In this document: positions 1-32,000 of the stretch, one piece after another | Numbering within the stretch: position 1 is the first letter of the stretch | How the letters are laid out: every line of letters begins with the position of its first letter | Source: an uncultured Sulfuricella sp. | Lineage (GTDB): Bacteria > Pseudomonadota > Gammaproteobacteria > Burkholderiales > Sulfuricellaceae | Direction of reading: 5' to 3' | NCBI GenBank assembly: GCA_964351305.1 | Contig: CAYGNO010000001.1 | Span: 5,332-37,331, forward strand | Length of the DNA: 32,000 nucleotides | Position numbers and translations under genes: made by a program | Notes under the pieces: model-generated | Told to the model about the DNA's origin: nothing | Databases searched by the model: none | The model's input: only the letters and a program-made list of their open reading frames with translations

Positions 1-1515
1 GTAGCCCGCAATGAGTCCGGCCAGGAACAGGCAGACACCCGCAATGGCGGCGTAGATAAGGGCGCCGCTGCCGATGGGGTTGATTTCGGCCAGCAGGTAC
101 TGGGCTTTTACCGGACTAACGAAATGTGCTCCTGTCTGCCAGTACACCGCCAGCGCCAACAGCATGGCGCTGGGCACGGCCAGCCCAATGTTGCCGGCAA
201 TGGCTGCGATCTGGCTGCGCACCATGCGCGCGATCAGATCCACCAGCGGATCCAGATCGCGCTCGCGCCCGGATCCTTCACCAATGGCGGCAGCGATGGC
301 GTTGGCGGTCATTGCGGGCTGTTTTGTAGCCACGGTGAAGTGCAGCATGTGGATCAGCACGAAACCCAAGCCATAGTTGAGGCAGAAGGCCAGTATTTCA
401 GTCAGCGGCGCCAACCCCAGCCTGCCGAGCAGGAGCTTGCTGGCCGCCATGAAGGCGATGATGAAACCGCCGCCGATGGCCGAGCGCAAGATGCCGAAAT
501 ATTCTGGTCGGTTCTCGCTGATGTAGTGTTCCCCGGTGTGACCGGCGTTCTCCGTGACCCGCAGCGCCACCAGCTCCAGATTTTGGCGCCAGAAACGCCG
601 CAGATCGTTGCGGCGGCACTCGGCTACGGCCAGTTTCTGCCACAGTTCGGCACTGCGTTCGATGATCAGGCTGTCCTCCCCGTGCTCCAGGGCGGCGACC
701 AGCGCGATCAGGGTCTGGGCGCGATCAAGGTGCTGGCGCAGGCGGCGCAGGCGAAAAGTGAGATGGAAGCTGGCCCCCTGCTGTTGTGCCCGGCGGCGCA
801 CGCGCTCGATGGTTGCATGGCACTGTTCCAGCAGCACCAGATAATGCCGCTCGTCTTCGAGCTGCGTGGCGTTTTCCTGATTTGCCTGTTTGGCAAGGCC
901 GGCGAAGGCCAGGGCTTCCTCGCACTGGGCCAGGAAGGGCGAATCATGGTTTTCGAGGTGCGGGTCGAGGCGCAGCATTTCCGGCTCAAGTCCGCTGGCC
1001 GCGATGCGGTGAGCGACCACCCGCAGGGATTCGCGCAGATCTTCCACCAAGCGGCAAAGACCTGCCTTGTCTTCCGCCTCGTCGAAGCGCAGGGCGCGAA
1101 TCAGGGCGATCCACTCGACCGTCGGGATTTGCTCCAGCCAGCGCGTATCGCGTCGCCGGAAAATGCGACCAAACACGTCCTTCATCTGAACAGGGTCTTC
1201 GGCCTCGGGCAGCAGTTTATGCGAGAGGCGCCGCTGGGTTTCAGCCATCACGCCGGTTTCAGGATAGATGCCGGAGGTGGCGAACAGCAGCACCGAGCGG
1301 CGCTGCGTAAAAAGCTCGAGCAGCGCCCGGCGCAGGCCACTACGAAATTCCGGTCCGGCTTCGAGCAAGCGGCACAGCTCGTGCAGTTTCTCCATTGCGC
1401 CATCGGCGTCCCCATTATGCGTCGGACGCAGAACGCCTACCAGCGCGGCCAGCCGATAAAGTGTTTCGGCATTGGGAAGAGAGAACCCTTCGAGAGTTTT
1501 TTGCAGTGAAGTCAT
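1..1515 (-). CDS. Partial (3' end beyond window edge) membrane protein of the family usually annotated 'site-specific recombinase' (Gcr / SpecificRecomb-like); function unproven
   Basis: Absent from the ORF track because it runs off the left edge. I reverse-complemented and translated it line by line from ATG 1515..1513: MTSLQKTLEGFSLPNAETLYRLAALVGVLRPTHNGDADGAMEKLHELCRLLEAGPEFRSGL... ...ENAGHTGEHYISENRPEYFGILRSAIGGGFIIAFMAASKLLLGRLGLAPL... There is no stop through position 1 (505 codons). The + strand ORF 124..1509 is its antisense shadow. Family call is from remembered motifs only. Confidence 0.6.
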   Translation of the reverse strand, partial: MTSLQKTLEGFSLPNAETLYRLAALVGVLRPTHNGDADGAMEKLHELCRLLEAGPEFRSGLRRALLELFTQRRSVLLFATSGIYPETGVMAETQRRLSHKLLPEAEDPVQMKDVFGRIFRRRDTRWLEQIPTVEWIALIRALRFDEAEDKAGLCRLVEDLRESLRVVAHRIAASGLEPEMLRLDPHLENHDSPFLAQCEEALAFAGLAKQANQENATQLEDERHYLVLLEQCHATIERVRRRAQQQGASFHLTFRLRRLRQHLDRAQTLIALVAALEHGEDSLIIERSAELWQKLAVAECRRNDLRRFWRQNLELVALRVTENAGHTGEHYISENRPEYFGILRSAIGGGFIIAFMAASKLLLGRLGLAPLTEILAFCLNYGLGFVLIHMLHFTVATKQPAMTANAIAAAIGEGSGRERDLDPLVDLIARMVRSQIAAIAGNIGLAVPSAMLLALAVYWQTGAHFVSPVKAQYLLAEINPIGSGALIYAAIAGVCLFLAGLIAGY

Positions 1516-1626
1516 GGGAGGATCGGGAAAAAGAGGAGGGAAGGCTCAGTCGAAGTAAAAAGTGTAGCGCGTATCCAGTGATGTTGTAATTGAGTGAATT
1601 TAATCATGACTGCTTACCCCTCCCGA

Positions 1627-1647
1627 CCTCCCCCTTGAAGGGGGAGG
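1627..1647. repeat. G/C-rich perfect hairpin (REP-like) in the gap downstream of the usp gene
   Basis: CCTCCCCC-TTGAA-GGGGGAGG forms an 8-bp perfect stem about 115 nt past the usp stop. No U-tract follows on either strand, so it is not a convincing intrinsic terminator. Confidence 0.4.
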
Positions 1648-1761
1648 GGCCTCTGTTTCAAGATGTGTGCATAGATTCACCCTGCACGGAGAAAGATGGC
1701 CAGATACGCCGTAGATGGAGAACAAGCGCAGCCCGCTGTCTGTGTGTCTCGCGGCGCGGTT

Positions 1762-2640
1762 TCAGTAGCACAACAGCACGTCGCACTCCGCCGCGCTGGC
1801 GACGTCCTTGCTGACGCTGCCCAGCAGCAATTCCTGCATGCCGCTCTTGCCGTGGCGGCCAAGGACGATCAGGTCGGCGCGCAGGGTCGTGGCGCGCTCG
1901 CAGATGGCGGCGGCGGGATAGGCCGCCATGACGTGGCGCGTGACGTTCCCGTCGTTCAGTCCAGCCAACGCGATATCCAGCCGGTTTTCCGCATCCTTCA
2001 GGACGCGTGCCTGACGATCCAGGATGAACGCCTCGTCCATCCCCGCCTGGCGCATCCTGTCATCATGCTCGGTAGCGTAAACATGCAGCACCTCGATCCG
2101 CGCACCCGATGCGACGGCGCGGGCGAGTTCCACGGCATTGATCGATCCCGGTGAAAAATCCACTGCGGCGATGGCGCTTTGATAGGGTTCCGTCTTCGCG
2201 TTCCTGACGATCAGCACCGGGCAGGTCGCCAGCCGCAACAGCCGGGAGGCGGTGGAGCCCAGCAGCAGGTCGAGCAGGGTGTTCTCGCCGCGCGCGCCGG
2301 TCACCACCAGGCCGGCGGCCTTGGCCGCAGCATAGCCGGCGATCTCGGTGTGGGCGCGACCGATGCGCGTGGCGGCCACCACCGGGATGGCGAAATCCTT
2401 GCGCAGGCTGGCGGCCAGGGTATCGAGCCGGGTTTTGCCCGCCGCATGCAATGCCTGCTCATGGTGCAGCCGGAAATCGGCTGCGGGATCCGGCCCCGGA
2501 TACAGTTCCAGGGGATGCACCACGTGCAGCAGGTGCATTTCCGCGCCGAGCTGTTGCGCGATCAGCGCAGCGCGCCGCACCGCCCGCCCGGCAGCGGCGG
2601 AAAAATCGGTGGCGGCGACGATAGGGGCGATGGGTTGCAT
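1762..2640 (-). CDS. Universal stress protein with tandem UspA domains
   Basis: Track ORF 1762..2769 trimmed to the ATG at 2640 (MQPIAPIVAATDFSAAAGRAVRRAALIAQQLGAEMHLLHVV...), with a GAGGAAG SD a few nt upstream. It has two Usp-like halves. The second ends GRHGKSGMQELLLGSVSKDVASAAECDVLL, a typical Usp nucleotide-binding tail. Confidence 0.85.
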   Translation of the reverse strand: MQPIAPIVAATDFSAAAGRAVRRAALIAQQLGAEMHLLHVVHPLELYPGPDPAADFRLHHEQALHAAGKTRLDTLAASLRKDFAIPVVAATRIGRAHTEIAGYAAAKAAGLVVTGARGENTLLDLLLGSTASRLLRLATCPVLIVRNAKTEPYQSAIAAVDFSPGSINAVELARAVASGARIEVLHVYATEHDDRMRQAGMDEAFILDRQARVLKDAENRLDIALAGLNDGNVTRHVMAAYPAAAICERATTLRADLIVLGRHGKSGMQELLLGSVSKDVASAAECDVLLCY

Positions 2641-2927
2641 GATTCTTCCTCGGTTCGATTTCGGGTTCAAGAAGACGCTCAGCGATAGGAGACCTGATTT
2701 TCTCCCTGCTCCAGTATACGCTGGCCGGATTCGCCATGCACCACAGCCGCGTGGCATCGAGCCGGGCACCGCTCTCGCGGGCCGGCAGGCTGTGCAGGCG
2801 CTTTATGGGGTGACCTCCGGCGGCTTTCCATGTGGCACTTCCAGGCCCGCGACCGCCTGTTGCAGGGCTAGCGCGAGGCGCTGGCCAAAGGGGGCGAGGC
2901 CAATGAGGACGGGACTGAGACTCGCGC

Positions 2928-3734
2928 TCATGATCGGGGGCTCCTGCCGAGGGGGATCGGGGTCAAAGGCGTCTCGCCGTGCGTCAGGCGGCGGCGCCGC
3001 ACATGGCGCAGCAGACCATAGCCCGCCAGGGCGGCGAGCAGATGTTTGAGGGTGTGCCCGCTCACGCTCCCGCTCAGATCGAAAATGGGCCGGTCCAGCC
3101 ATTCCAGCGCCAGCGCCAGGGCGTAGAGCCCCAGCACCGCGAGCAGGTCGCCGCCGCGGGTATAGCGCGCCGGCATCAGCCACAGCAACAGCGGCACAAG
3201 CAGCATGGGGGTGAACTGCACCAGGCCGTAGGCGCGCAGATCACCCGCCCCGGCGGCCTCGGTCGCCACCCACCAGAGCACCGCGGTCGGCCCCGCCACG
3301 AGCAGCGCCGGCAGGGCGGCAAGGCCGCAGCGCAAACCCAGCCGTTCCGTCAGCACGGCGGCGGCGAAACCGGCGAAAACCACGCTCATGGCCAGGCGAT
3401 CCCATGCCAGCCGCGCATCGGTCGGCTCCAGATGATACCAGCCGGAAGCGATGCCGGTGAGGACGAGTCCGGCGTAGAACACGGCATACGCCCAGCGCTC
3501 GCGCGGGTCGGCGAACACCCCAGCGGACAGCCGCGCCAATCCCGCCGCCCCGACGACGAGAAAGAGCGCGTTGGAAGTCACGTCGAGAAAATTCGGTACG
3601 CCCAGCCAGGCGCGCCGGTCGGCGAAGTCGTGATACCACTGCGGCTGGGCAATGGGCGGCACGAAGGCGAACACCGCCGCCACGATGGCGGCGGCGAACG
3701 CGGCGATCAGAGCGATCCGCCCGCGCTCACTCAT
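2928..3734 (-). CDS. Ceramidase-domain (alkaline phytoceramidase-like) polytopic membrane protein
   Basis: Track ORF 2928..3785 trimmed to the ATG at 3734 (MSERGRIALIAAFAAAIVAAVFAF...). It has multiple hydrophobic helices and the SGWYHLEPTD and SGHTLKHLLAALAG motifs that I associate with bacterial ceramidase-domain proteins. Its start overlaps the stop of the upstream ORF (ATGAGTGA). Confidence 0.65.
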   Translation of the reverse strand: MSERGRIALIAAFAAAIVAAVFAFVPPIAQPQWYHDFADRRAWLGVPNFLDVTSNALFLVVGAAGLARLSAGVFADPRERWAYAVFYAGLVLTGIASGWYHLEPTDARLAWDRLAMSVVFAGFAAAVLTERLGLRCGLAALPALLVAGPTAVLWWVATEAAGAGDLRAYGLVQFTPMLLVPLLLWLMPARYTRGGDLLAVLGLYALALALEWLDRPIFDLSGSVSGHTLKHLLAALAGYGLLRHVRRRRLTHGETPLTPIPLGRSPRS

Positions 3735-4008
3735 CCGCCCGCTCCGACAGCAGCAGATAGGTGGCCCGGCCCATGCGCCGGGCATCGGGCAATTCCTCGC
3801 TCCAGAATGGCCAGGACAAGATATGGGCGAGACTCAAATCGACATGGCCGAGGATGCGGTGGATGAGGAACGCCCGCGCCAGCGCCGATTCGTAGGCGCG
3901 CGAGGGCGAGCAGCCAGTCAGCTCCATAAGGCCAAAAACAACGAAAACCCAGAGCGCAAGACTATGCATCATCCCGGAAACCCCGGTTGACCGCTTATTG
4001 GTGTGCAT
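3727..4008 (-). CDS. Small hypothetical lipoprotein (start uncertain)
   Basis: Track ORF 3727..4023 begins with TTG. In-frame ATGs lie at 4008 and at 3972/3969. With the 4008 start it reads MHTNKRSTGVSGMMHSLALWVFVVFGLMELTGC, which gives a basic n-region, a hydrophobic core and an LTGC lipobox. Its 8-nt overlap with the downstream gene supports translation. Confidence 0.45.
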   Translation of the reverse strand: MHTNKRSTGVSGMMHSLALWVFVVFGLMELTGCSPSRAYESALARAFLIHRILGHVDLSLAHILSWPFWSEELPDARRMGRATYLLLSERADE

Positions 4009-4098
4009 AGTGCAATGATTCAAACAGATTTTGCGTCATTTTACCGTCTCACCGATCGGGTGAGCGCGCTACGGTCGTGGGTTCCTCGGGTTGGCCGC

Positions 4099-4863
4099 CT
4101 ATCCTCCGCCGCCCGATGATTTCTGGCGGGTCAGCAATTCCATGAAATCCCCCGGCACCGGAAAAACGATGGTGTTGGTCTTGTCGCCGGCGATGCCGGC
4201 GAGCGTCTGCAGGTAGCGCAGCTGCATCGCCTCCGGCTGGCGCGCAAGGATTTGCGCGGCTTGCAGCAACTTCTCCGAGGCTTGCAGTTCGCCTTCGGCG
4301 TGGATCACCTTGGCGCGCCGCTCCCGCTCCGCCTCGGCCTGCTTGGCAATGGCGCGCACCATCGACTCGTCGATGTCGACGTGCTTGATTTCCACATTGG
4401 CCACCTTGATTCCCCAGGCATCGGTTTGCGTGTCCAGCGCCAGCTGGATGTCCAGGTTGAGCCGCTCGCGCTCGGCCAGCATTTCATCCAGTTCGTGCTT
4501 GCCGAGCACCGCCCGCAGCGTGGTCTGCGCGAGCTGGCTGGTGGCATTGAGAAAGTCCTCGACCTCGATGATCGCCTTCTGCGGATCGATCACGCGCAAA
4601 TACACCACCGCGTTGACCTTGACCGACACGTTGTCGCGCGAAATAACGTCCTGGGTCGGCACATCGAGCACCACCGTGCGCAAATCGACGCGCACCATCT
4701 GCTGGATGCCGGGAATCACTACCACCAGGCCCGGCCCCTTGACCTTCCAGAAGCGGCCGAGCATGAACACCACGCCGCGCTCGTATTCGCGCAGGATGCG
4801 AAACGATGCGGCCACCAGTACGACAATCACCAATGCGACACCGCCAAACCCGAACTCGAACAT
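4099..4863 (-). CDS. SPFH/Band-7 stomatin-like protein
   Basis: Track ORF trimmed to the ATG at 4863 ([63 protein letters not shown]...). An AAGGAG SD lies inside the 3' end of nfeD, and the gap to the nfeD stop is 2 nt. N-terminal TM anchor followed by an SPFH core. Confidence 0.9.
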
Positions 4864-4865
4864 GA

Positions 4866-6263
4866 TTACTCTCCTTTGGTTTCTGCTTCCATGGGTTTGA
4901 CCTGGAGCACCAGGCCGTCTCGGGCCAGAACACGCATTTTCTGCCCGCGCTGCAGGGGAGACCGGGCCTGCACGCGCCAGTTCTCGCCGTGCACCCGCGC
5001 CCATCCTTCAGTTTCGGTATCCTCCAGCATTTCGCCGACGCTGCCGATCAGCTCTTCGTCGCCGCTCACCACCCGGCGGCGGCGCGCCTTGATTGCCATG
5101 CCGCCGACCAGCCCGAGCAGGAGCGCGCTCGCCACGGCGATGGCGACGATCAGTTCGAGCGGGATGCCGAAGCCCGGCAGTTCGGTGTCGATCAGGATCA
5201 CCCCGCCGGCCACGAAAGCGGCAATGCCGCCGATGCCGAGCACACCGAAGCCGGGAAAAAACGCCTCGGCGACCATGAACGAAATGCCCAGCAGGATCAG
5301 CGCCAGCCCGGCGTAGTTCACCGGCAACAGATTCAGGGCATACAGCGCCAGCAGCAGGCAGATCCCGCCAAGCACCCCGGCCACGCCAAAACCGGGCGAG
5401 GTGAACTCGAAGAACAGCCCGTAGACGCCGATCATCATCAGGATCAGGGCGATGCTGGGGTCGGTGATTACCGCCAGCAGCCCGGCGCGCCAGTCCGGCT
5501 CGTAGGCGAGCAGCGGCGCGCCCGCAGTCGCCAGCAGAACTTCCCCGCCGAGCGTGTTCACCTTCCTGCCGTCGAGCTGCCGCAACAGTTGCGGCAGATC
5601 GGCGGCGACGTAATCAACCACCTTGAGCTTCAGCGCGTCCTCGGCCGGCAGGCTGACCGCCTCGCGCACCGCTTGCTCCGCCCACTCCGCGTTGCGGCCG
5701 CGCATCTGCGCCAGGCTGCGGATATAGGCGGCGGCATCGCTGACCTGCTTGCGGCTCATGGCCTGTCTGGAAGTGCCTCCCGGAGCCTGGGCGTCATCGG
5801 GTTTCGCTGCGTTCCCGGTCGGAGCTGGCGCGGGTTTCTTCGGCTCGGAAAAATCGGGCATACCGCCGATCTGCACCGGGGTGGCGGCCCCCAGGTTGGT
5901 GCCCGGAGCCATCGCGGCGACATGGCTGGCGTAGAGGATGTAGGTGCCGGCGCTGGCGGCGCGCGCGCCGCTCGGCGCGACATAGGCCGCCACCGGCACC
6001 TCTGATGCGAGGATCGCCTTGATGATCTGCCGCATCGAGGTATCCAGGCCGCCCGGCGTATCCATCTGCAGCACCGCCAATTGCGCCTTCTGCCCGGCGG
6101 CATGCGCCAGGCCGCGCACGACGTAGTCCGCGGTCGCGGGGCCGATCGCCCCTTCGACCTTCAGCGCCATCACTGGCGGCGAAGCCGCCATCAGCCAGCC
6201 GGGCGCTAGAAGCAGCAGCGCCAGCGCCAAGCGAAATGCAACTGCCCGTATTCGCATTCTCAT
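4866..6263 (-). CDS. nfeD: Long-form NfeD membrane-bound ClpP-class serine protease (stomatin operon partner)
   Basis: 465 aa. Signal-like N-terminus [27 protein letters not shown], then a ClpP-like domain ([16 protein letters not shown]...), a central polytopic block, and a C-terminal OB-fold ([38 protein letters not shown]). Canonical pairing with the stomatin gene directly downstream. Confidence 0.9.
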
Positions 6264-6353
6264 GTCCTGGGAGCCCTCGCCGTTATGAGCAACATGATGC
6301 CGGAATCGCGCATCGCCTTGCCCCCAATCTTCTTTAAACCCGGTCGTTACACA

Positions 6354-6509
6354 TCATCCCGCCAGGGGAAAGGCTTCAGCCGTATAGCTGATCGCCAGGG
6401 CGCCAAGCCTCTTGTTGAGCCCCATGGTCGGCACCACCAGCAGGTACTGGCCCGGAGGGGATTCCAGAATCCGCACTTGCGGGACTTCCTGAATCTCTTG
6501 CTCAGCCAT
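6354..6509 (-). CDS. Possible 51-aa protein (below the track cut-off)
   Basis: Hand-translated: MAEQEIQEVPQVRILESPPGQYLLVVPTMGLNKRLGALAISYTAEAFPLAG*. A GAGGGGAG SD lies immediately upstream of the ATG (6509..6507). No recognisable family. Confidence 0.3.
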   Translation of the reverse strand: MAEQEIQEVPQVRILESPPGQYLLVVPTMGLNKRLGALAISYTAEAFPLAG

Positions 6510-6530
6510 GACTCCCCTCTTCTCAATATC

Positions 6531-6557
6531 AAAGAAAACTGCCGCTTGAGGCGCAGC
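6531..6557 (-). terminator. Weak candidate intrinsic terminator after the lipoprotein gene
   Basis: On the minus strand GCUGC-GCCUCAA-GCGGC forms a 5-bp stem with one G.U pair. It is followed by AGUUUUCUUUG, about 75 nt past the stop at 6630. Confidence 0.3.
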
Positions 6558-6629
6558 AAACTGCCATCTGAGCGCCCACGCCGAAATTCAGTATAGCAGC
6601 GTCACGACGGCTAGCAGCCTGTCCTTACT

Positions 6630-7073
6630 TCATTCCTGGTTATTATGCGTGGACTGCTTTAAATGATCGATGGCCGCTTGCACACCCGCCTTAAAATCCT
6701 TCCAGGCCTCACCGGTTGCCGACTTCAATTCGTCGAGCTTTTCCGCGGCGGCCTTCTGTTCCTGCTGCAAGCGCTTGACCTGCTCATCCAGTTTCACCTT
6801 GGCTTCCCCGGTCGCCTCTTGCGCTTTTTTCTTGAGCTCTTCCATTTTCGGGTTGAGCTCATCCAAATCCTTTTGCGCCTTGCCGACGAACTCGTCGCGC
6901 TCCTGCTTCGCATACTCCATGGCGGTGCCGATGGCCTCCTTGGCCTCCTTTTTCACGTCCTCGGCGCTCACTTTGGACGGGGGTCTGTCTTCTTCCTTCT
7001 TGCTGCAAGCCGATACGGCCAACAGGAAGCCCAATAAGAAGGCCAGCAACAAGCGGTTCATGTTCGTTTTCAT
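6630..7073 (-). CDS. LEA/apolipoprotein-like, highly charged coiled-coil lipoprotein
   Basis: MKTNMNRLLLAFLLGFLLAVSAC carries a VSAC lipobox. The rest is a K/E/A/Q-rich helical sequence (DVKKEAKEAIGTAMEYAKQERDEFVGKAQKDLDELNPKMEELKKKAQEATGEAKVKLDEQVKRLQQEQKAAAEKLDELK...). A GAAGGAA SD lies 7 nt upstream of the ATG at 7073. Confidence 0.75.
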   Translation of the reverse strand: MKTNMNRLLLAFLLGFLLAVSACSKKEEDRPPSKVSAEDVKKEAKEAIGTAMEYAKQERDEFVGKAQKDLDELNPKMEELKKKAQEATGEAKVKLDEQVKRLQQEQKAAAEKLDELKSATGEAWKDFKAGVQAAIDHLKQSTHNNQE

Positions 7074-7192
7074 TTCGAGTTTCCTTCAACGATGTTCGGG
7101 TTGCAGTACGATGAATTCCCCTGTTTAAAATGAGCGGCAATTTTTCGCGGCAGGCTCATAAAGCTGGCGTAATTTTTTATCCAACGCAGCCA

Positions 7193-8401
7193 CTATTTGT
7201 TGTCCTCATCCACGGCCATTTTCAGCATTTCAAAAATACCAGGGATGGCTGTGGTCACCCGGTTCCAGTTCGGGATGAGCGGCGTGGTCATCGGATTTTC
7301 CATGAACACCCGGGTTGCCATGGCGATGGCTTTGGTAAATGCCTCCACCGCCATTGCCTCTTCGTGCCGGTCAAACCTGAGGCCGTTGATTGCTGCATCC
7401 GCTTCGTATTTCATGATCGTATCCTCGGCCTGCCGCAGGTAGGATACGAGCAAGGATTTGAATAAACCGTCCGAAAACACCACCCCTTCCGAGGCTAAGG
7501 TCCTGAAGATGGATTTGCAGATATCCACCGTCATTTTCATCAACCCCTTGTTTGCATCATCGGCAGAAAGCGCCTGGTGTTTGTGTTCGTAGTTCGCCGC
7601 GATATCCACCTGGCAAACCCGGCGATGCGAATAGTTGCGGTGCACTTCGGCCAGGGAGCCCACCTCCAGCCCCCAGTCCCACGGGATCCGGTTCGTCCGG
7701 GCCAGATCGGTAATCATGCAGATCTCCCCGGAGAGGGGGTAGCGGAAGCTGTCGAGGAAAGCGAGAAAATCATGCGGCCCGATGAGTTGCTGGAGGGATC
7801 TGGCCAGCGGCGTCACCAATAGGCGGGTAACGCGGCCGTTCAATTTGCCGGATACCCGGCTGTAGTACCCTTTGCAAAACACATAGTCCAGGTTGGGATT
7901 GACTACGGGGTAGCACAACCGCGCCAGCAGTTCGCGGCTGTAAGTAACGATATCGCAATCGTGCAGGGCAATGACGTCGGACCGGCCCCGCGCCAGCACA
8001 TATCCGTAAGCAAGCCATGCCGAGCGCCCCTTGCCGCGCTCGCCCACATTGAATCCGTTGCGGGCGAATGTTTCATAGATTTCGCTGATCCTTTTGCCGT
8101 CATTGTGAATGATCTTGACCTCCGTCGAGATCGGCGCCATGAACTCCTGTACCCGCCGGAAATCTTTCTCCGAGCCCTTGTCCAGAACCAGTACGATTTC
8201 GTTCAGATACTTGACCTTGGCAAGTTCCTGGACGATTCCCGGCATGGCCGGTCCTTCGAATTCCGAATAAAGGGCCGGCAATACCAAAGCCACAGGCCTG
8301 GTTTTCGAAAAGCCGTACAATTCGGATTCCAGACGCTCAAGCGAAGGTTTGCCGAGCTGATGGAGGGTCGTAATGATTCCTGACTGGTAAAAATCGGACA
8401 C
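7193..8401 (-). CDS. gpgS: Glucosyl-3-phosphoglycerate synthase-type glycosyltransferase (GT81 family; GpgS/MpgS class, ~400-aa form)
   Basis: GTG start at 8401 with a GGAGGA SD 6 nt upstream. MSDFYQSGIITTLHQLG... N-terminus, then VALVLPALYSEF, GKGRSAWLAYGY, the DxD-like HDCDI motif, GRVTRLLVTPLARSL, YPLSGEICM and WGLEVGSLAEV. These follow the order of GT81 GpgS motifs as I recall them from the mycobacterial and Persephonella enzymes. Donor and acceptor specificity are not provable from sequence. Confidence 0.75.
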   Translation of the reverse strand: MSDFYQSGIITTLHQLGKPSLERLESELYGFSKTRPVALVLPALYSEFEGPAMPGIVQELAKVKYLNEIVLVLDKGSEKDFRRVQEFMAPISTEVKIIHNDGKRISEIYETFARNGFNVGERGKGRSAWLAYGYVLARGRSDVIALHDCDIVTYSRELLARLCYPVVNPNLDYVFCKGYYSRVSGKLNGRVTRLLVTPLARSLQQLIGPHDFLAFLDSFRYPLSGEICMITDLARTNRIPWDWGLEVGSLAEVHRNYSHRRVCQVDIAANYEHKHQALSADDANKGLMKMTVDICKSIFRTLASEGVVFSDGLFKSLLVSYLRQAEDTIMKYEADAAINGLRFDRHEEAMAVEAFTKAIAMATRVFMENPMTTPLIPNWNRVTTAIPGIFEMLKMAVDEDNK

Positions 8402-8415
8402 GGCTGATCCTCCGG

Positions 8416-9114
8416 TTAGATATGTTCGATCTCGTCCTTGGTTTCCGCCTTTTCCGCAGGTTCCCTTTCTATCATCCGCCTCGCCGCGTCAATGCCGCCC
8501 ACGCCGAAAGAAATCGCGAGCGCTGTCACGATGCCGCCGAAGATGATCGTAAAGGCGGCGAGCACGATGCTGGGCGCAATCTGTAGCTGCTCCATGGCCA
8601 TGGCCAGAATCAATACCATCAACAAAGTGCGTACGGCATCGGCCAGGAGTTTGGCGTAGTGATAACCACTGTTTACCGCGGCAATCAATACCCCCTGGCT
8701 GATGAATCCAGTAAGCACGTAGCCGATAATCAGGATCATCGCAGCGGAAAAAACACGTGGCACATAGCCGAAGAACTGCTCGACCAGACTGTCGATCGTC
8801 GGGATATTGAGGGCGCTCAGGCCGATCATCAGGGTGACGACGATCAGCAACCAGAAAACGATAGCGCCGAGGGTGGCGGATGGCTTGTCCCACAGGTCGC
8901 CCTTGCGCATCAGAGTGGTAAAGCCCATCCGGTCGGACCAGCTATCGAAGTTGATGGCTGTCAGGGATTTTATGAGTATGACCCTGACGATCCGGGCCAG
9001 AACGATGCCCAGCACCATGATCACAAGCATGGCCAGAAGGTTGGGCAAAAAAACCTTGAACTTGAGAAATACCTCTTGCAAGGGTTCGAGTATCAGATTC
9101 AGAAATTCCATCAT
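8416..9114 (-). CDS. Polytopic membrane protein built from MscS-associated 'conserved TM helix' type repeats, without an MscS channel domain
   Basis: ATG at 9114 with an AAGGAG SD that overlaps the stop of the upstream GT gene. It contains repeated blocks of the pattern (F/V)(L/V)P-x-(L/V)-x-(A/S)A-x-(I/V)-x-(I/V)-x-G-x-(V/I)-x-(A/T): FLPNLLAMLVIMVLGIVLARIVRV and YVPRVFSAAMILIIGYVLTGFISQ. Three more hydrophobic helices follow, then an acidic C-tail. Family call is by eye. Confidence 0.75.
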   Translation of the reverse strand: MMEFLNLILEPLQEVFLKFKVFLPNLLAMLVIMVLGIVLARIVRVILIKSLTAINFDSWSDRMGFTTLMRKGDLWDKPSATLGAIVFWLLIVVTLMIGLSALNIPTIDSLVEQFFGYVPRVFSAAMILIIGYVLTGFISQGVLIAAVNSGYHYAKLLADAVRTLLMVLILAMAMEQLQIAPSIVLAAFTIIFGGIVTALAISFGVGGIDAARRMIEREPAEKAETKDEIEHI

Positions 9115-9125
9115 GATTTATCTCC

Positions 9126-10391
9126 TTAAGATTGTTTCCAGCTGGTTACGAGGTAATCCTTGTTGTTTTCAAATTCCATGCAAAGTTTTTCGATTTCGGC
9201 TTCCGCTTCAGCCCCTTCCATATCCTTCGCAGCCAGGATGAAGGATGCGGTTTTTCCCAGATAAAGCGGGGTCAGGGACTTTATCAGGTGCTCTGCCGGC
9301 AGTTTCTTCTGGTGGAAAGCGATGGCGTAATCATAGATGACCCGTGTCCACAACCCGATGGGAAAGCAGAACTCGTTGTCGGCCAAGGCGCCCAGCCGTT
9401 CCACTTCCCTGAAATCCCCGGCGCCGAGGATATTGAGCCAAATCTCGCGCAGGTTTTTCAGGCCTTCCCGGAACAGGTTCAACATCCTGGCGGTATTGAC
9501 GTTGACATGTTCGAGCCCGACGGTGTATTCGAAGCCGAAAGTCGGTACCGGCTCGGAGCCGCGTATGGGTGCCCAGGTATTCGCGTAGCTCTCCATCAGG
9601 TCGAAGCTGGCGCTCACCACCTGATAGAGCATGCTGCTCAGGTCGGCGCCGGGGTCCTTGGCGTCGTGGATCTTGGCGCCGAGAAAGGACTGGGCGACCT
9701 TGAAGCCGTTCGCCATCGCCGTCGTGGTCATCCAGATGTCGATACCGAAGCGCGCGACATCCGATTCCCACACGTCCTTGGTCAGGTAGAACTGCGCCAG
9801 CCGGCCGGAAAAACCGAAATCCCCGCCTATCGGCTGCCGCACCCGCTTGCCATAAAGCGCACGGGTAAGGGGGTAGACGATGCTGTTGGTGATGGTCCCG
9901 TCGAACTTGTGCCGGTGATAGAGCGGGGTCACGTAGTCAAAGCCGCCGATCAATACCGGCTTCACCAGCAGCTCGATCCACTCGGGCGTGATGCTCCTGA
10001 GATCGGAATCGACCACCACGCAGGCCTTTGCATCCAGCGTCCGGGCAATTTCGAAAATGCTACGAAAGGCGCTCCCCTTGCCGGGAATGCCCGAATAAGG
10101 GAAGGCGATCTTGGAGATCGGCTCCACCCGGTGATGCAGGAGAATGGCGCTGAAGTCCTCGACGGATGCGTTCTGCACTACGTCCGTGGTACCGTCGCTG
10201 GAGCCGCCGTCGGAATTCACGATCACCGCCTTGTGGGAGGGGAAGTACTTGGCCAGGCCCGCCTGCACCGCGCGCACGACGTGGCCGATGGTTCGTGCAT
10301 TATTGAAACTCGGGATGCCGACTATGATGTCGGCAGCCCCGACCTTCATGATCTGGTCATGCACCTCTGTTCTGAAGGTAATGTCATTCAT
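9126..10391 (-). CDS. GT-A fold glycosyltransferase of unassigned specificity (GT2 / mannosylglycerate-synthase-like layout)
   Basis: The ATG at 10391 overlaps the stop of the upstream gene (ATGA). Motifs present: IIVGIPSFNNARTIGHVV...VNSDGGSSDGT, GIPGKGSAFRS, the DxD motif VVVDSDL, QPIGGDFGFS and FGIDIWMTT. The order GKG...DxD...QPxGG(D/E)...(W/F)GID resembles glyceryl-glycoside synthases (MGS/GpgS type) as I remember them. Confidence 0.8.
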   Translation of the reverse strand: MNDITFRTEVHDQIMKVGAADIIVGIPSFNNARTIGHVVRAVQAGLAKYFPSHKAVIVNSDGGSSDGTTDVVQNASVEDFSAILLHHRVEPISKIAFPYSGIPGKGSAFRSIFEIARTLDAKACVVVDSDLRSITPEWIELLVKPVLIGGFDYVTPLYHRHKFDGTITNSIVYPLTRALYGKRVRQPIGGDFGFSGRLAQFYLTKDVWESDVARFGIDIWMTTTAMANGFKVAQSFLGAKIHDAKDPGADLSSMLYQVVSASFDLMESYANTWAPIRGSEPVPTFGFEYTVGLEHVNVNTARMLNLFREGLKNLREIWLNILGAGDFREVERLGALADNEFCFPIGLWTRVIYDYAIAFHQKKLPAEHLIKSLTPLYLGKTASFILAAKDMEGAEAEAEIEKLCMEFENNKDYLVTSWKQS

Positions 10392-12592
10392 CGTATGGAT
10401 AGCCCCTCTGTTTTTTCGTTACTGTTCACGGTCGCGCAGTTCGGCAGCGGCCCCTTTTCCAGCAGGATGATCTGGAGGTCCATGACGTTCGTTCCCGTCG
10501 GCCCGGTCATGAAATGGCTGCGCTCCCCTGACAAGGCATCGAGTTGTTGAAAGAATCCATAGGAGTTGTTGTCGTCAAGGTAGGCGTCAGGCCCTATTCC
10601 AAGCCGGCGCGCCCGTCCGGTCGTATTGCCGTCGACCAGCGCGCCGGCGGCATCCGTCGGCCCGTCGCCGCCGTCCGTGCCGGCGGAAAGCAGGGTCACC
10701 CCGGATTGCCGGGCTATCTCCAGGGCAAAGGCCAGGGCAAGCTCCTGGTTTCTGCCGCCTTTTCCCGTTCCCCTGACGGTGACCGTGGTTTCGCCGCCGA
10801 ACAGCAGGCAGCGCCGTTCGCCCGCTTCCAAACCGGCTTGAGTCGTGCCTGCGGTCCGCGCCAGGAAGCGTGCGGCGTCGCGCGCTTCACCCTGAAGTTC
10901 GGCGGTGACGATATCCGCGGCAAACCCGAGTTGCCGGGACTTTTCCTGCGCCGCCGCCAGGGCTTGACCAATCCCGGCGACAATCACGTTCCGGGTTCCT
11001 GACAGGCAGGGTTCGCCGGCTTTTACCGTTTCCGGCTCCAGTCCGGCGATACCCCGTTGCAGATAATCCATGACACGCCTGGGGATTCTTTCCTTCAGCC
11101 CGTATTTCTCGATCACGGACCAGGCATAGTCAAAGCTTGATTCGTCCGGCGCGGTCGGCCCGGAGGCGATGACGTCGAGCCGGTCACCGATCACGTCGGA
11201 AAGAATCATCGTCACCATCTGCGCCGGGTAGGCGGCCTGCGCGAGCCGTCCGCCCTTGACGGCTGAAAGATGCTTGCGCACCGCGTTCAGCTCGCCGATG
11301 GTCGCGCCCGCTTTCAGCAGCAAAGCGGTCACCTCCTGCTTGTCTTGCAGCGTCACCCCTTCGACAGGCGCGACCAGCAGCGCTGACGCGCCGCCAGAGA
11401 GCAGGCAGATCACCAGCGTCCTCTCGTCCGCGACCCGCATCATTTCCAGTATGCGCTGCGCGCCCTCCATCCCGGCCTTATTGGGGACAGGGTGAGACGC
11501 CTCTATCTGCTCAACCATAGCCAGTGTTGCCGTGTGGCCTTCTTTCACGACAATCAGCCCGGCGGAAATCCGTTCGCCGAGCAACGCTTCTATGGCCAAT
11601 GCCATGCGCGCCGTGGCCTTCCCCGCACCGACCACAACGATGCGGCTAAAGTCTTCAAGCGGGTACGCGGCACCGGCAACAGTCAGGCATTCGTTCTCAA
11701 GCTTTGCGGCGTTGAGCACGGCCTGGTAGGGATCGACTGCGGCAAGAGCGGCGCTAAAAATATGGGTAAGAATTGATGACGGCATTTCTTCTCCGGCGTT
11801 CCCGGCTGATAGCAATTGCAGCACCGCTTCGTTCCAGCCCAGTGGGCCGGCGCTTTGCGTCTTCATCATGCCGGCTATGGCGATGCGGGAATCGAAACTT
11901 CCGTCCTCGTGCCGGATCAGCACCGGGCGGTCCACCGCCTGGAGCAATGGCAGGTCGTTCAGACTGTCTCCCAGCCCGATGCTGTGGATTTCGCCATACT
12001 CGCGCTCGTAGAGCGCTTTCAGGGTTTTCACGGCAAGGCCTTTGTCGTGTTTGCCCATAATGTGGAAAACCCGCCCCTGGGTCCAGTGCAGGCCGGCGTC
12101 CTCTATGGCTTGCAGAAAACGTGCGTCAGGCGCGCCATCGAAGACGAAAGGTTCGTCGAAATCACGCTGCTTGGCCAGGATAGCGTCATCGCAAGAGAGG
12201 CCCGTCAACCCGGCGACCTCCTCCGCCGTCATGTCTGCAAAGCCGCGTACGCTTGCCCCCAGCCGTTCCCGGAGAGCAACGAAGTGGCGTCTGATCTCCG
12301 CATAGGGCGTGCCGAGCGTGATGCGCTGATAGCCATCCACTGAATCAACCGGCGCGGAGAAGTAGCCCTGTGGAATGAAGATTCCGCCACCGTTTTCGGT
12401 TATGAAAGGGTGGAAGTTGTGCATGCGCTGGCGACAAGCTTCGATTTCAGAGCGCGTTTTGCTGGAACAGAGAACCAGCGGCACACCGTGCGCCTGAATC
12501 AGGCTTAAGGCCGGTAGCGCGTCATTGAAGGAATACCTCACCGCATCGAGCAAGGTTCCGTCCAGATCGCTAAAAAGGATCGTTTTCCGCAT
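10388..12592 (-). CDS. Fusion protein: N-terminal HAD-IIB mannosyl-/glucosyl-3-phosphoglycerate phosphatase-family domain plus C-terminal MOFRL-type glycerate kinase (TtuD/GckA-like)
   Basis: The track ORF starts at TTG 12634; the ATG at 12592 (MRKTILFSDLDGTLLD...) is preferred. N-terminal domain: DLDGT nucleophile motif, LVLCSSKTRSE and GLGDSLNDLPLL, giving a YedP/MPGP-like layout. From about residue 285 onward: DPYQAVLNA, VVVGAGKATARMA, ASHPVPN, LLSGGASALL, LSDVIGD, FGGETTV, GKGGRNQE and GTDGGDGPTDAAGA, the hallmark order of DUF4147+MOFRL glycerate 2-kinases. It is a single uninterrupted frame. Confidence 0.85.
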   Translation of the reverse strand: MRKTILFSDLDGTLLDAVRYSFNDALPALSLIQAHGVPLVLCSSKTRSEIEACRQRMHNFHPFITENGGGIFIPQGYFSAPVDSVDGYQRITLGTPYAEIRRHFVALRERLGASVRGFADMTAEEVAGLTGLSCDDAILAKQRDFDEPFVFDGAPDARFLQAIEDAGLHWTQGRVFHIMGKHDKGLAVKTLKALYEREYGEIHSIGLGDSLNDLPLLQAVDRPVLIRHEDGSFDSRIAIAGMMKTQSAGPLGWNEAVLQLLSAGNAGEEMPSSILTHIFSAALAAVDPYQAVLNAAKLENECLTVAGAAYPLEDFSRIVVVGAGKATARMALAIEALLGERISAGLIVVKEGHTATLAMVEQIEASHPVPNKAGMEGAQRILEMMRVADERTLVICLLSGGASALLVAPVEGVTLQDKQEVTALLLKAGATIGELNAVRKHLSAVKGGRLAQAAYPAQMVTMILSDVIGDRLDVIASGPTAPDESSFDYAWSVIEKYGLKERIPRRVMDYLQRGIAGLEPETVKAGEPCLSGTRNVIVAGIGQALAAAQEKSRQLGFAADIVTAELQGEARDAARFLARTAGTTQAGLEAGERRCLLFGGETTVTVRGTGKGGRNQELALAFALEIARQSGVTLLSAGTDGGDGPTDAAGALVDGNTTGRARRLGIGPDAYLDDNNSYGFFQQLDALSGERSHFMTGPTGTNVMDLQIILLEKGPLPNCATVNSNEKTEGLSIR

Positions 12593-12658
12593 CTGTCCCT
12601 TTCCGAGGTTGCTGTGGTTTTCGTGATTTCTCAATAGTCGATCTGTAATGCCGCATCA

Positions 12659-13522
12659 TTACAGCGACGTCAGATAGGCGGCAAACTCCTCGCGCAAATC
12701 CTCATGTTTCAGGCCAAAAGCCACCTGTGCCTTGAGGTATCCCAGCTTTGACCCGCAATCGTAACGGGTGCCGCTGAAACGATAGGCCAGCAGTTTCTCT
12801 TCATGCAGCAGCGCGGCGATGCCGTCCGTCAACTGGATTTCCCCCCCCGCGCCCGCCTGCGCTCGCGCCAAATGATAGAAGATGCGCGGTGTCAGGATAT
12901 AGCGGCCGACCACCGCCAAGGTGGAAGGCGCGTCTTCCGGGCGGGGCTTTTCAACGAGACCGTTCACCAGCTCCACGCCCGGTTCCAGATGGGTTGCGCT
13001 GACGATGCCGTACTGACCCGTTTGTTCGCGGGGCACGTCCTGCACGCCCAGCACGGAACACAGGTGGCGCTCGTACACTTCCACCATCTGCTTGATCGCA
13101 GGGGGCTCGCCATCGATCAGGTCATCAGCGAGAATCACCGCGAAAGGCTCGTCCTGCACGACCGGCTGCGCGCACAGCACGGCATGGCCCAGTCCGAGCG
13201 CCTCGGACTGGCGGATGTAGATGCAGTTCACGTGTTTCGGGACGACATCCTGCACCGCGCGCAGCAGTTCCTGCTTGCCGCGTGCGGCAAGTTCCGCTTC
13301 CACCTCGTAAGCGGTGTCGAAATGATCTTCTATGGCGCGCTTGTTGCGCCCGGTGATGAACACCATATCGGTGATTCCGGCCGCCACGGCTTCTTCCACC
13401 GCATACTGGATCAGCGGTTTGTCCACCACCGGCATCATCTCCTTGGGGCTGGCCTTGGTGGCGGGCAGAAAACGGCTGCCCAGACCGGCCACCGGAAATA
13501 CGGCTTTCGTGATTCTTTTCAT
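12659..13522 (-). CDS. galU: UTP--glucose-1-phosphate uridylyltransferase
   Basis: The track start 13531 is GTG. The ATG at 13522 has a GGAG SD 8 nt upstream. [45 protein letters not shown]... is a textbook GalU N-terminus, and VEKP is also present. Confidence 0.9.
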
Positions 13523-13662
13523 CGTTGGCACTCCATTAAGACTCCCTAAATTTTTTCCACCGCATTCCAGCCTATTTCATCATAGCCTCGCGTACGCACA
13601 AAAATCATCTACGCTTGCAGATTCTGCGCGGCATCTTGCCGTTATGGATCAAGAAACGCGCC

Positions 13663-14199
13663 TCATTTTTCCACTTCCATGGAGGAATGGTTTGGCGACA
13701 GATCGGATAAAATCAGGTCTGAAAGCGGCTGCATGGCGGCTTCCTTGTCCCTGACCCCGATCTCATCGAGCACCTGAGCGAGGCTCCTGTTAAGGTTGTC
13801 CAGCACCTCGTCCGGCAGTCGATTGAGGGCTTCCGGAAGTACGCCCCGCACTGGCTGCGGAGCACTTGCGACAATTCGCGTCCCTTCATCGGTGAGGAAC
13901 AAGCGGACTATCCGCTGGTCAGGGTCATTGCGCTCCCTTCGAATCAGGTTGCGTTTCGCCAACTTGTCGAGCAGGTTGCTTGCCGTCGAAAGATGCAGTG
14001 ACATGGCCTTGGCGAGATCGGAAACCCGCTGCCCGGGATGTCCCGCCACCTCTCTCAGCACCCACAACTGGGCTCCGCTCAGCCCGCATTGATCCTCGAT
14101 CCGGCGGAAGTGCTGCTGCGCCGAACTGACGATTTGACGGAATTTTTTCAGCGCTTCCAACGATTTCTCGTGCAAACCGGATTCTTGGGTGGCCTTCAT
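13663..14199 (-). CDS. MarR-family transcriptional regulator
   Basis: Track ORF 13663..14397 trimmed to the ATG at 14199 (MKATQESGLHEKSLEALKKFRQIVSSAQQHFRRIEDQCGLSGAQLWVLREVAGHPGQRVSDLAKAMSLHLSTASNLLDKLAKRNLIRRERNDPDQRIVRLFLT...). Classic winged-helix MarR core. The upstream part of the track ORF is translated AT-rich promoter DNA. Confidence 0.85.
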   Translation of the reverse strand: MKATQESGLHEKSLEALKKFRQIVSSAQQHFRRIEDQCGLSGAQLWVLREVAGHPGQRVSDLAKAMSLHLSTASNLLDKLAKRNLIRRERNDPDQRIVRLFLTDEGTRIVASAPQPVRGVLPEALNRLPDEVLDNLNRSLAQVLDEIGVRDKEAAMQPLSDLILSDLSPNHSSMEVEK

Positions 14200-14237
14200 T
14201 TCGAGTCGATTCGTTTTCCAAAGGGGATTATAAATAT

Positions 14238-14270
14238 ATTTGTACAAAACCACTTTTACAATGCCTAATT
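14238..14270 (-). promoter_or_regulatory. Promoter/operator block upstream of marR: TTTGTACAAA palindrome plus ATGCCTAATT box
   Basis: 24 of 33 positions are identical, with identical spacing, to 23147..23179 upstream of the sucrose operon. Read on the minus strand it gives TAGGCA-N17-TACAAA and TTGTAA-N17-TATATT, both sigma70-like arrangements. The palindrome core is TTGTACAA (14240..14247). Confidence 0.5.
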
Positions 14271-14436
14271 TTTGATTATTCTTCAAGCCTTTTTCAACAG
14301 GCATTATCGTGTCGTCCGAATTATAAAATGATGAATCAGTCACTTGCTGCGGCGGAGAGAAAGCCCTGACTTCGAGAAAAAGCATCCTCCCTGGCATCTT
14401 ATGCGGATCAGCGCCGAATTGATTGGCGCCCCGCTG

Positions 14437-14468
14437 AATTAGGCTAGAATACCCATTACTGAAAAAAT
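14437..14468 (+). promoter_or_regulatory. Third AATTAGGC box / promoter-like region upstream of the channel gene pair
   Basis: AATTAGGC lies at 14437..14444 on the + strand, the coding strand of the downstream genes. It overlaps a possible TTGGCG-N16-TAGAAT promoter, with the -10 element at 14445..14450. The same 8-mer lies on the coding strand at the marR and frk sites. Confidence 0.3.
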
Positions 14469-14483
14469 TACAGGAGGATGAAA

Positions 14484-14867
14484 ATGAATCTTGAGAAAGT
14501 AATCTTTGCGTTTTTTATCGTCCTTGCGCTGACCCTGAACTTCGGTTTTTTTCTCGGCAGCATCGACAACCCGGTCCACCACAGCGTTTATGAGCTGTTC
14601 GCCGCCATCGTCATCAGCCTGATCGCCACCATCCTGAAATTCGGCGATCGCACCCATCTCGGCGCGGTGCTGCTCGCCACCAGCCTGGTGGCCGACTTGC
14701 AGCTGATCGCTGCGGCGATGGTGTGGGCGATGGCGGAACATGTCACGCATTCCGGGCTGACTCCTCACATCATGGCGATCATCGTTTCCCTTTCCGGCGG
14801 CGCGCTGCTCGCCAATATCACCTCGGTGGTGCTGCTGGTAGCCGAAACCATCGCGGTGCGCCGCTGA
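14484..14867 (+). CDS. Small 4-TM membrane protein of unknown function
   Basis: AGGAGG at 14472..14477 is followed by ATGs at 14478 and 14484; the second has normal SD spacing. MNLEKVIFAFFIVLALTLNFGFFLG... contains four hydrophobic helices. It ends 20 nt before the channel gene. Confidence 0.7.
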   Translation: MNLEKVIFAFFIVLALTLNFGFFLGSIDNPVHHSVYELFAAIVISLIATILKFGDRTHLGAVLLATSLVADLQLIAAAMVWAMAEHVTHSGLTPHIMAIIVSLSGGALLANITSVVLLVAETIAVRR

Positions 14868-14887
14868 CCGTCCGGCGAGGGCCTGTC

Positions 14888-16618
14888 ATGCACAATATCG
14901 TGTATGTCCTGCTGCGGCGCATCCATGTGCCGCTGATCGTGCTGGTGTGCGTGTATTCCATTTCCGTTCTGGGTTTTGTCCTGATCCCCGGCGTGGATGG
15001 GCAGGGCAAGCCGTGGGACATGGGTTTCTTCCATGCCGTCTATTTCGTCAGCTTCCTGGGCACCACCATCGGGTTAGGCGAGATCCCCTATCCGTTCACC
15101 GATGCGCAGCGGCTCTGGGCCACGATCAGTATCTATGGCACCGTGTTCGCCTGGCTGTATGGCATCGGCGCCGCCCTGTCGCTGTTGCAGGACCCGGCCT
15201 TTCAGTCGACCCTGCGGGCAAACGCCTTCCGCCGGTCGGTCAGGCTGATCACCGAACCGTTCTATCTGGTGTGCGGCTACGGCGACACCGGCAGCACGCT
15301 GGTGCGTGCGCTGTCCGATGCGGGTTACCGCTCGGTGGTGATCGAGGTCGAGCAGAGCCGCATCGTTGCGCTGGAACTGGAGGATCTGGGGATGCCCGTA
15401 CCCGGGCTGTGCGCCAGCGCCGCCGTGCCCAAAGTCCTGGTGATGGCGGGTCTGGACCGCCCTAACTGTATTGGTGTAATCGCGCTGACCAATGTGGATG
15501 ACGCTAACCTCAACGTCGCGATTACCGCCAAACTGCTGCGTCCCCGCGTTGTCACTATCGCCCGGGCAGAGTCGCGTTCGGTCGAGGCCAATATGCTTTC
15601 TTTCGGCACCGACCAGGTATTCAACCCCTTCGATACCTTTGCCGGGCGTCTCGCCCTGGCGCTGCATTCGCCCGGCATGTTCCTGCTGTATGAGTGGATG
15701 ACTGCCGTGCCGCACGAGACCTTGCGCGAGCCCCTGTTCCCGCCGCACGGGCGCTGGATACTGTGCGGATACGGCCGCTTCGGCAAGGCAGTGTATGAGC
15801 GTCTGGTTGCGGAGGGTGTCCAGGTCACCGTTATCGAGGCCACACCTGAAACTACCGACGCACCGCCCGGCACCATCTCCGGCTCGGGCACCGAAGCCGC
15901 TACGCAGCTCGAAGCCGGCATCAAGGACGCGGTGGGCATCGTGGCCGGCACCGACAACGATGCGAACAACCTGTCCATCATCATGACTGCGCGCGAACTC
16001 AACCCCGGCCTCTTTATGGTCGCACGCCAGAACCAGCACCAGAACAACATCATTTTCAGGGCGGCCCAGCTCGATCTCACCATGAAGCGCGGCAGCGTGA
16101 TCGCCAACAAGATTTTTGCCCTGACCACCACGCCGCTTCTGGCAGAATTTTTACAAGTGGCCCGGCTCAACTCCAACGAATGGGCCAACCAGCTGGTGAG
16201 CCGCATCGGCGGCATATCCGGCGACGAGGTGCCGCAGACCTGGGCGCTGGAAATTACGCCTGCAGCCTCGCCGGCCCTGTATGCCGGGATTGCGAGGGGC
16301 AGGCGGGCCCGCATCGGCGATCTTTGCCGCGATCCGCGCAATCGCGATGAATGCCTGCCTTGCATTGCGCTATTGATCAAACGCGGAGACGCCGAGATTC
16401 TGTTGCCGGCGGACGATGAAATGCTGCGGCGAGGAGACCACATCCTGCTATGTGGCCGCGACGGCGCAGGTCAACAAATGGAATGGATCGCGAAGAACCA
16501 CAACGTGTTCAATTATCTCTATTCCGGCGAAGAGCGCGCCAGCGGCAGTGTCTGGCGCTGGCTCACGCGCGAAAAAGAGCATCCGGCCCACCCGGAAGGC
16601 CCGCCGCCAGAATCCTGA
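14888..16618 (+). CDS. 2-TM pore-loop cation channel with two RCK/TrkA-N domains; non-canonical TTIGLGE filter
   Basis: Track ORF 14723..16618 trimmed to the ATG at 14888 (MHNIVYVLLRRIHVPLIVLVCVYSISVLGFVLI...). The pore helix and filter read FFHAVYFVSFLGTTIGLGE (filter codons 15062..15082). Rossmann motifs are LVCGYGDTGSTLV and ILCGYGRFGKAVY. Confidence 0.85.
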   Translation: MHNIVYVLLRRIHVPLIVLVCVYSISVLGFVLIPGVDGQGKPWDMGFFHAVYFVSFLGTTIGLGEIPYPFTDAQRLWATISIYGTVFAWLYGIGAALSLLQDPAFQSTLRANAFRRSVRLITEPFYLVCGYGDTGSTLVRALSDAGYRSVVIEVEQSRIVALELEDLGMPVPGLCASAAVPKVLVMAGLDRPNCIGVIALTNVDDANLNVAITAKLLRPRVVTIARAESRSVEANMLSFGTDQVFNPFDTFAGRLALALHSPGMFLLYEWMTAVPHETLREPLFPPHGRWILCGYGRFGKAVYERLVAEGVQVTVIEATPETTDAPPGTISGSGTEAATQLEAGIKDAVGIVAGTDNDANNLSIIMTARELNPGLFMVARQNQHQNNIIFRAAQLDLTMKRGSVIANKIFALTTTPLLAEFLQVARLNSNEWANQLVSRIGGISGDEVPQTWALEITPAASPALYAGIARGRRARIGDLCRDPRNRDECLPCIALLIKRGDAEILLPADDEMLRRGDHILLCGRDGAGQQMEWIAKNHNVFNYLYSGEERASGSVWRWLTREKEHPAHPEGPPPES

Positions 16619-16630
16619 GTGGCGTAGGCC

Positions 16631-17542
16631 TTATGCCGTTCCGCTGCGCTGAACCACATGCAGGGGCGGCGCCGAGCCGTCCTTGCCCTGACCGGCGTAA
16701 ACGGTCAGGTGGGGATAGGGGATCTCGATTCCGTGGCGGTCGAAAGCCTGCTTCAGCCGGCGCAGATATTCCCGGCGCACCCCCCACTGTTCCAGCGGCA
16801 ACACCTTGAAGCGGCAGCGCAGGATCACGGCCGAATCGTCCCACCGGTCCACCCCGGCCATTTCCATCGGCTCCAGAATCTTGCCGCCGAAGGCCCCGTC
16901 CTCGCGCATCCCGGCGCCGACCTGGCGCATCACCTCCATCACCTCGTCCGTGTCTTCGCGGTAGGCTACCCCGACGTCGATCACCGCATAGGCGAACCCC
17001 CGGCTCATGTTGGTGACGGTGGTGATGATGCCGTTAGGGATGAAATGGACGTTGCCGTCGTAGTCGCGCATCTTGATGTAGCGCAGGGTGACTTCTTCCA
17101 CCAGTCCGCCCTTGCCGCCCGCCTCCACCACGTCGCCCTGCCTGACCTGGTTTTCCAGCAACAGGAAGAAGCCGTTGAAATAGTCCTTGATCAGGCTCTG
17201 CGCCCCGAACCCCACCGCGATGCCCAGCACCCCGGCAGTGGCCAGGATAGGCGCGATGGAAACGCCCAGTTCGCTCAGTACCACCATGCCGGAAACCACG
17301 TAGATAACAACAGAGGCGATGTAGCGGAATACCCGGCTCAGGGTTTCGATGCGCTTCAGATCCTCCAGGTTGTTATCCGCCTGGCTCCGCAGGTAGGCCT
17401 TTAATAGCTTGATCGCTTTGTTGGACAAGCGCAGCAGCACCCAGCCCAGGGTCAGGATCAGGAGGATGTGCAGGCCGGACTGGGAGAACAGCAGCAGTTC
17501 TTTCATGTTTCCCGTAGCGAAAAAGGCAGATAGTTTGTCCAT
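16631..17542 (-). CDS. MscS-family small-conductance mechanosensitive channel
   Basis: 303 aa. TM helices are followed by GVLGIAVGFGAQSLIKDYFNGFFLLLENQVRQGDVV and a beta-domain (NVHFIPNGIITTVTNMS). The start lies 30 nt after the sucrose synthase stop, with an AGGAAAAA SD. Confidence 0.9.
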   Translation of the reverse strand: MDKLSAFFATGNMKELLLFSQSGLHILLILTLGWVLLRLSNKAIKLLKAYLRSQADNNLEDLKRIETLSRVFRYIASVVIYVVSGMVVLSELGVSIAPILATAGVLGIAVGFGAQSLIKDYFNGFFLLLENQVRQGDVVEAGGKGGLVEEVTLRYIKMRDYDGNVHFIPNGIITTVTNMSRGFAYAVIDVGVAYREDTDEVMEVMRQVGAGMREDGAFGGKILEPMEMAGVDRWDDSAVILRCRFKVLPLEQWGVRREYLRRLKQAFDRHGIEIPYPHLTVYAGQGKDGSAPPLHVVQRSGTA

Positions 17543-17572
17543 GGGTTTTTCCTGGTGTTATTTACTTGGCGG

Positions 17573-19969
17573 CTAATCCCGGCCGATCTTGCCGGCCAGC
17601 GGGCGGTACTGCAAATGGTAGAACATATCCAGATAACGCGCGGTTTCCTCACGCTCGGCGCCACTGACGAATTTCCAGAAGCCATAGATACGGGACAGGG
17701 TCATCATGCGCTCGGCGTACTGCTTCCAGGTGTAGTTGGCCGCGACGCGCGCAAGGGCGCCTTGCGACAATCGCTCCCATTCCTGCGGATCGGTCGCGCA
17801 ACGATCGAGAAAATCCGCCATCAGCTTTGTGGCAGCGGCGCCATCGTTGGGATCGATGTGAAAGCCGGAACGATTGTGCCGGATGATCTCCATCGGACCG
17901 CCATGGCAGGTGGCGAAGGTGGGCAGTCCCGAGGCCATGGCCTCGATGATGGTCAGGCCGAAGGCTTCGAACAGAGCCGGCTGCACGAAAATGCCGCGAC
18001 CGTCGGCCACGTAGCGGTACAGTTCGCCCGCCAGGTTCTTGTCCAGGCGCATGCCCAGCCAGCGCACCTGGCCGTCCAGTCCACGGGTTTCCATGATCTG
18101 GTGCATGTAGCGAATTTGTCCCTGCTCTTCGTGGTCGGCGGATAGTCCCGGGTCGATATAGCCGCCAATAACCAGAAGGTTGGCGCGCTCGCGCAGTTCC
18201 GGCGAGGCGCCGTACCAGTCCACCAGGCCGGTCAGGTTTTTGATGTGATCCATCCGTGCCATGGTGAAAATCAGCGGCTTGCTCTTGTCCTCCAGCACGC
18301 CGCGCGCCGAGGGTCCCGGTTCCGCACCGTAGATCATGGCTTCGAGCTCAGGGATCAGGCTGGTGAGGCGGCGTCCGTTATCGCTGTAAGGGAAATAAAC
18401 ATCCGCATCCGCGCCGGGAGAAACGATATTGAACTTCGGGTCGAACAGGTCGATGCCGTTGACCACCCGGTACAGCCCCGGCATGGTGAAAGCATGATAG
18501 CTGCCGTACTGGCCCACCGTTTCATCGGTACCCGCGATCTCCTGATAGGTGCTGGCGATGATGAAATCCGCCGTGTTCATGGCGATCAGATCGGCGGTGT
18601 ACTGGCAGGAAAAATGGTACTGCCCGTCGTTTTCCTTCCAGTACAGATCGGAATGCAGGTATTTGGTCTTTTCCAGGGCATGGGCGATGTTGCACTGGGT
18701 CACTCCCAGCCGCTGGCTGAGCAGGGAGGCCACCAGGTTGCCGTCGGAATAGTTGCCGATGATCAGGTCCGGGCGTCCGCCCAGTTCCGCCAGGGCCTCG
18801 CGTTCCACGTCTTGGGCAAAATCTTCCAGATAAGGCCAGATTTCGAAGCGCGAAATCCAGTGCCGCACGATTTCGCCGTTCTGCTTGTGGAAAGGCACCC
18901 GCAGTATCCAGGTATTGTCGCAGCCGCTGACTTTTTCCAGCCGCTGGTTGCAGGTGGTCTGCCCGGCATCCGGAATCAGGCGGGTGACGATCGTGATTTT
19001 TGGTTCCACCGGCACGCCCTGGCGCGCCAGACGCTCGCGCATCTCCCGCTCCAGTGCCCGGACCTGGTCGAGGATATAGACCACCTGCCCGCCGGTGTCC
19101 GGCAGCCCCAGCACGTTGTCCTGGCCGAAGTAGCCGTGTGGCGAGAGAATCAGCAGGCGCGAGATCATCGGGATGCGCGCCAGGAAAGCCTCCAGGGCTG
19201 TCGGCGAGGGCGCCTCCAGGATGTCCGAGAGCAGGCCCATGGTTTCGGCCACCCGACCGGCATTGTCGCCCCAGCCGGGCGCGAAACCCAACTTGCCCAG
19301 TTTCTCGGACAAAGTTGTCCACGGAGCTTCCTCCTCGATTTTTTCCAGTTCACCGAGTGCGCGTCGCAGCGCTGCGCGCAGGGCAGCCGTGTCGCGGAAG
19401 GTTTTGTCGATCATCAACTGCTGGCCGTCGATGGCATGGACGCTGAGAAAATTCAGGAGTTTTTCCGCTCCTTCCTGCGACCGGTTGAACATGTCGCTGG
19501 ACAACTTCCGGTTGAGGAAGAGCATGCCCTGGCCGATGGAGCGCGGCTCCTTGAGCCGCGGGAACCCGCGCCCGAAAGGCCCGAAGTCGATCTCCAGCAC
19601 GGAAGCCTCCGAATGATCGACCTGCATTTCCTTGAAGCGCAGGAATTCCGGGGTGCCGATCTGTTCGGGAACCACCGAATCCGCGTGGATGCGCAGATAG
19701 ATCCATTGCGCCGCACCTGGCCGTACTGCGAAGTAGGCCCAGGGTGCCTGGAAAACTCCTTCCTGGAGGCGTTCCACGAAATGGCCGAGATGGGTTGCCG
19801 CCAGATCGGCCTGGCCGTGCTCGCGGCACAGCGTTGCAAACTCCTCGCGCAGGTCGGATTGCAGCAGGAACGGGCGGTTTTTCGCGAAATACCGGCGCAG
19901 CAGCGCGTAGACCGGGTCCCGATTTTCTTGCGCGTAGGCGCCTAACTCTTCAATCATTCTTTCCGTCAT
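17573..19969 (-). CDS. susA: Sucrose synthase
   Basis: Track ORF (TTG at 20065) trimmed to the ATG at 19969 ([44 protein letters not shown]...), with an AAGGAGG SD 6 nt upstream. It contains [20 protein letters not shown] and a GT4 C-terminal half ([15 protein letters not shown]). The N-terminus resembles the Nitrosomonas europaea enzyme as I remember it. Confidence 0.9.
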
Positions 19970-22154
19970 GCTGAACCTCCTTTGATTTCTCTGCCGTTTT
20001 TTCCCCATCGAAGCCGTAGTGATCGAGGCCTTCCAGGATGCCGCTGGCACAGTGGCCACGGGCAAAATAGATCTGCTCGAGGCCGCGCAACGGCTCGAGC
20101 TCCGGGCTGTGGTTGCCGACCACTACGCCGAGGGTGTCGCCAACCAGCATTTCCTCGTCGTTGCCGGAGTCGCCGGCCACCAGGAAGCTGCGCAACGGGA
20201 TTCCCCACTTGTAGGCCAGGTAGCGGATGGCGTGCCCCTTGGAGGCGCGCACCGGCAGTACGTCGAGAAACTCCTGGTGCGAGTAGATGAGCCTGGCATG
20301 CAAGTTTTTTTCGTGCAGCAGGCGGTAGAGGCTTTTGAGCGGAGGCATCCGGTCCGGCGTCACGTTGTAGCTCAGCTTGAACTCGCGCTGGTTTTCCCGT
20401 GGCTGCAGTTCGAGTCCGGGTATTTCCGCCAAGGCCTCCGCCAAGGCATCTCGGCGCCACAAGTAGCGTATATGGTTGGCCCAACCGGCATCCGGGCGCA
20501 GTTTCGGACCATAGTTGATTTCGCTGCCCACCGAGGTGATCAGCACGTTGGGCAACGGTACGCGCCAACTCCTGAGCACCTTGACCGCACTTTCCAGCCT
20601 GCGGCCGGTGGCGATGCCGAAGGCAACCGTCCCGGCATGGCTGCGCAGCCAGGCGACCAGTTCCTTCAGGCCTTCCTTGTGGCCGATCAGCGTGTTGTCG
20701 ATGTCGCTGACCAGTATCCGCCTCACCAGGGGCATGGTGGATTTGTCGGTGTGGAGGACGGATGCAAGCTGACGGCGCATGCGCTTGCGGTCGCGGCGCA
20801 GCAGGTGGCGCACCGCCTTCATGTATTTCGCGACGTGGGCATCCCAACTGTAATGCCTCTTTACACCCGCCACGCCGTTTTTTGCCCATAGCCGCCATTG
20901 TTTTTTGTCGGCCAGCGCAGCATTCAGTGCGGCGGCAATGGCAGACGGGTCGAGGGCGTTTACCAGCAAGCCGTTGCGGCAGTTGCCCACGATGTCGCGC
21001 GGGCCGCCGTCCTCGGTGGCGACGAAGGGCAGTCCGCTGGCAGCGGCCTCGATCAGGGTCAGACCGAAAGGTTCGGTCAGCGCCGGATTGACGAACACGC
21101 CGCGGCGGCGCGCCGCCATACGGTAAAGCTCCGGCACATCGTCGGCGGAGTGATGCTTCGGGAACGCCACCTTGCCCCACAGGTCATAGCGGTCGATGTC
21201 GAGCAGCAGATCGCCCAGGACTTTCTGCTGGGCTTCGTCCAGGTCGCGGATATCATCCCGGTTGCCCGCCACGATCACCAGATTGGCCGCCTCCTGCAGT
21301 TGCGGATCCTCCCCATACGCCTTGACCAAACCTTTCAGATTCTTGCGCGTATCGGGCCGGCAAATGGTCAGGATCATGGGTTTTTCCGGCCTGGACAGGA
21401 AACGCTCCACACTGTCCCCGATGGTTGGGTCGATCTTTTTCCGTCCCGGGGGAGAAAAACGCGAGGTATCGGTGCCCGGTGGAATGACGATGCTGCGCCT
21501 CGGATCGTGGTTCTGGTACATGCCGTACTGATCGACGACCTCCTGGCGGGTGCTGGTGACCACCAGTGAAGCGTGGGCCAGCACCTTTTCCTCTGCGGCG
21601 ATGCGTCGCGCCAGATGAAACTGGCGTTCGATGGCCTGTTCCTTGCGCCCGCTCGCCAACAGCCGCGCACGCTTCGGTCGCCCGAGCGAATGGCCGGTGT
21701 GAATCTGGGGAATGCCCAGCAGCAGGGAAAGCTGCTGCCCCACGTAGCCGGCATCGGCGTAGTGGGTGTGGATCAGGTCTGGCAGGCGGCCCTGCTGGCG
21801 CAACAGGTGCAGGCAGCGGTCCACCATCTGGTCCAGATGCGGCCACAGCACTTCCTTGCGCAAATAGCGGCGGGGGCCAAAAGGAAGACGCAGGATGCGC
21901 GCGCCGCTGCCGATCGACTCCTCGACCTGGGCATAGTCCGGCGACACCGCGGGGTCCTCGACCAGACGCGTGAGCAGGTCCACCTGCACGACCTCGCGGT
22001 GGCGCGCCAGGGCTCGCGCCAGCTCGACCACATAGGTGGTTTGACCGCCGGTGTCGGCATCGCGTCCCAGTTCCATATCCTTGCCCCGGATCAGACCGTG
22101 CACACTGATCATCAGGATGTACAGGGGATTTTCACTCTTGATCGATGTCGTCAT
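19950..22154 (-). CDS. sps: Sucrose-phosphate synthase with C-terminal SPP-like HAD domain
   Basis: Track ORF 19950..22517 trimmed to the ATG at 22154, which forms an ATGA overlap with the frk stop. [49 protein letters not shown]..., then the GT4 core ([28 protein letters not shown]). The C-terminal HAD domain carries DIDNT (20691..20705) and [10 protein letters not shown]. Its 3' end overlaps the susA start by 20 nt. Confidence 0.9.
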
Positions 22155-23074
22155 GAAATTTCCCACTCCTTCAGAAAGGGCTGATAGAAACCCGGGGCAT
22201 CCGGAATGGCGCCGCGGATTCCGCACAGGGCCGCGGCAAAGCGATTGGCCCGCGACAAGGTGAGGCTGGCCGGCCACCCTCGGAGTGTTCCGAGGATGAA
22301 AACGGCGGCGAAGCCATCCCCTGCGCCCACCGTGTCGACAATGCCGCCAGTCGGCGCAATGCCTTCGGTTCGCGTCTGTGTGCCATCCGCAGTCAATTGC
22401 CAGGCGCCTTGCGCGCCGCAGGTGACCAGCACCCGTTCCAGGGAAAACTGCTTGATCAGCGCCGCCGCCTGCGCGATTGCGCTGTCGCCCGTCAACTGCA
22501 GTTGACGGGCGACGCATGCCAGTTCCTCGTGGTTCATTTTTACGAGATCCGCGCGAAGCAGCGAGCGTTTGAGTGTTTGCGCGTCATACCAGGGCTCGCG
22601 CAGGTTGATGTCCAGAATGCGGGGCGCCCCGATGCTCCGAAACAGGCTGTTCAGGGCTCGCCGCGAAATCTTGTTGCGCTGCGCCAGGGTTCCGAAATAA
22701 ATCAGCTCCGGCTGAGTTGACAGGGCGACCATGCGCGCCACCCCGGCATGGATGAAATCGTAGGCCTGGTCAGGGGAAATCTCGAAACGGTGTCCGCCCT
22801 GCTCCATGTGTACAACCACCTGGCCGGTCGAGTGGGCAGGGTCGCACTGCACACCCAGGGTGTCCATTCCAAACCGGGCCATGCTGGCGAGCAGTTCCTC
22901 CCGCAGTGCATCATTGCCGGTGCGCGTGATCAGCACCGGATGCAGGCCGAACGCCTGCAGGTGGCGGGCCACGTTAAAGGGCGCGCCTCCCAGTACGGAG
23001 CGGTCAGGAAACCTGTCCGCCAGGACTTCGCCGAACAGCGCTATGGTTCCTGTTCGCGGGCTCGGTTTGGTCAA
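22151..23074 (-). CDS. PfkB-family sugar kinase, probable fructokinase
   Basis: ALFGEVLADRF...GGAPFNVARHL, with a C-terminal DTVGAGDGFAAVFI motif. The only start consistent with the N-terminal domain is TTG at 23074, which has a weak SD. See the finding on an in-frame ATC at 23122 behind a strong GGGAGGA. Confidence 0.8.
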   Translation of the reverse strand: MTKPSPRTGTIALFGEVLADRFPDRSVLGGAPFNVARHLQAFGLHPVLITRTGNDALREELLASMARFGMDTLGVQCDPAHSTGQVVVHMEQGGHRFEISPDQAYDFIHAGVARMVALSTQPELIYFGTLAQRNKISRRALNSLFRSIGAPRILDINLREPWYDAQTLKRSLLRADLVKMNHEELACVARQLQLTGDSAIAQAAALIKQFSLERVLVTCGAQGAWQLTADGTQTRTEGIAPTGGIVDTVGAGDGFAAVFILGTLRGWPASLTLSRANRFAAALCGIRGAIPDAPGFYQPFLKEWEIS

Positions 23075-23144
23075 CAGCCTGGGTAGGGTGTTTTCCTGAT
23101 TTGCCGTCTTAGGGTATGGGATGCGCTTATCCTCCCGACAAAAC

Positions 23145-23179
23145 AGTATTGTACAATACTATTTTCCAGATGCCTAATT
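23145..23179 (-). promoter_or_regulatory. Perfect 16-bp palindrome AGTATTGTACAATACT plus ATGCCTAATT box upstream of frk-sps-susA
   Basis: The palindrome is at 23145..23160 and the box at 23170..23179. Read on the minus strand: TAGGCA-N17-TACAAT, with the palindrome covering the -10 element. It matches the marR upstream block at 24/33 positions. Confidence 0.55.
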
Positions 23180-23332
23180 AATACGGCTGAAACCGGCTGA
23201 AGACTGGGCGGCTAATGTTTTTTACAATCCCCGCTGTACTGCCGCTTCGTGCTGTGAACTTCTGCATCACTTGCACTTTCCCATCGAACCGCTGACACAG
23301 GAATGGATAATCCGGGTTCTAAATGCCACGCC

Positions 23333-24673
23333 TCACAAATAGCGCAGCCACAAATAACCGCTACTCACCACAATGCTCGCCAGCATCAGCGGAAACGCCA
23401 TCAGCATGAACGGCAGGAAGCGGATCGGCTGGCCGGCGCGCTCGGCGAAGCCGGCCACCACCAGGTTGGCGCTTGCCCCCACCAGGCTGCCGTTGCCGCC
23501 CAGGCAGGCGCCCAGCGCCAGCGACCACCACAGGGTGTTGATGTTTTCCGCGCCGAAGGTCGGCGCCATGCTGTGGATCACCGGGATCATGGTGGCGACG
23601 AAGGGGATGTTGTCCACCAGCGCCGAGGCCACCGCCGACACCCACAGGATGACGAAGGCGGTGGCGGCGAAATCGCCGCCGGTCAGCTCCAGCAGTTGTT
23701 GCGCCAGGAGCTTGAGGGCGCCGGCCTTTTCCACCCCCGCCACCACCACGAACAGGCCGACGAAGAAAAAGATCGTGACCCATTCCACCTCGGCGAAGCC
23801 GCGCTGCACCTGGTGGGACTGATCTTCGCCATTCTGGTCCCAGACCCGCAGCAGAAGCAGCAGCGCCGCGCCGAACATGGCGATGGTGGCGGGTTCCTGG
23901 CCGATGACGTGGGCCAGCATGAAGCCCAGGATGACCAGCGCGATCACCGCCAGGGATTGCTTGAGCAGGCGCGGGTCGGTAATCGCCTGGTCCGCGTCGA
24001 AGGCCATCACCTGGGCGCGGTCTTCCGGCGCGGCGTAGAGCTTTCTGCCCCAGATCAGGTAAAAAGGGATCAGCGTCAGGATGAAAACCGCCAGCGCCGG
24101 CGGCGCGAGGTTGAAGAAGAAATCGTTGAAGCCGAGCCCGGTCGCGGAGCCGATCATGATGTTGGGCGGGTCGCCGATCAGGGTGGCGCTGCCGCCGATG
24201 TTGGAGGCGAAGATCAGGGCGAACAGGTAAGGATAAGGCTTGAGCTTGAGGGCGTCAGTGATGAGCAGCGTCACCGGGGCGACCAGGAGCACCGTGGTGA
24301 CGTTGTCGAGCAGGGCGGAAAACAGCGCCGTCACCACCGACAGCATCACCATCAGCCCCCACGGATCGGCCTTGACCGCTTTGGCGGCGACCACCGCCAC
24401 GTACTGGAACACGCCGCTTTTCTGGGTGATGGCGACGATCACCATCATGCCGGTCAACAGCCCGATGGTGTTGAGGTCGATGCCGGCGAAGGCCTCGCTC
24501 TGGTGCAGCACGCCGGAGAAGATCATCAGCCCCGCGCCGAGCAGGGCGACGATGGCGCGGTTGATTCTCTCGGTGACGATGACGGCGTAGGTAGCGACGA
24601 AGATGGCAAGCGAGACCAGCAGCGGGCTCAAACCGAACAATACCTGCGTAGCGGTGGCAGCGGCGCCGTGCAT
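23333..24673 (-). CDS. ArsB/NhaD-superfamily (P-permease-like) ion transporter
   Basis: 446 aa, polytopic. Motifs LLDNVTTVLLVAPV and GGSATLIGDPPNIMIG, plus the second-half repeat LVDNIPFVATMIP...GGNGSLVGASANLV. The start is 1 nt after the stop of the upstream CBS gene. Confidence 0.85.
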   Translation of the reverse strand: MHGAAATATQVLFGLSPLLVSLAIFVATYAVIVTERINRAIVALLGAGLMIFSGVLHQSEAFAGIDLNTIGLLTGMMVIVAITQKSGVFQYVAVVAAKAVKADPWGLMVMLSVVTALFSALLDNVTTVLLVAPVTLLITDALKLKPYPYLFALIFASNIGGSATLIGDPPNIMIGSATGLGFNDFFFNLAPPALAVFILTLIPFYLIWGRKLYAAPEDRAQVMAFDADQAITDPRLLKQSLAVIALVILGFMLAHVIGQEPATIAMFGAALLLLLRVWDQNGEDQSHQVQRGFAEVEWVTIFFFVGLFVVVAGVEKAGALKLLAQQLLELTGGDFAATAFVILWVSAVASALVDNIPFVATMIPVIHSMAPTFGAENINTLWWSLALGACLGGNGSLVGASANLVVAGFAERAGQPIRFLPFMLMAFPLMLASIVVSSGYLWLRYL

Positions 24674-24674
24674 G

Positions 24675-25136
24675 TCACAGCCCCGCCTGTTGCGCGAGAT
24701 AGGCGAGCAGCGCGCGGCGGCTCAACATGCCGCGCAGCTTGCCATCCGCGCCCACCACGGGCAGCGGCGCGGTGCTGTTGGTGAGCAGCAGCGCCGCTTC
24801 CAGCAGCGGGCAATCCTCGTCCAGCAGCGGGACATCCTTCTTGGCAAATTCTCCCACCGTCAGGCGCTCCAGATCATGCAACCGGTCGGTCAGCATGCGG
24901 CCGGCGTCGCCGGCAAACCTGAGGTCGGACAGCCCGCCTTCCACCCGCGCGCTGGCCGGGATCAGCGCCCGCAGCACGGCGTTGGTGCTGACCACGCCAG
25001 CGAAGCCGCCGCCCTCGTCGCACAGGGGCACATGGTTGATCTGCTTCTCCAGCATGAGCTTGAGCGCTTCCATCAGGTTTGCCTCGGGCCGAAGGCAAAC
25101 GGTGGGCGGACAAATGGGAACGGCCTTGATCGACAT
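24675..25136 (-). CDS. CBS-domain pair protein
   Basis: 153 aa with two CBS-like repeats (NHVPLCDEGGGFAGVVSTNAVLRAL and PLPVVGADGKLRGMLSRRALLAYL). ATG at 25136. Confidence 0.8.
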   Translation of the reverse strand: MSIKAVPICPPTVCLRPEANLMEALKLMLEKQINHVPLCDEGGGFAGVVSTNAVLRALIPASARVEGGLSDLRFAGDAGRMLTDRLHDLERLTVGEFAKKDVPLLDEDCPLLEAALLLTNSTAPLPVVGADGKLRGMLSRRALLAYLAQQAGL

Positions 25137-25170
25137 GTGCTTTCTCCAGCTTAAGTTAAATTATCCACCG

Positions 25171-25818
25171 TCACGCCCACAAGCTCAAAGGCGGGTCGGC
25201 GATGACCGCGCGCAGGATGTCACCGCGCGAGATAAAGCCCACCATTTCCCCCGCCTCGTTCACCACCGGCACGCCGGTGAAGCCGGTATCCAGCAGCACG
25301 CGGGCGACGAGGCGGATATCGGCCGCCGGGTCGGCGCTCACCACGGGGCTGGCCATCACCTCGGCCACGGTGCGGGCCAGGACGTCGCGCACCGCGCCCC
25401 CTTCCACGTTGAGCGCGGTGAGCAGGTCGCGCTCGGAGACGATGCCCACCAGACGATGCGCGCTATCCCGCACCGGGGCCTGGCGGATGCGCCCTGTCAC
25501 GAGGGCGCGCCAGGCGTCCTCGATCCGCGACTCCGCCCGCACCGCCGTCACTTCCCGGCTCATGATCTGGTAGGCATGGTAGAGCGGGCCGCGTTCGGTC
25601 TCTTGATGCAACATCCCCGGATAGGCACGGGCGGCGGCTTCATAATTTGCACCGTCTTGATCCGTGCGCCGGGCGGTCCGGGATATCTCCGCGCCCGGTC
25701 CCTCGCCCTCGTGGGCGAGGGACCGGGCATGGCGGGCGCGCATTACCCCCGGCACCTGAATCAACTGCTCCAGAGGTCCGTGGAAAGTCTGGCCGGTGAC
25801 GCCATAGATGGAGAACAT
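25171..25818 (-). CDS. CBS-domain protein with ~90-aa low-complexity N-terminal extension
   Basis: The C-terminal half has two CBS repeats (QAPVRDSAHRLVGIVSERDLLTAL and GVPVVNEAGEMVGFISRGDILRAV). ATG at 25818. Confidence 0.75.
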   Translation of the reverse strand: MFSIYGVTGQTFHGPLEQLIQVPGVMRARHARSLAHEGEGPGAEISRTARRTDQDGANYEAAARAYPGMLHQETERGPLYHAYQIMSREVTAVRAESRIEDAWRALVTGRIRQAPVRDSAHRLVGIVSERDLLTALNVEGGAVRDVLARTVAEVMASPVVSADPAADIRLVARVLLDTGFTGVPVVNEAGEMVGFISRGDILRAVIADPPLSLWA

Positions 25819-25863
25819 TTATCGTGGCCTTTCTTTTTCAACCTGGCGGAGCATAAGTTTTAA

Positions 25864-26181
25864 TTATGCCTTGGGTGCGGCCATGTCGCCAGCAAAGCCG
25901 AGTCCACATATCGCCGTCCGTGCAGGCTGCCCTTCAGTCAGTACGACCGTAGCGGGCCGCTCCGATTCGCCCAGGCCTGACAGCACGGCGACCGCGCCGG
26001 TGAAGTCTTCGTGCGTGGTGTAGCCGCTGATCGTGATCAGCGTGCGCAGGCCGGCGCCGATGGCGGCCTTGAGGCCGTTCGCCGAGTCCTCGACGGCGGA
26101 GAGCAGGGCGTCCAAGCCGGTCACGATGCAGCCGGAGAGTGGCCGTCCGATCACCGGCAGGCGGATATGGCCGACGATCAC
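25864..26181 (-). pseudogene. 5'-truncated remnant of a CbbY-like HAD-IA hydrolase
   Basis: Only the C-terminal third is recognisable (AVEDSANGLKAAIGAGLRTLITISGYTTHEDFTGAVAVLSGLGESERP), which is HAD motif III and the tail. The nucleophile DxD motif and the cap are missing. The N-terminal 35 residues of the track ORF are translated AT-rich intergenic DNA, and its ATG overlaps the divergent nhaR-like ATG (CATG). Confidence 0.5.
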
Positions 26182-26281
26182 CTTCTTTAATTTGAAACAC
26201 TGAGAAGCATATTGATCATTTGCAATTCCATAAAGCCGAATATAATTGAATATTATTCGATAATTACGAACATTGAAAAAC
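26182..26281. promoter_or_regulatory. AT-rich divergent control region with two dyads
   Basis: ATTG-N8-CAAT at 26211..26226 and AATAT-N6-ATATT at 26239..26254. The region sits between the LysR-type gene (+) and the HAD remnant / CBS / permease genes (-). LysR regulators typically bind T-N11-A dyads in such divergent regions. Confidence 0.4.
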
Positions 26282-27211
26282 ATGGGCACGCTGAATTACA
26301 AGCATCTTCACTACTTCTGGGCGGTGGCCAAGGCCGGCAGCGTGACCCGCGCCAGCGAGCGGCTGCACCTGACGCCGCAAACCGTCAGCGGCCAGCTGAG
26401 CCTGTTCGAGGAGGTGCTGGGCGAAGCGCTGTTCGACCGCAGCGGGCGGCAATTCGAGCTGACCGAGGCAGGCCGGATGGTGCTGGGTTATGCCGACGAA
26501 ATCTTTTCGCTCGGCCAGGAACTGGAGGAGATGTTGCACCATCGCCCCACCGATCGACCGCTGCAATTCAGGGTGGGCGTCACCGACGCGGTGCCCAAGG
26601 CCGTCGCCTATCAGCTGCTGGAGCCGGCGATGCAGGTTGCGCAACCGCCGCGCATCGTTTGCCGGGAAGGGAAAGTGGCCGACCTGCTGACTGAACTGGC
26701 GGTGCATCGGCTCGACATCGTGATCGCCGACAGCCCCATGCCCCGCACAATTGACGTGCGGGGCTTCAGTCACCTGCTCGGGGAATGCGGCCTCACCTTC
26801 TTTGCCACGGCTGAGTTGGCGCGGAAGCACCCGGCGCCATTCCCGCAATGCCTGGATGGCGCACCCATGCTCCTGCCGGGCGAGGATGTCGCGATGCGAC
26901 CAAGGCTGATCCGCTGGTTCAGCGACCACCGGATTCATCCTCGGATTACTGGCGAATTCGACGATGGCGCACTGATGAAGGCCTTCGGGCGAGCGGGGGT
27001 AGGCATCTTCGCCGCCCCCACTGCGATTGCGGAACAAGTGATGCGGCAGCATGAAGTCGTCAGCATCGGCACGACCGAAGAAGTGATCGAGCAGTTCTAC
27101 GCGATCTCGGTGGAGCGCAAGCTCACCCACCCGGCAGTGGTCGCCATCAGCCGTGCTGCGCGGCAGGAACTGTTCATCAAACGGCGACCGGGAGAGAACG
27201 CTTCAGACTAG
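26282..27211 (+). CDS. nhaR: LysR-family transcriptional regulator, NhaR-like
   Basis: The track start 26273 is TTG; the ATG is at 26282. MGTLNYKHLHYFWAVAKAGSVTRASERLHLTPQTVSGQLSLFEE... matches the NhaR-type N-terminus (NY-HL-YFW...GS...A...L-LTPQT) as I recall it from E. coli NhaR. Confidence 0.8.
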   Translation: MGTLNYKHLHYFWAVAKAGSVTRASERLHLTPQTVSGQLSLFEEVLGEALFDRSGRQFELTEAGRMVLGYADEIFSLGQELEEMLHHRPTDRPLQFRVGVTDAVPKAVAYQLLEPAMQVAQPPRIVCREGKVADLLTELAVHRLDIVIADSPMPRTIDVRGFSHLLGECGLTFFATAELARKHPAPFPQCLDGAPMLLPGEDVAMRPRLIRWFSDHRIHPRITGEFDDGALMKAFGRAGVGIFAAPTAIAEQVMRQHEVVSIGTTEEVIEQFYAISVERKLTHPAVVAISRAARQELFIKRRPGENASD

Positions 27212-27240
27212 CGGAGTGTCACTCACGGCCACACGGGAAA

Positions 27241-28149
27241 TCATTCCCGTTCCTTGGATACCCATCTGATTATCTGCACCGCAGGCTCAGGTTGCAGCGT
27301 GACGTGTTCGATACCGAAACGATCGTGCAGCAGCTTGCGGCTCTCTGCCAGTATGCCTTCCCAGCGCGCCATATCCGCGACGGTCAAATGCGCGGAAAGC
27401 ATAATTTTCTCCGAAGCGACGCTCCACACATGCAGGTCATGCACCGACACCACGCCGGGAACACAGGCCATCTCTTGCCCGATTTCCTCCAGCGACAAAT
27501 GCAGCGGCACGCCTTCCATGATCCCGTGCAGCGCCTGGCGCAACAGGCGCAGGCTGGAAACCAGGATCAGCGCGCCGATGGCCAGCGACAGCAGCGGGTC
27601 GATGGGCGTCCAGCCGGTGAAAACGATCACCACCCCGGCGATCAGCGCCGCCACCGAGCCCAGCAGATCGCCCATGACATGCAGCAGCGCGGCGCGGGTA
27701 TTGAGGTTCTGCTCTCCCCGGAAGAGCAGCCACGCCACGCCGATATTGATCAGCAATCCCAGCGCGGCGGTGATCGAAACCGCCTCCCCCTGCACTGCCT
27801 GGGGAATTTGCCAGCGCTGCACGGCGGAAACGGAAATCCACGCCACCAGCGCCAGCAAGCCGAGGCTGTTGACCAGCGCGGCGATAAACTCCGCCCGCCC
27901 CAGACCGTAACTGTGCAGCCGCGAGACTGGCCGCCGGCTGACCCAGCTTGCAACAGCGGCGATCACCAGCGCCAGGGCATCATTGACCATGTGCCCGGCA
28001 TCGGCCACCAGCGCCAGCGAACCCGCCCACCAGCCCATGCCCGCCTCGACGGCAGCGTAGCCCAGGGTCAGCGCCACGGCAAACCACAGCGCCCGGCCCG
28101 CAGCTTCGCCGTGGGCGTGGTGATGATCGTGATGGTGCGCCGCGCTCAT
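27241..28149 (-). CDS. Cation diffusion facilitator (CzcD/ZitB-like) divalent metal exporter
   Basis: His-rich N-terminus MSAAHHHDHHHAHGE. TM2 reads SLALVADAGHMVNDALAL and TM5 reads LHVMGDLLGSV. C-terminal cytoplasmic domain (VHDLHVWSV...). Its ATG overlaps the stop of the upstream gene (ATGA). Confidence 0.9.
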   Translation of the reverse strand: MSAAHHHDHHHAHGEAAGRALWFAVALTLGYAAVEAGMGWWAGSLALVADAGHMVNDALALVIAAVASWVSRRPVSRLHSYGLGRAEFIAALVNSLGLLALVAWISVSAVQRWQIPQAVQGEAVSITAALGLLINIGVAWLLFRGEQNLNTRAALLHVMGDLLGSVAALIAGVVIVFTGWTPIDPLLSLAIGALILVSSLRLLRQALHGIMEGVPLHLSLEEIGQEMACVPGVVSVHDLHVWSVASEKIMLSAHLTVADMARWEGILAESRKLLHDRFGIEHVTLQPEPAVQIIRWVSKERE

Positions 28150-29405
28150 GCAACCTTCCCTCGGGTCATCCGCGCGGCGATCCAGGTGATGGCCACAGCC
28201 AATCCCAGCAAGCCGAACGCCACCGCCAGACTATTCAGCCATTCCGGCGCAACCAGCAGCAGCATACCCAGCTCCAGCATCATGGTGCCGGAAAGCAGCT
28301 TGAGCAGCCTGCCCTCCCGTTCCGTCAGCTTGCGCGCGCCCATGGTGCGCACGAAGACCAGCACGATCAACGCCAGCGGCACCACGTAGACCAGACTGTA
28401 CAGGGCCAGATAGAGGTAATACCCGGCGGGCGGCAGCTCGCTCAGGGTGAGCAGCCGGGTATAGACCATGGGAAAACCGGCGGTGCACAGCAACTCGTAG
28501 AAGTTGGCGGCCATCGCCAGGAACACCGTCGCCGCGACCATCGCCGGCAGACTGCCGGCACCGAGGATGGCGCGGGCGCGGCGGTAAATATCCGGCTTGC
28601 GCGATTCCGGAATGGACAGGGTCAGCCCCCGCCCGAAGGCGAAGAAATCCTTGACGTTGACGGCACCGACAAACACCGCCAGCGCCCCGGCAGCCAGAGT
28701 CACCCAGGCGAGGTTGCCGAGCACCTGGAACAGGTTGAGCCAGGCTGCCATGAAGGCAAAATACATCAACCCGGAGAACAGCACGAAAATGCCGCCGATG
28801 ACGAGCATGCGCTTGCGGTTTTTCTGGTGCGCGAGCAGGGAAAGCAGGAACAGCAGCACGAAAAAGGCGCAGGGATTGAAGGCATCCAGCCCGGCGATGG
28901 CGACCGTCAGCAAGGGCAGGGAGAAATCCTGCGGGTCCACCTCGCCCAGAACGGGCACGCTGAGCTTCCCGGCCGCAAGACCGGCAACCACGCTGCCCGC
29001 GAGGACGCGGGCATGGCACTCATCCAGACGCCAGACGATCTCCGCGCCCGTGATCTCGGCCCTGTCCCAGCCCACATGCATTTCGCCGCAGAACAGCAGG
29101 GCCGGAACGGAAACCGCATCCTGCCCGAGTTTCGCCGCCATTTCTTCATACTGGCGGGCATATTCGGGATGGCCGTTCAGCTCCATGGAATGCAGCGTCA
29201 CCCAGGGGCGGGTGGCGGGTATGGCCTCGACGAATGGCCGCGCCTCCTGGCAATGGGGGCAGGCGGTAGTCCAGTAGAAATACAGTTGCAGTTGGGGCTG
29301 GCCGTCCGGGCCGGTCTTGACCCACAGATCGTCGGACTGCGCCGCGACCGGCATCACCCAGAGCAGAGCCAGGGCGAGCATCGCCAGCAGGCGCGGCCAG
29401 GTCAT
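28146..29405 (-). CDS. Periplasmic thioredoxin-fold (CPHC) domain fused to a DsbD/CcdA-like polytopic membrane domain
   Basis: Track ORF trimmed to the ATG at 29405. Signal peptide MTWPRLLAMLALALLWVMPVAAQ, then YFYWTTACPHCQEARPF. The membrane block carries GLDAFNPCAFFVLLFLLS and YELLCTAGFP, conserved Cys positions of the DsbD_2/CcdA kind. Confidence 0.7.
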   Translation of the reverse strand: MTWPRLLAMLALALLWVMPVAAQSDDLWVKTGPDGQPQLQLYFYWTTACPHCQEARPFVEAIPATRPWVTLHSMELNGHPEYARQYEEMAAKLGQDAVSVPALLFCGEMHVGWDRAEITGAEIVWRLDECHARVLAGSVVAGLAAGKLSVPVLGEVDPQDFSLPLLTVAIAGLDAFNPCAFFVLLFLLSLLAHQKNRKRMLVIGGIFVLFSGLMYFAFMAAWLNLFQVLGNLAWVTLAAGALAVFVGAVNVKDFFAFGRGLTLSIPESRKPDIYRRARAILGAGSLPAMVAATVFLAMAANFYELLCTAGFPMVYTRLLTLSELPPAGYYLYLALYSLVYVVPLALIVLVFVRTMGARKLTEREGRLLKLLSGTMMLELGMLLLVAPEWLNSLAVAFGLLGLAVAITWIAARMTRGKVA

Positions 29406-29415
29406 GGCACAGCCA

Positions 29416-30237
29416 TCAATAAGCAAAGCGGCCCCTCATTTCCTCCAGGTTCAGCTCCTGCAGAATCTGCTCCAGCCGGTCCTGGGCATTTTTTCTCGGC
29501 GCGTCCTTGAAGCTGGCGACAATCAGCTCGTTTTTCATGGAATGCTCCCAGCCGACCAGCTCGGTCACCGTCAACTGGTAGCCGTGGGATTCAAGCAGCA
29601 GGCAGCGCAGGACATTGGTGATGAGGCTGCCGAATTCCCTGGTGTGGATGGGGTGGCGCCAGATCTCGGACAGGGGCGTTTTCGAGAACGAGTCGTTTTT
29701 GTGCTTGCGCAGCACTGCGGCCAGTTCCGCCTGACAGCAGGGCACCAGCACGATGAATCTGGCCTTCTTCTGCAGGGCGAACCGGATCGCGTCGTCCGTC
29801 GCCGTATCGCAGGCGTGCAGCGCCGTCACCACGTCGATGTTTTCCGGCAGCTCGGCGGAGACCGTCGCGGCTTCCACCGACAGGTTGAGGAAGGTCATGC
29901 GCCCGAAACCCAGCCGCTCGGCCAGCTCGCGGGATTTGACGACCAGCTCCTCGCGGGTTTCGATGCCGTAGATGTGCCCGGTCGCCATCTCCTTGAAAAA
30001 CAGGTCATAAAGCATGAAGCCCAGATAGGACTTGCCCGCGCCGTGGTCGGCCAGGGTCAGGTTTTCATTCCCGGCCAGCACTTCCTTCAGCAGCGGCTCG
30101 ATGAAGTGAAACAGGTGATAAACCTGTTTCAGCTTGCGTCGGCTGTCCTGATTGAGCTTTCCATCCCGCGTCAGAATATGCAGCTCTTTGAGAAGCTCGA
30201 CGGATTGACCGGGCTTGATTTCGGGGATGAGATTCAC
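29416..30237 (-). CDS. Class I SAM-dependent methyltransferase (Methyltransf_32-like)
   Basis: GTG start at 30237 with an AGGAAG SD 5 nt upstream. Motif I is LADHGAGKSYLG; also ALHACDTATDDAI and VLVPCCQAEL. Confidence 0.75.
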   Translation of the reverse strand: MNLIPEIKPGQSVELLKELHILTRDGKLNQDSRRKLKQVYHLFHFIEPLLKEVLAGNENLTLADHGAGKSYLGFMLYDLFFKEMATGHIYGIETREELVVKSRELAERLGFGRMTFLNLSVEAATVSAELPENIDVVTALHACDTATDDAIRFALQKKARFIVLVPCCQAELAAVLRKHKNDSFSKTPLSEIWRHPIHTREFGSLITNVLRCLLLESHGYQLTVTELVGWEHSMKNELIVASFKDAPRKNAQDRLEQILQELNLEEMRGRFAY

Positions 30238-30290
30238 GATGGCTTCCTGATGGGCGGATCAGGCCATTTTAACCCAGAAAAAGCTATTGA

Positions 30291-30410
30291 ACCGCAGAGG
30301 ACGCGGAGGACGCAGAGGAATTCAAATGATTTTCAAAAAAATGCACTCACTCAATGGGTGGTTCAGCATAACTTGGCAATGCCTTGTTTTTCCTCTGCGT
30401 CCTCTGCGGT
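30291..30410. repeat. Inverted-repeat (MITE/REP-like) element: 21-bp arms around a 69-bp AT-richer core
   Basis: The right arm TTCCTCTGCGTCCTCTGCGGT (30390..30410) is the exact reverse complement of the left arm ACCGCAGAGGACGC[GGAGGACGC]AGAGGAA (30291..30320) once the bracketed 9 nt are removed. The left arm therefore reads as near-tandem 9-mers: CAGAGGACG, CGGAGGACG, CAGAGGAA. Confidence 0.7.
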
Positions 30411-30438
30411 GAACGCCGTTTTTAAGTTCAGCGTTTCG

Positions 30439-30870
30439 CTAGCCCTTCGCACTGGAAGCTGGGGCGAGGGAAAAGCGTTGCCGTAATTCGGGCACCAGCT
30501 TCGCCCGAATCTCGTCCCGCACTTTGACAAAGCTTTCCAGCGGCTCGCCGTGGGGGTCGTGGAACGGCATGTGGATCGCGGGGATGGCCTTGGGGAAAAC
30601 CGGGCAGGCTTCCCTGGCGTTGTCGCACACCGTCACCACCAGGTCGATGGCTTCGTTCATCACCGCGTCCACGTCCTTGGGGTAAAGCTCTTCGGTATGC
30701 AGGCCGCCCAGCTTCAGCGCCTCGATGGCACCGTCCGCCACCTTGGGCTGGGGGCGGGTGCCGGCGGAAAGCGCCCGCACTTGCGGGCCGAGATCGTGAT
30801 TGACGAGGGCTTCAGCCATCTGGCTGCGGCAGGAGTTGCCGGTGCACAGAATCAATACGGTTTTAGTCAT
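30439..30870 (-). CDS. arsC: Arsenate reductase, LMW-PTP (thioredoxin-coupled) type
   Basis: Track ORF trimmed to the ATG at 30870 with an AAGGAG SD. MTKTVLILCTGNSCRSQMAEAL carries the CX5R P-loop, and VTVCDNAREACP carries the downstream Cys pair. Confidence 0.85.
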   Translation of the reverse strand: MTKTVLILCTGNSCRSQMAEALVNHDLGPQVRALSAGTRPQPKVADGAIEALKLGGLHTEELYPKDVDAVMNEAIDLVVTVCDNAREACPVFPKAIPAIHMPFHDPHGEPLESFVKVRDEIRAKLVPELRQRFSLAPASSAKG

Positions 30871-30875
30871 AATAC

Positions 30876-31577
30876 TTACTCCTTGCCGCAGCAACCGCAG
30901 CAGGATTCGGCGCTGCCCAGCCAGCCCTCCACCGCGCCCTTGCCCGGCACACCGCCGGCATGCACCACCTTGCCGTCGATCACCACGCCCGGCGTCGACA
31001 TCACGCCGTAGCCAAGGATGGCTGCCATGTCTTCCACCTTTTCCAGCCGAATTTCCACGCCCTTGGCCTTGGCGGTTTCCTCGATCAGTTTCATGGTCGC
31101 GTTGCAGTTGGCACAGCCTGTGCCCAATACTTTGATGTTCTTCATTGACTTACTCTCCATTTTCAGCGCCGCATGTGCGGCTTCCCGGATCAAAGCTTCC
31201 GGTATAGCCTCGTAAACCGTGCCGTTGACTTCCACGGCACGGCAGTTCACCTCTTCTCCCACCAGCTCGCAGCACGACTGGCAGTGGGTTTCCGTCACCT
31301 GCGCGCCCAACCAGTCCTCCAAGGGCTTGCCGTTAAACAGGAGGAGATTGGATTGCGTCAGCGCTTCCGGCCCCAGGGGCGTTTCGCGGAACGTCACCAC
31401 CACGCCCTCCCGGCCCAGTTCGGCGGACAGGCCCTGCAGCACCTGGCGCAACGTTTCGCCGGTGCTGTCGCAGCGCTCGCAGGTATTACCTTGCTGCACC
31501 AGGTGGCGCCATTCAATCTCCAGCGTGGCGGGGCGTTTCAGCAACACGATTTCCCGCCTGCCGTCGGCGTGCAGCAT
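30876..31577 (-). CDS. In-frame fusion of a DUF2703-like domain and a thioredoxin_3-type 'redox-active disulfide protein 2' domain with a Cys-rich tail
   Basis: Single frame with no stop. The N-terminal part reads ...LEIEWRHLVQQGNTCERCDSTGETL...THCQSCCELVGEEVNC... The C-terminal part reads MKNIKVLGTGCANCNATMKLIEE...STPGVVIDGKVVHAG...SAESCCGCCGKE. Candidate starts are ATG 31577 (GGAGGG SD), GTG 31547 and ATG 31634. An internal ATG at 31145 keeps its own GGAGAG SD. Confidence 0.65.
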   Translation of the reverse strand: MLHADGRREIVLLKRPATLEIEWRHLVQQGNTCERCDSTGETLRQVLQGLSAELGREGVVVTFRETPLGPEALTQSNLLLFNGKPLEDWLGAQVTETHCQSCCELVGEEVNCRAVEVNGTVYEAIPEALIREAAHAALKMESKSMKNIKVLGTGCANCNATMKLIEETAKAKGVEIRLEKVEDMAAILGYGVMSTPGVVIDGKVVHAGGVPGKGAVEGWLGSAESCCGCCGKE

Positions 31578-31840
31578 ACGCCCTCCGCGATGGGAATGGC
31601 GGACAGTTTCGCCTTGGCGCCTTCCTTCCTGCATGCTTCATCAAAGCTGGCGTCCAGAGAATCCCCCGCCTCATCGCGGATGTGGCGGGCGATTTCGACC
31701 ACCGCGTCGATCTGCTCCTGCGCCACGCCATACTGTTTCAGCTTGTCGATCTGGCACAAACCCTGTTTGGGGTGGTTGGCGGCGATGTTTGCCGCCAGTG
31801 AAACCAGGGCCACGATGGAAGGATGCAAATCCGTGCTCAT
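31538..31840 (-). CDS. Small AhpD/carboxymuconolactone-decarboxylase-like protein with CC...CC C-terminal tail (tentative family)
   Basis: Track ORF trimmed to the ATG at 31840, which forms an ATGA-type overlap with the upstream permease stop. A GAGAGG SD is present. MSTDLHPSIVALVSLAANIAANHPKQGLCQIDKLKQYGVAQEQIDAVVEIARHIRDEA... ends in GVCCTPTAGGKSCC. Confidence 0.55.
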   Translation of the reverse strand: MSTDLHPSIVALVSLAANIAANHPKQGLCQIDKLKQYGVAQEQIDAVVEIARHIRDEAGDSLDASFDEACRKEGAKAKLSAIPIAEGVCCTPTAGGKSCC

Positions 31841-32000
31841 ATAAAACCTCTCAATTGATTGAACAACATGCCGACGATGACGAAGGCGGTGGCGAGATAA
31901 CCGGCGAACAGCGCCAGCAGCGGCCATTTTACTACCTTGCGCAGGATCAGCATCTCCGGCAGGGACAGCGCCACCACCGCCATCATGAAGGCCAGCACCG
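31837..32000 (-). CDS. Partial (C-terminal 53 codons) ArsP/DUF318-type permease
   Basis: Hand-translated from the window edge: VLAFMMAVVALSLPEMLILRKVVKWPLLALFAGYLATAFVIVGMLFNQLRGFI*. The SLPEM-ILRKV motif is typical of this permease family, which commonly sits next to thioredoxin_3 genes in ArsR-type operons. Confidence 0.55.
   Translation of the reverse strand, partial: VLAFMMAVVALSLPEMLILRKVVKWPLLALFAGYLATAFVIVGMLFNQLRGFI

Follow-up and report, generated by a model that had tools for sequence, protein, structure and literature searches.

Seven genes lie one behind another on the minus strand of the window, by which we mean the whole 32,000-nucleotide stretch that was analysed, from a Sulfuricella-like betaproteobacterium. 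Their order is marR, galU, a HAD phosphatase::glycerate 2-kinase fusion, a 421-aa GT-A glycosyltransferase, a 232-aa PF05552 protein, a GpgS-type synthase and a lipoprotein of the sll1863 family (Table 1). All seven ORFs of the original prediction were found when the frames were read, each where it was first placed or no more than a few codons away, and the region 5' of marR is indeed AT-rich. Profile scans put GalU, the MPGP-family HAD domain, the sll1863 family and the Pfam domains of the kinase above their curated cut-offs, bearing out those assignments. The galU gene is 287 aa as called in locus L001; an alternative GTG start lies at 13531.

Table 1. Features of the seven-gene cluster and its flanks, in window positions
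Feature	Position	Strand	Evidence
Divergent intergenic region, marR (-) / DUF6394 gene (+)	14200..14477		AT-rich, GC 41% vs 61.5% for the window
Promoter-like sites	14297-14268 and 14261-14233	-	Promoter scan
Short palindrome TTGTA-N12-TACAA	14261-14240		Read from sequence
MarR-family transcription regulator, 178 aa	13663..14199	-	Pfam MarR E 6e-14; MarR_2 E 2e-13
GalU, UTP--glucose-1-phosphate uridylyltransferase	12659..13522	-	TIGR01099 379.4 bits vs cut-off 326.8
Fusion gene, 734 aa counted from ATG	12592-10388	-	ORF open from TTG at 12634
Fusion, N-terminal domain: MPGP-family HAD-IIB phosphatase, predicted glucosyl-3-phosphoglycerate phosphatase (GpgP)	11813..12592	-	TIGR01486 222.9 bits vs cut-off 164.75
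Fusion, C-terminal domain: DUF4147+MOFRL glycerate 2-kinase	10388..11770	-	PF13660 285 bits; PF05161 132 bits
Ggs-like GT-A glycosyltransferase, 421 aa, predicted one-step glucosylglycerate synthase (NDP-glucose + D-glycerate)	9126..10391	-	Fold, motifs, JGI names, fusions
Polytopic membrane protein, 232 aa, conserved downstream partner of the Ggs-like gene	8416..9114	-	PF05552 E 7e-16, two stretches
GpgS-like glucosyl-3-phosphoglycerate synthase, 402 aa, M. burtonii / P. marina type	7193..8401	-	NF040724 353 bits, E 2e-105
Charged coiled-coil lipoprotein, sll1863 stress-protein family	6630..7073	-	NF052504 72.7 bits vs cut-off 35
Terminator-like hairpin then T-run, past the last gene	6539..6559	-	Terminator scan

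The junctions in the middle of the cluster are close. The stop of the fusion and the start of the ggs-like gene (hereafter ggs) overlap in an ATGA at 10391-10388, the TAA stop of ggs (9128-9126) sits within an AAGGAG 11 nt 5' of the membrane-protein ATG at 9114, and the GTG of gpgS (8401) is preceded by a 14-nt gap containing GGAGG. Tight coupling is limited to these four genes and does not begin at galU, as had been proposed. Because the gaps are wider between galU and the fusion (about 66 nt), marR and galU (about 140 nt, GC 49%) and gpgS and the lipoprotein gene (119 nt, GC 45%), one promoter common to all seven genes is plausible only. The hairpin past the last gene is suggestive at most, since the scan found such sites no commoner than in shuffled sequence. 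The cluster sits in an osmostress island of the window, with SPS-SPP, sucrose synthase, fructokinase, MscS, NfeD/stomatin, Usp and a K+-channel-like gene (TrkA_N protein).

The MarR protein matched no specific NCBIfam equivalog at its cut-off, and marR has no counterpart in 79 of 80 related loci. Sulfurimicrobium lacus has the same operon without marR and without the lipoprotein gene. Both are accessories restricted to the lineage of the window, marR as judged from the loci examined. MarR is presumed to be the regulator of the operon and would provide its transcription control. The lipoprotein, in whose translation a signal peptide and a VSAC lipobox are visible, would be a general stress protein expressed together with the other genes; in Synechocystis, Sll1863 heads the salt-induced proteins (PMC8670252).

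The original prediction of a compatible-solute chemistry of the glucosylglycerate (GG) type is supported by family assignments, fold, motifs and context. The GpgS-like protein matches positions 2-399 of the 402 in NF040724, a model derived from the enzyme characterised in M. burtonii, although the score is below the cut-off of 700; it scores 55 bits against PRK13915, and its translation shows DCD and GRVT motifs. The match to TIGR01486 spans aa 19-274 of the 748-aa fusion ORF, and in P. marina and M. burtonii, too, the GpgP that has been characterised is HAD-like. GalU would supply UDP-glucose, GpgS would make glucosyl-3-phosphoglycerate from NDP-glucose and 3-phosphoglycerate, and the HAD domain would dephosphorylate this to GG.

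The kinase half of the fusion resembles the glycerate 2-kinase model NF041176 (E 2e-66, 225 bits) at a score under the cut-off of 550. The fusion occurs in 10 of 25 loci, all titled Gallionellaceae, Nitrosomonadales or other betaproteobacteria, and as judged from these loci it is a lineage-specific event, confined to Nitrosomonadales-type loci. Glycerate kinase genes adjoining gpgS and gpgP were noted earlier (PMC7178133), and calling this component non-canonical was an overstatement. The kinase domain would join the pools of free glycerate and phosphoglycerate, serving either glycerate salvage from GG turnover or the balance between two routes to GG. A glycerate-consuming kinase beside a glycerate-requiring enzyme looks counter-productive, which counts against the explanation that we favour.

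The cluster might instead serve mainly GG turnover or uptake, the kinase and phosphatase processing glycerate and phosphorylated intermediates from degradation. Glycerate kinase is catabolic and in other clusters is found with genes for GG phosphorylase (PMC7178133); the kinase of locus L086 adjoins pyruvate kinase, and the Ggs-like gene of locus L083 lies within a sugar ABC-transporter operon. The GG-phosphorylase clusters of Franceus et al. 2017, in the summary given by PMC7178133, hold glycerate kinase, gpgS and gpgP together, as here, but centre on a catabolic GH13_18 phosphorylase. Neither this enzyme nor a GG hydrolase (GH63) is encoded in the operon or in the rest of the window, which also leaves a "recycling" role of the kinase without support. 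GalU, GpgS and a Leloir-type glycosyltransferase are biosynthetic, as is the adjoining sucrose module, and we regard a turnover cluster as very improbable.

The 421-aa glycosyltransferase gave weak MGS_GT, GT2 and GpgS domain matches. Its AF2 model has a pLDDT of 90, and the best Foldseek match in the PDB is the Rhodothermus marinus mannosylglycerate synthase (MGS; GT78; PDB 2BO4/2BO7/2Y4J) over its full length (E 7e-14, TM 0.68/0.75). This match spans all 418-421 columns, C-terminal helical domain included, while GpgS and MpgS cover the GT-A half only; there is no match to MGS at the sequence level, where identity is 15-17%. The profile of the Ggs-like family matches GT81 GpgS (E 4e-9) and pairs DSD(128-130), PGK(105)G, R160-x7-T168 and H242 with GpgS D134/D136, K114, V186-T187 and H258, which correspond to MgS D102, K76, I138-T139 (the glycerate-carboxylate site) and H217 (PMC2581804). 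On this alignment, the second glycosyltransferase retains the catalytic and glycerate-binding residues of the Rhodothermus enzyme, with catalytic Lys, DXD, His and Ile-Thr site in line. The GT81 enzymes (M. tuberculosis and M. hassiacum GpgS, R. xylanophilus MpgS) are matched across the GT-A domain and, unlike the Ggs-like family, lack the C-terminal helical domain. In them, the loop that separates the conserved Arg from the V-T motif is also longer and has been suggested to contact phosphate (PMC2581804); the Ggs-like proteins have the short spacing of MGS. The Ggs-like protein would accordingly be placed on a second, single-step route, from NDP-glucose and free D-glycerate to GG; glucose, rather than the mannose of the GDP-mannose used by MGS, is the expected donor sugar because the neighbouring genes are galU or glgC. 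Rhodothermus runs one-step and two-step routes in parallel. Of the three hypotheses first offered, such parallel routes fit best, given the full-length MGS-fold match and the retained glycerate-binding residues.

The second glycosyltransferase had been thought foreign to GG clusters, a view that did not survive. Its family comprises 708 clusters at 50% identity, and JGI names members at 82-91% and at about 40% identity glucosylglycerate synthase. Natural fusions occur (GpgS-Ggs, Ggs-GpgS and Ggs-Usp-GpgS), and their GpgS halves reach 397-437 bits, above the cut-off of 262; GpgS of the actinobacterial type is found fused to Ggs-like domains. A gpgS gene lies within 10 kb of ggs in 45 of 81 loci, HAD and glycerate kinase genes recur in both orders, and the combination of gpgS, HAD and ggs returns in two more distant loci, L085 and L086. 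In loci without gpgS, the ggs-membrane protein pair follows GlgC (ADP-glucose) and genes for trehalose or glycogen.

An alternative is that the two transferases act in sequence, GpgS and GpgP making GG to which the Ggs-like enzyme adds a second hexose, giving a di-hexosyl-glycerate (such as glucosylglucosylglycerate or something MGG-like). Both transferases lie within one tightly coupled operon, and consecutive steps are often joined by fusion, so that the GpgS-Ggs fusions, occurring in both orders, would suit transferases acting in sequence no less than transferases acting in parallel. P. marina, moreover, accumulates alpha(1-6)glucosyl-glucosylglycerate; its synthase is, to our knowledge, not known. 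This proposal, also part of the original prediction, has nevertheless been weakened. The residues of the glycerate-carboxylate site of MgS/GpgS (I/V-T, with R at -8) hardly vary across the Ggs-like family, whose whole fold matches an enzyme that uses free glycerate and whose members JGI labels glucosylglycerate synthase. None of gpgS, HAD or glycerate kinase was detected within 10 kb of the ggs-membrane protein pair in 29 of 80 loci. MggA, the enzyme known for MGG, belongs to GT4 and is about 530 aa long, so the window protein, which lacks a GT4/GT-B signature, is not MggA-like. We consider sequential action unlikely.

Parallel routes have precedent. In 2007, Fernandes et al. reportedly described Ggs, GpgS and GpgP in an operon-like arrangement in P. 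marina, so this combination of genes is not new. One-step GgS beside the GpgS/GpgP route is given as established for Persephonella and Petrotoga in PMC3736172, and the roles of the three P. marina enzymes are cited in PMC3736172 and PMC3240985. Both P. marina (Costa et al. 2007, Fernandes et al. 2007) and the window have an M. burtonii-type GpgS and a HAD/MPGP-type GpgP, and in both a second transferase makes GG directly from NDP-glucose and D-glycerate, as predicted in the case of the window. The window differs from P. marina in the fusion of GpgP to a glycerate 2-kinase, in the added GalU, MarR and sll1863-like lipoprotein, and in its host, a mesophilic freshwater sulfur oxidiser; the PF05552 gene between ggs and gpgS may be a further difference. 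The putative orthology to the characterised P. marina Ggs is argued from JGI names, fold, motifs and context. Our literature search found no paper tying GG to these taxa.

The membrane protein was the third component described as non-canonical, and here the description appears to hold, although its position "embedded between the two GTs" understates the case. Of 76 informative loci, spread over about nine or more phylum-level lineages, 71 have the gene directly downstream of the Ggs-like gene, often with no gpgS nearby. The protein consists of two PF05552 units (Pfam's "MscS conserved TM helix" of mechanosensitive channels) and an acidic C-terminal tail, its last helix being Gly/Ala-rich (FGGIVTALAISFGVGG); it carries conserved motifs, and it scores 95.5 bits against the NCBIfam "msc" model NF033912, just under the cut-off of 100. 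MscS channels share these units, but the window protein lacks their C-terminal vestibule and their beta-domain (PF00924 was not found in the Pfam scan), and fold and profile searches gave no significant PDB match. Full-length MscS genes are frequent neighbours of ggs clusters.

So constant a pairing could mean that the Ggs-like transferase joins the PF05552 protein in a membrane-associated unit, and that this unit makes no free osmolyte but, for example, a GG-primed alpha-glucan or a membrane or envelope glycoconjugate. In at least 16 loci the pair directly follows genes for GlgB, for GH57+DUF3536 and TreY-like proteins, and two for GlgC; mycobacterial methylglucose lipopolysaccharide (MGLP) is primed by GG (PMC3240985), and many databases name family members "cell wall biosynthesis glycosyltransferase". 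These names are generic GT2 labels, however, and an osmolyte enzyme using ADP-glucose would be just as likely to have glycogen and trehalose genes nearby. The transferase lacks transmembrane segments and shares the soluble architecture of MGS, for which we know of no reported membrane partner. Its neighbours in the window are genes for osmolytes and ion homeostasis, with no polysaccharide or methyltransferase genes, and we give a glycoconjugate product little credence.

We therefore return to GG as a free solute, and think it probable that the cluster is an osmotic or general-stress operon for this anionic compatible solute, made by two parallel routes. What the analysis shows is the order of the genes, their domain families, the fold, the conserved motifs and the cross-phylum gene linkage; substrates, product, regulation and all proposed functions of the membrane protein are what we infer. 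That protein may be a sensor, a release valve or an anchor, and as a dedicated partner of Ggs it would most likely couple the synthesis or release of GG to membrane state. The type of pathway is already known. The PF05552 protein, a near-constant partner of Ggs-like enzymes across phyla, appears undescribed, and this linkage is the new part of the system.

All seven minus-strand open reading frames of the original prediction are present, and domain-model scans upheld the family assignments made for them (see table). The tight junctions described for the operon are also there: an ATGA overlap, an AAGGAG overlapping the stop codon of ggs, and a 14-nt gap with a GGAGG before gpgS. Looser spacing is seen from marR to galU (~140 nt), from galU to the fusion gene (~66 nt) and from gpgS to the lipoprotein gene (119 nt), so that one promoter serving all seven genes, as had been proposed, is no more than plausible. 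The AT-rich region itself is found 5' of marR, where GC content is 41% against 61.5% for the window and a promoter scan placed two promoter-like sites. A terminator-like hairpin lies 3' of the last operon gene, and an Rfam scan of the window returned no riboswitch or sRNA.

Upstream of marR, an inverted repeat TTGTA-N12-TACAA (14261-14240, minus strand), ending in the perfect palindrome TTGTACAA, overlaps the promoter-like site at 14261-14233. It is a candidate MarR operator, albeit short enough to occur by chance; a search for such an operator with an inverted-repeat tool reported nothing, the palindrome seen by eye included. Judged by gene content, MarR and the lipoprotein fall outside the operon's conserved core, since the operon of Sulfurimicrobium lacus lacks both. 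In this cultured relative with a complete genome (locus L088, AP022853.1, 2373837-2395096), the order is galU, the phosphatase-kinase fusion, ggs, the membrane protein (TM) gene and gpgS, with no marR and no sll1863-like gene. Genes for CBS, CitMHS and pentapeptide proteins precede this five-gene core, and Na+/H+ exchangers, a MIP channel, PPK2 and P-type ATPases are encoded in the vicinity. The lipoprotein family takes its name from Sll1863, which ranks first among the salt-induced proteins of Synechocystis (PMC8670252).

Genes of the operon and of its two flanks in the window
Feature	Coordinates	Strand	Match
Tandem Usp	2769-1762	-	
Stomatin	5004-4099	-	
NfeD	6263-4866	-	
Lipoprotein, sll1863 stress-protein family	7073-6630	-	NF052504, 72.7 bits (cut-off 35), aa 58-144
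GpgS-like protein, 402 aa	8401-7193	-	M. burtonii-type GpgS model, full length
Membrane protein (TM), 232 aa	9114-8416	-	Two PF05552 units
GT-A transferase (ggs), 421 aa	10391-9126	-	Ggs-like
HAD phosphatase::glycerate kinase fusion, 734 aa	12592-10388	-	TIGR01486, then DUF4147+MOFRL
GalU	13522-12659	-	TIGR01099 (equivalog), 379.4 bits; cut-off 326.8 exceeded
MarR	14199-13663	-	Open reading frame and family match
DUF6394 gene, divergent from marR	14478-14867	+	
Channel-like protein, two TrkA_N domains and TIGLGE motif	14723-16618	+	
MscS	17542-16631	-	PF21088, PF00924, PF21082
Sucrose synthase	20065-17573	-	
SPS-SPP fusion	22517-19950	-	
PfkB kinase	23074-22151	-	
CitMHS transporter	24673-23333	-	
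CBS protein	25818-25171	-	

The 421-aa transferase is predicted to be a one-step glycosyl-glycerate synthase, most likely Ggs, an assignment that we base on its family, predicted fold, aligned residues, product names and natural fusions taken together. The Ggs-like family comprises 708 clusters at 50% identity (E<=1e-30). A plain sequence search of the transferase against the PDB gave only marginal matches to GpgS, and a family profile and a fold search were needed. The profile detects GpgS by sequence at E 4e-9, and the best Foldseek matches in the PDB to the Ggs-like model (pLDDT 90) are to the one-step mannosylglycerate synthase (MGS, or MgS) of Rhodothermus marinus, the match spanning the full length of the protein, C-terminal helical domain included (E 7e-14, TM-score 0.68/0.75). 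GT81 GpgS and MpgS structures match the GT-A half of the model only. In the profile alignment with GpgS, K105 (in PGKG) falls on K114, D128-S-D130 on D134/D136, I167-T168 on V186-T187, and H242 on H258. R160, invariant in the Ggs-like family, lies eight residues ahead of T168, as R131 of MgS does ahead of T139. On the evidence of the fold match and of the aligned K105, D128/D130, R160, I167-T168 and H242, the model has a retaining GT-A fold and, like the one-step MGS, an acceptor pocket of the glycerate type. The corresponding GpgS residues (K114, D134/D136, V186-T187 and H258) have been equated with K76, D102, I138-T139 and H217 of MgS, in which I138-T139 binds the glycerate carboxylate (PMC2581804).

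The JGI product name "glucosylglycerate synthase" is carried by family members at 82-91% and at ~40% identity. Natural fusions join a Ggs-like domain to an actinobacterial-type GpgS in both orders, once with a Usp domain between them, and their GpgS parts score 397-437 bits against a curated cut-off of 262. The fusion types seen in five family proteins (P0127, P0495, P0171, P0123 and P0151) are GpgS-Ggs, Ggs-GpgS, Ggs-Usp-GpgS and Ggs-TrkA_N. Gene context was surveyed with an alignment of 12 sequences, the loci listed being the 80 closest, at identities of at least 59%; of 81 loci with a Ggs homologue, 45 also carry gpgS. No Aquificota occur among the 80 closest loci listed at that identity, and no Persephonella entry among the best 120 matches to a profile of thermophile-like Ggs family members.

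The second transferase had been thought alien to glucosylglycerate (GG) clusters, a view that has to be weakened in the light of a large family named for this very activity, the MGS fold, the fusions with GpgS, and precedent in Persephonella and Petrotoga. The three P. marina genes, for GpgS, GpgP and Ggs, reportedly form one operon-like structure, according to a 2007 abstract. A one-step GgS alongside GpgS and GpgP is established for both Persephonella and Petrotoga (PMC3736172).

The other enzymes of the operon suggest a two-step route beside it. The 402-aa protein belongs, by its match to NF040724 (E 1.7e-105; residues 3-401 against profile positions 2-399 of 402), to the GpgS family of the M. 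burtonii / P. marina type, with 3-phosphoglycerate as its predicted acceptor; its 353 bits are below the narrow equivalog cut-off of 700, so that the assignment stands at family level and identical function is not established. The translation carries HDCDIV, a DXD metal site, and NGRVTR, with the G-R-V-T acceptor-carboxylate motif; in M. tuberculosis GpgS, V186-T187 has a role in the acceptor site (PMC2581804). The HAD domain is of the MPGP-family HAD-IIB type (TIGR01486, 222.9 bits against a cut-off of 164.75), and its score against TIGR02461, the equivalog specific for mannosyl-3-phosphoglycerate (MPG), is under the cut-off (208.5 against 244.35), so that the models do not settle its specificity for MPG or the glucosyl compound (GPG). 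The glycerate kinase (GK) domain has a DUF4147 + MOFRL architecture (PF13660, 285 bits; PF05161, 132 bits; both far over their cut-offs) and scores under the cut-offs of the glycerate 2-kinase equivalog models NF041176 and NF040791.

A MOFRL kinase occurs in 28 of the 81 loci with Ggs homologues, and in many it directly adjoins the HAD gene, in either order. The fusion of the two is a recent, lineage-specific event, because it is found in 10 of the 25 loci having both, all ten with Gallionellaceae, Nitrosomonadales or other betaproteobacterial titles, while several near relatives keep HAD and GK as separate genes, adjacent or overlapping. The kinase, too, had been counted as non-canonical. This holds for the fusion, with its narrow distribution, rather than for the kinase as such, whose gene has been reported before with gpgS and gpgP around GG phosphorylase genes (PMC7178133). 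Its role would be to connect free glycerate, which is both the substrate of Ggs and a product of GG breakdown, with the phosphoglycerate pool, the substrate of GpgS being reached from the kinase product after mutase action.

Parallel one-step and two-step routes are the best supported of the pathways proposed for this operon, because of the MGS-like fold and acceptor site, the occurrence of ggs-TM units without gpgS, and the Persephonella and Petrotoga precedent. The two transferases could instead act consecutively to give a di-hexosyl-glycerate, and the GpgS-Ggs fusions could mean just such consecutive steps. In its mannosylglucosylglycerate (MGG) form, however, this alternative calls for MggA, a GT4 (GT-B) retaining mannosyltransferase of ~530 aa (PMC3736172), whereas the transferase in the window is a GT-A protein of 421 aa with an MGS-like fold and no GT4 or Glycos_transf_1 match; since MggA is a GT4 enzyme, we reject membership in the MGG pathway. 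The further idea, a self-contained module that covers synthesis, recycling and release, fairly describes what these genes could do together, with recycling and release as putative functions.

The membrane protein was the third component singled out as non-canonical, and here the original prediction appears to hold, with no mention of PF05552 in the literature searched. The gene is also a conserved neighbour of ggs. Contig ends spare 76 of the 80 closest related loci, which are therefore informative. In 71 of these the next gene downstream of ggs encodes a PF05552 protein, typically after 15-20 nt; in three it is elsewhere in the cluster, and two lack it. The 80 loci come from Gallionellaceae and other betaproteobacteria, Nitrospirota (including Nitrospira and Thermodesulfovibrionales), Aminicenantes, Acidobacteriota, Syntrophorhabdus and other Desulfobacterota, Nitrospinota, Ignavibacteria, Calditrichaceae and Clostridia. 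The pair is kept across shifting contexts, from HAD-GK-ggs-TM-gpgS through gpgS-ggs-TM to ggs-TM alone, and at 29 loci gpgS, HAD and GK were all undetected within 10 kb. It is present at a distant locus (L085) at ~40% identity, and at another (L091, 2607-5599) the gene that comes after a GpgS-Ggs fusion gene encodes a 229-aa PF05552 protein, with unrelated genes on both sides. Three loci (L083, L086 and L089) are exceptions, with no small PF05552 gene beside ggs. At L083 (2791-9652), a thermophile-like Ggs homologue stands last in a GntR-regulated sugar ABC-transporter operon and is followed by a 123-aa gene of no assigned family. L086 (1-9290; a deltaproteobacterial MAG by NCBI protein name) has two Ggs-like paralogues, a GK beside pyruvate kinase, a 608-aa MscS, gpgS, HAD and an isochorismatase-family gene.

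Many of the gpgS-free ggs-TM loci lie behind genes for GlgB, GH57+DUF3536, a TreY-like protein and two GlgC proteins. This set, with a TreY-like protein of ~1000 aa, is found directly 5' of ggs-TM in Nitrospirota, Syntrophorhabdus and related organisms (L027, L029-L032, L034, L036-L039, L041, L043, L048, L050, L051 and L057), its genes lying some 2-8 kb 5' of ggs (at 10001) and TreT+DUF5752 further upstream. The GlgC-linked loci would fit the use of ADP-glucose, and their GlgB/GH57/GlgC context raises the idea of a GG-primed glucan, by analogy with mycobacterial MGLP.

PF05552 is the sole domain found in the 232-aa protein, which carries the motifs GY..F..R.VLIAAVN.G and MALEQLGIA...AF.I.FGG.V.ALA.AFG.GG and an acidic tail. 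MscS channels, the one encoded in the window among them, have a beta-domain (PF00924) that this protein lacks, and we therefore reject its membership among strict MscS channels. Its monomer model, of moderate confidence (pLDDT 79.5, pTM 0.57), found no meaningful relative in the PDB (best Foldseek E 0.59, MscS at E 5.6 only), and its profile matched a 171-aa heptameric MscS-like chain (9seh) at E 0.24; BAR-domain matches by Foldseek (E>0.5) were dismissed as long-helix artefacts. The data would allow a sensor or regulator of Ggs, a release valve for GG or a membrane anchor. Control by ions or tension is hinted at by the Ggs-TrkA_N fusion and by the neighbouring TrkA_N and MscS genes. Tentatively, and as a possibility that we would rate below even chances, we propose that the PF05552 protein is an obligate functional partner of the one-step Ggs, either as a sensor of tension or ionic strength or as a minimal MscS-like valve for GG. 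In many phyla, the ggs-TM module would then make the synthesis of a glycoside osmolyte, or its release, depend directly on the membrane's physical state.

The operon is a module within an island for osmotic and ionic stress, as its neighbours on the two flanks (1762-6263 and 14478-25818) indicate: MscS, TrkA_N and sucrose genes on one side, and NfeD, stomatin and Usp on the other. For both the transferase and the membrane protein, the nearest named relatives are from Sulfuricella and Sulfurimicrobium. A metagenome contig of 88 kb carries the same DNA. The genes ggs, TM and gpgS (7193-10391) have a GC content of 54-58%, against 61-68% for galU, the fusion gene and flanking genes, and their products are 79-80% identical to those on contigs binned as Nitrospirota (L014 and L017). 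Horizontal transfer between phyla is possible, as is mis-binning of MAG contigs.

The pathway type, the coexistence of one-step and two-step routes and the association with glycerate kinase were already known. What is new is how broad the Ggs-like family is, that its members occur naturally fused to GpgS, Usp and TrkA_N, that phosphatase and kinase are fused in one lineage and, above all, that the pairing of Ggs with PF05552 is conserved. GG is mainly known from thermophiles, marine cyanobacteria, a few enterobacteria and mycobacteria. The 708 clusters, with members in Nitrosomonadales, Nitrospirota, Acidobacteriota, Desulfobacterota, Ignavibacteria and others, point to a very wide distribution of the one-step synthase family; many of the hosts are freshwater or groundwater chemolithotrophs, for which we found no report of GG in the literature searched. 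For experiments or GG production, the Sulfurimicrobium lacus operon offers a compact set of genes (galU, gpgP::gk, ggs, TM and gpgS). The pairing of ggs with a small MscS-related protein gives a handle on how the synthesis of an uncharged or anionic glycoside osmolyte is sensed or vented, a question general to compatible solutes. If the PF05552 protein is a sensor or valve, it would give the glyceryl-glycoside compatible-solute pathways their first known dedicated membrane component, and stand-alone PF05552 proteins would gain a function.

Follow-up and report, generated by a model that had tools for sequence, protein, structure and literature searches.

Why does an operon for a cytoplasmic solute carry, between two glycosyltransferase genes, a gene for a small polytopic membrane protein? 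The question arises in a stretch of 32,000 nucleotides from an uncultured Sulfuricella sp. (the window), in which a 232-residue protein, here called TMH232, is encoded directly after a putative glucosylglycerate synthase (Ggs) and directly before gpgS. To our knowledge, how bacteria sense turgor and rapidly adjust their pools of compatible solutes is largely unexplained. The well-understood osmotic responses are transcriptional control and emergency release through the full-size channels MscS and MscL. A first-pass annotation of the window had proposed that TMH232 senses tension or osmolarity, or forms a minimal pore for solute release.

A membrane-protein gene within a predicted glucosylglycerate operon

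As judged from the predicted products of its neighbours, the TMH232 gene is the fourth gene of a glucosylglycerate operon. The genes and the junction discussed below, together with a comparator from the same window, are:

12659..13531, minus strand: galU (UDP-glucose pyrophosphorylase), operon gene 1; TIGR01099, 379 bits against a cut-off of 327
10388..12634, minus strand: fusion of a GpgP/MPGP-type phosphatase and a glycerate 2-kinase, operon gene 2; TIGR01486, 222.9 bits, with DUF4147 and MOFRL
9126..10391, minus strand: Ggs-like GT-A glycosyltransferase (421 aa), operon gene 3; PF21969 (MGS_GT), 26.1 bits against a cut-off of 27, and PF00535, 24 bits
9115..9128, minus strand: Ggs/TMH232 junction, where the TAA of the Ggs gene overlaps an AAGGAG Shine-Dalgarno, with an 11-nt spacer to the ATG; read from the sequence
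8416..9114, minus strand: TMH232 gene (232 aa), a five-helix MscS-membrane-module protein; open reading frame, PF05552, NF033912 and AF2
7193..8401, minus strand: gpgS (glucosyl-3-phosphoglycerate synthase, Methanococcoides type), operon gene 5; NF040724 (GpgS_Meth)
16631..17542, minus strand: full-length MscS at the end of a sucrose operon, a comparator outside the unit; PF21088, PF00924 and PF21082

The genes lie in the order galU-gpgP/GK-ggs-TMH232-gpgS, all on the minus strand, with gaps of 24, -4, 11 and 14 nt. The closest homologues of all of them are found in Sulfuricella and other Sulfuricellaceae. The gpgS product matches NF040724 over its full length with 353 bits, yet this lies below the equivalog cut-off of 700. 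The 421-residue glycosyltransferase is distantly GpgS/MGS-like, with weak similarity to GpgS, and proteins 82–91% identical to it are named 'glucosylglycerate synthase' by JGI. We refer to it as a putative Ggs on the basis of these source names and not of a comparison with a characterized enzyme. Its AF2 model has a mean pLDDT of 53.8, a low value that reflects the shallow alignment from which the model was built.

The junctions on both sides of TMH232 are tight. The TAA stop codon of the Ggs gene (9126–9128) lies within TAAGGAGAT, so the Shine-Dalgarno of TMH232 overlaps that stop, and the TMH232 ATG follows at 9114. At the other end, the TMH232 stop codon (8416–8418) is separated from the GTG start of gpgS at 8401 by a 14-nt gap containing GGAGGA. 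A scan for consensus promoters and terminators, with overall site counts near chance, showed no promoter-like site between the operon genes on the operon's strand, which is weak evidence of co-transcription. The sucrose operon of the window consists of fructokinase, SPS-SPP and sucrose synthase genes followed, 30 nt after the last, by the MscS gene. The first-pass annotation had already placed TMH232 between two glycosyltransferase genes, with its Shine-Dalgarno over the stop of the first and its end 14 nt before gpgS, and had noted a full MscS gene at the end of the sucrose operon. Both observations agree with our reading of the sequence and with the three MscS domain matches of the 16631–17542 reading frame. 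Its further point, that each of the two solute systems carries an MscS-type gene, holds in that TMH232 matches PF05552, a family described below.

TMH232 retains the MscS membrane core without the cytoplasmic cage

TMH232 matches PF05552 (MS_channel_1st_1, formerly TM_helix) in two stretches, with 58.4 bits against a cut-off of 22 (E = 6.6e-16), the better stretch being residues 11–58. Among Pfam families it has no other match, even at E ≤ 10; this includes PF00924, PF21088 and PF21082. The NCBIfam model NF033912 ('msc') scores 95.5 bits, below its cut-off of 100, and its best stretch covers only profile positions 70–205 of 365. Two PF05552 repeats can be delimited:

8941..9084, minus strand: repeat 1 (residues 11–58), comprising a pre-helix, an F-L-P motif and TM helix 1; best Pfam stretch
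8665..8799, minus strand: repeat 2 (about residues 106–150), comprising a pre-helix, a Y-V-P motif and TM helix 3, the equivalent of MscS TM1; second Pfam stretch

The coordinates of repeat 2 are estimated from the self-alignment and from an AF2 helix at residues 105–148. When TMH232 is compared with itself by BLASTP, residues 18–39 align with residues 114–135. Within repeat 1, F22, P24 and G36 are nearly invariant across the TMH232 family. Hydropathy analysis gives five hydrophobic segments, roughly at residues 22–44, 80–102, 117–147, 153–175 and 181–207, and the helices of the AF2 model (mean pLDDT 79.6) match them. Loops 1 and 3 and the C-terminal region carry the basic residues, a distribution consistent with an N-out/C-in topology. 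The first-pass description of a 232-residue polytopic protein with at least two copies of a TM_helix-type pattern is thus borne out by the strong Pfam match, by a self-alignment that recovers both of the helices it had quoted, and by the five helices.

The relationship of the last three helices to MscS was established with a family profile of 82 TMH232-family representatives, searched against PDB sequences. All 15 matches are MscS, with E-values ranging from about 1e-6 to 1e-3 (best 9e-7). The top match is a 171-residue MscS (9seh/9sdb; E about 1e-6), and profile positions 115–204 align to residues 24–111 of E. coli MscS, which comprise TM1, TM2 and TM3a (E about 1e-4). The family profile was needed for significance, since TMH232 as a single sequence gave only weak PDB matches (E = 0.08). 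The regions concerned are:

8494..8772, minus strand: core homologous to MscS TM1-TM2-TM3a (residues 115–207); family profile against PDB, hhalign and Foldseek
8494..8574, minus strand: helix 5 (residues 181–207), a putative pore-lining or oligomerization helix; column profile of the 82 representatives and alignment to MscS G104–G113

Alignment of the TMH232 family with the MscS proteins of the same loci by hhalign gave an E-value of 6.3e-5 at a probability of only 64.6%. In a Foldseek search of the TMH232 model against the PDB, the high-probability matches (0.77–0.93) are E. coli MscS structures only, with no E-value significant; the best of these, 6vyk, superposes over 92 columns with an rmsd of 2.2 Å. 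Foldseek matches to BAR domains and other long helices have rmsd values of 20–45 Å and were dismissed as long-helix artefacts. Relatives of TMH232 give a similar picture. In one of them, P0249, the five-helix module is followed directly after helix 5 by a fragment of the PF00924 beta domain, and the protein aligns to positions 22–171 of the E. coli MscS model. A member of the sister subfamily described below aligns to positions 30–113 of that model. Both the profile-to-PDB and the profile–profile alignments place helices 3 and 4 on MscS TM1 and TM2.

Conservation within the family is highest in helix 5, whose consensus is F-G-G-x-V-L-A-L-A-L-A-F-G-L-G-G-[RK]-D. Small residues occupy positions 198, 200, 202, 204 and 206, and the helix ends in G-x-G-G followed by [RK]-D. 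A198, A200, A202, G204 and G206 are conserved in 65–81 of the 82 sequences. The large hydrophobic residues L201 and L205 align with the MscS gate residues L105 and L109. Only about 25 residues remain after helix 5; they start as a short, TM3b-like amphipathic segment and pass through a charged tether into a disordered end.

Helices 3–5 of TMH232 are therefore the homologues of MscS TM1, TM2 and TM3a, the pore-lining helix, including the Gly/Ala pattern, and the protein is a stripped-down MscS that keeps the membrane part and lacks the beta and alpha-beta cage domains. This revises the first-pass annotation in two respects. It had assigned the helices to a type known from the N-terminal membrane parts of MscS-family channels, which is correct for PF05552, but the last three helices extend beyond an accessory region to the TM1-TM3a core itself. 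It had also described the protein as lacking a channel domain; the beta and cage domains are indeed absent, but a homologue of the pore-lining helix is present. It would be a mistake to classify TMH232 as an MscS channel, because it has the features of the MscS membrane domain and lacks those of the cytoplasmic part.

These features suggest how TMH232 might act as a valve. The alternating Gly/Ala face of helix 5 would pack into an MscS-like oligomer, and the TM1/TM2-like paddles would answer membrane tension. The assembly could then serve as the dedicated tension-gated outlet of the glucosylglycerate system, through which the solute would be vented on osmotic downshift. The missing cage counts against this, because we know of no characterized MscS-family channel that works without a beta/cage domain. 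That domain holds the MscS heptamer together.

The TMH232 gene is paired with the Ggs gene across several phyla

A scan of one genome per species yielded 80 loci, distributed over Sulfuricellaceae, Nitrospirota/Thermodesulfovibrionia, Desulfobacterota/Syntrophorhabdus, Acidobacteriota and Aminicenantes; with a Sulfurimicrobium locus (L001), 81 loci were compared. Upstream partners were counted in the 73 loci with at least 1.4 kb of upstream DNA. A Ggs homologue (55–96% identity) lies directly upstream of the TMH232 gene in 66 of the 73, with a median gap of 16 nt, and these loci span Betaproteobacteria, Nitrospirota, Desulfobacterota and Acidobacteriota. The remaining seven belong to Aminicenantes/Acidobacteriota and, where the flanking DNA suffices, have the order TMH-GpgS-GpgP/GK-Ggs. 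When a Gallionellaceae Ggs was taken as the starting point, the order found in the window was recovered (gpgP/GK-ggs-TMH-gpgS).

The first-pass annotation had pointed to gpgS homologues as the genes whose co-occurrence with TMH232 should be examined. Comparison of the 81 loci with the proteins of the window recovered gpgS in about 45 and gpgP in a smaller subset. We rejected gpgS as the conserved partner because it was not detected in the other loci, about 36 of the 81. The constant gene partner of TMH232 is instead the upstream Ggs. Absence of the gene from otherwise syntenic clusters, which the same annotation had regarded as fatal to its proposal, was not observed, since all of the syntenic clusters examined contain the gene. 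The adjacency to Ggs across several phyla points to a link, not previously described, between membrane tension and solute handling.

The genes that flank the Ggs-TMH pair are completely different between lineages. Loci without gpgS carry the pair beside two GlgC-like nucleotidyltransferases, alpha-amylase-family enzymes and a CaCA exchanger. The cluster neighbours supply NDP-glucose or handle solutes, among them the GlgC-like pairs, the alpha-amylase-family enzymes and full MscS proteins, as well as galU, gpgS and the MscS-terminated sucrose operon in the window. One predicted protein, P0187, joins Ggs and TMH sequences and was considered as Rosetta-stone evidence. It was set aside because it is an isolated join of the deletion type, in which half of Ggs and the beginning of the membrane protein are missing, and it may be an assembly artefact.

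A complete MscS gene is found between the TMH gene and gpgS in six loci of Deltaproteobacteria type (L037, L040, L049, L050, L065 and L079). This arrangement bears on the idea that TMH232 is an accessory MscS subunit, which would co-assemble with full-length subunits through the TM3a packing face and shift the gating threshold or selectivity while the operon is expressed. The homology does cover the TM3a packing helix, and a full MscS also lies nearby in the window and in Gallionellaceae. We nevertheless consider this role very improbable. In most loci there is no MscS gene within 6 kb, we know of no description of MscS heteromers with a cage-less subunit, and the idea accounts neither for the tail described below nor for the fact that the gene is tied to Ggs and not to MscS.

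The C-terminal tail differs with the upstream partner

Beyond the tether, TMH232 ends in a short motif:

8419..8436, minus strand: tail motif D-E-I-E-H-I (residues 227–232), after a charged disordered tether; orthologue comparison and pLDDT

Residues 224–232 have pLDDT values below 50 in the AF2 model. The C-terminal consensus of the Ggs-linked orthologues is D-[DE]-[IL]-x-H-[LI]. The H-[LIV] ending is found in 59 of the 80 Ggs-linked orthologues, and in most of the others the histidine is replaced by P, Q, L or M.

A second set of loci was obtained by searching metagenomes with relatives that lack this ending, which gave 70 loci with usable upstream DNA. Ggs is directly upstream in four of these. 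The tail motif is present in all four and in none of the other 66, a distribution with a hypergeometric probability of about 1e-6, although the four may share common ancestry. The tail motif is therefore associated with the Ggs partner. In a further 23 of the 70 loci, the gene directly upstream encodes TreS-Mak, a fusion of trehalose synthase and maltokinase, within clusters composed of GlgE, TreS-Mak, the module gene and a TreZ/GlgX-like gene. Among these 23 module genes, roughly half end in a motif of the R-W-W-P-[RKQ] type. The Ggs-linked and TreS-Mak-linked groups thus define at least two subfamilies located directly after the gene for a sugar-osmolyte enzyme. The remaining 43 of the 70 loci have neither Ggs nor TreS-Mak upstream.

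This diversity raises the possibility that the protein has a general role in the envelope, such as lipid or tension buffering, with no link to glucosylglycerate, and that its position reflects inherited gene order. The PF05552-only family is very large, with 3857 clusters at 50% identity, including forms of 420–680 residues with 3–6 repeats, and most tail-less members have varied neighbours. Such a role would not account for the persistence of the Ggs pairing in at least five phylum-level groups whose flanking genes are otherwise all different, or for its persistence through the rearranged gene order of Aminicenantes. Nor would it account for a sister subfamily independently paired with a second solute enzyme. 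We regard it as improbable.

A different role is suggested by the endings themselves. TMH232 could be a non-conducting tension sensor whose tail docks onto the neighbouring enzyme, Ggs here and TreS-Mak in the sister subfamily, and switches its activity on or off, so that turgor would feed back on solute synthesis or removal. The endings are specific to the partner, with D-x-[IL]-x-H-L only in Ggs-linked genes and R-W-W-P-[RKQ] in about half of the TreS-Mak-linked ones. The module gene lies at near-zero distance directly after the enzyme gene and not at the operon end, and some of the same clusters contain a separate full-length MscS. The tail motif also caps a charged, disordered tether, a common placement for docking motifs. 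Several points weigh against this role. When the penultimate His/Pro position of the tail was compared with the columns of Ggs, no column changed in both of two phylogenetically independent contrasts, and the tail differences could reflect subfamily ancestry alone. The 43 tail-less relatives without a conserved enzyme neighbour imply a function of the module that is independent of a partner. The pore-helix pattern is strongly conserved, and recombinant Ggs from Persephonella is reportedly active alone in vitro. We regard the sensor role as the main alternative to an outlet, but as a doubtful one.

Proposed function

We infer the function of TMH232 throughout; what is observed is its architecture, its homology to MscS TM1-TM3a, the lack of a cage, the fixed Ggs pairing and the correlation of the tail with the partner. 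Most probably TMH232 is a tension-responsive, MscS-like oligomer that belongs to the solute system, either as an outlet or as a sensor whose tail docks the enzyme. Our tentative preference, held with somewhat less than even confidence, is that TMH232 forms a tension-responsive MscS-like oligomer that provides glucosylglycerate with its own outlet on osmotic downshift and is linked to the synthase through its tail. In this arrangement the tail would tether to, or signal to, the Ggs made from the same transcript.

In addition to the missing cage, several observations count against an outlet. The full MscS in several clusters may already supply the valve function, and a partner-specific tail would be superfluous for a simple valve. 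The outlet reading is also weakened by the missing covariation between tail and Ggs, by the modest hhalign probability and by the lack of a significant Foldseek E-value.

A broader formulation can be drawn from the two subfamilies. Cage-less MscS modules might be widespread turgor sensors whose subfamily-specific tails dock onto and regulate the upstream enzyme, Ggs or TreS-Mak, in place of controlling ion flux. We consider this generalization rather unlikely as it stands, but if it were true, membrane tension would feed back directly, and independently of transcription, on the synthesis or removal of compatible solutes.

PF05552-only proteins are catalogued, routinely under the annotation 'mechanosensitive ion channel family protein'. 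A literature search found no study of these proteins, of the pairing with Ggs or TreS-Mak, or of the tail. The conserved pair of genes, one for a solute synthase and one for a cage-less MscS module whose tail is specific to its partner, offers a concrete experimental handle. If TMH232 conducts, it would be the smallest natural MscS-type pore, and the cytoplasmic cage would be dispensable; if it does not, it would represent a tension sensor rewired to the control of an enzyme. Either outcome would provide the first function for a large unstudied family, with a bearing on efforts to engineer the production of glucosylglycerate and trehalose and to 'milk' these solutes.

Comparison with known systems

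TMH232 shares with E. coli MscS (YggB) and the PF00924 family the homology over TM1-TM3a, the Gly/Ala alternation, the hydrophobic residues at the positions of L105 and L109 and the predicted N-out/C-in orientation. It differs in lacking the TM3b-beta and alpha-beta domains as well as the C-terminal barrel. It also has an extra N-terminal hairpin and a flexible tail with a conserved motif, and its gene is tied to a glycosyltransferase gene.

The best sequence match among solved structures, the 171-residue 'small-conductance mechanosensitive channel' (9sdb, 9seh and 9sdg; seven chains per entry), is a naturally short MscS. Profile positions 117–201 align to residues 10–94 of its chain. About 70 residues follow its pore helix, whereas TMH232 has about 25, which are disordered. 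A literature search on these three PDB entries found no associated paper.

E. coli YnaI has two extra N-terminal helices before its TM1-TM3 core, five helices in all, and a full cytoplasmic cage. TMH232 resembles YnaI in helix count, with a duplicated TM_helix hairpin coming first; YnaI keeps its cage, and TMH232 lacks one. Members of NF033912 'msc' and other PF05552-only multi-repeat proteins belong to the same repeat family and are likewise without the beta domain. For comparison, a true NF033912 member, P0179, scores 328 bits. The module of about 230 residues corresponds to the C-terminal end of these proteins, which have 3–6 repeats in 420–680 residues. Neither linkage to Ggs nor the tail was seen among the multi-repeat proteins compared.

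MscCG (NCgl1221) of Corynebacterium glutamicum is an MscS-type efflux route for glutamate. It combines a full MscS core with an extra C-terminal domain and is not encoded beside a synthase gene. MscCG resembles the role that we propose for TMH232 in being an MscS-type outlet for a specific metabolite, and differs in its full core and in having no adjoining synthase.

A parallel in gene organization comes from ectoine, for which the general idea of a mechanosensitive channel gene within an osmolyte cluster is already established (PMC13342039). As described there, MscS-type genes lie inside ectoine biosynthesis clusters and are read as a release valve (Czech et al. 2022, via PMC13342039). TMH232 is similar in that a mechanosensitive-type gene is embedded in a compatible-solute cluster. 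It is distinguished from the ectoine-cluster channels, described there as MscS-type, by the absence of a cage, by its mid-operon position directly after one enzyme gene and by its partner-specific tail.

Complete MscS genes beside the cage-less gene

The 232-aa membrane protein, a five-helix MscS module that lacks the β and cage domains, is encoded in some homologous loci beside a full channel gene. In six Deltaproteobacteria-type loci (L037, L040, L049, L050, L065 and L079), a complete MscS gene (PF21088, PF00924 and PF21082), at approximately 6750-7850 of each full-flank locus, separates the cage-less gene from gpgS, so that one cluster contains both kinds of MscS-type gene. On one Nitrospirota contig (CAVVUN010000006.1, 79149-99063), the module formed by the Ggs-like glycosyltransferase (Ggs), membrane-protein and gpgS genes is tandemly duplicated, and a full MscS separates the two copies (L015 and L019).

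Neighboring genes in the window

The membrane-protein operon also encodes a phosphatase–kinase fusion, and a small ORF follows gpgS:

10388-12634, minus strand: GpgP/MPGP-type HAD phosphatase fused to glycerate 2-kinase (DUF4147 and MOFRL), 748 aa
6630-7073, minus strand: 147-aa protein just 3' of gpgS

The fusion is retained in Sulfuricellaceae, Gallionellaceae (L082) and Aminicenantes (L018, L026); the remaining lineages carry a phosphatase of ~275 aa without the kinase. The glycerate 2-kinase shares the operon with the putative Ggs-like enzyme, which would require free glycerate. The 147-aa protein begins like a lipoprotein, with a hydrophobic segment and then Cys, continues as a charged, helical body, and gave weak apolipoprotein-like matches and nothing else.

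In the separate sucrose operon, two ORFs overlap by ~370 nt:

19950-22517, minus strand: SPS-SPP, longest ORF
22151-23074, minus strand: fructokinase

Because SPS homology in the longest ORF begins only at residue 132, the true SPS-SPP start is probably further downstream.

Taken as a whole, the window can be read as an island of osmotic- and ion-stress genes, with the following in segments 1762-6263, 13663-16618 and 23333-28149:

1762-2769: tandem USP
4099-5004: SPFH
4866-6263: NfeD, paired with SPFH
13663-14397: MarR
14723-16618: K+ channel with two TrkA_N domains
23333-24673: CitMHS transporter
25171-25818: CBS protein, paired with the CitMHS transporter
27241-28149: CDF cation exporter

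The glucosylglycerate cluster of Sulfurimicrobium lacus (L001) has CBS and CitMHS genes just upstream.

Trehalose-linked and fused relatives

Relatives lacking the C-terminal tail motif of the Ggs-linked proteins lie immediately 3' of TreS-Mak, a trehalose synthase–maltokinase fusion, in L117, L132, L135, L145, L146, L153, L154, L159 and 15 shorter loci. In these clusters (e.g. L154:585-6687), TreS-Mak and the membrane-protein gene are accompanied by GlgE and a TreZ/GlgX-like gene, and about half of the TreS-Mak-linked relatives have an R-W-W-P-[RKQ]-type motif at the C-terminal end.

Two relatives from the representative search are joined to other domains. In P0187 (441 aa), an N-terminal Ggs half with 63% identity to residues 9-215 of the window Ggs is fused in-frame to membrane-protein residues ~25-232; this single case could have arisen by deletion or through misassembly. 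In P0249 (291 aa), the same five-helix module is followed by an MscS β-domain fragment (PF00924, 21.4 bits), a domain order that links the cage-less family to ordinary MscS channels.

Follow-up and report, generated by a model that had tools for sequence, protein, structure and literature searches.

A phosphatase-glycerate kinase fusion in a predicted glucosylglycerate operon of a Sulfuricella-like betaproteobacterium

The window analysed here, a stretch of 32,000 nt from an uncultured Sulfuricella sp., carries a gene, gpgP~glyK, in which a HAD-IIB phosphatase of the MPGP/GpgP family is joined to a class II glycerate kinase in one polypeptide (Table 1). By its gene content, the surrounding operon appears to be a Persephonella-type glucosylglycerate (GG) operon. 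The kinase domain of this two-domain enzyme would salvage free D-glycerate as 2-phosphoglycerate (2-PG), a reading that we consider somewhat better than even.

Table 1. Features of the window discussed in the text, in window positions.
Feature	Coordinates	Strand	Basis
gpgP~glyK, phosphatase + glycerate kinase fusion, 734 aa	10388..12592	-	single ORF, Shine-Dalgarno-like run, three domains, AlphaFold2, homologue clusters
HAD-IIB domain, MPGP/GpgP family, residues 1-262, N-terminal	11807..12592	-	TIGR01486, HAD motifs, 3ztw match, identity to Persephonella sp. HAD gene
Hinge/linker, residues ~263-274, roughly 12 residues	11771..11806	-	junction alignment with unfused relatives, pLDDT dip
Class II glycerate kinase domain (DUF4147+MOFRL), residues 275-734 + stop codon, C-terminal	10388..11770	-	Pfam, 2b8n/1x3l matches, near-invariant positions
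galU, UTP-glucose-1-phosphate uridylyltransferase, first operon gene	12659..13531	-	TIGR01099, 379 bits vs cutoff 326.8
Ggs-like GT-A glycosyltransferase, 421 aa	9126..10391	-	ATGA overlap, Persephonella sp. synteny, JGI names
Small membrane protein with mechanosensitive-channel TM-helix domain, 232 aa	8416..9114	-	PF05552 58 bits, NF033912 95.5 bits
gpgS, Methanococcoides/Persephonella-type glucosyl-3-phosphoglycerate synthase, 402 aa	7193..8401	-	NF040724 GpgS_Meth
MarR-family regulator, directly upstream	13663..14397	-	PF01047 + PF12802 matches
SPS/SPP fusion	19950-22517		compatible-solute synthase-phosphatase fusion

In the ORF list the open frame extends from 10388 to 12634 on the minus strand, and encodes 748 residues from a TTG codon or 734 residues from the ATG at 12592. 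A Shine-Dalgarno-like run, GGAAAGGGACAG, precedes this ATG, and the shorter version was therefore taken as the likely extent of the gene. The preliminary description had reported the same uninterrupted 734-codon frame with the strand left unstated, and its domain assignments agree with the TIGR01486, Pfam and solved-structure matches obtained here.

The phosphatase half scores 223 bits with TIGR01486, the HAD-IIB MPGP family model (cutoff 164.75), with residues 5-260 aligned to model positions 1-256 of 257, which places it in the family. The catalytic set of HAD motifs is present (DLDGT from residue 9, SSKT from residue 43 and GDSLND from residue 208), and each motif has its aligned counterpart in Thermus MpgP 3ztw, to which this half is matched with 149 bits. 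The equivalog cutoffs of mannosyl-specific MpgP models were not reached (208.6 against 244.35 bits for TIGR02461, 198.6 against 353 bits for NF001216). Because of these scores and the presence of gpgS and galU in the operon, the HAD half is most likely a GpgP rather than a mannosyl-specific MpgP.

In the kinase half, DUF4147 was found at residues 275-512 (285.3 bits, gathering score 23), followed in the correct order by MOFRL at residues 595-705 (132 bits, gathering score 28.3). The half matches the glycerate kinase TM1585 (2b8n) with 300 bits and PH0495 (1x3l) with 295 bits. Near-invariant positions were defined as columns at least 93% conserved among 31 stand-alone kinases, and 61 of the 66 are retained; the five deviations are all conservative (L>M, T>S, P>V, A>S and D>N). 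It is highly improbable that the domain has changed its substrate and acts on GG itself or on another hydroxy-acid instead of plain glycerate. The NCBIfam lineage-specific glycerate 2-kinase models do score below cutoff (225 against 550, 194 against 670), but these are archaeal lineage-specific equivalogs, with which a sub-cutoff score is expected. TM1585 is a proven glycerate 2-kinase, and the strength of this match argues against such a change, together with the conserved positions and the ordinary glycolytic contexts of the closest stand-alone relatives.

AlphaFold2 predicted two well-folded domains with a mean pLDDT of 90, low values being confined to residues 265-267 and to the C-terminal tail (residues 716-734). 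The pTM of 0.64 indicates that the orientation of one domain to the other is not fixed. The hinge in Table 1 agrees with the junction at about nt 11780 given in the preliminary description. Aligned with unfused relatives, it is the former site of the stop and start codons of two ancestral genes that overlapped. Within it, a GGAG-N6-ATG at M270 lines up with the start codon of the unfused kinases. The same element is not kept in the other fused proteins.

Homologue clusters were drawn from NCBI, JGI, ENA and Logan assemblies. Both halves were present, near full length and 63-91% identical per half, in 120 of the 120 clusters listed, and no frameshift or stop separated them in these independent assemblies, a check that the preliminary description had proposed. 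Its second check, a search for the same architecture in other genomes, returned among others Sulfurimicrobium lacus and Nitrosophilus kaiyonis. A frameshift in sequencing or assembly might in principle have joined two separate genes, as these overlap by only 4 nt in close relatives and one indel error could imitate the fusion. The chance of this is negligible, and the artefact is refuted for practical purposes: besides the listed clusters, the fused form is carried by the complete genome of Sulfurimicrobium lacus and, in a second fused clade, by that of N. kaiyonis, and the linkers vary in sequence between species yet remain in frame. Conservation is equal in the two halves among the 120 listed fused homologues (mean identity 73% for HAD, 75% for the kinase), and since the domains and motifs are also intact, both halves look functional. 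The fusion is rare: 2 full-length fusions were found among the best 150 matches when 1.84 billion cluster representatives were searched.

The operon consists, in order, of galU, gpgP~glyK, the Ggs-like glycosyltransferase gene, the gene of the mechanosensitive-channel-like protein and a Methanococcoides-type gpgS. The stop codon of the fusion and the start codon of the transferase gene share ATGA, and the other intergenic gaps are 11-66 nt. galU has an identical position in Sulfurimicrobium lacus, and the place of the channel-like gene is kept in three related loci (L001, L002 and L012). The MarR gene, also found near the unfused operon of locus L013, is a possible regulator of the operon. GpgS reaches 353 bits with NF040724 across model positions 2-399 of 402, against an equivalog cutoff of 700 bits, and its Persephonella sp. 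orthologue likewise scores only 361 bits; the two proteins are 53% identical, in keeping with a Methanococcoides-type gpgS. Along its whole length the transferase shares 45% identity with its syntenic counterpart in Persephonella sp., and homologues of the transferase carry the JGI name 'glucosylglycerate synthase'. On the basis of synteny, this identity and the JGI names, we tentatively link it to the characterised Ggs of Persephonella marina and call it Ggs-like. Its MGS_GT Pfam score of 26.1 bits falls just below the cutoff of 27, and its orthologues score 35-39 bits. No recognised GG hydrolase or phosphorylase was found within the window. A sucrose cluster with sucrose synthase, SPS/SPP and fructokinase lies 4 kb away in the same window.

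The closest known system is the operon of Persephonella, which has the same enzyme families and membership; the phosphatase half of the fusion shares 41% identity with the product of the separate HAD gene in the Persephonella sp. operon. There, the genes are HAD, kinase, transferase and GpgS, with the kinase gene between phosphatase and transferase, and the HAD and kinase genes are unfused with an overlap of 26 nt. In the window, by contrast, phosphatase and kinase form one polypeptide, galU and the channel-like gene are added, and the host is a mesophilic, Sulfuricella-like betaproteobacterium. In the literature searched, outside which the original Persephonella papers lie, we found no account that treats the kinase as a member of the GG pathway.

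Unfused pairs also occur in Nitrosophilus alvini and several metagenome contigs. In all of these and in Persephonella sp. the gene order is identical and the gene ends overlap by 4-26 nt (4 nt in loci L012 and L006). In Sulfurimicrobium lacus and a 2.2-Mb betaproteobacterial contig the gene set is kept and the pair is fused. The pair is unfused in N. alvini and fused in N. kaiyonis with identical flanking genes, and it is likewise unfused in locus L014 and fused in L011, where GH13_18-like genes share the operon with the pair in place of the transferase. Phosphatase and kinase are conserved neighbours in the GG operon across three bacterial phyla. Trees were built by neighbour-joining only. 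In the kinase tree, three fused clades are each sister to an unfused operon (bootstrap 89, 80 and 84), and the HAD tree agrees in shape, with lower support. The fusion therefore arose at least three times independently. It originated by read-through of two adjacent overlapping genes and was then kept; a 4-nt indel where the genes overlap accounts for the Nitrosophilus case. The fusion is probably a tolerated read-through that brings equal dosage and not new chemistry. It is neither unique nor essential, as the same pair exists unfused in sister operons.

From enzyme family and context, the following route is predicted. GalU, the likely supplier of the glucose donor, would form UDP-glucose, and GpgS would use this and 3-phosphoglycerate (3-PGA) to make glucosyl-3-phosphoglycerate, from which the N-terminal HAD-IIB domain would strip the phosphate to give GG. 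Free glycerate would be the co-substrate or the product of a second sugar-handling enzyme, here the Ggs-like transferase and in other lineages a GH13_18 sucrose-phosphorylase-like enzyme. The C-terminal MOFRL domain would then use ATP to convert free D-glycerate to 2-PG, which would enter lower glycolysis or return through phosphoglycerate mutase to the 3-PGA pool. With glycerate released or used by a second enzyme of the operon, the kinase is best read as a salvage arm of GG turnover. The fructokinase beside sucrose synthase in the sucrose cluster would follow the same salvage logic. The preliminary description had proposed that the fusion links the last biosynthetic step with re-phosphorylation of glycerate; the GG-operon context fits this link, and the neighbouring gpgS and transferase genes, which make sense of the kinase, had been missed.

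2-PG is the product of all characterised MOFRL kinases, and there is no hydroxypyruvate reductase among them (PMC2063504). In the kinase tree, one stand-alone kinase shares the branch of the window kinase, and its gene adjoins those for pyruvate kinase, enolase and a phosphoglycerate mutase. For these two reasons, 2-PG is the predicted product of the window kinase. It had been seen as a puzzle that a 2-kinase should accompany a synthase using 3-PGA, and unusual chemistry had been considered. This is not needed, as 2-PG and 3-PGA are interconnected by ordinary phosphoglycerate mutase. Glycerate kinase, gpgS or gpgP are frequent members of GG phosphorylase operons (PMC7178133).

Several points weigh against the salvage reading, among them that no recognised GG hydrolase or phosphorylase lies in the window. 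If the Ggs-like transferase only synthesises GG, the kinase would compete with it for glycerate. The characterised Persephonella enzyme of this family reportedly uses free D-glycerate. Moreover, a pure salvage role does not account for why the kinase is so closely paired with the phosphatase and not with the transferase. A rival reading, in line with the preliminary description, is an anabolic feed. The kinase would capture glycerate that is environmental or stems from glycolate/hydroxypyruvate metabolism and turn it into phosphoglycerate for GpgS, in one line from glycerate to GG; in this scheme the kinase product might be 3-PG, perhaps with channelling of the intermediate. The kinase always adjoins or is fused to the phosphatase, gpgS is always in the same operon, and repeated fusion could mean selection for co-assembly. 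The betaproteobacterial hosts are Calvin-cycle autotrophs and could yield glycerate from phosphoglycolate salvage. We nevertheless regard such a feed as unlikely. 3-PGA is plentiful in the central metabolism of an autotroph, so that a dedicated supply is not obviously needed, and the characterised MOFRL kinases give 2-PG only, which cannot be glucosylated at O-2. The pTM value and the low-confidence hinge give no sign of a fixed inter-domain channel. Finally, Persephonella and Nitrosophilus also have this pair; both use the reverse TCA cycle for carbon fixation and hence are without RuBisCO-derived glycolate. For this reason the link to photorespiration-like metabolism suggested earlier is not general.

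Another possibility is a second activity of the HAD half, removal of the phosphate from 2- or 3-phosphoglycerate, by which it would feed glycerate to the Ggs-like transferase, with the kinase reversing this step. The fusion would then set the glycerate level in the manner of PFK-2/FBPase-2. Nothing else in the operon would provide free D-glycerate to a single-step synthase, and in each of the lineages examined the genes for kinase and phosphatase lie together. However, solved and characterised members of the MPGP family, to which the HAD half belongs, act on glycosyl-3-phosphoglycerates, and the sequence of this half gives no sign of an altered substrate; an unregulated pair would be a futile cycle wasting ATP. 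We consider such a switch quite improbable.

Parts of the arrangement are known from other systems. The full DUF4147+MOFRL architecture is common to the window kinase and to glycerate 2-kinases such as Thermotoga maritima TM1585 and Thermoproteus tenax GK. The known kinases stand alone, have a length of about 400-460 aa and serve serine, glycerate, tartrate or branched Entner-Doudoroff pathways (PMC2063504), whereas the window kinase has an N-terminal phosphatase and lies in a compatible-solute operon. In the bifunctional MPG synthase/phosphatase (NF011072), a HAD-IIB phosphatase is likewise fused to an enzyme of the same solute's metabolism, and the HAD half scores 182 bits with model positions 416-690 of NF011072. 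Fusions of this type and of the SPS/SPP type join consecutive steps, synthase then phosphatase. Unlike these, the window fusion has a kinase as partner, and free glycerate is no intermediate of the two-step route. In GGaP (GH13_18) operons a glycerate kinase is tied to GG metabolism at the operon level, as in the window, and the kinase family is not named (PMC7178133). The window differs in having no GH13_18 gene, its role being filled, as we read it, by the Ggs-like transferase.

The conserved neighbourhood in three phyla and at least three fusions suggest that the GG pathway includes the kinase as an overlooked member. It is conceivable, though doubtful at present, that the pair marks a fourth, so far unrecognised enzyme of the GG system and that the operon encodes a full make-and-break cycle. 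GpgS and the phosphatase would form the irreversible synthesis arm. Breakdown would proceed through the Ggs-like transferase running in reverse, as sucrose synthase does, alone or with a GalT-like enzyme in Nitrosophilus, and through the GH13_18 phosphorylase instead in other lineages; by either route GG would give activated glucose and D-glycerate, and the kinase would pull breakdown by removing glycerate. A variant in which this kinase clade makes 3-PG and passes it straight to GpgS is less likely. If the make-and-break cycle is true, the fused protein would stand at the exit of both branches.

The gpgP~glyK fusion gene lies in a single open frame on the minus strand (window 10388-12634) in the ORF listing. 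Its likely start is the ATG at 12592, with GGAAAGGGACAG just before it, which gives 734 codons. According to the family scan, the N-terminal half is a HAD-IIB phosphatase of the MPGP family (TIGR01486, 223 bits against a cutoff of 164.75, residues 5-260). The motifs DLDGT, SSKT and GDSLND start at residues 9, 43 and 208, and Thermus MpgP (3ztw, 149 bits) was matched among solved structures. The same scan found DUF4147 (285 bits, residues 275-512) and MOFRL (132 bits, residues 595-705) in the C-terminal half, which matched the structures of Thermotoga glycerate kinase (2b8n, 300 bits) and PH0495 (1x3l, 295 bits). Both domains are intact. Positions at least 93% conserved across 31 stand-alone kinases were regarded as near-invariant; 61 of the 66 are retained in the kinase half, and the five substitutions are all conservative. 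That this half is a kinase with a changed substrate is hardly credible to us. The preliminary description had reported an uninterrupted 734-codon frame joining a HAD-IIB domain to a complete DUF4147/MOFRL kinase, and this is borne out.

The AlphaFold2 model of the fusion, made from a 41-sequence alignment, contains two well-folded domains (mean pLDDT 90) and a low-confidence hinge at residues 265-267. Its pTM was 0.64, and the orientation of the domains relative to each other is therefore not fixed. The junction was located at residues ~263-274 (window ~11771-11806), in agreement with the earlier estimate of about 11780. The linker contains an internal GGAG-N6-ATG at residue M270, placed opposite the start codon of unfused kinases in the alignment, and this may be what remains of a former ribosome-binding site or may act weakly as an internal start. 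Internal initiation at M270 was rejected as an interpretation because other fused proteins do not conserve this start.

All 120 listed homologue clusters, which were drawn from NCBI, JGI, ENA and Logan assemblies and carry the names Sulfuricella, Sulfurimicrobium and Gallionella, have both halves near full length. The halves are equally conserved, with a mean identity of 73% for the HAD half and 75% for the kinase half. The complete genome of Sulfurimicrobium lacus carries the fused gene, and the gene of Nitrosophilus kaiyonis is fused as well. An assembly artefact is excluded by the 120 clusters and these two genomes. The preliminary description had proposed looking for a stop or frameshift between the halves in independent assemblies, and for the same architecture in other genomes. 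The frame is intact in the 120 listed clusters and in S. lacus, and the architecture is present in these clusters, in N. kaiyonis and in GCA_964650375.1.

The genes of the glucosylglycerate (GG) operon are tightly packed on the strand of the fusion, and the family scan placed a MarR gene upstream of them. Homologues of the 421-aa transferase are called 'glucosylglycerate synthase' by JGI. Against solved structures it gave marginal matches only, to GpgS structures (E-values 0.05-0.3), and AlphaFold2 modelled it poorly from a shallow alignment (pLDDT 56.7). The 402-aa gpgS-type protein had no Pfam match. A channel-like gene lies between the Ggs-like transferase gene and gpgS in every betaproteobacterial operon examined, and its product may serve GG as a dedicated release valve. 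A promoter and terminator scan of the operon gave counts at chance level. GG-degrading genes were sought among the remaining ORFs of the window, and none was found.

Features of the window and of related operons in other genomes and contigs (L numbers). Fused and separate refer to the phosphatase and kinase genes.
Source	Feature	Position	Strand	Remarks
Window	galU	12659-13531	-	TIGR01099, 379 bits
Window	gpgP~glyK fusion	10388-12592	-	734 aa
Window	GGAG-N6-ATG, M270	~11783-11800	-	
Window	GT-A transferase (Ggs-like), 421 aa	9126-10391	-	ATG overlaps fusion TGA as ATGA
Window	channel-like membrane protein, 232 aa	8416-9114	-	mechanosensitive-channel TM-helix domain PF05552 only (family scan)
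Window	gpgS-type protein, 402 aa	7193-8401	-	Methanococcoides-type GpgS model NF040724, end to end, 353 bits
Window	sucrose cluster	17573-23074	-	sucrose synthase, 830 aa; SPS/SPP fusion, 855 aa (TIGR02472 + TIGR02471); PfkB fructokinase-like gene
Window	further stress genes	14723-17542; 1762-6263		TrkA-domain potassium channel, MscS, NfeD/SPFH pair, tandem universal stress protein
Window	long ORF	124-1509	+	no Pfam or NCBIfam match
Window	long ORF	28146-29426	-	no Pfam or NCBIfam match
Window	long ORF	29317-30486	+	no Pfam or NCBIfam match
Window	long ORF	24727-25863	+	no Pfam or NCBIfam match
L001, Sulfurimicrobium lacus	channel-like gene	13473-14177		fused; galU upstream; transferase, channel, gpgS
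L002, 2.2-Mb betaproteobacterial contig	channel-like gene	11520-12224		fused; transferase, channel, gpgS
L012, metagenome contig	channel-like gene	6554-7249		separate, 4-nt overlap; transferase, channel, gpgS
L006, GCA_036704725.1				separate, 4-nt overlap; transferase
L009, Persephonella sp.				separate (272 and 439 aa), 26-nt overlap; 417-aa transferase, 403-aa gpgS
L010, Nitrosophilus alvini	GalT-like gene (HIT-family, DUF4921)	10712-11716		separate, 17-nt overlap; gpgS, 62-aa ORF, GalT-like, transferase
L003, metagenome contig	GalT-like gene	11293-12291		fused; gpgS, GalT-like, transferase; flanks as in N. alvini
L016, N. kaiyonis	GalT-like gene	9304-10359		fused; gpgS, GalT-like, GT20-family gene, transferase; flanks as in N. 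alvini
L016, N. kaiyonis	GT20 gene (trehalose-6-phosphate synthase-like)	10304-11773		between GalT-like gene and transferase
L011, GCA_964650375.1				fused; gpgS, two GH13_18 sucrose-phosphorylase-like genes, nucleotidyltransferase
L014, metagenome contig				separate, 8-nt overlap; gpgS, one 568-aa alpha-amylase-family (GH13) gene, nucleotidyltransferase

Operon membership is conserved, whether the two genes are fused or separate. Between the window and Persephonella sp., identity is 41% for the phosphatase, 37% for the kinase, 45% for the transferase and 53% for GpgS; the Persephonella sp. GpgS scored 361 bits on NF040724, about equal to that of the window. GpgS, GpgP and Ggs of P. marina have reportedly been characterised from an operon-like structure, which we take to be the same in membership as the Persephonella sp. 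operon. In Nitrosophilus-type operons a GalT-like gene stands upstream of the Ggs-like transferase gene, directly adjoining it in N. alvini and L003. If it encodes an NDP-glucose phosphorylase, its net reaction together with the transferase would be that of the GH13_18 phosphorylase, which occupies the same operon slot in L011 and probably L014. The two GH13 genes of L011 scored ~220 bits on TIGR03852, under the model cutoff, and that of L014 was scanned with Pfam only.

Among the best 150 matches in a set of 1.84 billion cluster representatives, two were full-length fusions and the rest were stand-alone kinases of ~440-460 aa. In a neighbour-joining tree of the kinase domain, fused proteins form three clades, each sister to an unfused operon. 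The betaproteobacterial clade (bootstrap 100) is sister to L006 and the protein P0246 (89), the Nitrosophilus-type clade (bootstrap 100) to N. alvini (80), and L011 to a clade holding the L014 kinase (84). The HAD tree agrees in shape, with weaker support. In the junction alignment, the phosphatase C-terminus (GWNxAVLxLL) of fused proteins is linked to the kinase N-terminus via 0-14 residues. Between N. alvini and N. kaiyonis, a 4-nt indel at the overlap brings both frames into register. The ancestral state is therefore two translationally coupled genes, and read-through fusion occurred at least three times. Within the betaproteobacterial clade the fusion has been kept over roughly 65-90% sequence identity. 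Taxa were taken from source names; a genome-contig search with the distant fusion P0242 gave no taxonomic breadth, its only two matches being HAD-only and from Iainarchaeum MAGs.

GalU would supply UDP-glucose, which GpgS would join to 3-PGA to give glucosyl-3-phosphoglycerate, the predicted substrate of the HAD half. The MOFRL half would phosphorylate free D-glycerate to 2-PG, because every characterised MOFRL member does so and none has hydroxypyruvate reductase activity (PMC2063504). The JGI name 'hydroxypyruvate reductase', given to many homologues, was rejected on the latter ground. P0253, a stand-alone MOFRL kinase on the same tree branch as the fusion's kinase, lies in a cluster (L015 390-8637) of GH57, kinase, pyruvate kinase, enolase, DUF309 and phosphoglycerate mutase genes. 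This context argues for a 2-PG product in this branch, with no special handling needed. The preliminary description had the kinase feed glycerate back toward phosphoglycerate. We consider an anabolic line of this kind, from glycerate to GG, unlikely: 2-PG cannot serve as acceptor, the route is less economical where 3-PGA is abundant, as in autotrophs, and the gene pair is also found in Persephonella and Nitrosophilus, which presumably fix carbon by the reverse TCA cycle.

The GpgS/GpgP route does not pass through free glycerate, which would instead be accepted or released by the operon's other enzyme. This enzyme would be the Ggs-like transferase, with a GH13_18 phosphorylase-like replacement in L011 and probably L014. 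GG phosphorylase operons often carry glycerate kinase genes (PMC7178133). From these two points, we take the kinase to have a salvage role in the turnover of GG. The fusion itself probably adds equal dosage rather than chemistry, because unfused sister operons occur in every lineage and the model has no fixed interface. It is very unlikely that the two halves form a kinase/phosphatase switch acting on the glycerate pool.

The fructokinase-like gene beside sucrose synthase and SPS/SPP is a parallel to the salvage role proposed for the fusion's kinase. The distance between the sucrose cluster and the GG operon is 4 kb, and two compatible-solute systems are therefore encoded next to each other, each of which has its own kinase for the aglycone set free. 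Together with the further stress genes of the window, they give the entire 20-kb stretch the look of an osmotic-stress island. Four long ORFs elsewhere have no family match; some overlap real genes on the opposite strand, and these are probably spurious, as GC-rich DNA would lead one to expect.

GG, a widespread solute, protects cells from salt stress and nitrogen scarcity, and its synthesis by GpgS/GpgP or by Ggs is textbook knowledge. To our knowledge, the supply and disposal of free D-glycerate in cells and the breakdown of GG are poorly settled. Public databases already contain the architecture, named uninformatively or wrongly as 'HAD-IIB family hydrolase', 'hydroxypyruvate reductase' or 'glycerate 2-kinase'; the first two of these names, and 'cell wall biosynthesis glycosyltransferase', can now be corrected. 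In the full-text literature searched, neither the fusion nor a glycerate kinase in GG biosynthetic operons was described; the sole related statement was that on GG phosphorylase operons (PMC7178133). All parts come from known families, and neither the enzyme nor its mechanism is of a new kind; the novelty lies in how the parts are combined, in the recurrence of this combination and in the conserved pair of genes that underlies it. In Aquificota, Campylobacterota and Betaproteobacteria, the gene of the pathway phosphatase is either fused with a glycerate kinase gene or overlaps one. At least three fusions together with this pairing are a strong 'Rosetta stone' argument for counting the kinase as part of the GG pathway, also in the genus in which that pathway was first elucidated, and its role is now open to direct, cheap enzyme assays and knock-outs.

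Follow-up and report, generated by a model that had tools for sequence, protein, structure and literature searches.

The MarR-family regulator encoded in the 32,000-nucleotide stretch of DNA analysed here (the window) probably binds a palindrome shared by two promoters, through which it would control together the operons for sucrose and for a glucosylglycerate-type solute. We place the probability of this reading at about 0.7. Co-control of the two operons by the neighbouring MarR protein had been put forward in an initial annotation of the window, and it is supported by enrichment of the palindromic box near marR genes, by the gene neighbourhoods in which the box occurs, by its persistence in relatives, and by frk loci that have no MarR gene nearby. 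The palindrome itself is a real and non-random feature.

Palindromes at the frk and marR promoters

Two related blocks of sequence lie, as first described, upstream of the minus-strand operons marR-galU-…-GpgS and frk-SPS-SuS-MscS (Table 1). Both solute operons carry their own mechanosensitive channel gene. The interval between marR and galU contains no terminator-like or minus-strand promoter-like site, and for this reason the glucosylglycerate-type genes are considered to be probably co-transcribed with marR. The product of these genes could be a solute more complex than glucosylglycerate, such as mannosylglucosylglycerate. The MarR protein (13663-14199) matches MarR proteins in the PDB with E values of 2e-10 or weaker. 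Divergent from marR are genes for a DUF6394 protein and a TrkA_N-domain K+ channel-like protein (14484-16618, plus strand), which are the most conserved marR neighbours in Sulfuricellaceae (L001, L005, L009, L010). The region downstream of marR is variable in this family and holds a glucosylglycerate-type operon, a ClC channel gene or a DUF294 nucleotidyltransferase gene. Control of the divergent DUF6394-TrkA operon by the same box at marR is unlikely, as the box is ~240 bp from the gene start and a candidate promoter is present at 14423-14450.

Table 1. Coordinates of the promoter elements, putative operator sites and genes in the window.
Feature	Position	Strand	Basis or remark
Core of the putative frk-promoter operator, perfect 16-bp palindrome AGTATTGTACAATACT	23145-23160	.	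Direct reading; TTGYACAATA core invariant in six related promoters
Full inverted repeat at frk, 26 bp, halves AAAACAGTATTGT and ACAATACTATTTT	23140-23165	.	12/13 pairs
Downstream half box TTGTCGGG	23134-23141	-	Starts 15 nt past the start of the core TTGTACAA on the coding strand; kept as TTGTCAGG in skB26 and L009
Predicted -10 hexamer TACAAT of the frk-SPS-SuS-MscS promoter	23148-23153	-	Inside the palindrome; sigma-70 consensus scan
Box A AATTAGGCAT (coding strand) at the frk promoter	23170-23179	-	With predicted -35 TAGGCA, 23171-23176
Box A AATTAGGCAT (coding strand) at the marR promoter	14261-14270	-	With TAGGCA at 14262-14267
Box D, 10-bp palindrome TTTGTACAAA	14239-14248	.	Core TTGTACAA
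Box U TTGTAAAA (coding strand), degenerate second box	14254-14261	-	Also candidate -35 (TTGTAA)
marR, 178-aa MarR-family winged-helix regulator, proposed box binder	13663-14199	-	PF01047 E = 6.4e-14; PF12802 E = 2.3e-13
Glucosylglycerate-type operon downstream of marR	7193-13531	-	
galU	12659-13531	-	
MPGP-family phosphatase fused to glycerate kinase	10388-12634	-	
GT2 glycosyltransferase	9126-10391	-	Weak MGS/GpgS similarity
msc-like membrane protein	8416-9114	-	
GpgS-like glycosyltransferase	7193-8401	-	Below NCBIfam cutoff
frk, PfkB sugar kinase	22151-23074	-	First gene behind the palindrome
Sucrose-phosphate synthase/phosphatase (SPS-SPP)	19950-22154	-	TIGR02472 E = 1.5e-221, TIGR02471; ATG at 22154 overlaps frk stop
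Sucrose synthase (SuS)	17573-19969	-	TIGR02470, 1195 bits, above cutoff; start chosen at MTERMIEE
MscS-type mechanosensitive channel	16631-17542	-	Last gene of the sucrose operon

Upstream of frk, a perfect 16-bp palindrome had been described. It is present, but it is the central part of a longer inverted repeat that extends over 26 bp with a single mismatched pair. The outer arms of the longer repeat (..AGT and ACT..) recur beside distant marR orthologues (L030, L037, L057, L059, L061). On the downstream side the layout is TTGTACAA-TACTGTT-TTGTCGGG, and a TTGYRCAA-N6/7-TTGY layout is also seen in distant loci; to count the half box as part of the operator is speculative. At marR, the repeat takes the form of a 10-bp palindrome together with a degenerate upstream box. 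Both inverted repeats are centred on TTGTACAA, lie 13 nt downstream of the AATTAGGCAT box (box A), and overlap sigma-70-like hexamers. The other observations on which the original proposal was built were reproduced: ATGCCTAATT was read directly at 23170-23179, the block at 14238-14270 (ATTTGTACAAAACCACTTTTACAATGCCTAATT) is identical to 23147-23179 at 24 of 33 positions when counted by eye, and the start-to-start spacing from TTGTACAA to ATGCCTAATT is 21 nt in both blocks.

The composite motif TTGTACAA-N13-ATGCCTAATT has two matches in the 32-kb window when up to three mismatches are allowed, both of them exact (14240-14270 and 23149-23179), and none in 100 dinucleotide-preserving shuffles. TTGTACAA alone occurs twice against 0.13 expected, and 26-bp palindromes with at most one mismatch occur three times against 0.03 expected. 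The 10-mer ATGCCTAATT taken alone is not significant (2 in the window with at most one mismatch versus 0.99 expected, a count reached by 27 of 100 shuffles), and a perfect 16-bp palindrome taken alone is not rare (4 in the window versus 0.94 expected, with at least one in 61% of shuffles). Hence, the significance lies in the combination of the elements and in the true extent of the palindrome. Further sites in the window are limited to weak one-mismatch boxes at 14254 (box U), 23220 and 4008. The G+C content of the window is ~62%, and both sites form AT-rich islands.

Two other inverted repeats were observed in the window. A perfect 30-bp palindrome at 22485-22514, with halves GTCGCCCGTCAACTG and CAGTTGACGGGCGAC, is far beyond chance and lies within the frk coding sequence, where its translation is VARQLQLTGD; the palindrome is absent from the corresponding position in the skB26 orthologue. 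A G+C-rich inverted repeat, CCCGGTCCCTCGCCC-tcgt-GGGCGAGGGACCGGG, is found at 25698-25723 in the upstream part of an open reading frame (25171-25818) for a CBS-domain protein, and it may be an intergenic hairpin if the real start of the reading frame is further downstream.

Both blocks had been read on the coding strand as promoters of the form TAGGCA-N17-TACAA(T/A) with the palindrome over the -10 region. For frk the consensus scan agrees with this, as TAGGCA-17-TACAAT (23176 to 23148, minus strand) is the only sigma-70-like site between 23000 and 23400. For marR, however, the -10 hexamer is uncertain and may be TACAAA or TATATT: the promoter scan prefers TTGTAA-17-TATATT, and the alternative, TAGGCA-17-TACAAA, has the geometry of the frk promoter. 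Under either reading of the consensus scan, the box falls in the -10 or spacer region of the marR promoter. Sigma-54, sigma-32 and extended -10 readings were rejected by eye, on the grounds that the GG and GC elements are wrongly spaced, skB26 does not conserve the GG, and TAGGCAT is unlike CCCCAT.

Box A had also been taken as part of the motif recognized by the regulator, and this assignment is not upheld. Across four frk promoters, the AATT of box A is invariant and GGCAT is conserved. At the marR promoter, most relatives have AATT(A/G)GGCAT as box A, skB26 has AATTCTGTAT and T08 has AATTACGTAT, and no counterpart is present in the distant loci examined. Box A is lineage-specific, and it coincides with the predicted -35 hexamer. 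It is most likely that AATTAGGCAT represents the shared -35 and upstream region of both promoters and lies outside the MarR site. The two blocks are best explained as paired promoter-operator modules.

The box in close relatives and distant loci

The window derives from a relative of Sulfuricella, and the MarR homologues that share 75-95% identity with its own belong to Sulfuricella and other Sulfuricellaceae. Among these close relatives, S. denitrificans skB26, Sulfuricella T08, L009, L010 and L020 have kept the frk-type promoter, and AATT…TTTG(T/C)ACAATA is invariant in the frk and mscS promoters of this group. The box is kept where SPS and SuS have been lost (skB26, L009) or where frk has been lost (L010); mscS alone stands directly behind the same TTGTACAAT box in L010 and L023, and in L020 the frk-type promoter is now in front of marR. 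Since the close relatives are highly similar and the 5' UTR is conserved as well, conservation alone cannot single out the palindrome. Exact boxes in these loci (L001-L024) are mainly at marR, frk and mscS promoters, with a few in or beside unrelated genes. The sucrose genes themselves have been lost piecemeal in this group (L001 5446-7493; L009 5687-7662; L010 6764-7675; L002 9629-9874): what remains is frk, a short SPS remnant and mscS in skB26 and L009, mscS alone in L010, and in T08 an 81-residue 5' remnant of frk fused next to marR.

The marR promoters are more variable. Those of the window, L005, L013 and L024 have the arrangement TTGTAAAA-N6-TTGTACAA, and those of skB26 and T08 have two boxes, TTGTGCAA-N7-TTG(T/C)ACAA. 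Box D is retained in L005, L013, L024, skB26, T08 (as TTGCACAA) and L020, and is degenerate in L007/L017, L018, L009/L019, L022 and L010/L023, that is, in roughly half of these relatives, in which TTGTGAAA alone persists upstream. Box U is TTGTGCAA in skB26 and T08 and TTGTGAAA in L007, L018 and L010. Hence, autoregulation through box D would not be universal in this group. In relatives, MarR could start at an in-frame upstream TTG (ATG in skB26) that adds (MP)LENES… (14200-14225 compared with L005, L024 and skB26); a 5-nt deletion in the window puts this start out of frame and leaves the ATG at 14199.

Beyond this family, one genome per species was scanned, and a relative of the MarR protein is encoded at 285 loci in Beta- and Gammaproteobacteria, of which 80 were kept; the distant set (n=66) comprises the kept loci with ~45-58% identity, minus one that is cut at a contig end. 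Within 350 nt upstream of marR, these loci contain 16 WTTGYRCAAW sites against 0.49 expected, and the maximum in 200 dinucleotide-preserving shuffles was 3; the sites are in only 15 of the 66 loci, and the box-bearing loci include near-duplicates (L060/L072/L073 and L068/L074). The density of WTTGYRCAAW is 0.68 per kb upstream of marR, 0.11 in other intergenic regions and 0.017 in coding sequence, and several of the other intergenic sites are just downstream of marR, before the next gene. The boxes in distant loci are often in tandem, 14-16 bp apart, as in L029 (TTGTACAA-ATATATT-TTGCATAA) and L060 (TTGCGCAA-ATATAA-TTGCTGCC), and L025 has three. When 34 homologues are aligned, the residues H69, S71, T72, S74 and N75 of the recognition helix (H-STASN) are invariant down to 46% identity, together with H30, G39 and Q44-L45-W46. 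Signature motifs of the subfamily are CG[VL]SGAQLW and H[LQ]ST[AS]SN[LM]L.

The genes beside these regulators are related to those in the window. The order marR-X-frk-SPS-SuS, where X is an unannotated 505-residue open reading frame, is found in three gammaproteobacterial MAGs (L060, L072, L073), and marR is also upstream of frk-SPS-SuS in L065 and L076. A search from frk orthologues identified marR-frk-SPS-SuS-MscS in Sulfuriferula L213, with ATAGTTTTGTGCGAATATAATTTGCACAAATG before marR. In L025, frk-MscS is divergent from marR with the three boxes between them, and in Thiobacillus L089 an mscS gene has its own box in addition to marR-CBS-CitMHS. A glucosylglycerate-type operon is divergent from a MarR paralogue in L036. 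An OtsA-like gene (Glyco_transf_20) follows marR in L033, L037, L048 and L056, with TTGCGCAATACT between both genes in L037. Other frequent neighbours of the subfamily encode ClC channels, Na+/H+ exchangers and TM_HPP proteins.

These loci bear on the least improbable of the alternatives, although an unlikely one, which is that the two blocks are copies of one promoter architecture (TAGGCA, an AT-rich upstream tract and TACAAT or TACAAA) that arose by descent or duplication with no role for MarR. That both boxes coincide with predicted hexamers at 17-nt spacing would be expected of such copies, AATTNGGCAT is lineage-specific, and promoter shuffling is clear in the neighbourhood (L020, T08, L010). 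However, copying of a promoter leaves the 26-bp inverted repeat unexplained, and the TTGYRCAA boxes at distant MarR orthologues include tandem arrangements, AGT/ACT arms, and variants of the TTGCGCAA type. As the latter are unable to serve as -10 hexamers, a reading in which the boxes are purely promoter elements fails. Moreover, an exact box is missing from the 300 nt upstream of frk in the three frk-SPS loci where no MarR gene lies within 10 kb (Nitrosomonas L214, Sulfurirhabdus L215 and Methylobacillus L216), although MarR may be encoded elsewhere in these genomes and L215 has the one-mismatch box ATGTACAA.

It is likewise improbable that the palindrome is an operator for another factor, such as a global osmotic regulator or a nucleoid-associated one with a preference for AT-rich palindromes, and that MarR has its targets elsewhere. 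AT-rich islands in a genome of ~62% G+C would suit such a factor, the exact box is missing at the marR promoters of half the relatives, and a separate strongly conserved block, GAAAAAGGCTTGAGGAAT, is present upstream of marR. Against this, the motif follows the marR gene across many unrelated contexts and taxa, the hallmark of a factor that acts locally and is autoregulated, and no other regulator gene is consistently nearby. About 8 of 10 relatives conserve the block GAAAAAGGCTTGA(A/G)GAAT, which lies at 14278-14295 (minus strand) upstream of the marR promoter; it is more strongly conserved than the TTGTACAA box and might be the site of a second regulator.

That the palindrome works in RNA, as a terminator or hairpin serving the upstream CBS-CitMHS genes or as a 5'-UTR structure, or that it is a copy of a dispersed repeat, is very improbable. 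The transcript of the frk site could fold into a hairpin (-11.7 kcal/mol, z = -3.3), but folding is not predicted for the marR copy (-1.9 kcal/mol, z = +0.6). The A/U-rich stem lacks a free U tail, the frk site yielded no terminator call, and Rfam gave no matches. There are two copies in 32 kb, with the boxes in related loci clustered at marR, frk and mscS promoters. A generic repeat search of the window returned only G+C-rich chance matches. A metagenome scan for AATTMGGCAT-N13-TTGYACAA gave almost only unrelated sequences among the matches listed, of which L141 alone is Sulfuricella-like; these matches are dominated by a recurrent element of gut and other metagenomes, …AAAAAATTAGGCATAAAAATTGAATACTTGTACAAGATACAGTGAATCT… (L094, L105, L108 and many others), which fits the pattern by coincidence.

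A proposed MarR switch and its relation to known regulators

We propose that dimers of the MarR protein would bind both inverted repeats and, by covering the -10 hexamer and spacer that the sites overlap, would block RNA polymerase. The position of the sites is what points to repression rather than activation. The targets would be frk-SPS-SuS-mscS and the marR transcript itself, which would probably run into galU, the phosphatase/glycerate kinase gene, GT2, msc and GpgS. A signal that releases the repressor would then result in the two solutes and the two mechanosensitive release valves being made together. By analogy with EctR and CosR, for which direct sensing of ionic strength has been proposed, the releasing signal may be osmotic or ionic, perhaps ionic strength.

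The closest parallels are MarR-type repressors of compatible-solute genes. EctR1 of Methylomicrobium alcaliphilum represses ectoine synthesis, and the signal sensed by EctR and CosR is not known (PMC5924519). Like the regulator in the window, it is encoded beside a compatible-solute biosynthesis operon, and its site is an A/T-rich pseudo-palindrome of 8-bp half-sites that overlaps the -10 region of the ect promoter (PMC5924519). EctR1 autoregulates in M. alcaliphilum (PMC5924519), as the MarR protein of the window is predicted to do. The half-sites in the window abut, whereas those of EctR1 are 2 bp apart, and the proposed targets are sucrose and glucosylglycerate-type genes and mechanosensitive channels rather than ectABC. 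CosR of Vibrio cholerae and V. parahaemolyticus represses several compatible-solute systems, namely ectoine and betaine synthesis and the BCCT and ProU transporters (bioRxiv 10.1101/845297). One MarR-type repressor over several such systems is also what is proposed here, although CosR does not autoregulate in V. parahaemolyticus and the content of the regulon differs.

The closest match found to a regulator of a characterized type is a V. aquimaris protein that was called CosR-like solely from its divergent BCCT neighbour, with 30% identity over 120 residues (65.9 bits), which is within the usual range between MarR proteins. The best PDB MarR protein scored 44 bits, NCBIfam matches were weaker too, and a search of a plasmid collection gave no annotated relative closer than this Vibrio protein. 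The recognition helices differ (SQATATTILDRL in the window MarR versus HLSTASNLLDKL), and the Vibrio intergenic region has no TTGYRCAA box. Association with ect, bet or BCCT genes, by which membership of the EctR/CosR clade was judged, was not found: the neighbours are sucrose, glucosylglycerate-type, OtsA-like, MscS, ClC, Na+/H+ exchanger and TM_HPP genes, and ect and BCCT families are absent from the 25 most frequent of 59 neighbour families in the window and orthologous loci. Two features expected of a MarR operator are present, a MarR protein encoded beside the site and a (pseudo)palindrome, typically of ~16-30 bp, in both its own and the target promoters. The classical MarR, OhrR and SlyA proteins share the winged-helix dimer, a palindromic operator over their own -35/-10 region and frequent tandem sites, but they respond to phenolics, peroxides and the like, and control efflux and detoxification genes. 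Cys38 of the window MarR is nearly invariant in the subfamily and lies just before helix 2 (QCG[VL]SGAQLW), in contrast to the sensing cysteine of OhrR, which is N-terminal. This residue could hint at redox or metal sensing, instead of or besides an osmotic signal.

In the literature searched, no account was found of how non-photosynthetic bacteria control sucrose or glucosylglycerate synthesis at the transcriptional level, no paper linked a MarR protein to proteobacterial sucrose or glucosylglycerate genes, and TTGTACAA appeared together with MarR only in Gateway attB primers. The sequence comparisons describe a plausible operator for an uncharacterized MarR subfamily, in which the logic of the switch is conventional. 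A broader idea, to which we give somewhat less than even odds, is that the subfamily is a general osmolyte master switch that uses tandem TTGYRCAA boxes to co-regulate the neutral or anionic sugar solute of each lineage (sucrose, trehalose or glucosylglycerate) with mechanosensitive and ion channels, and that might respond to ionic strength itself without an intervening ligand.

The analysis offers a candidate regulator, an operator consensus of approximately ACAGTWTTGYRCAAWACTGT, and candidate regulons in many genomes, with a possible use in engineering the production of sucrose or glucosylglycerate. As each solute operon has its own mechanosensitive channel gene under what is proposed to be the same switch, the emergency valve would be made along with the solute.
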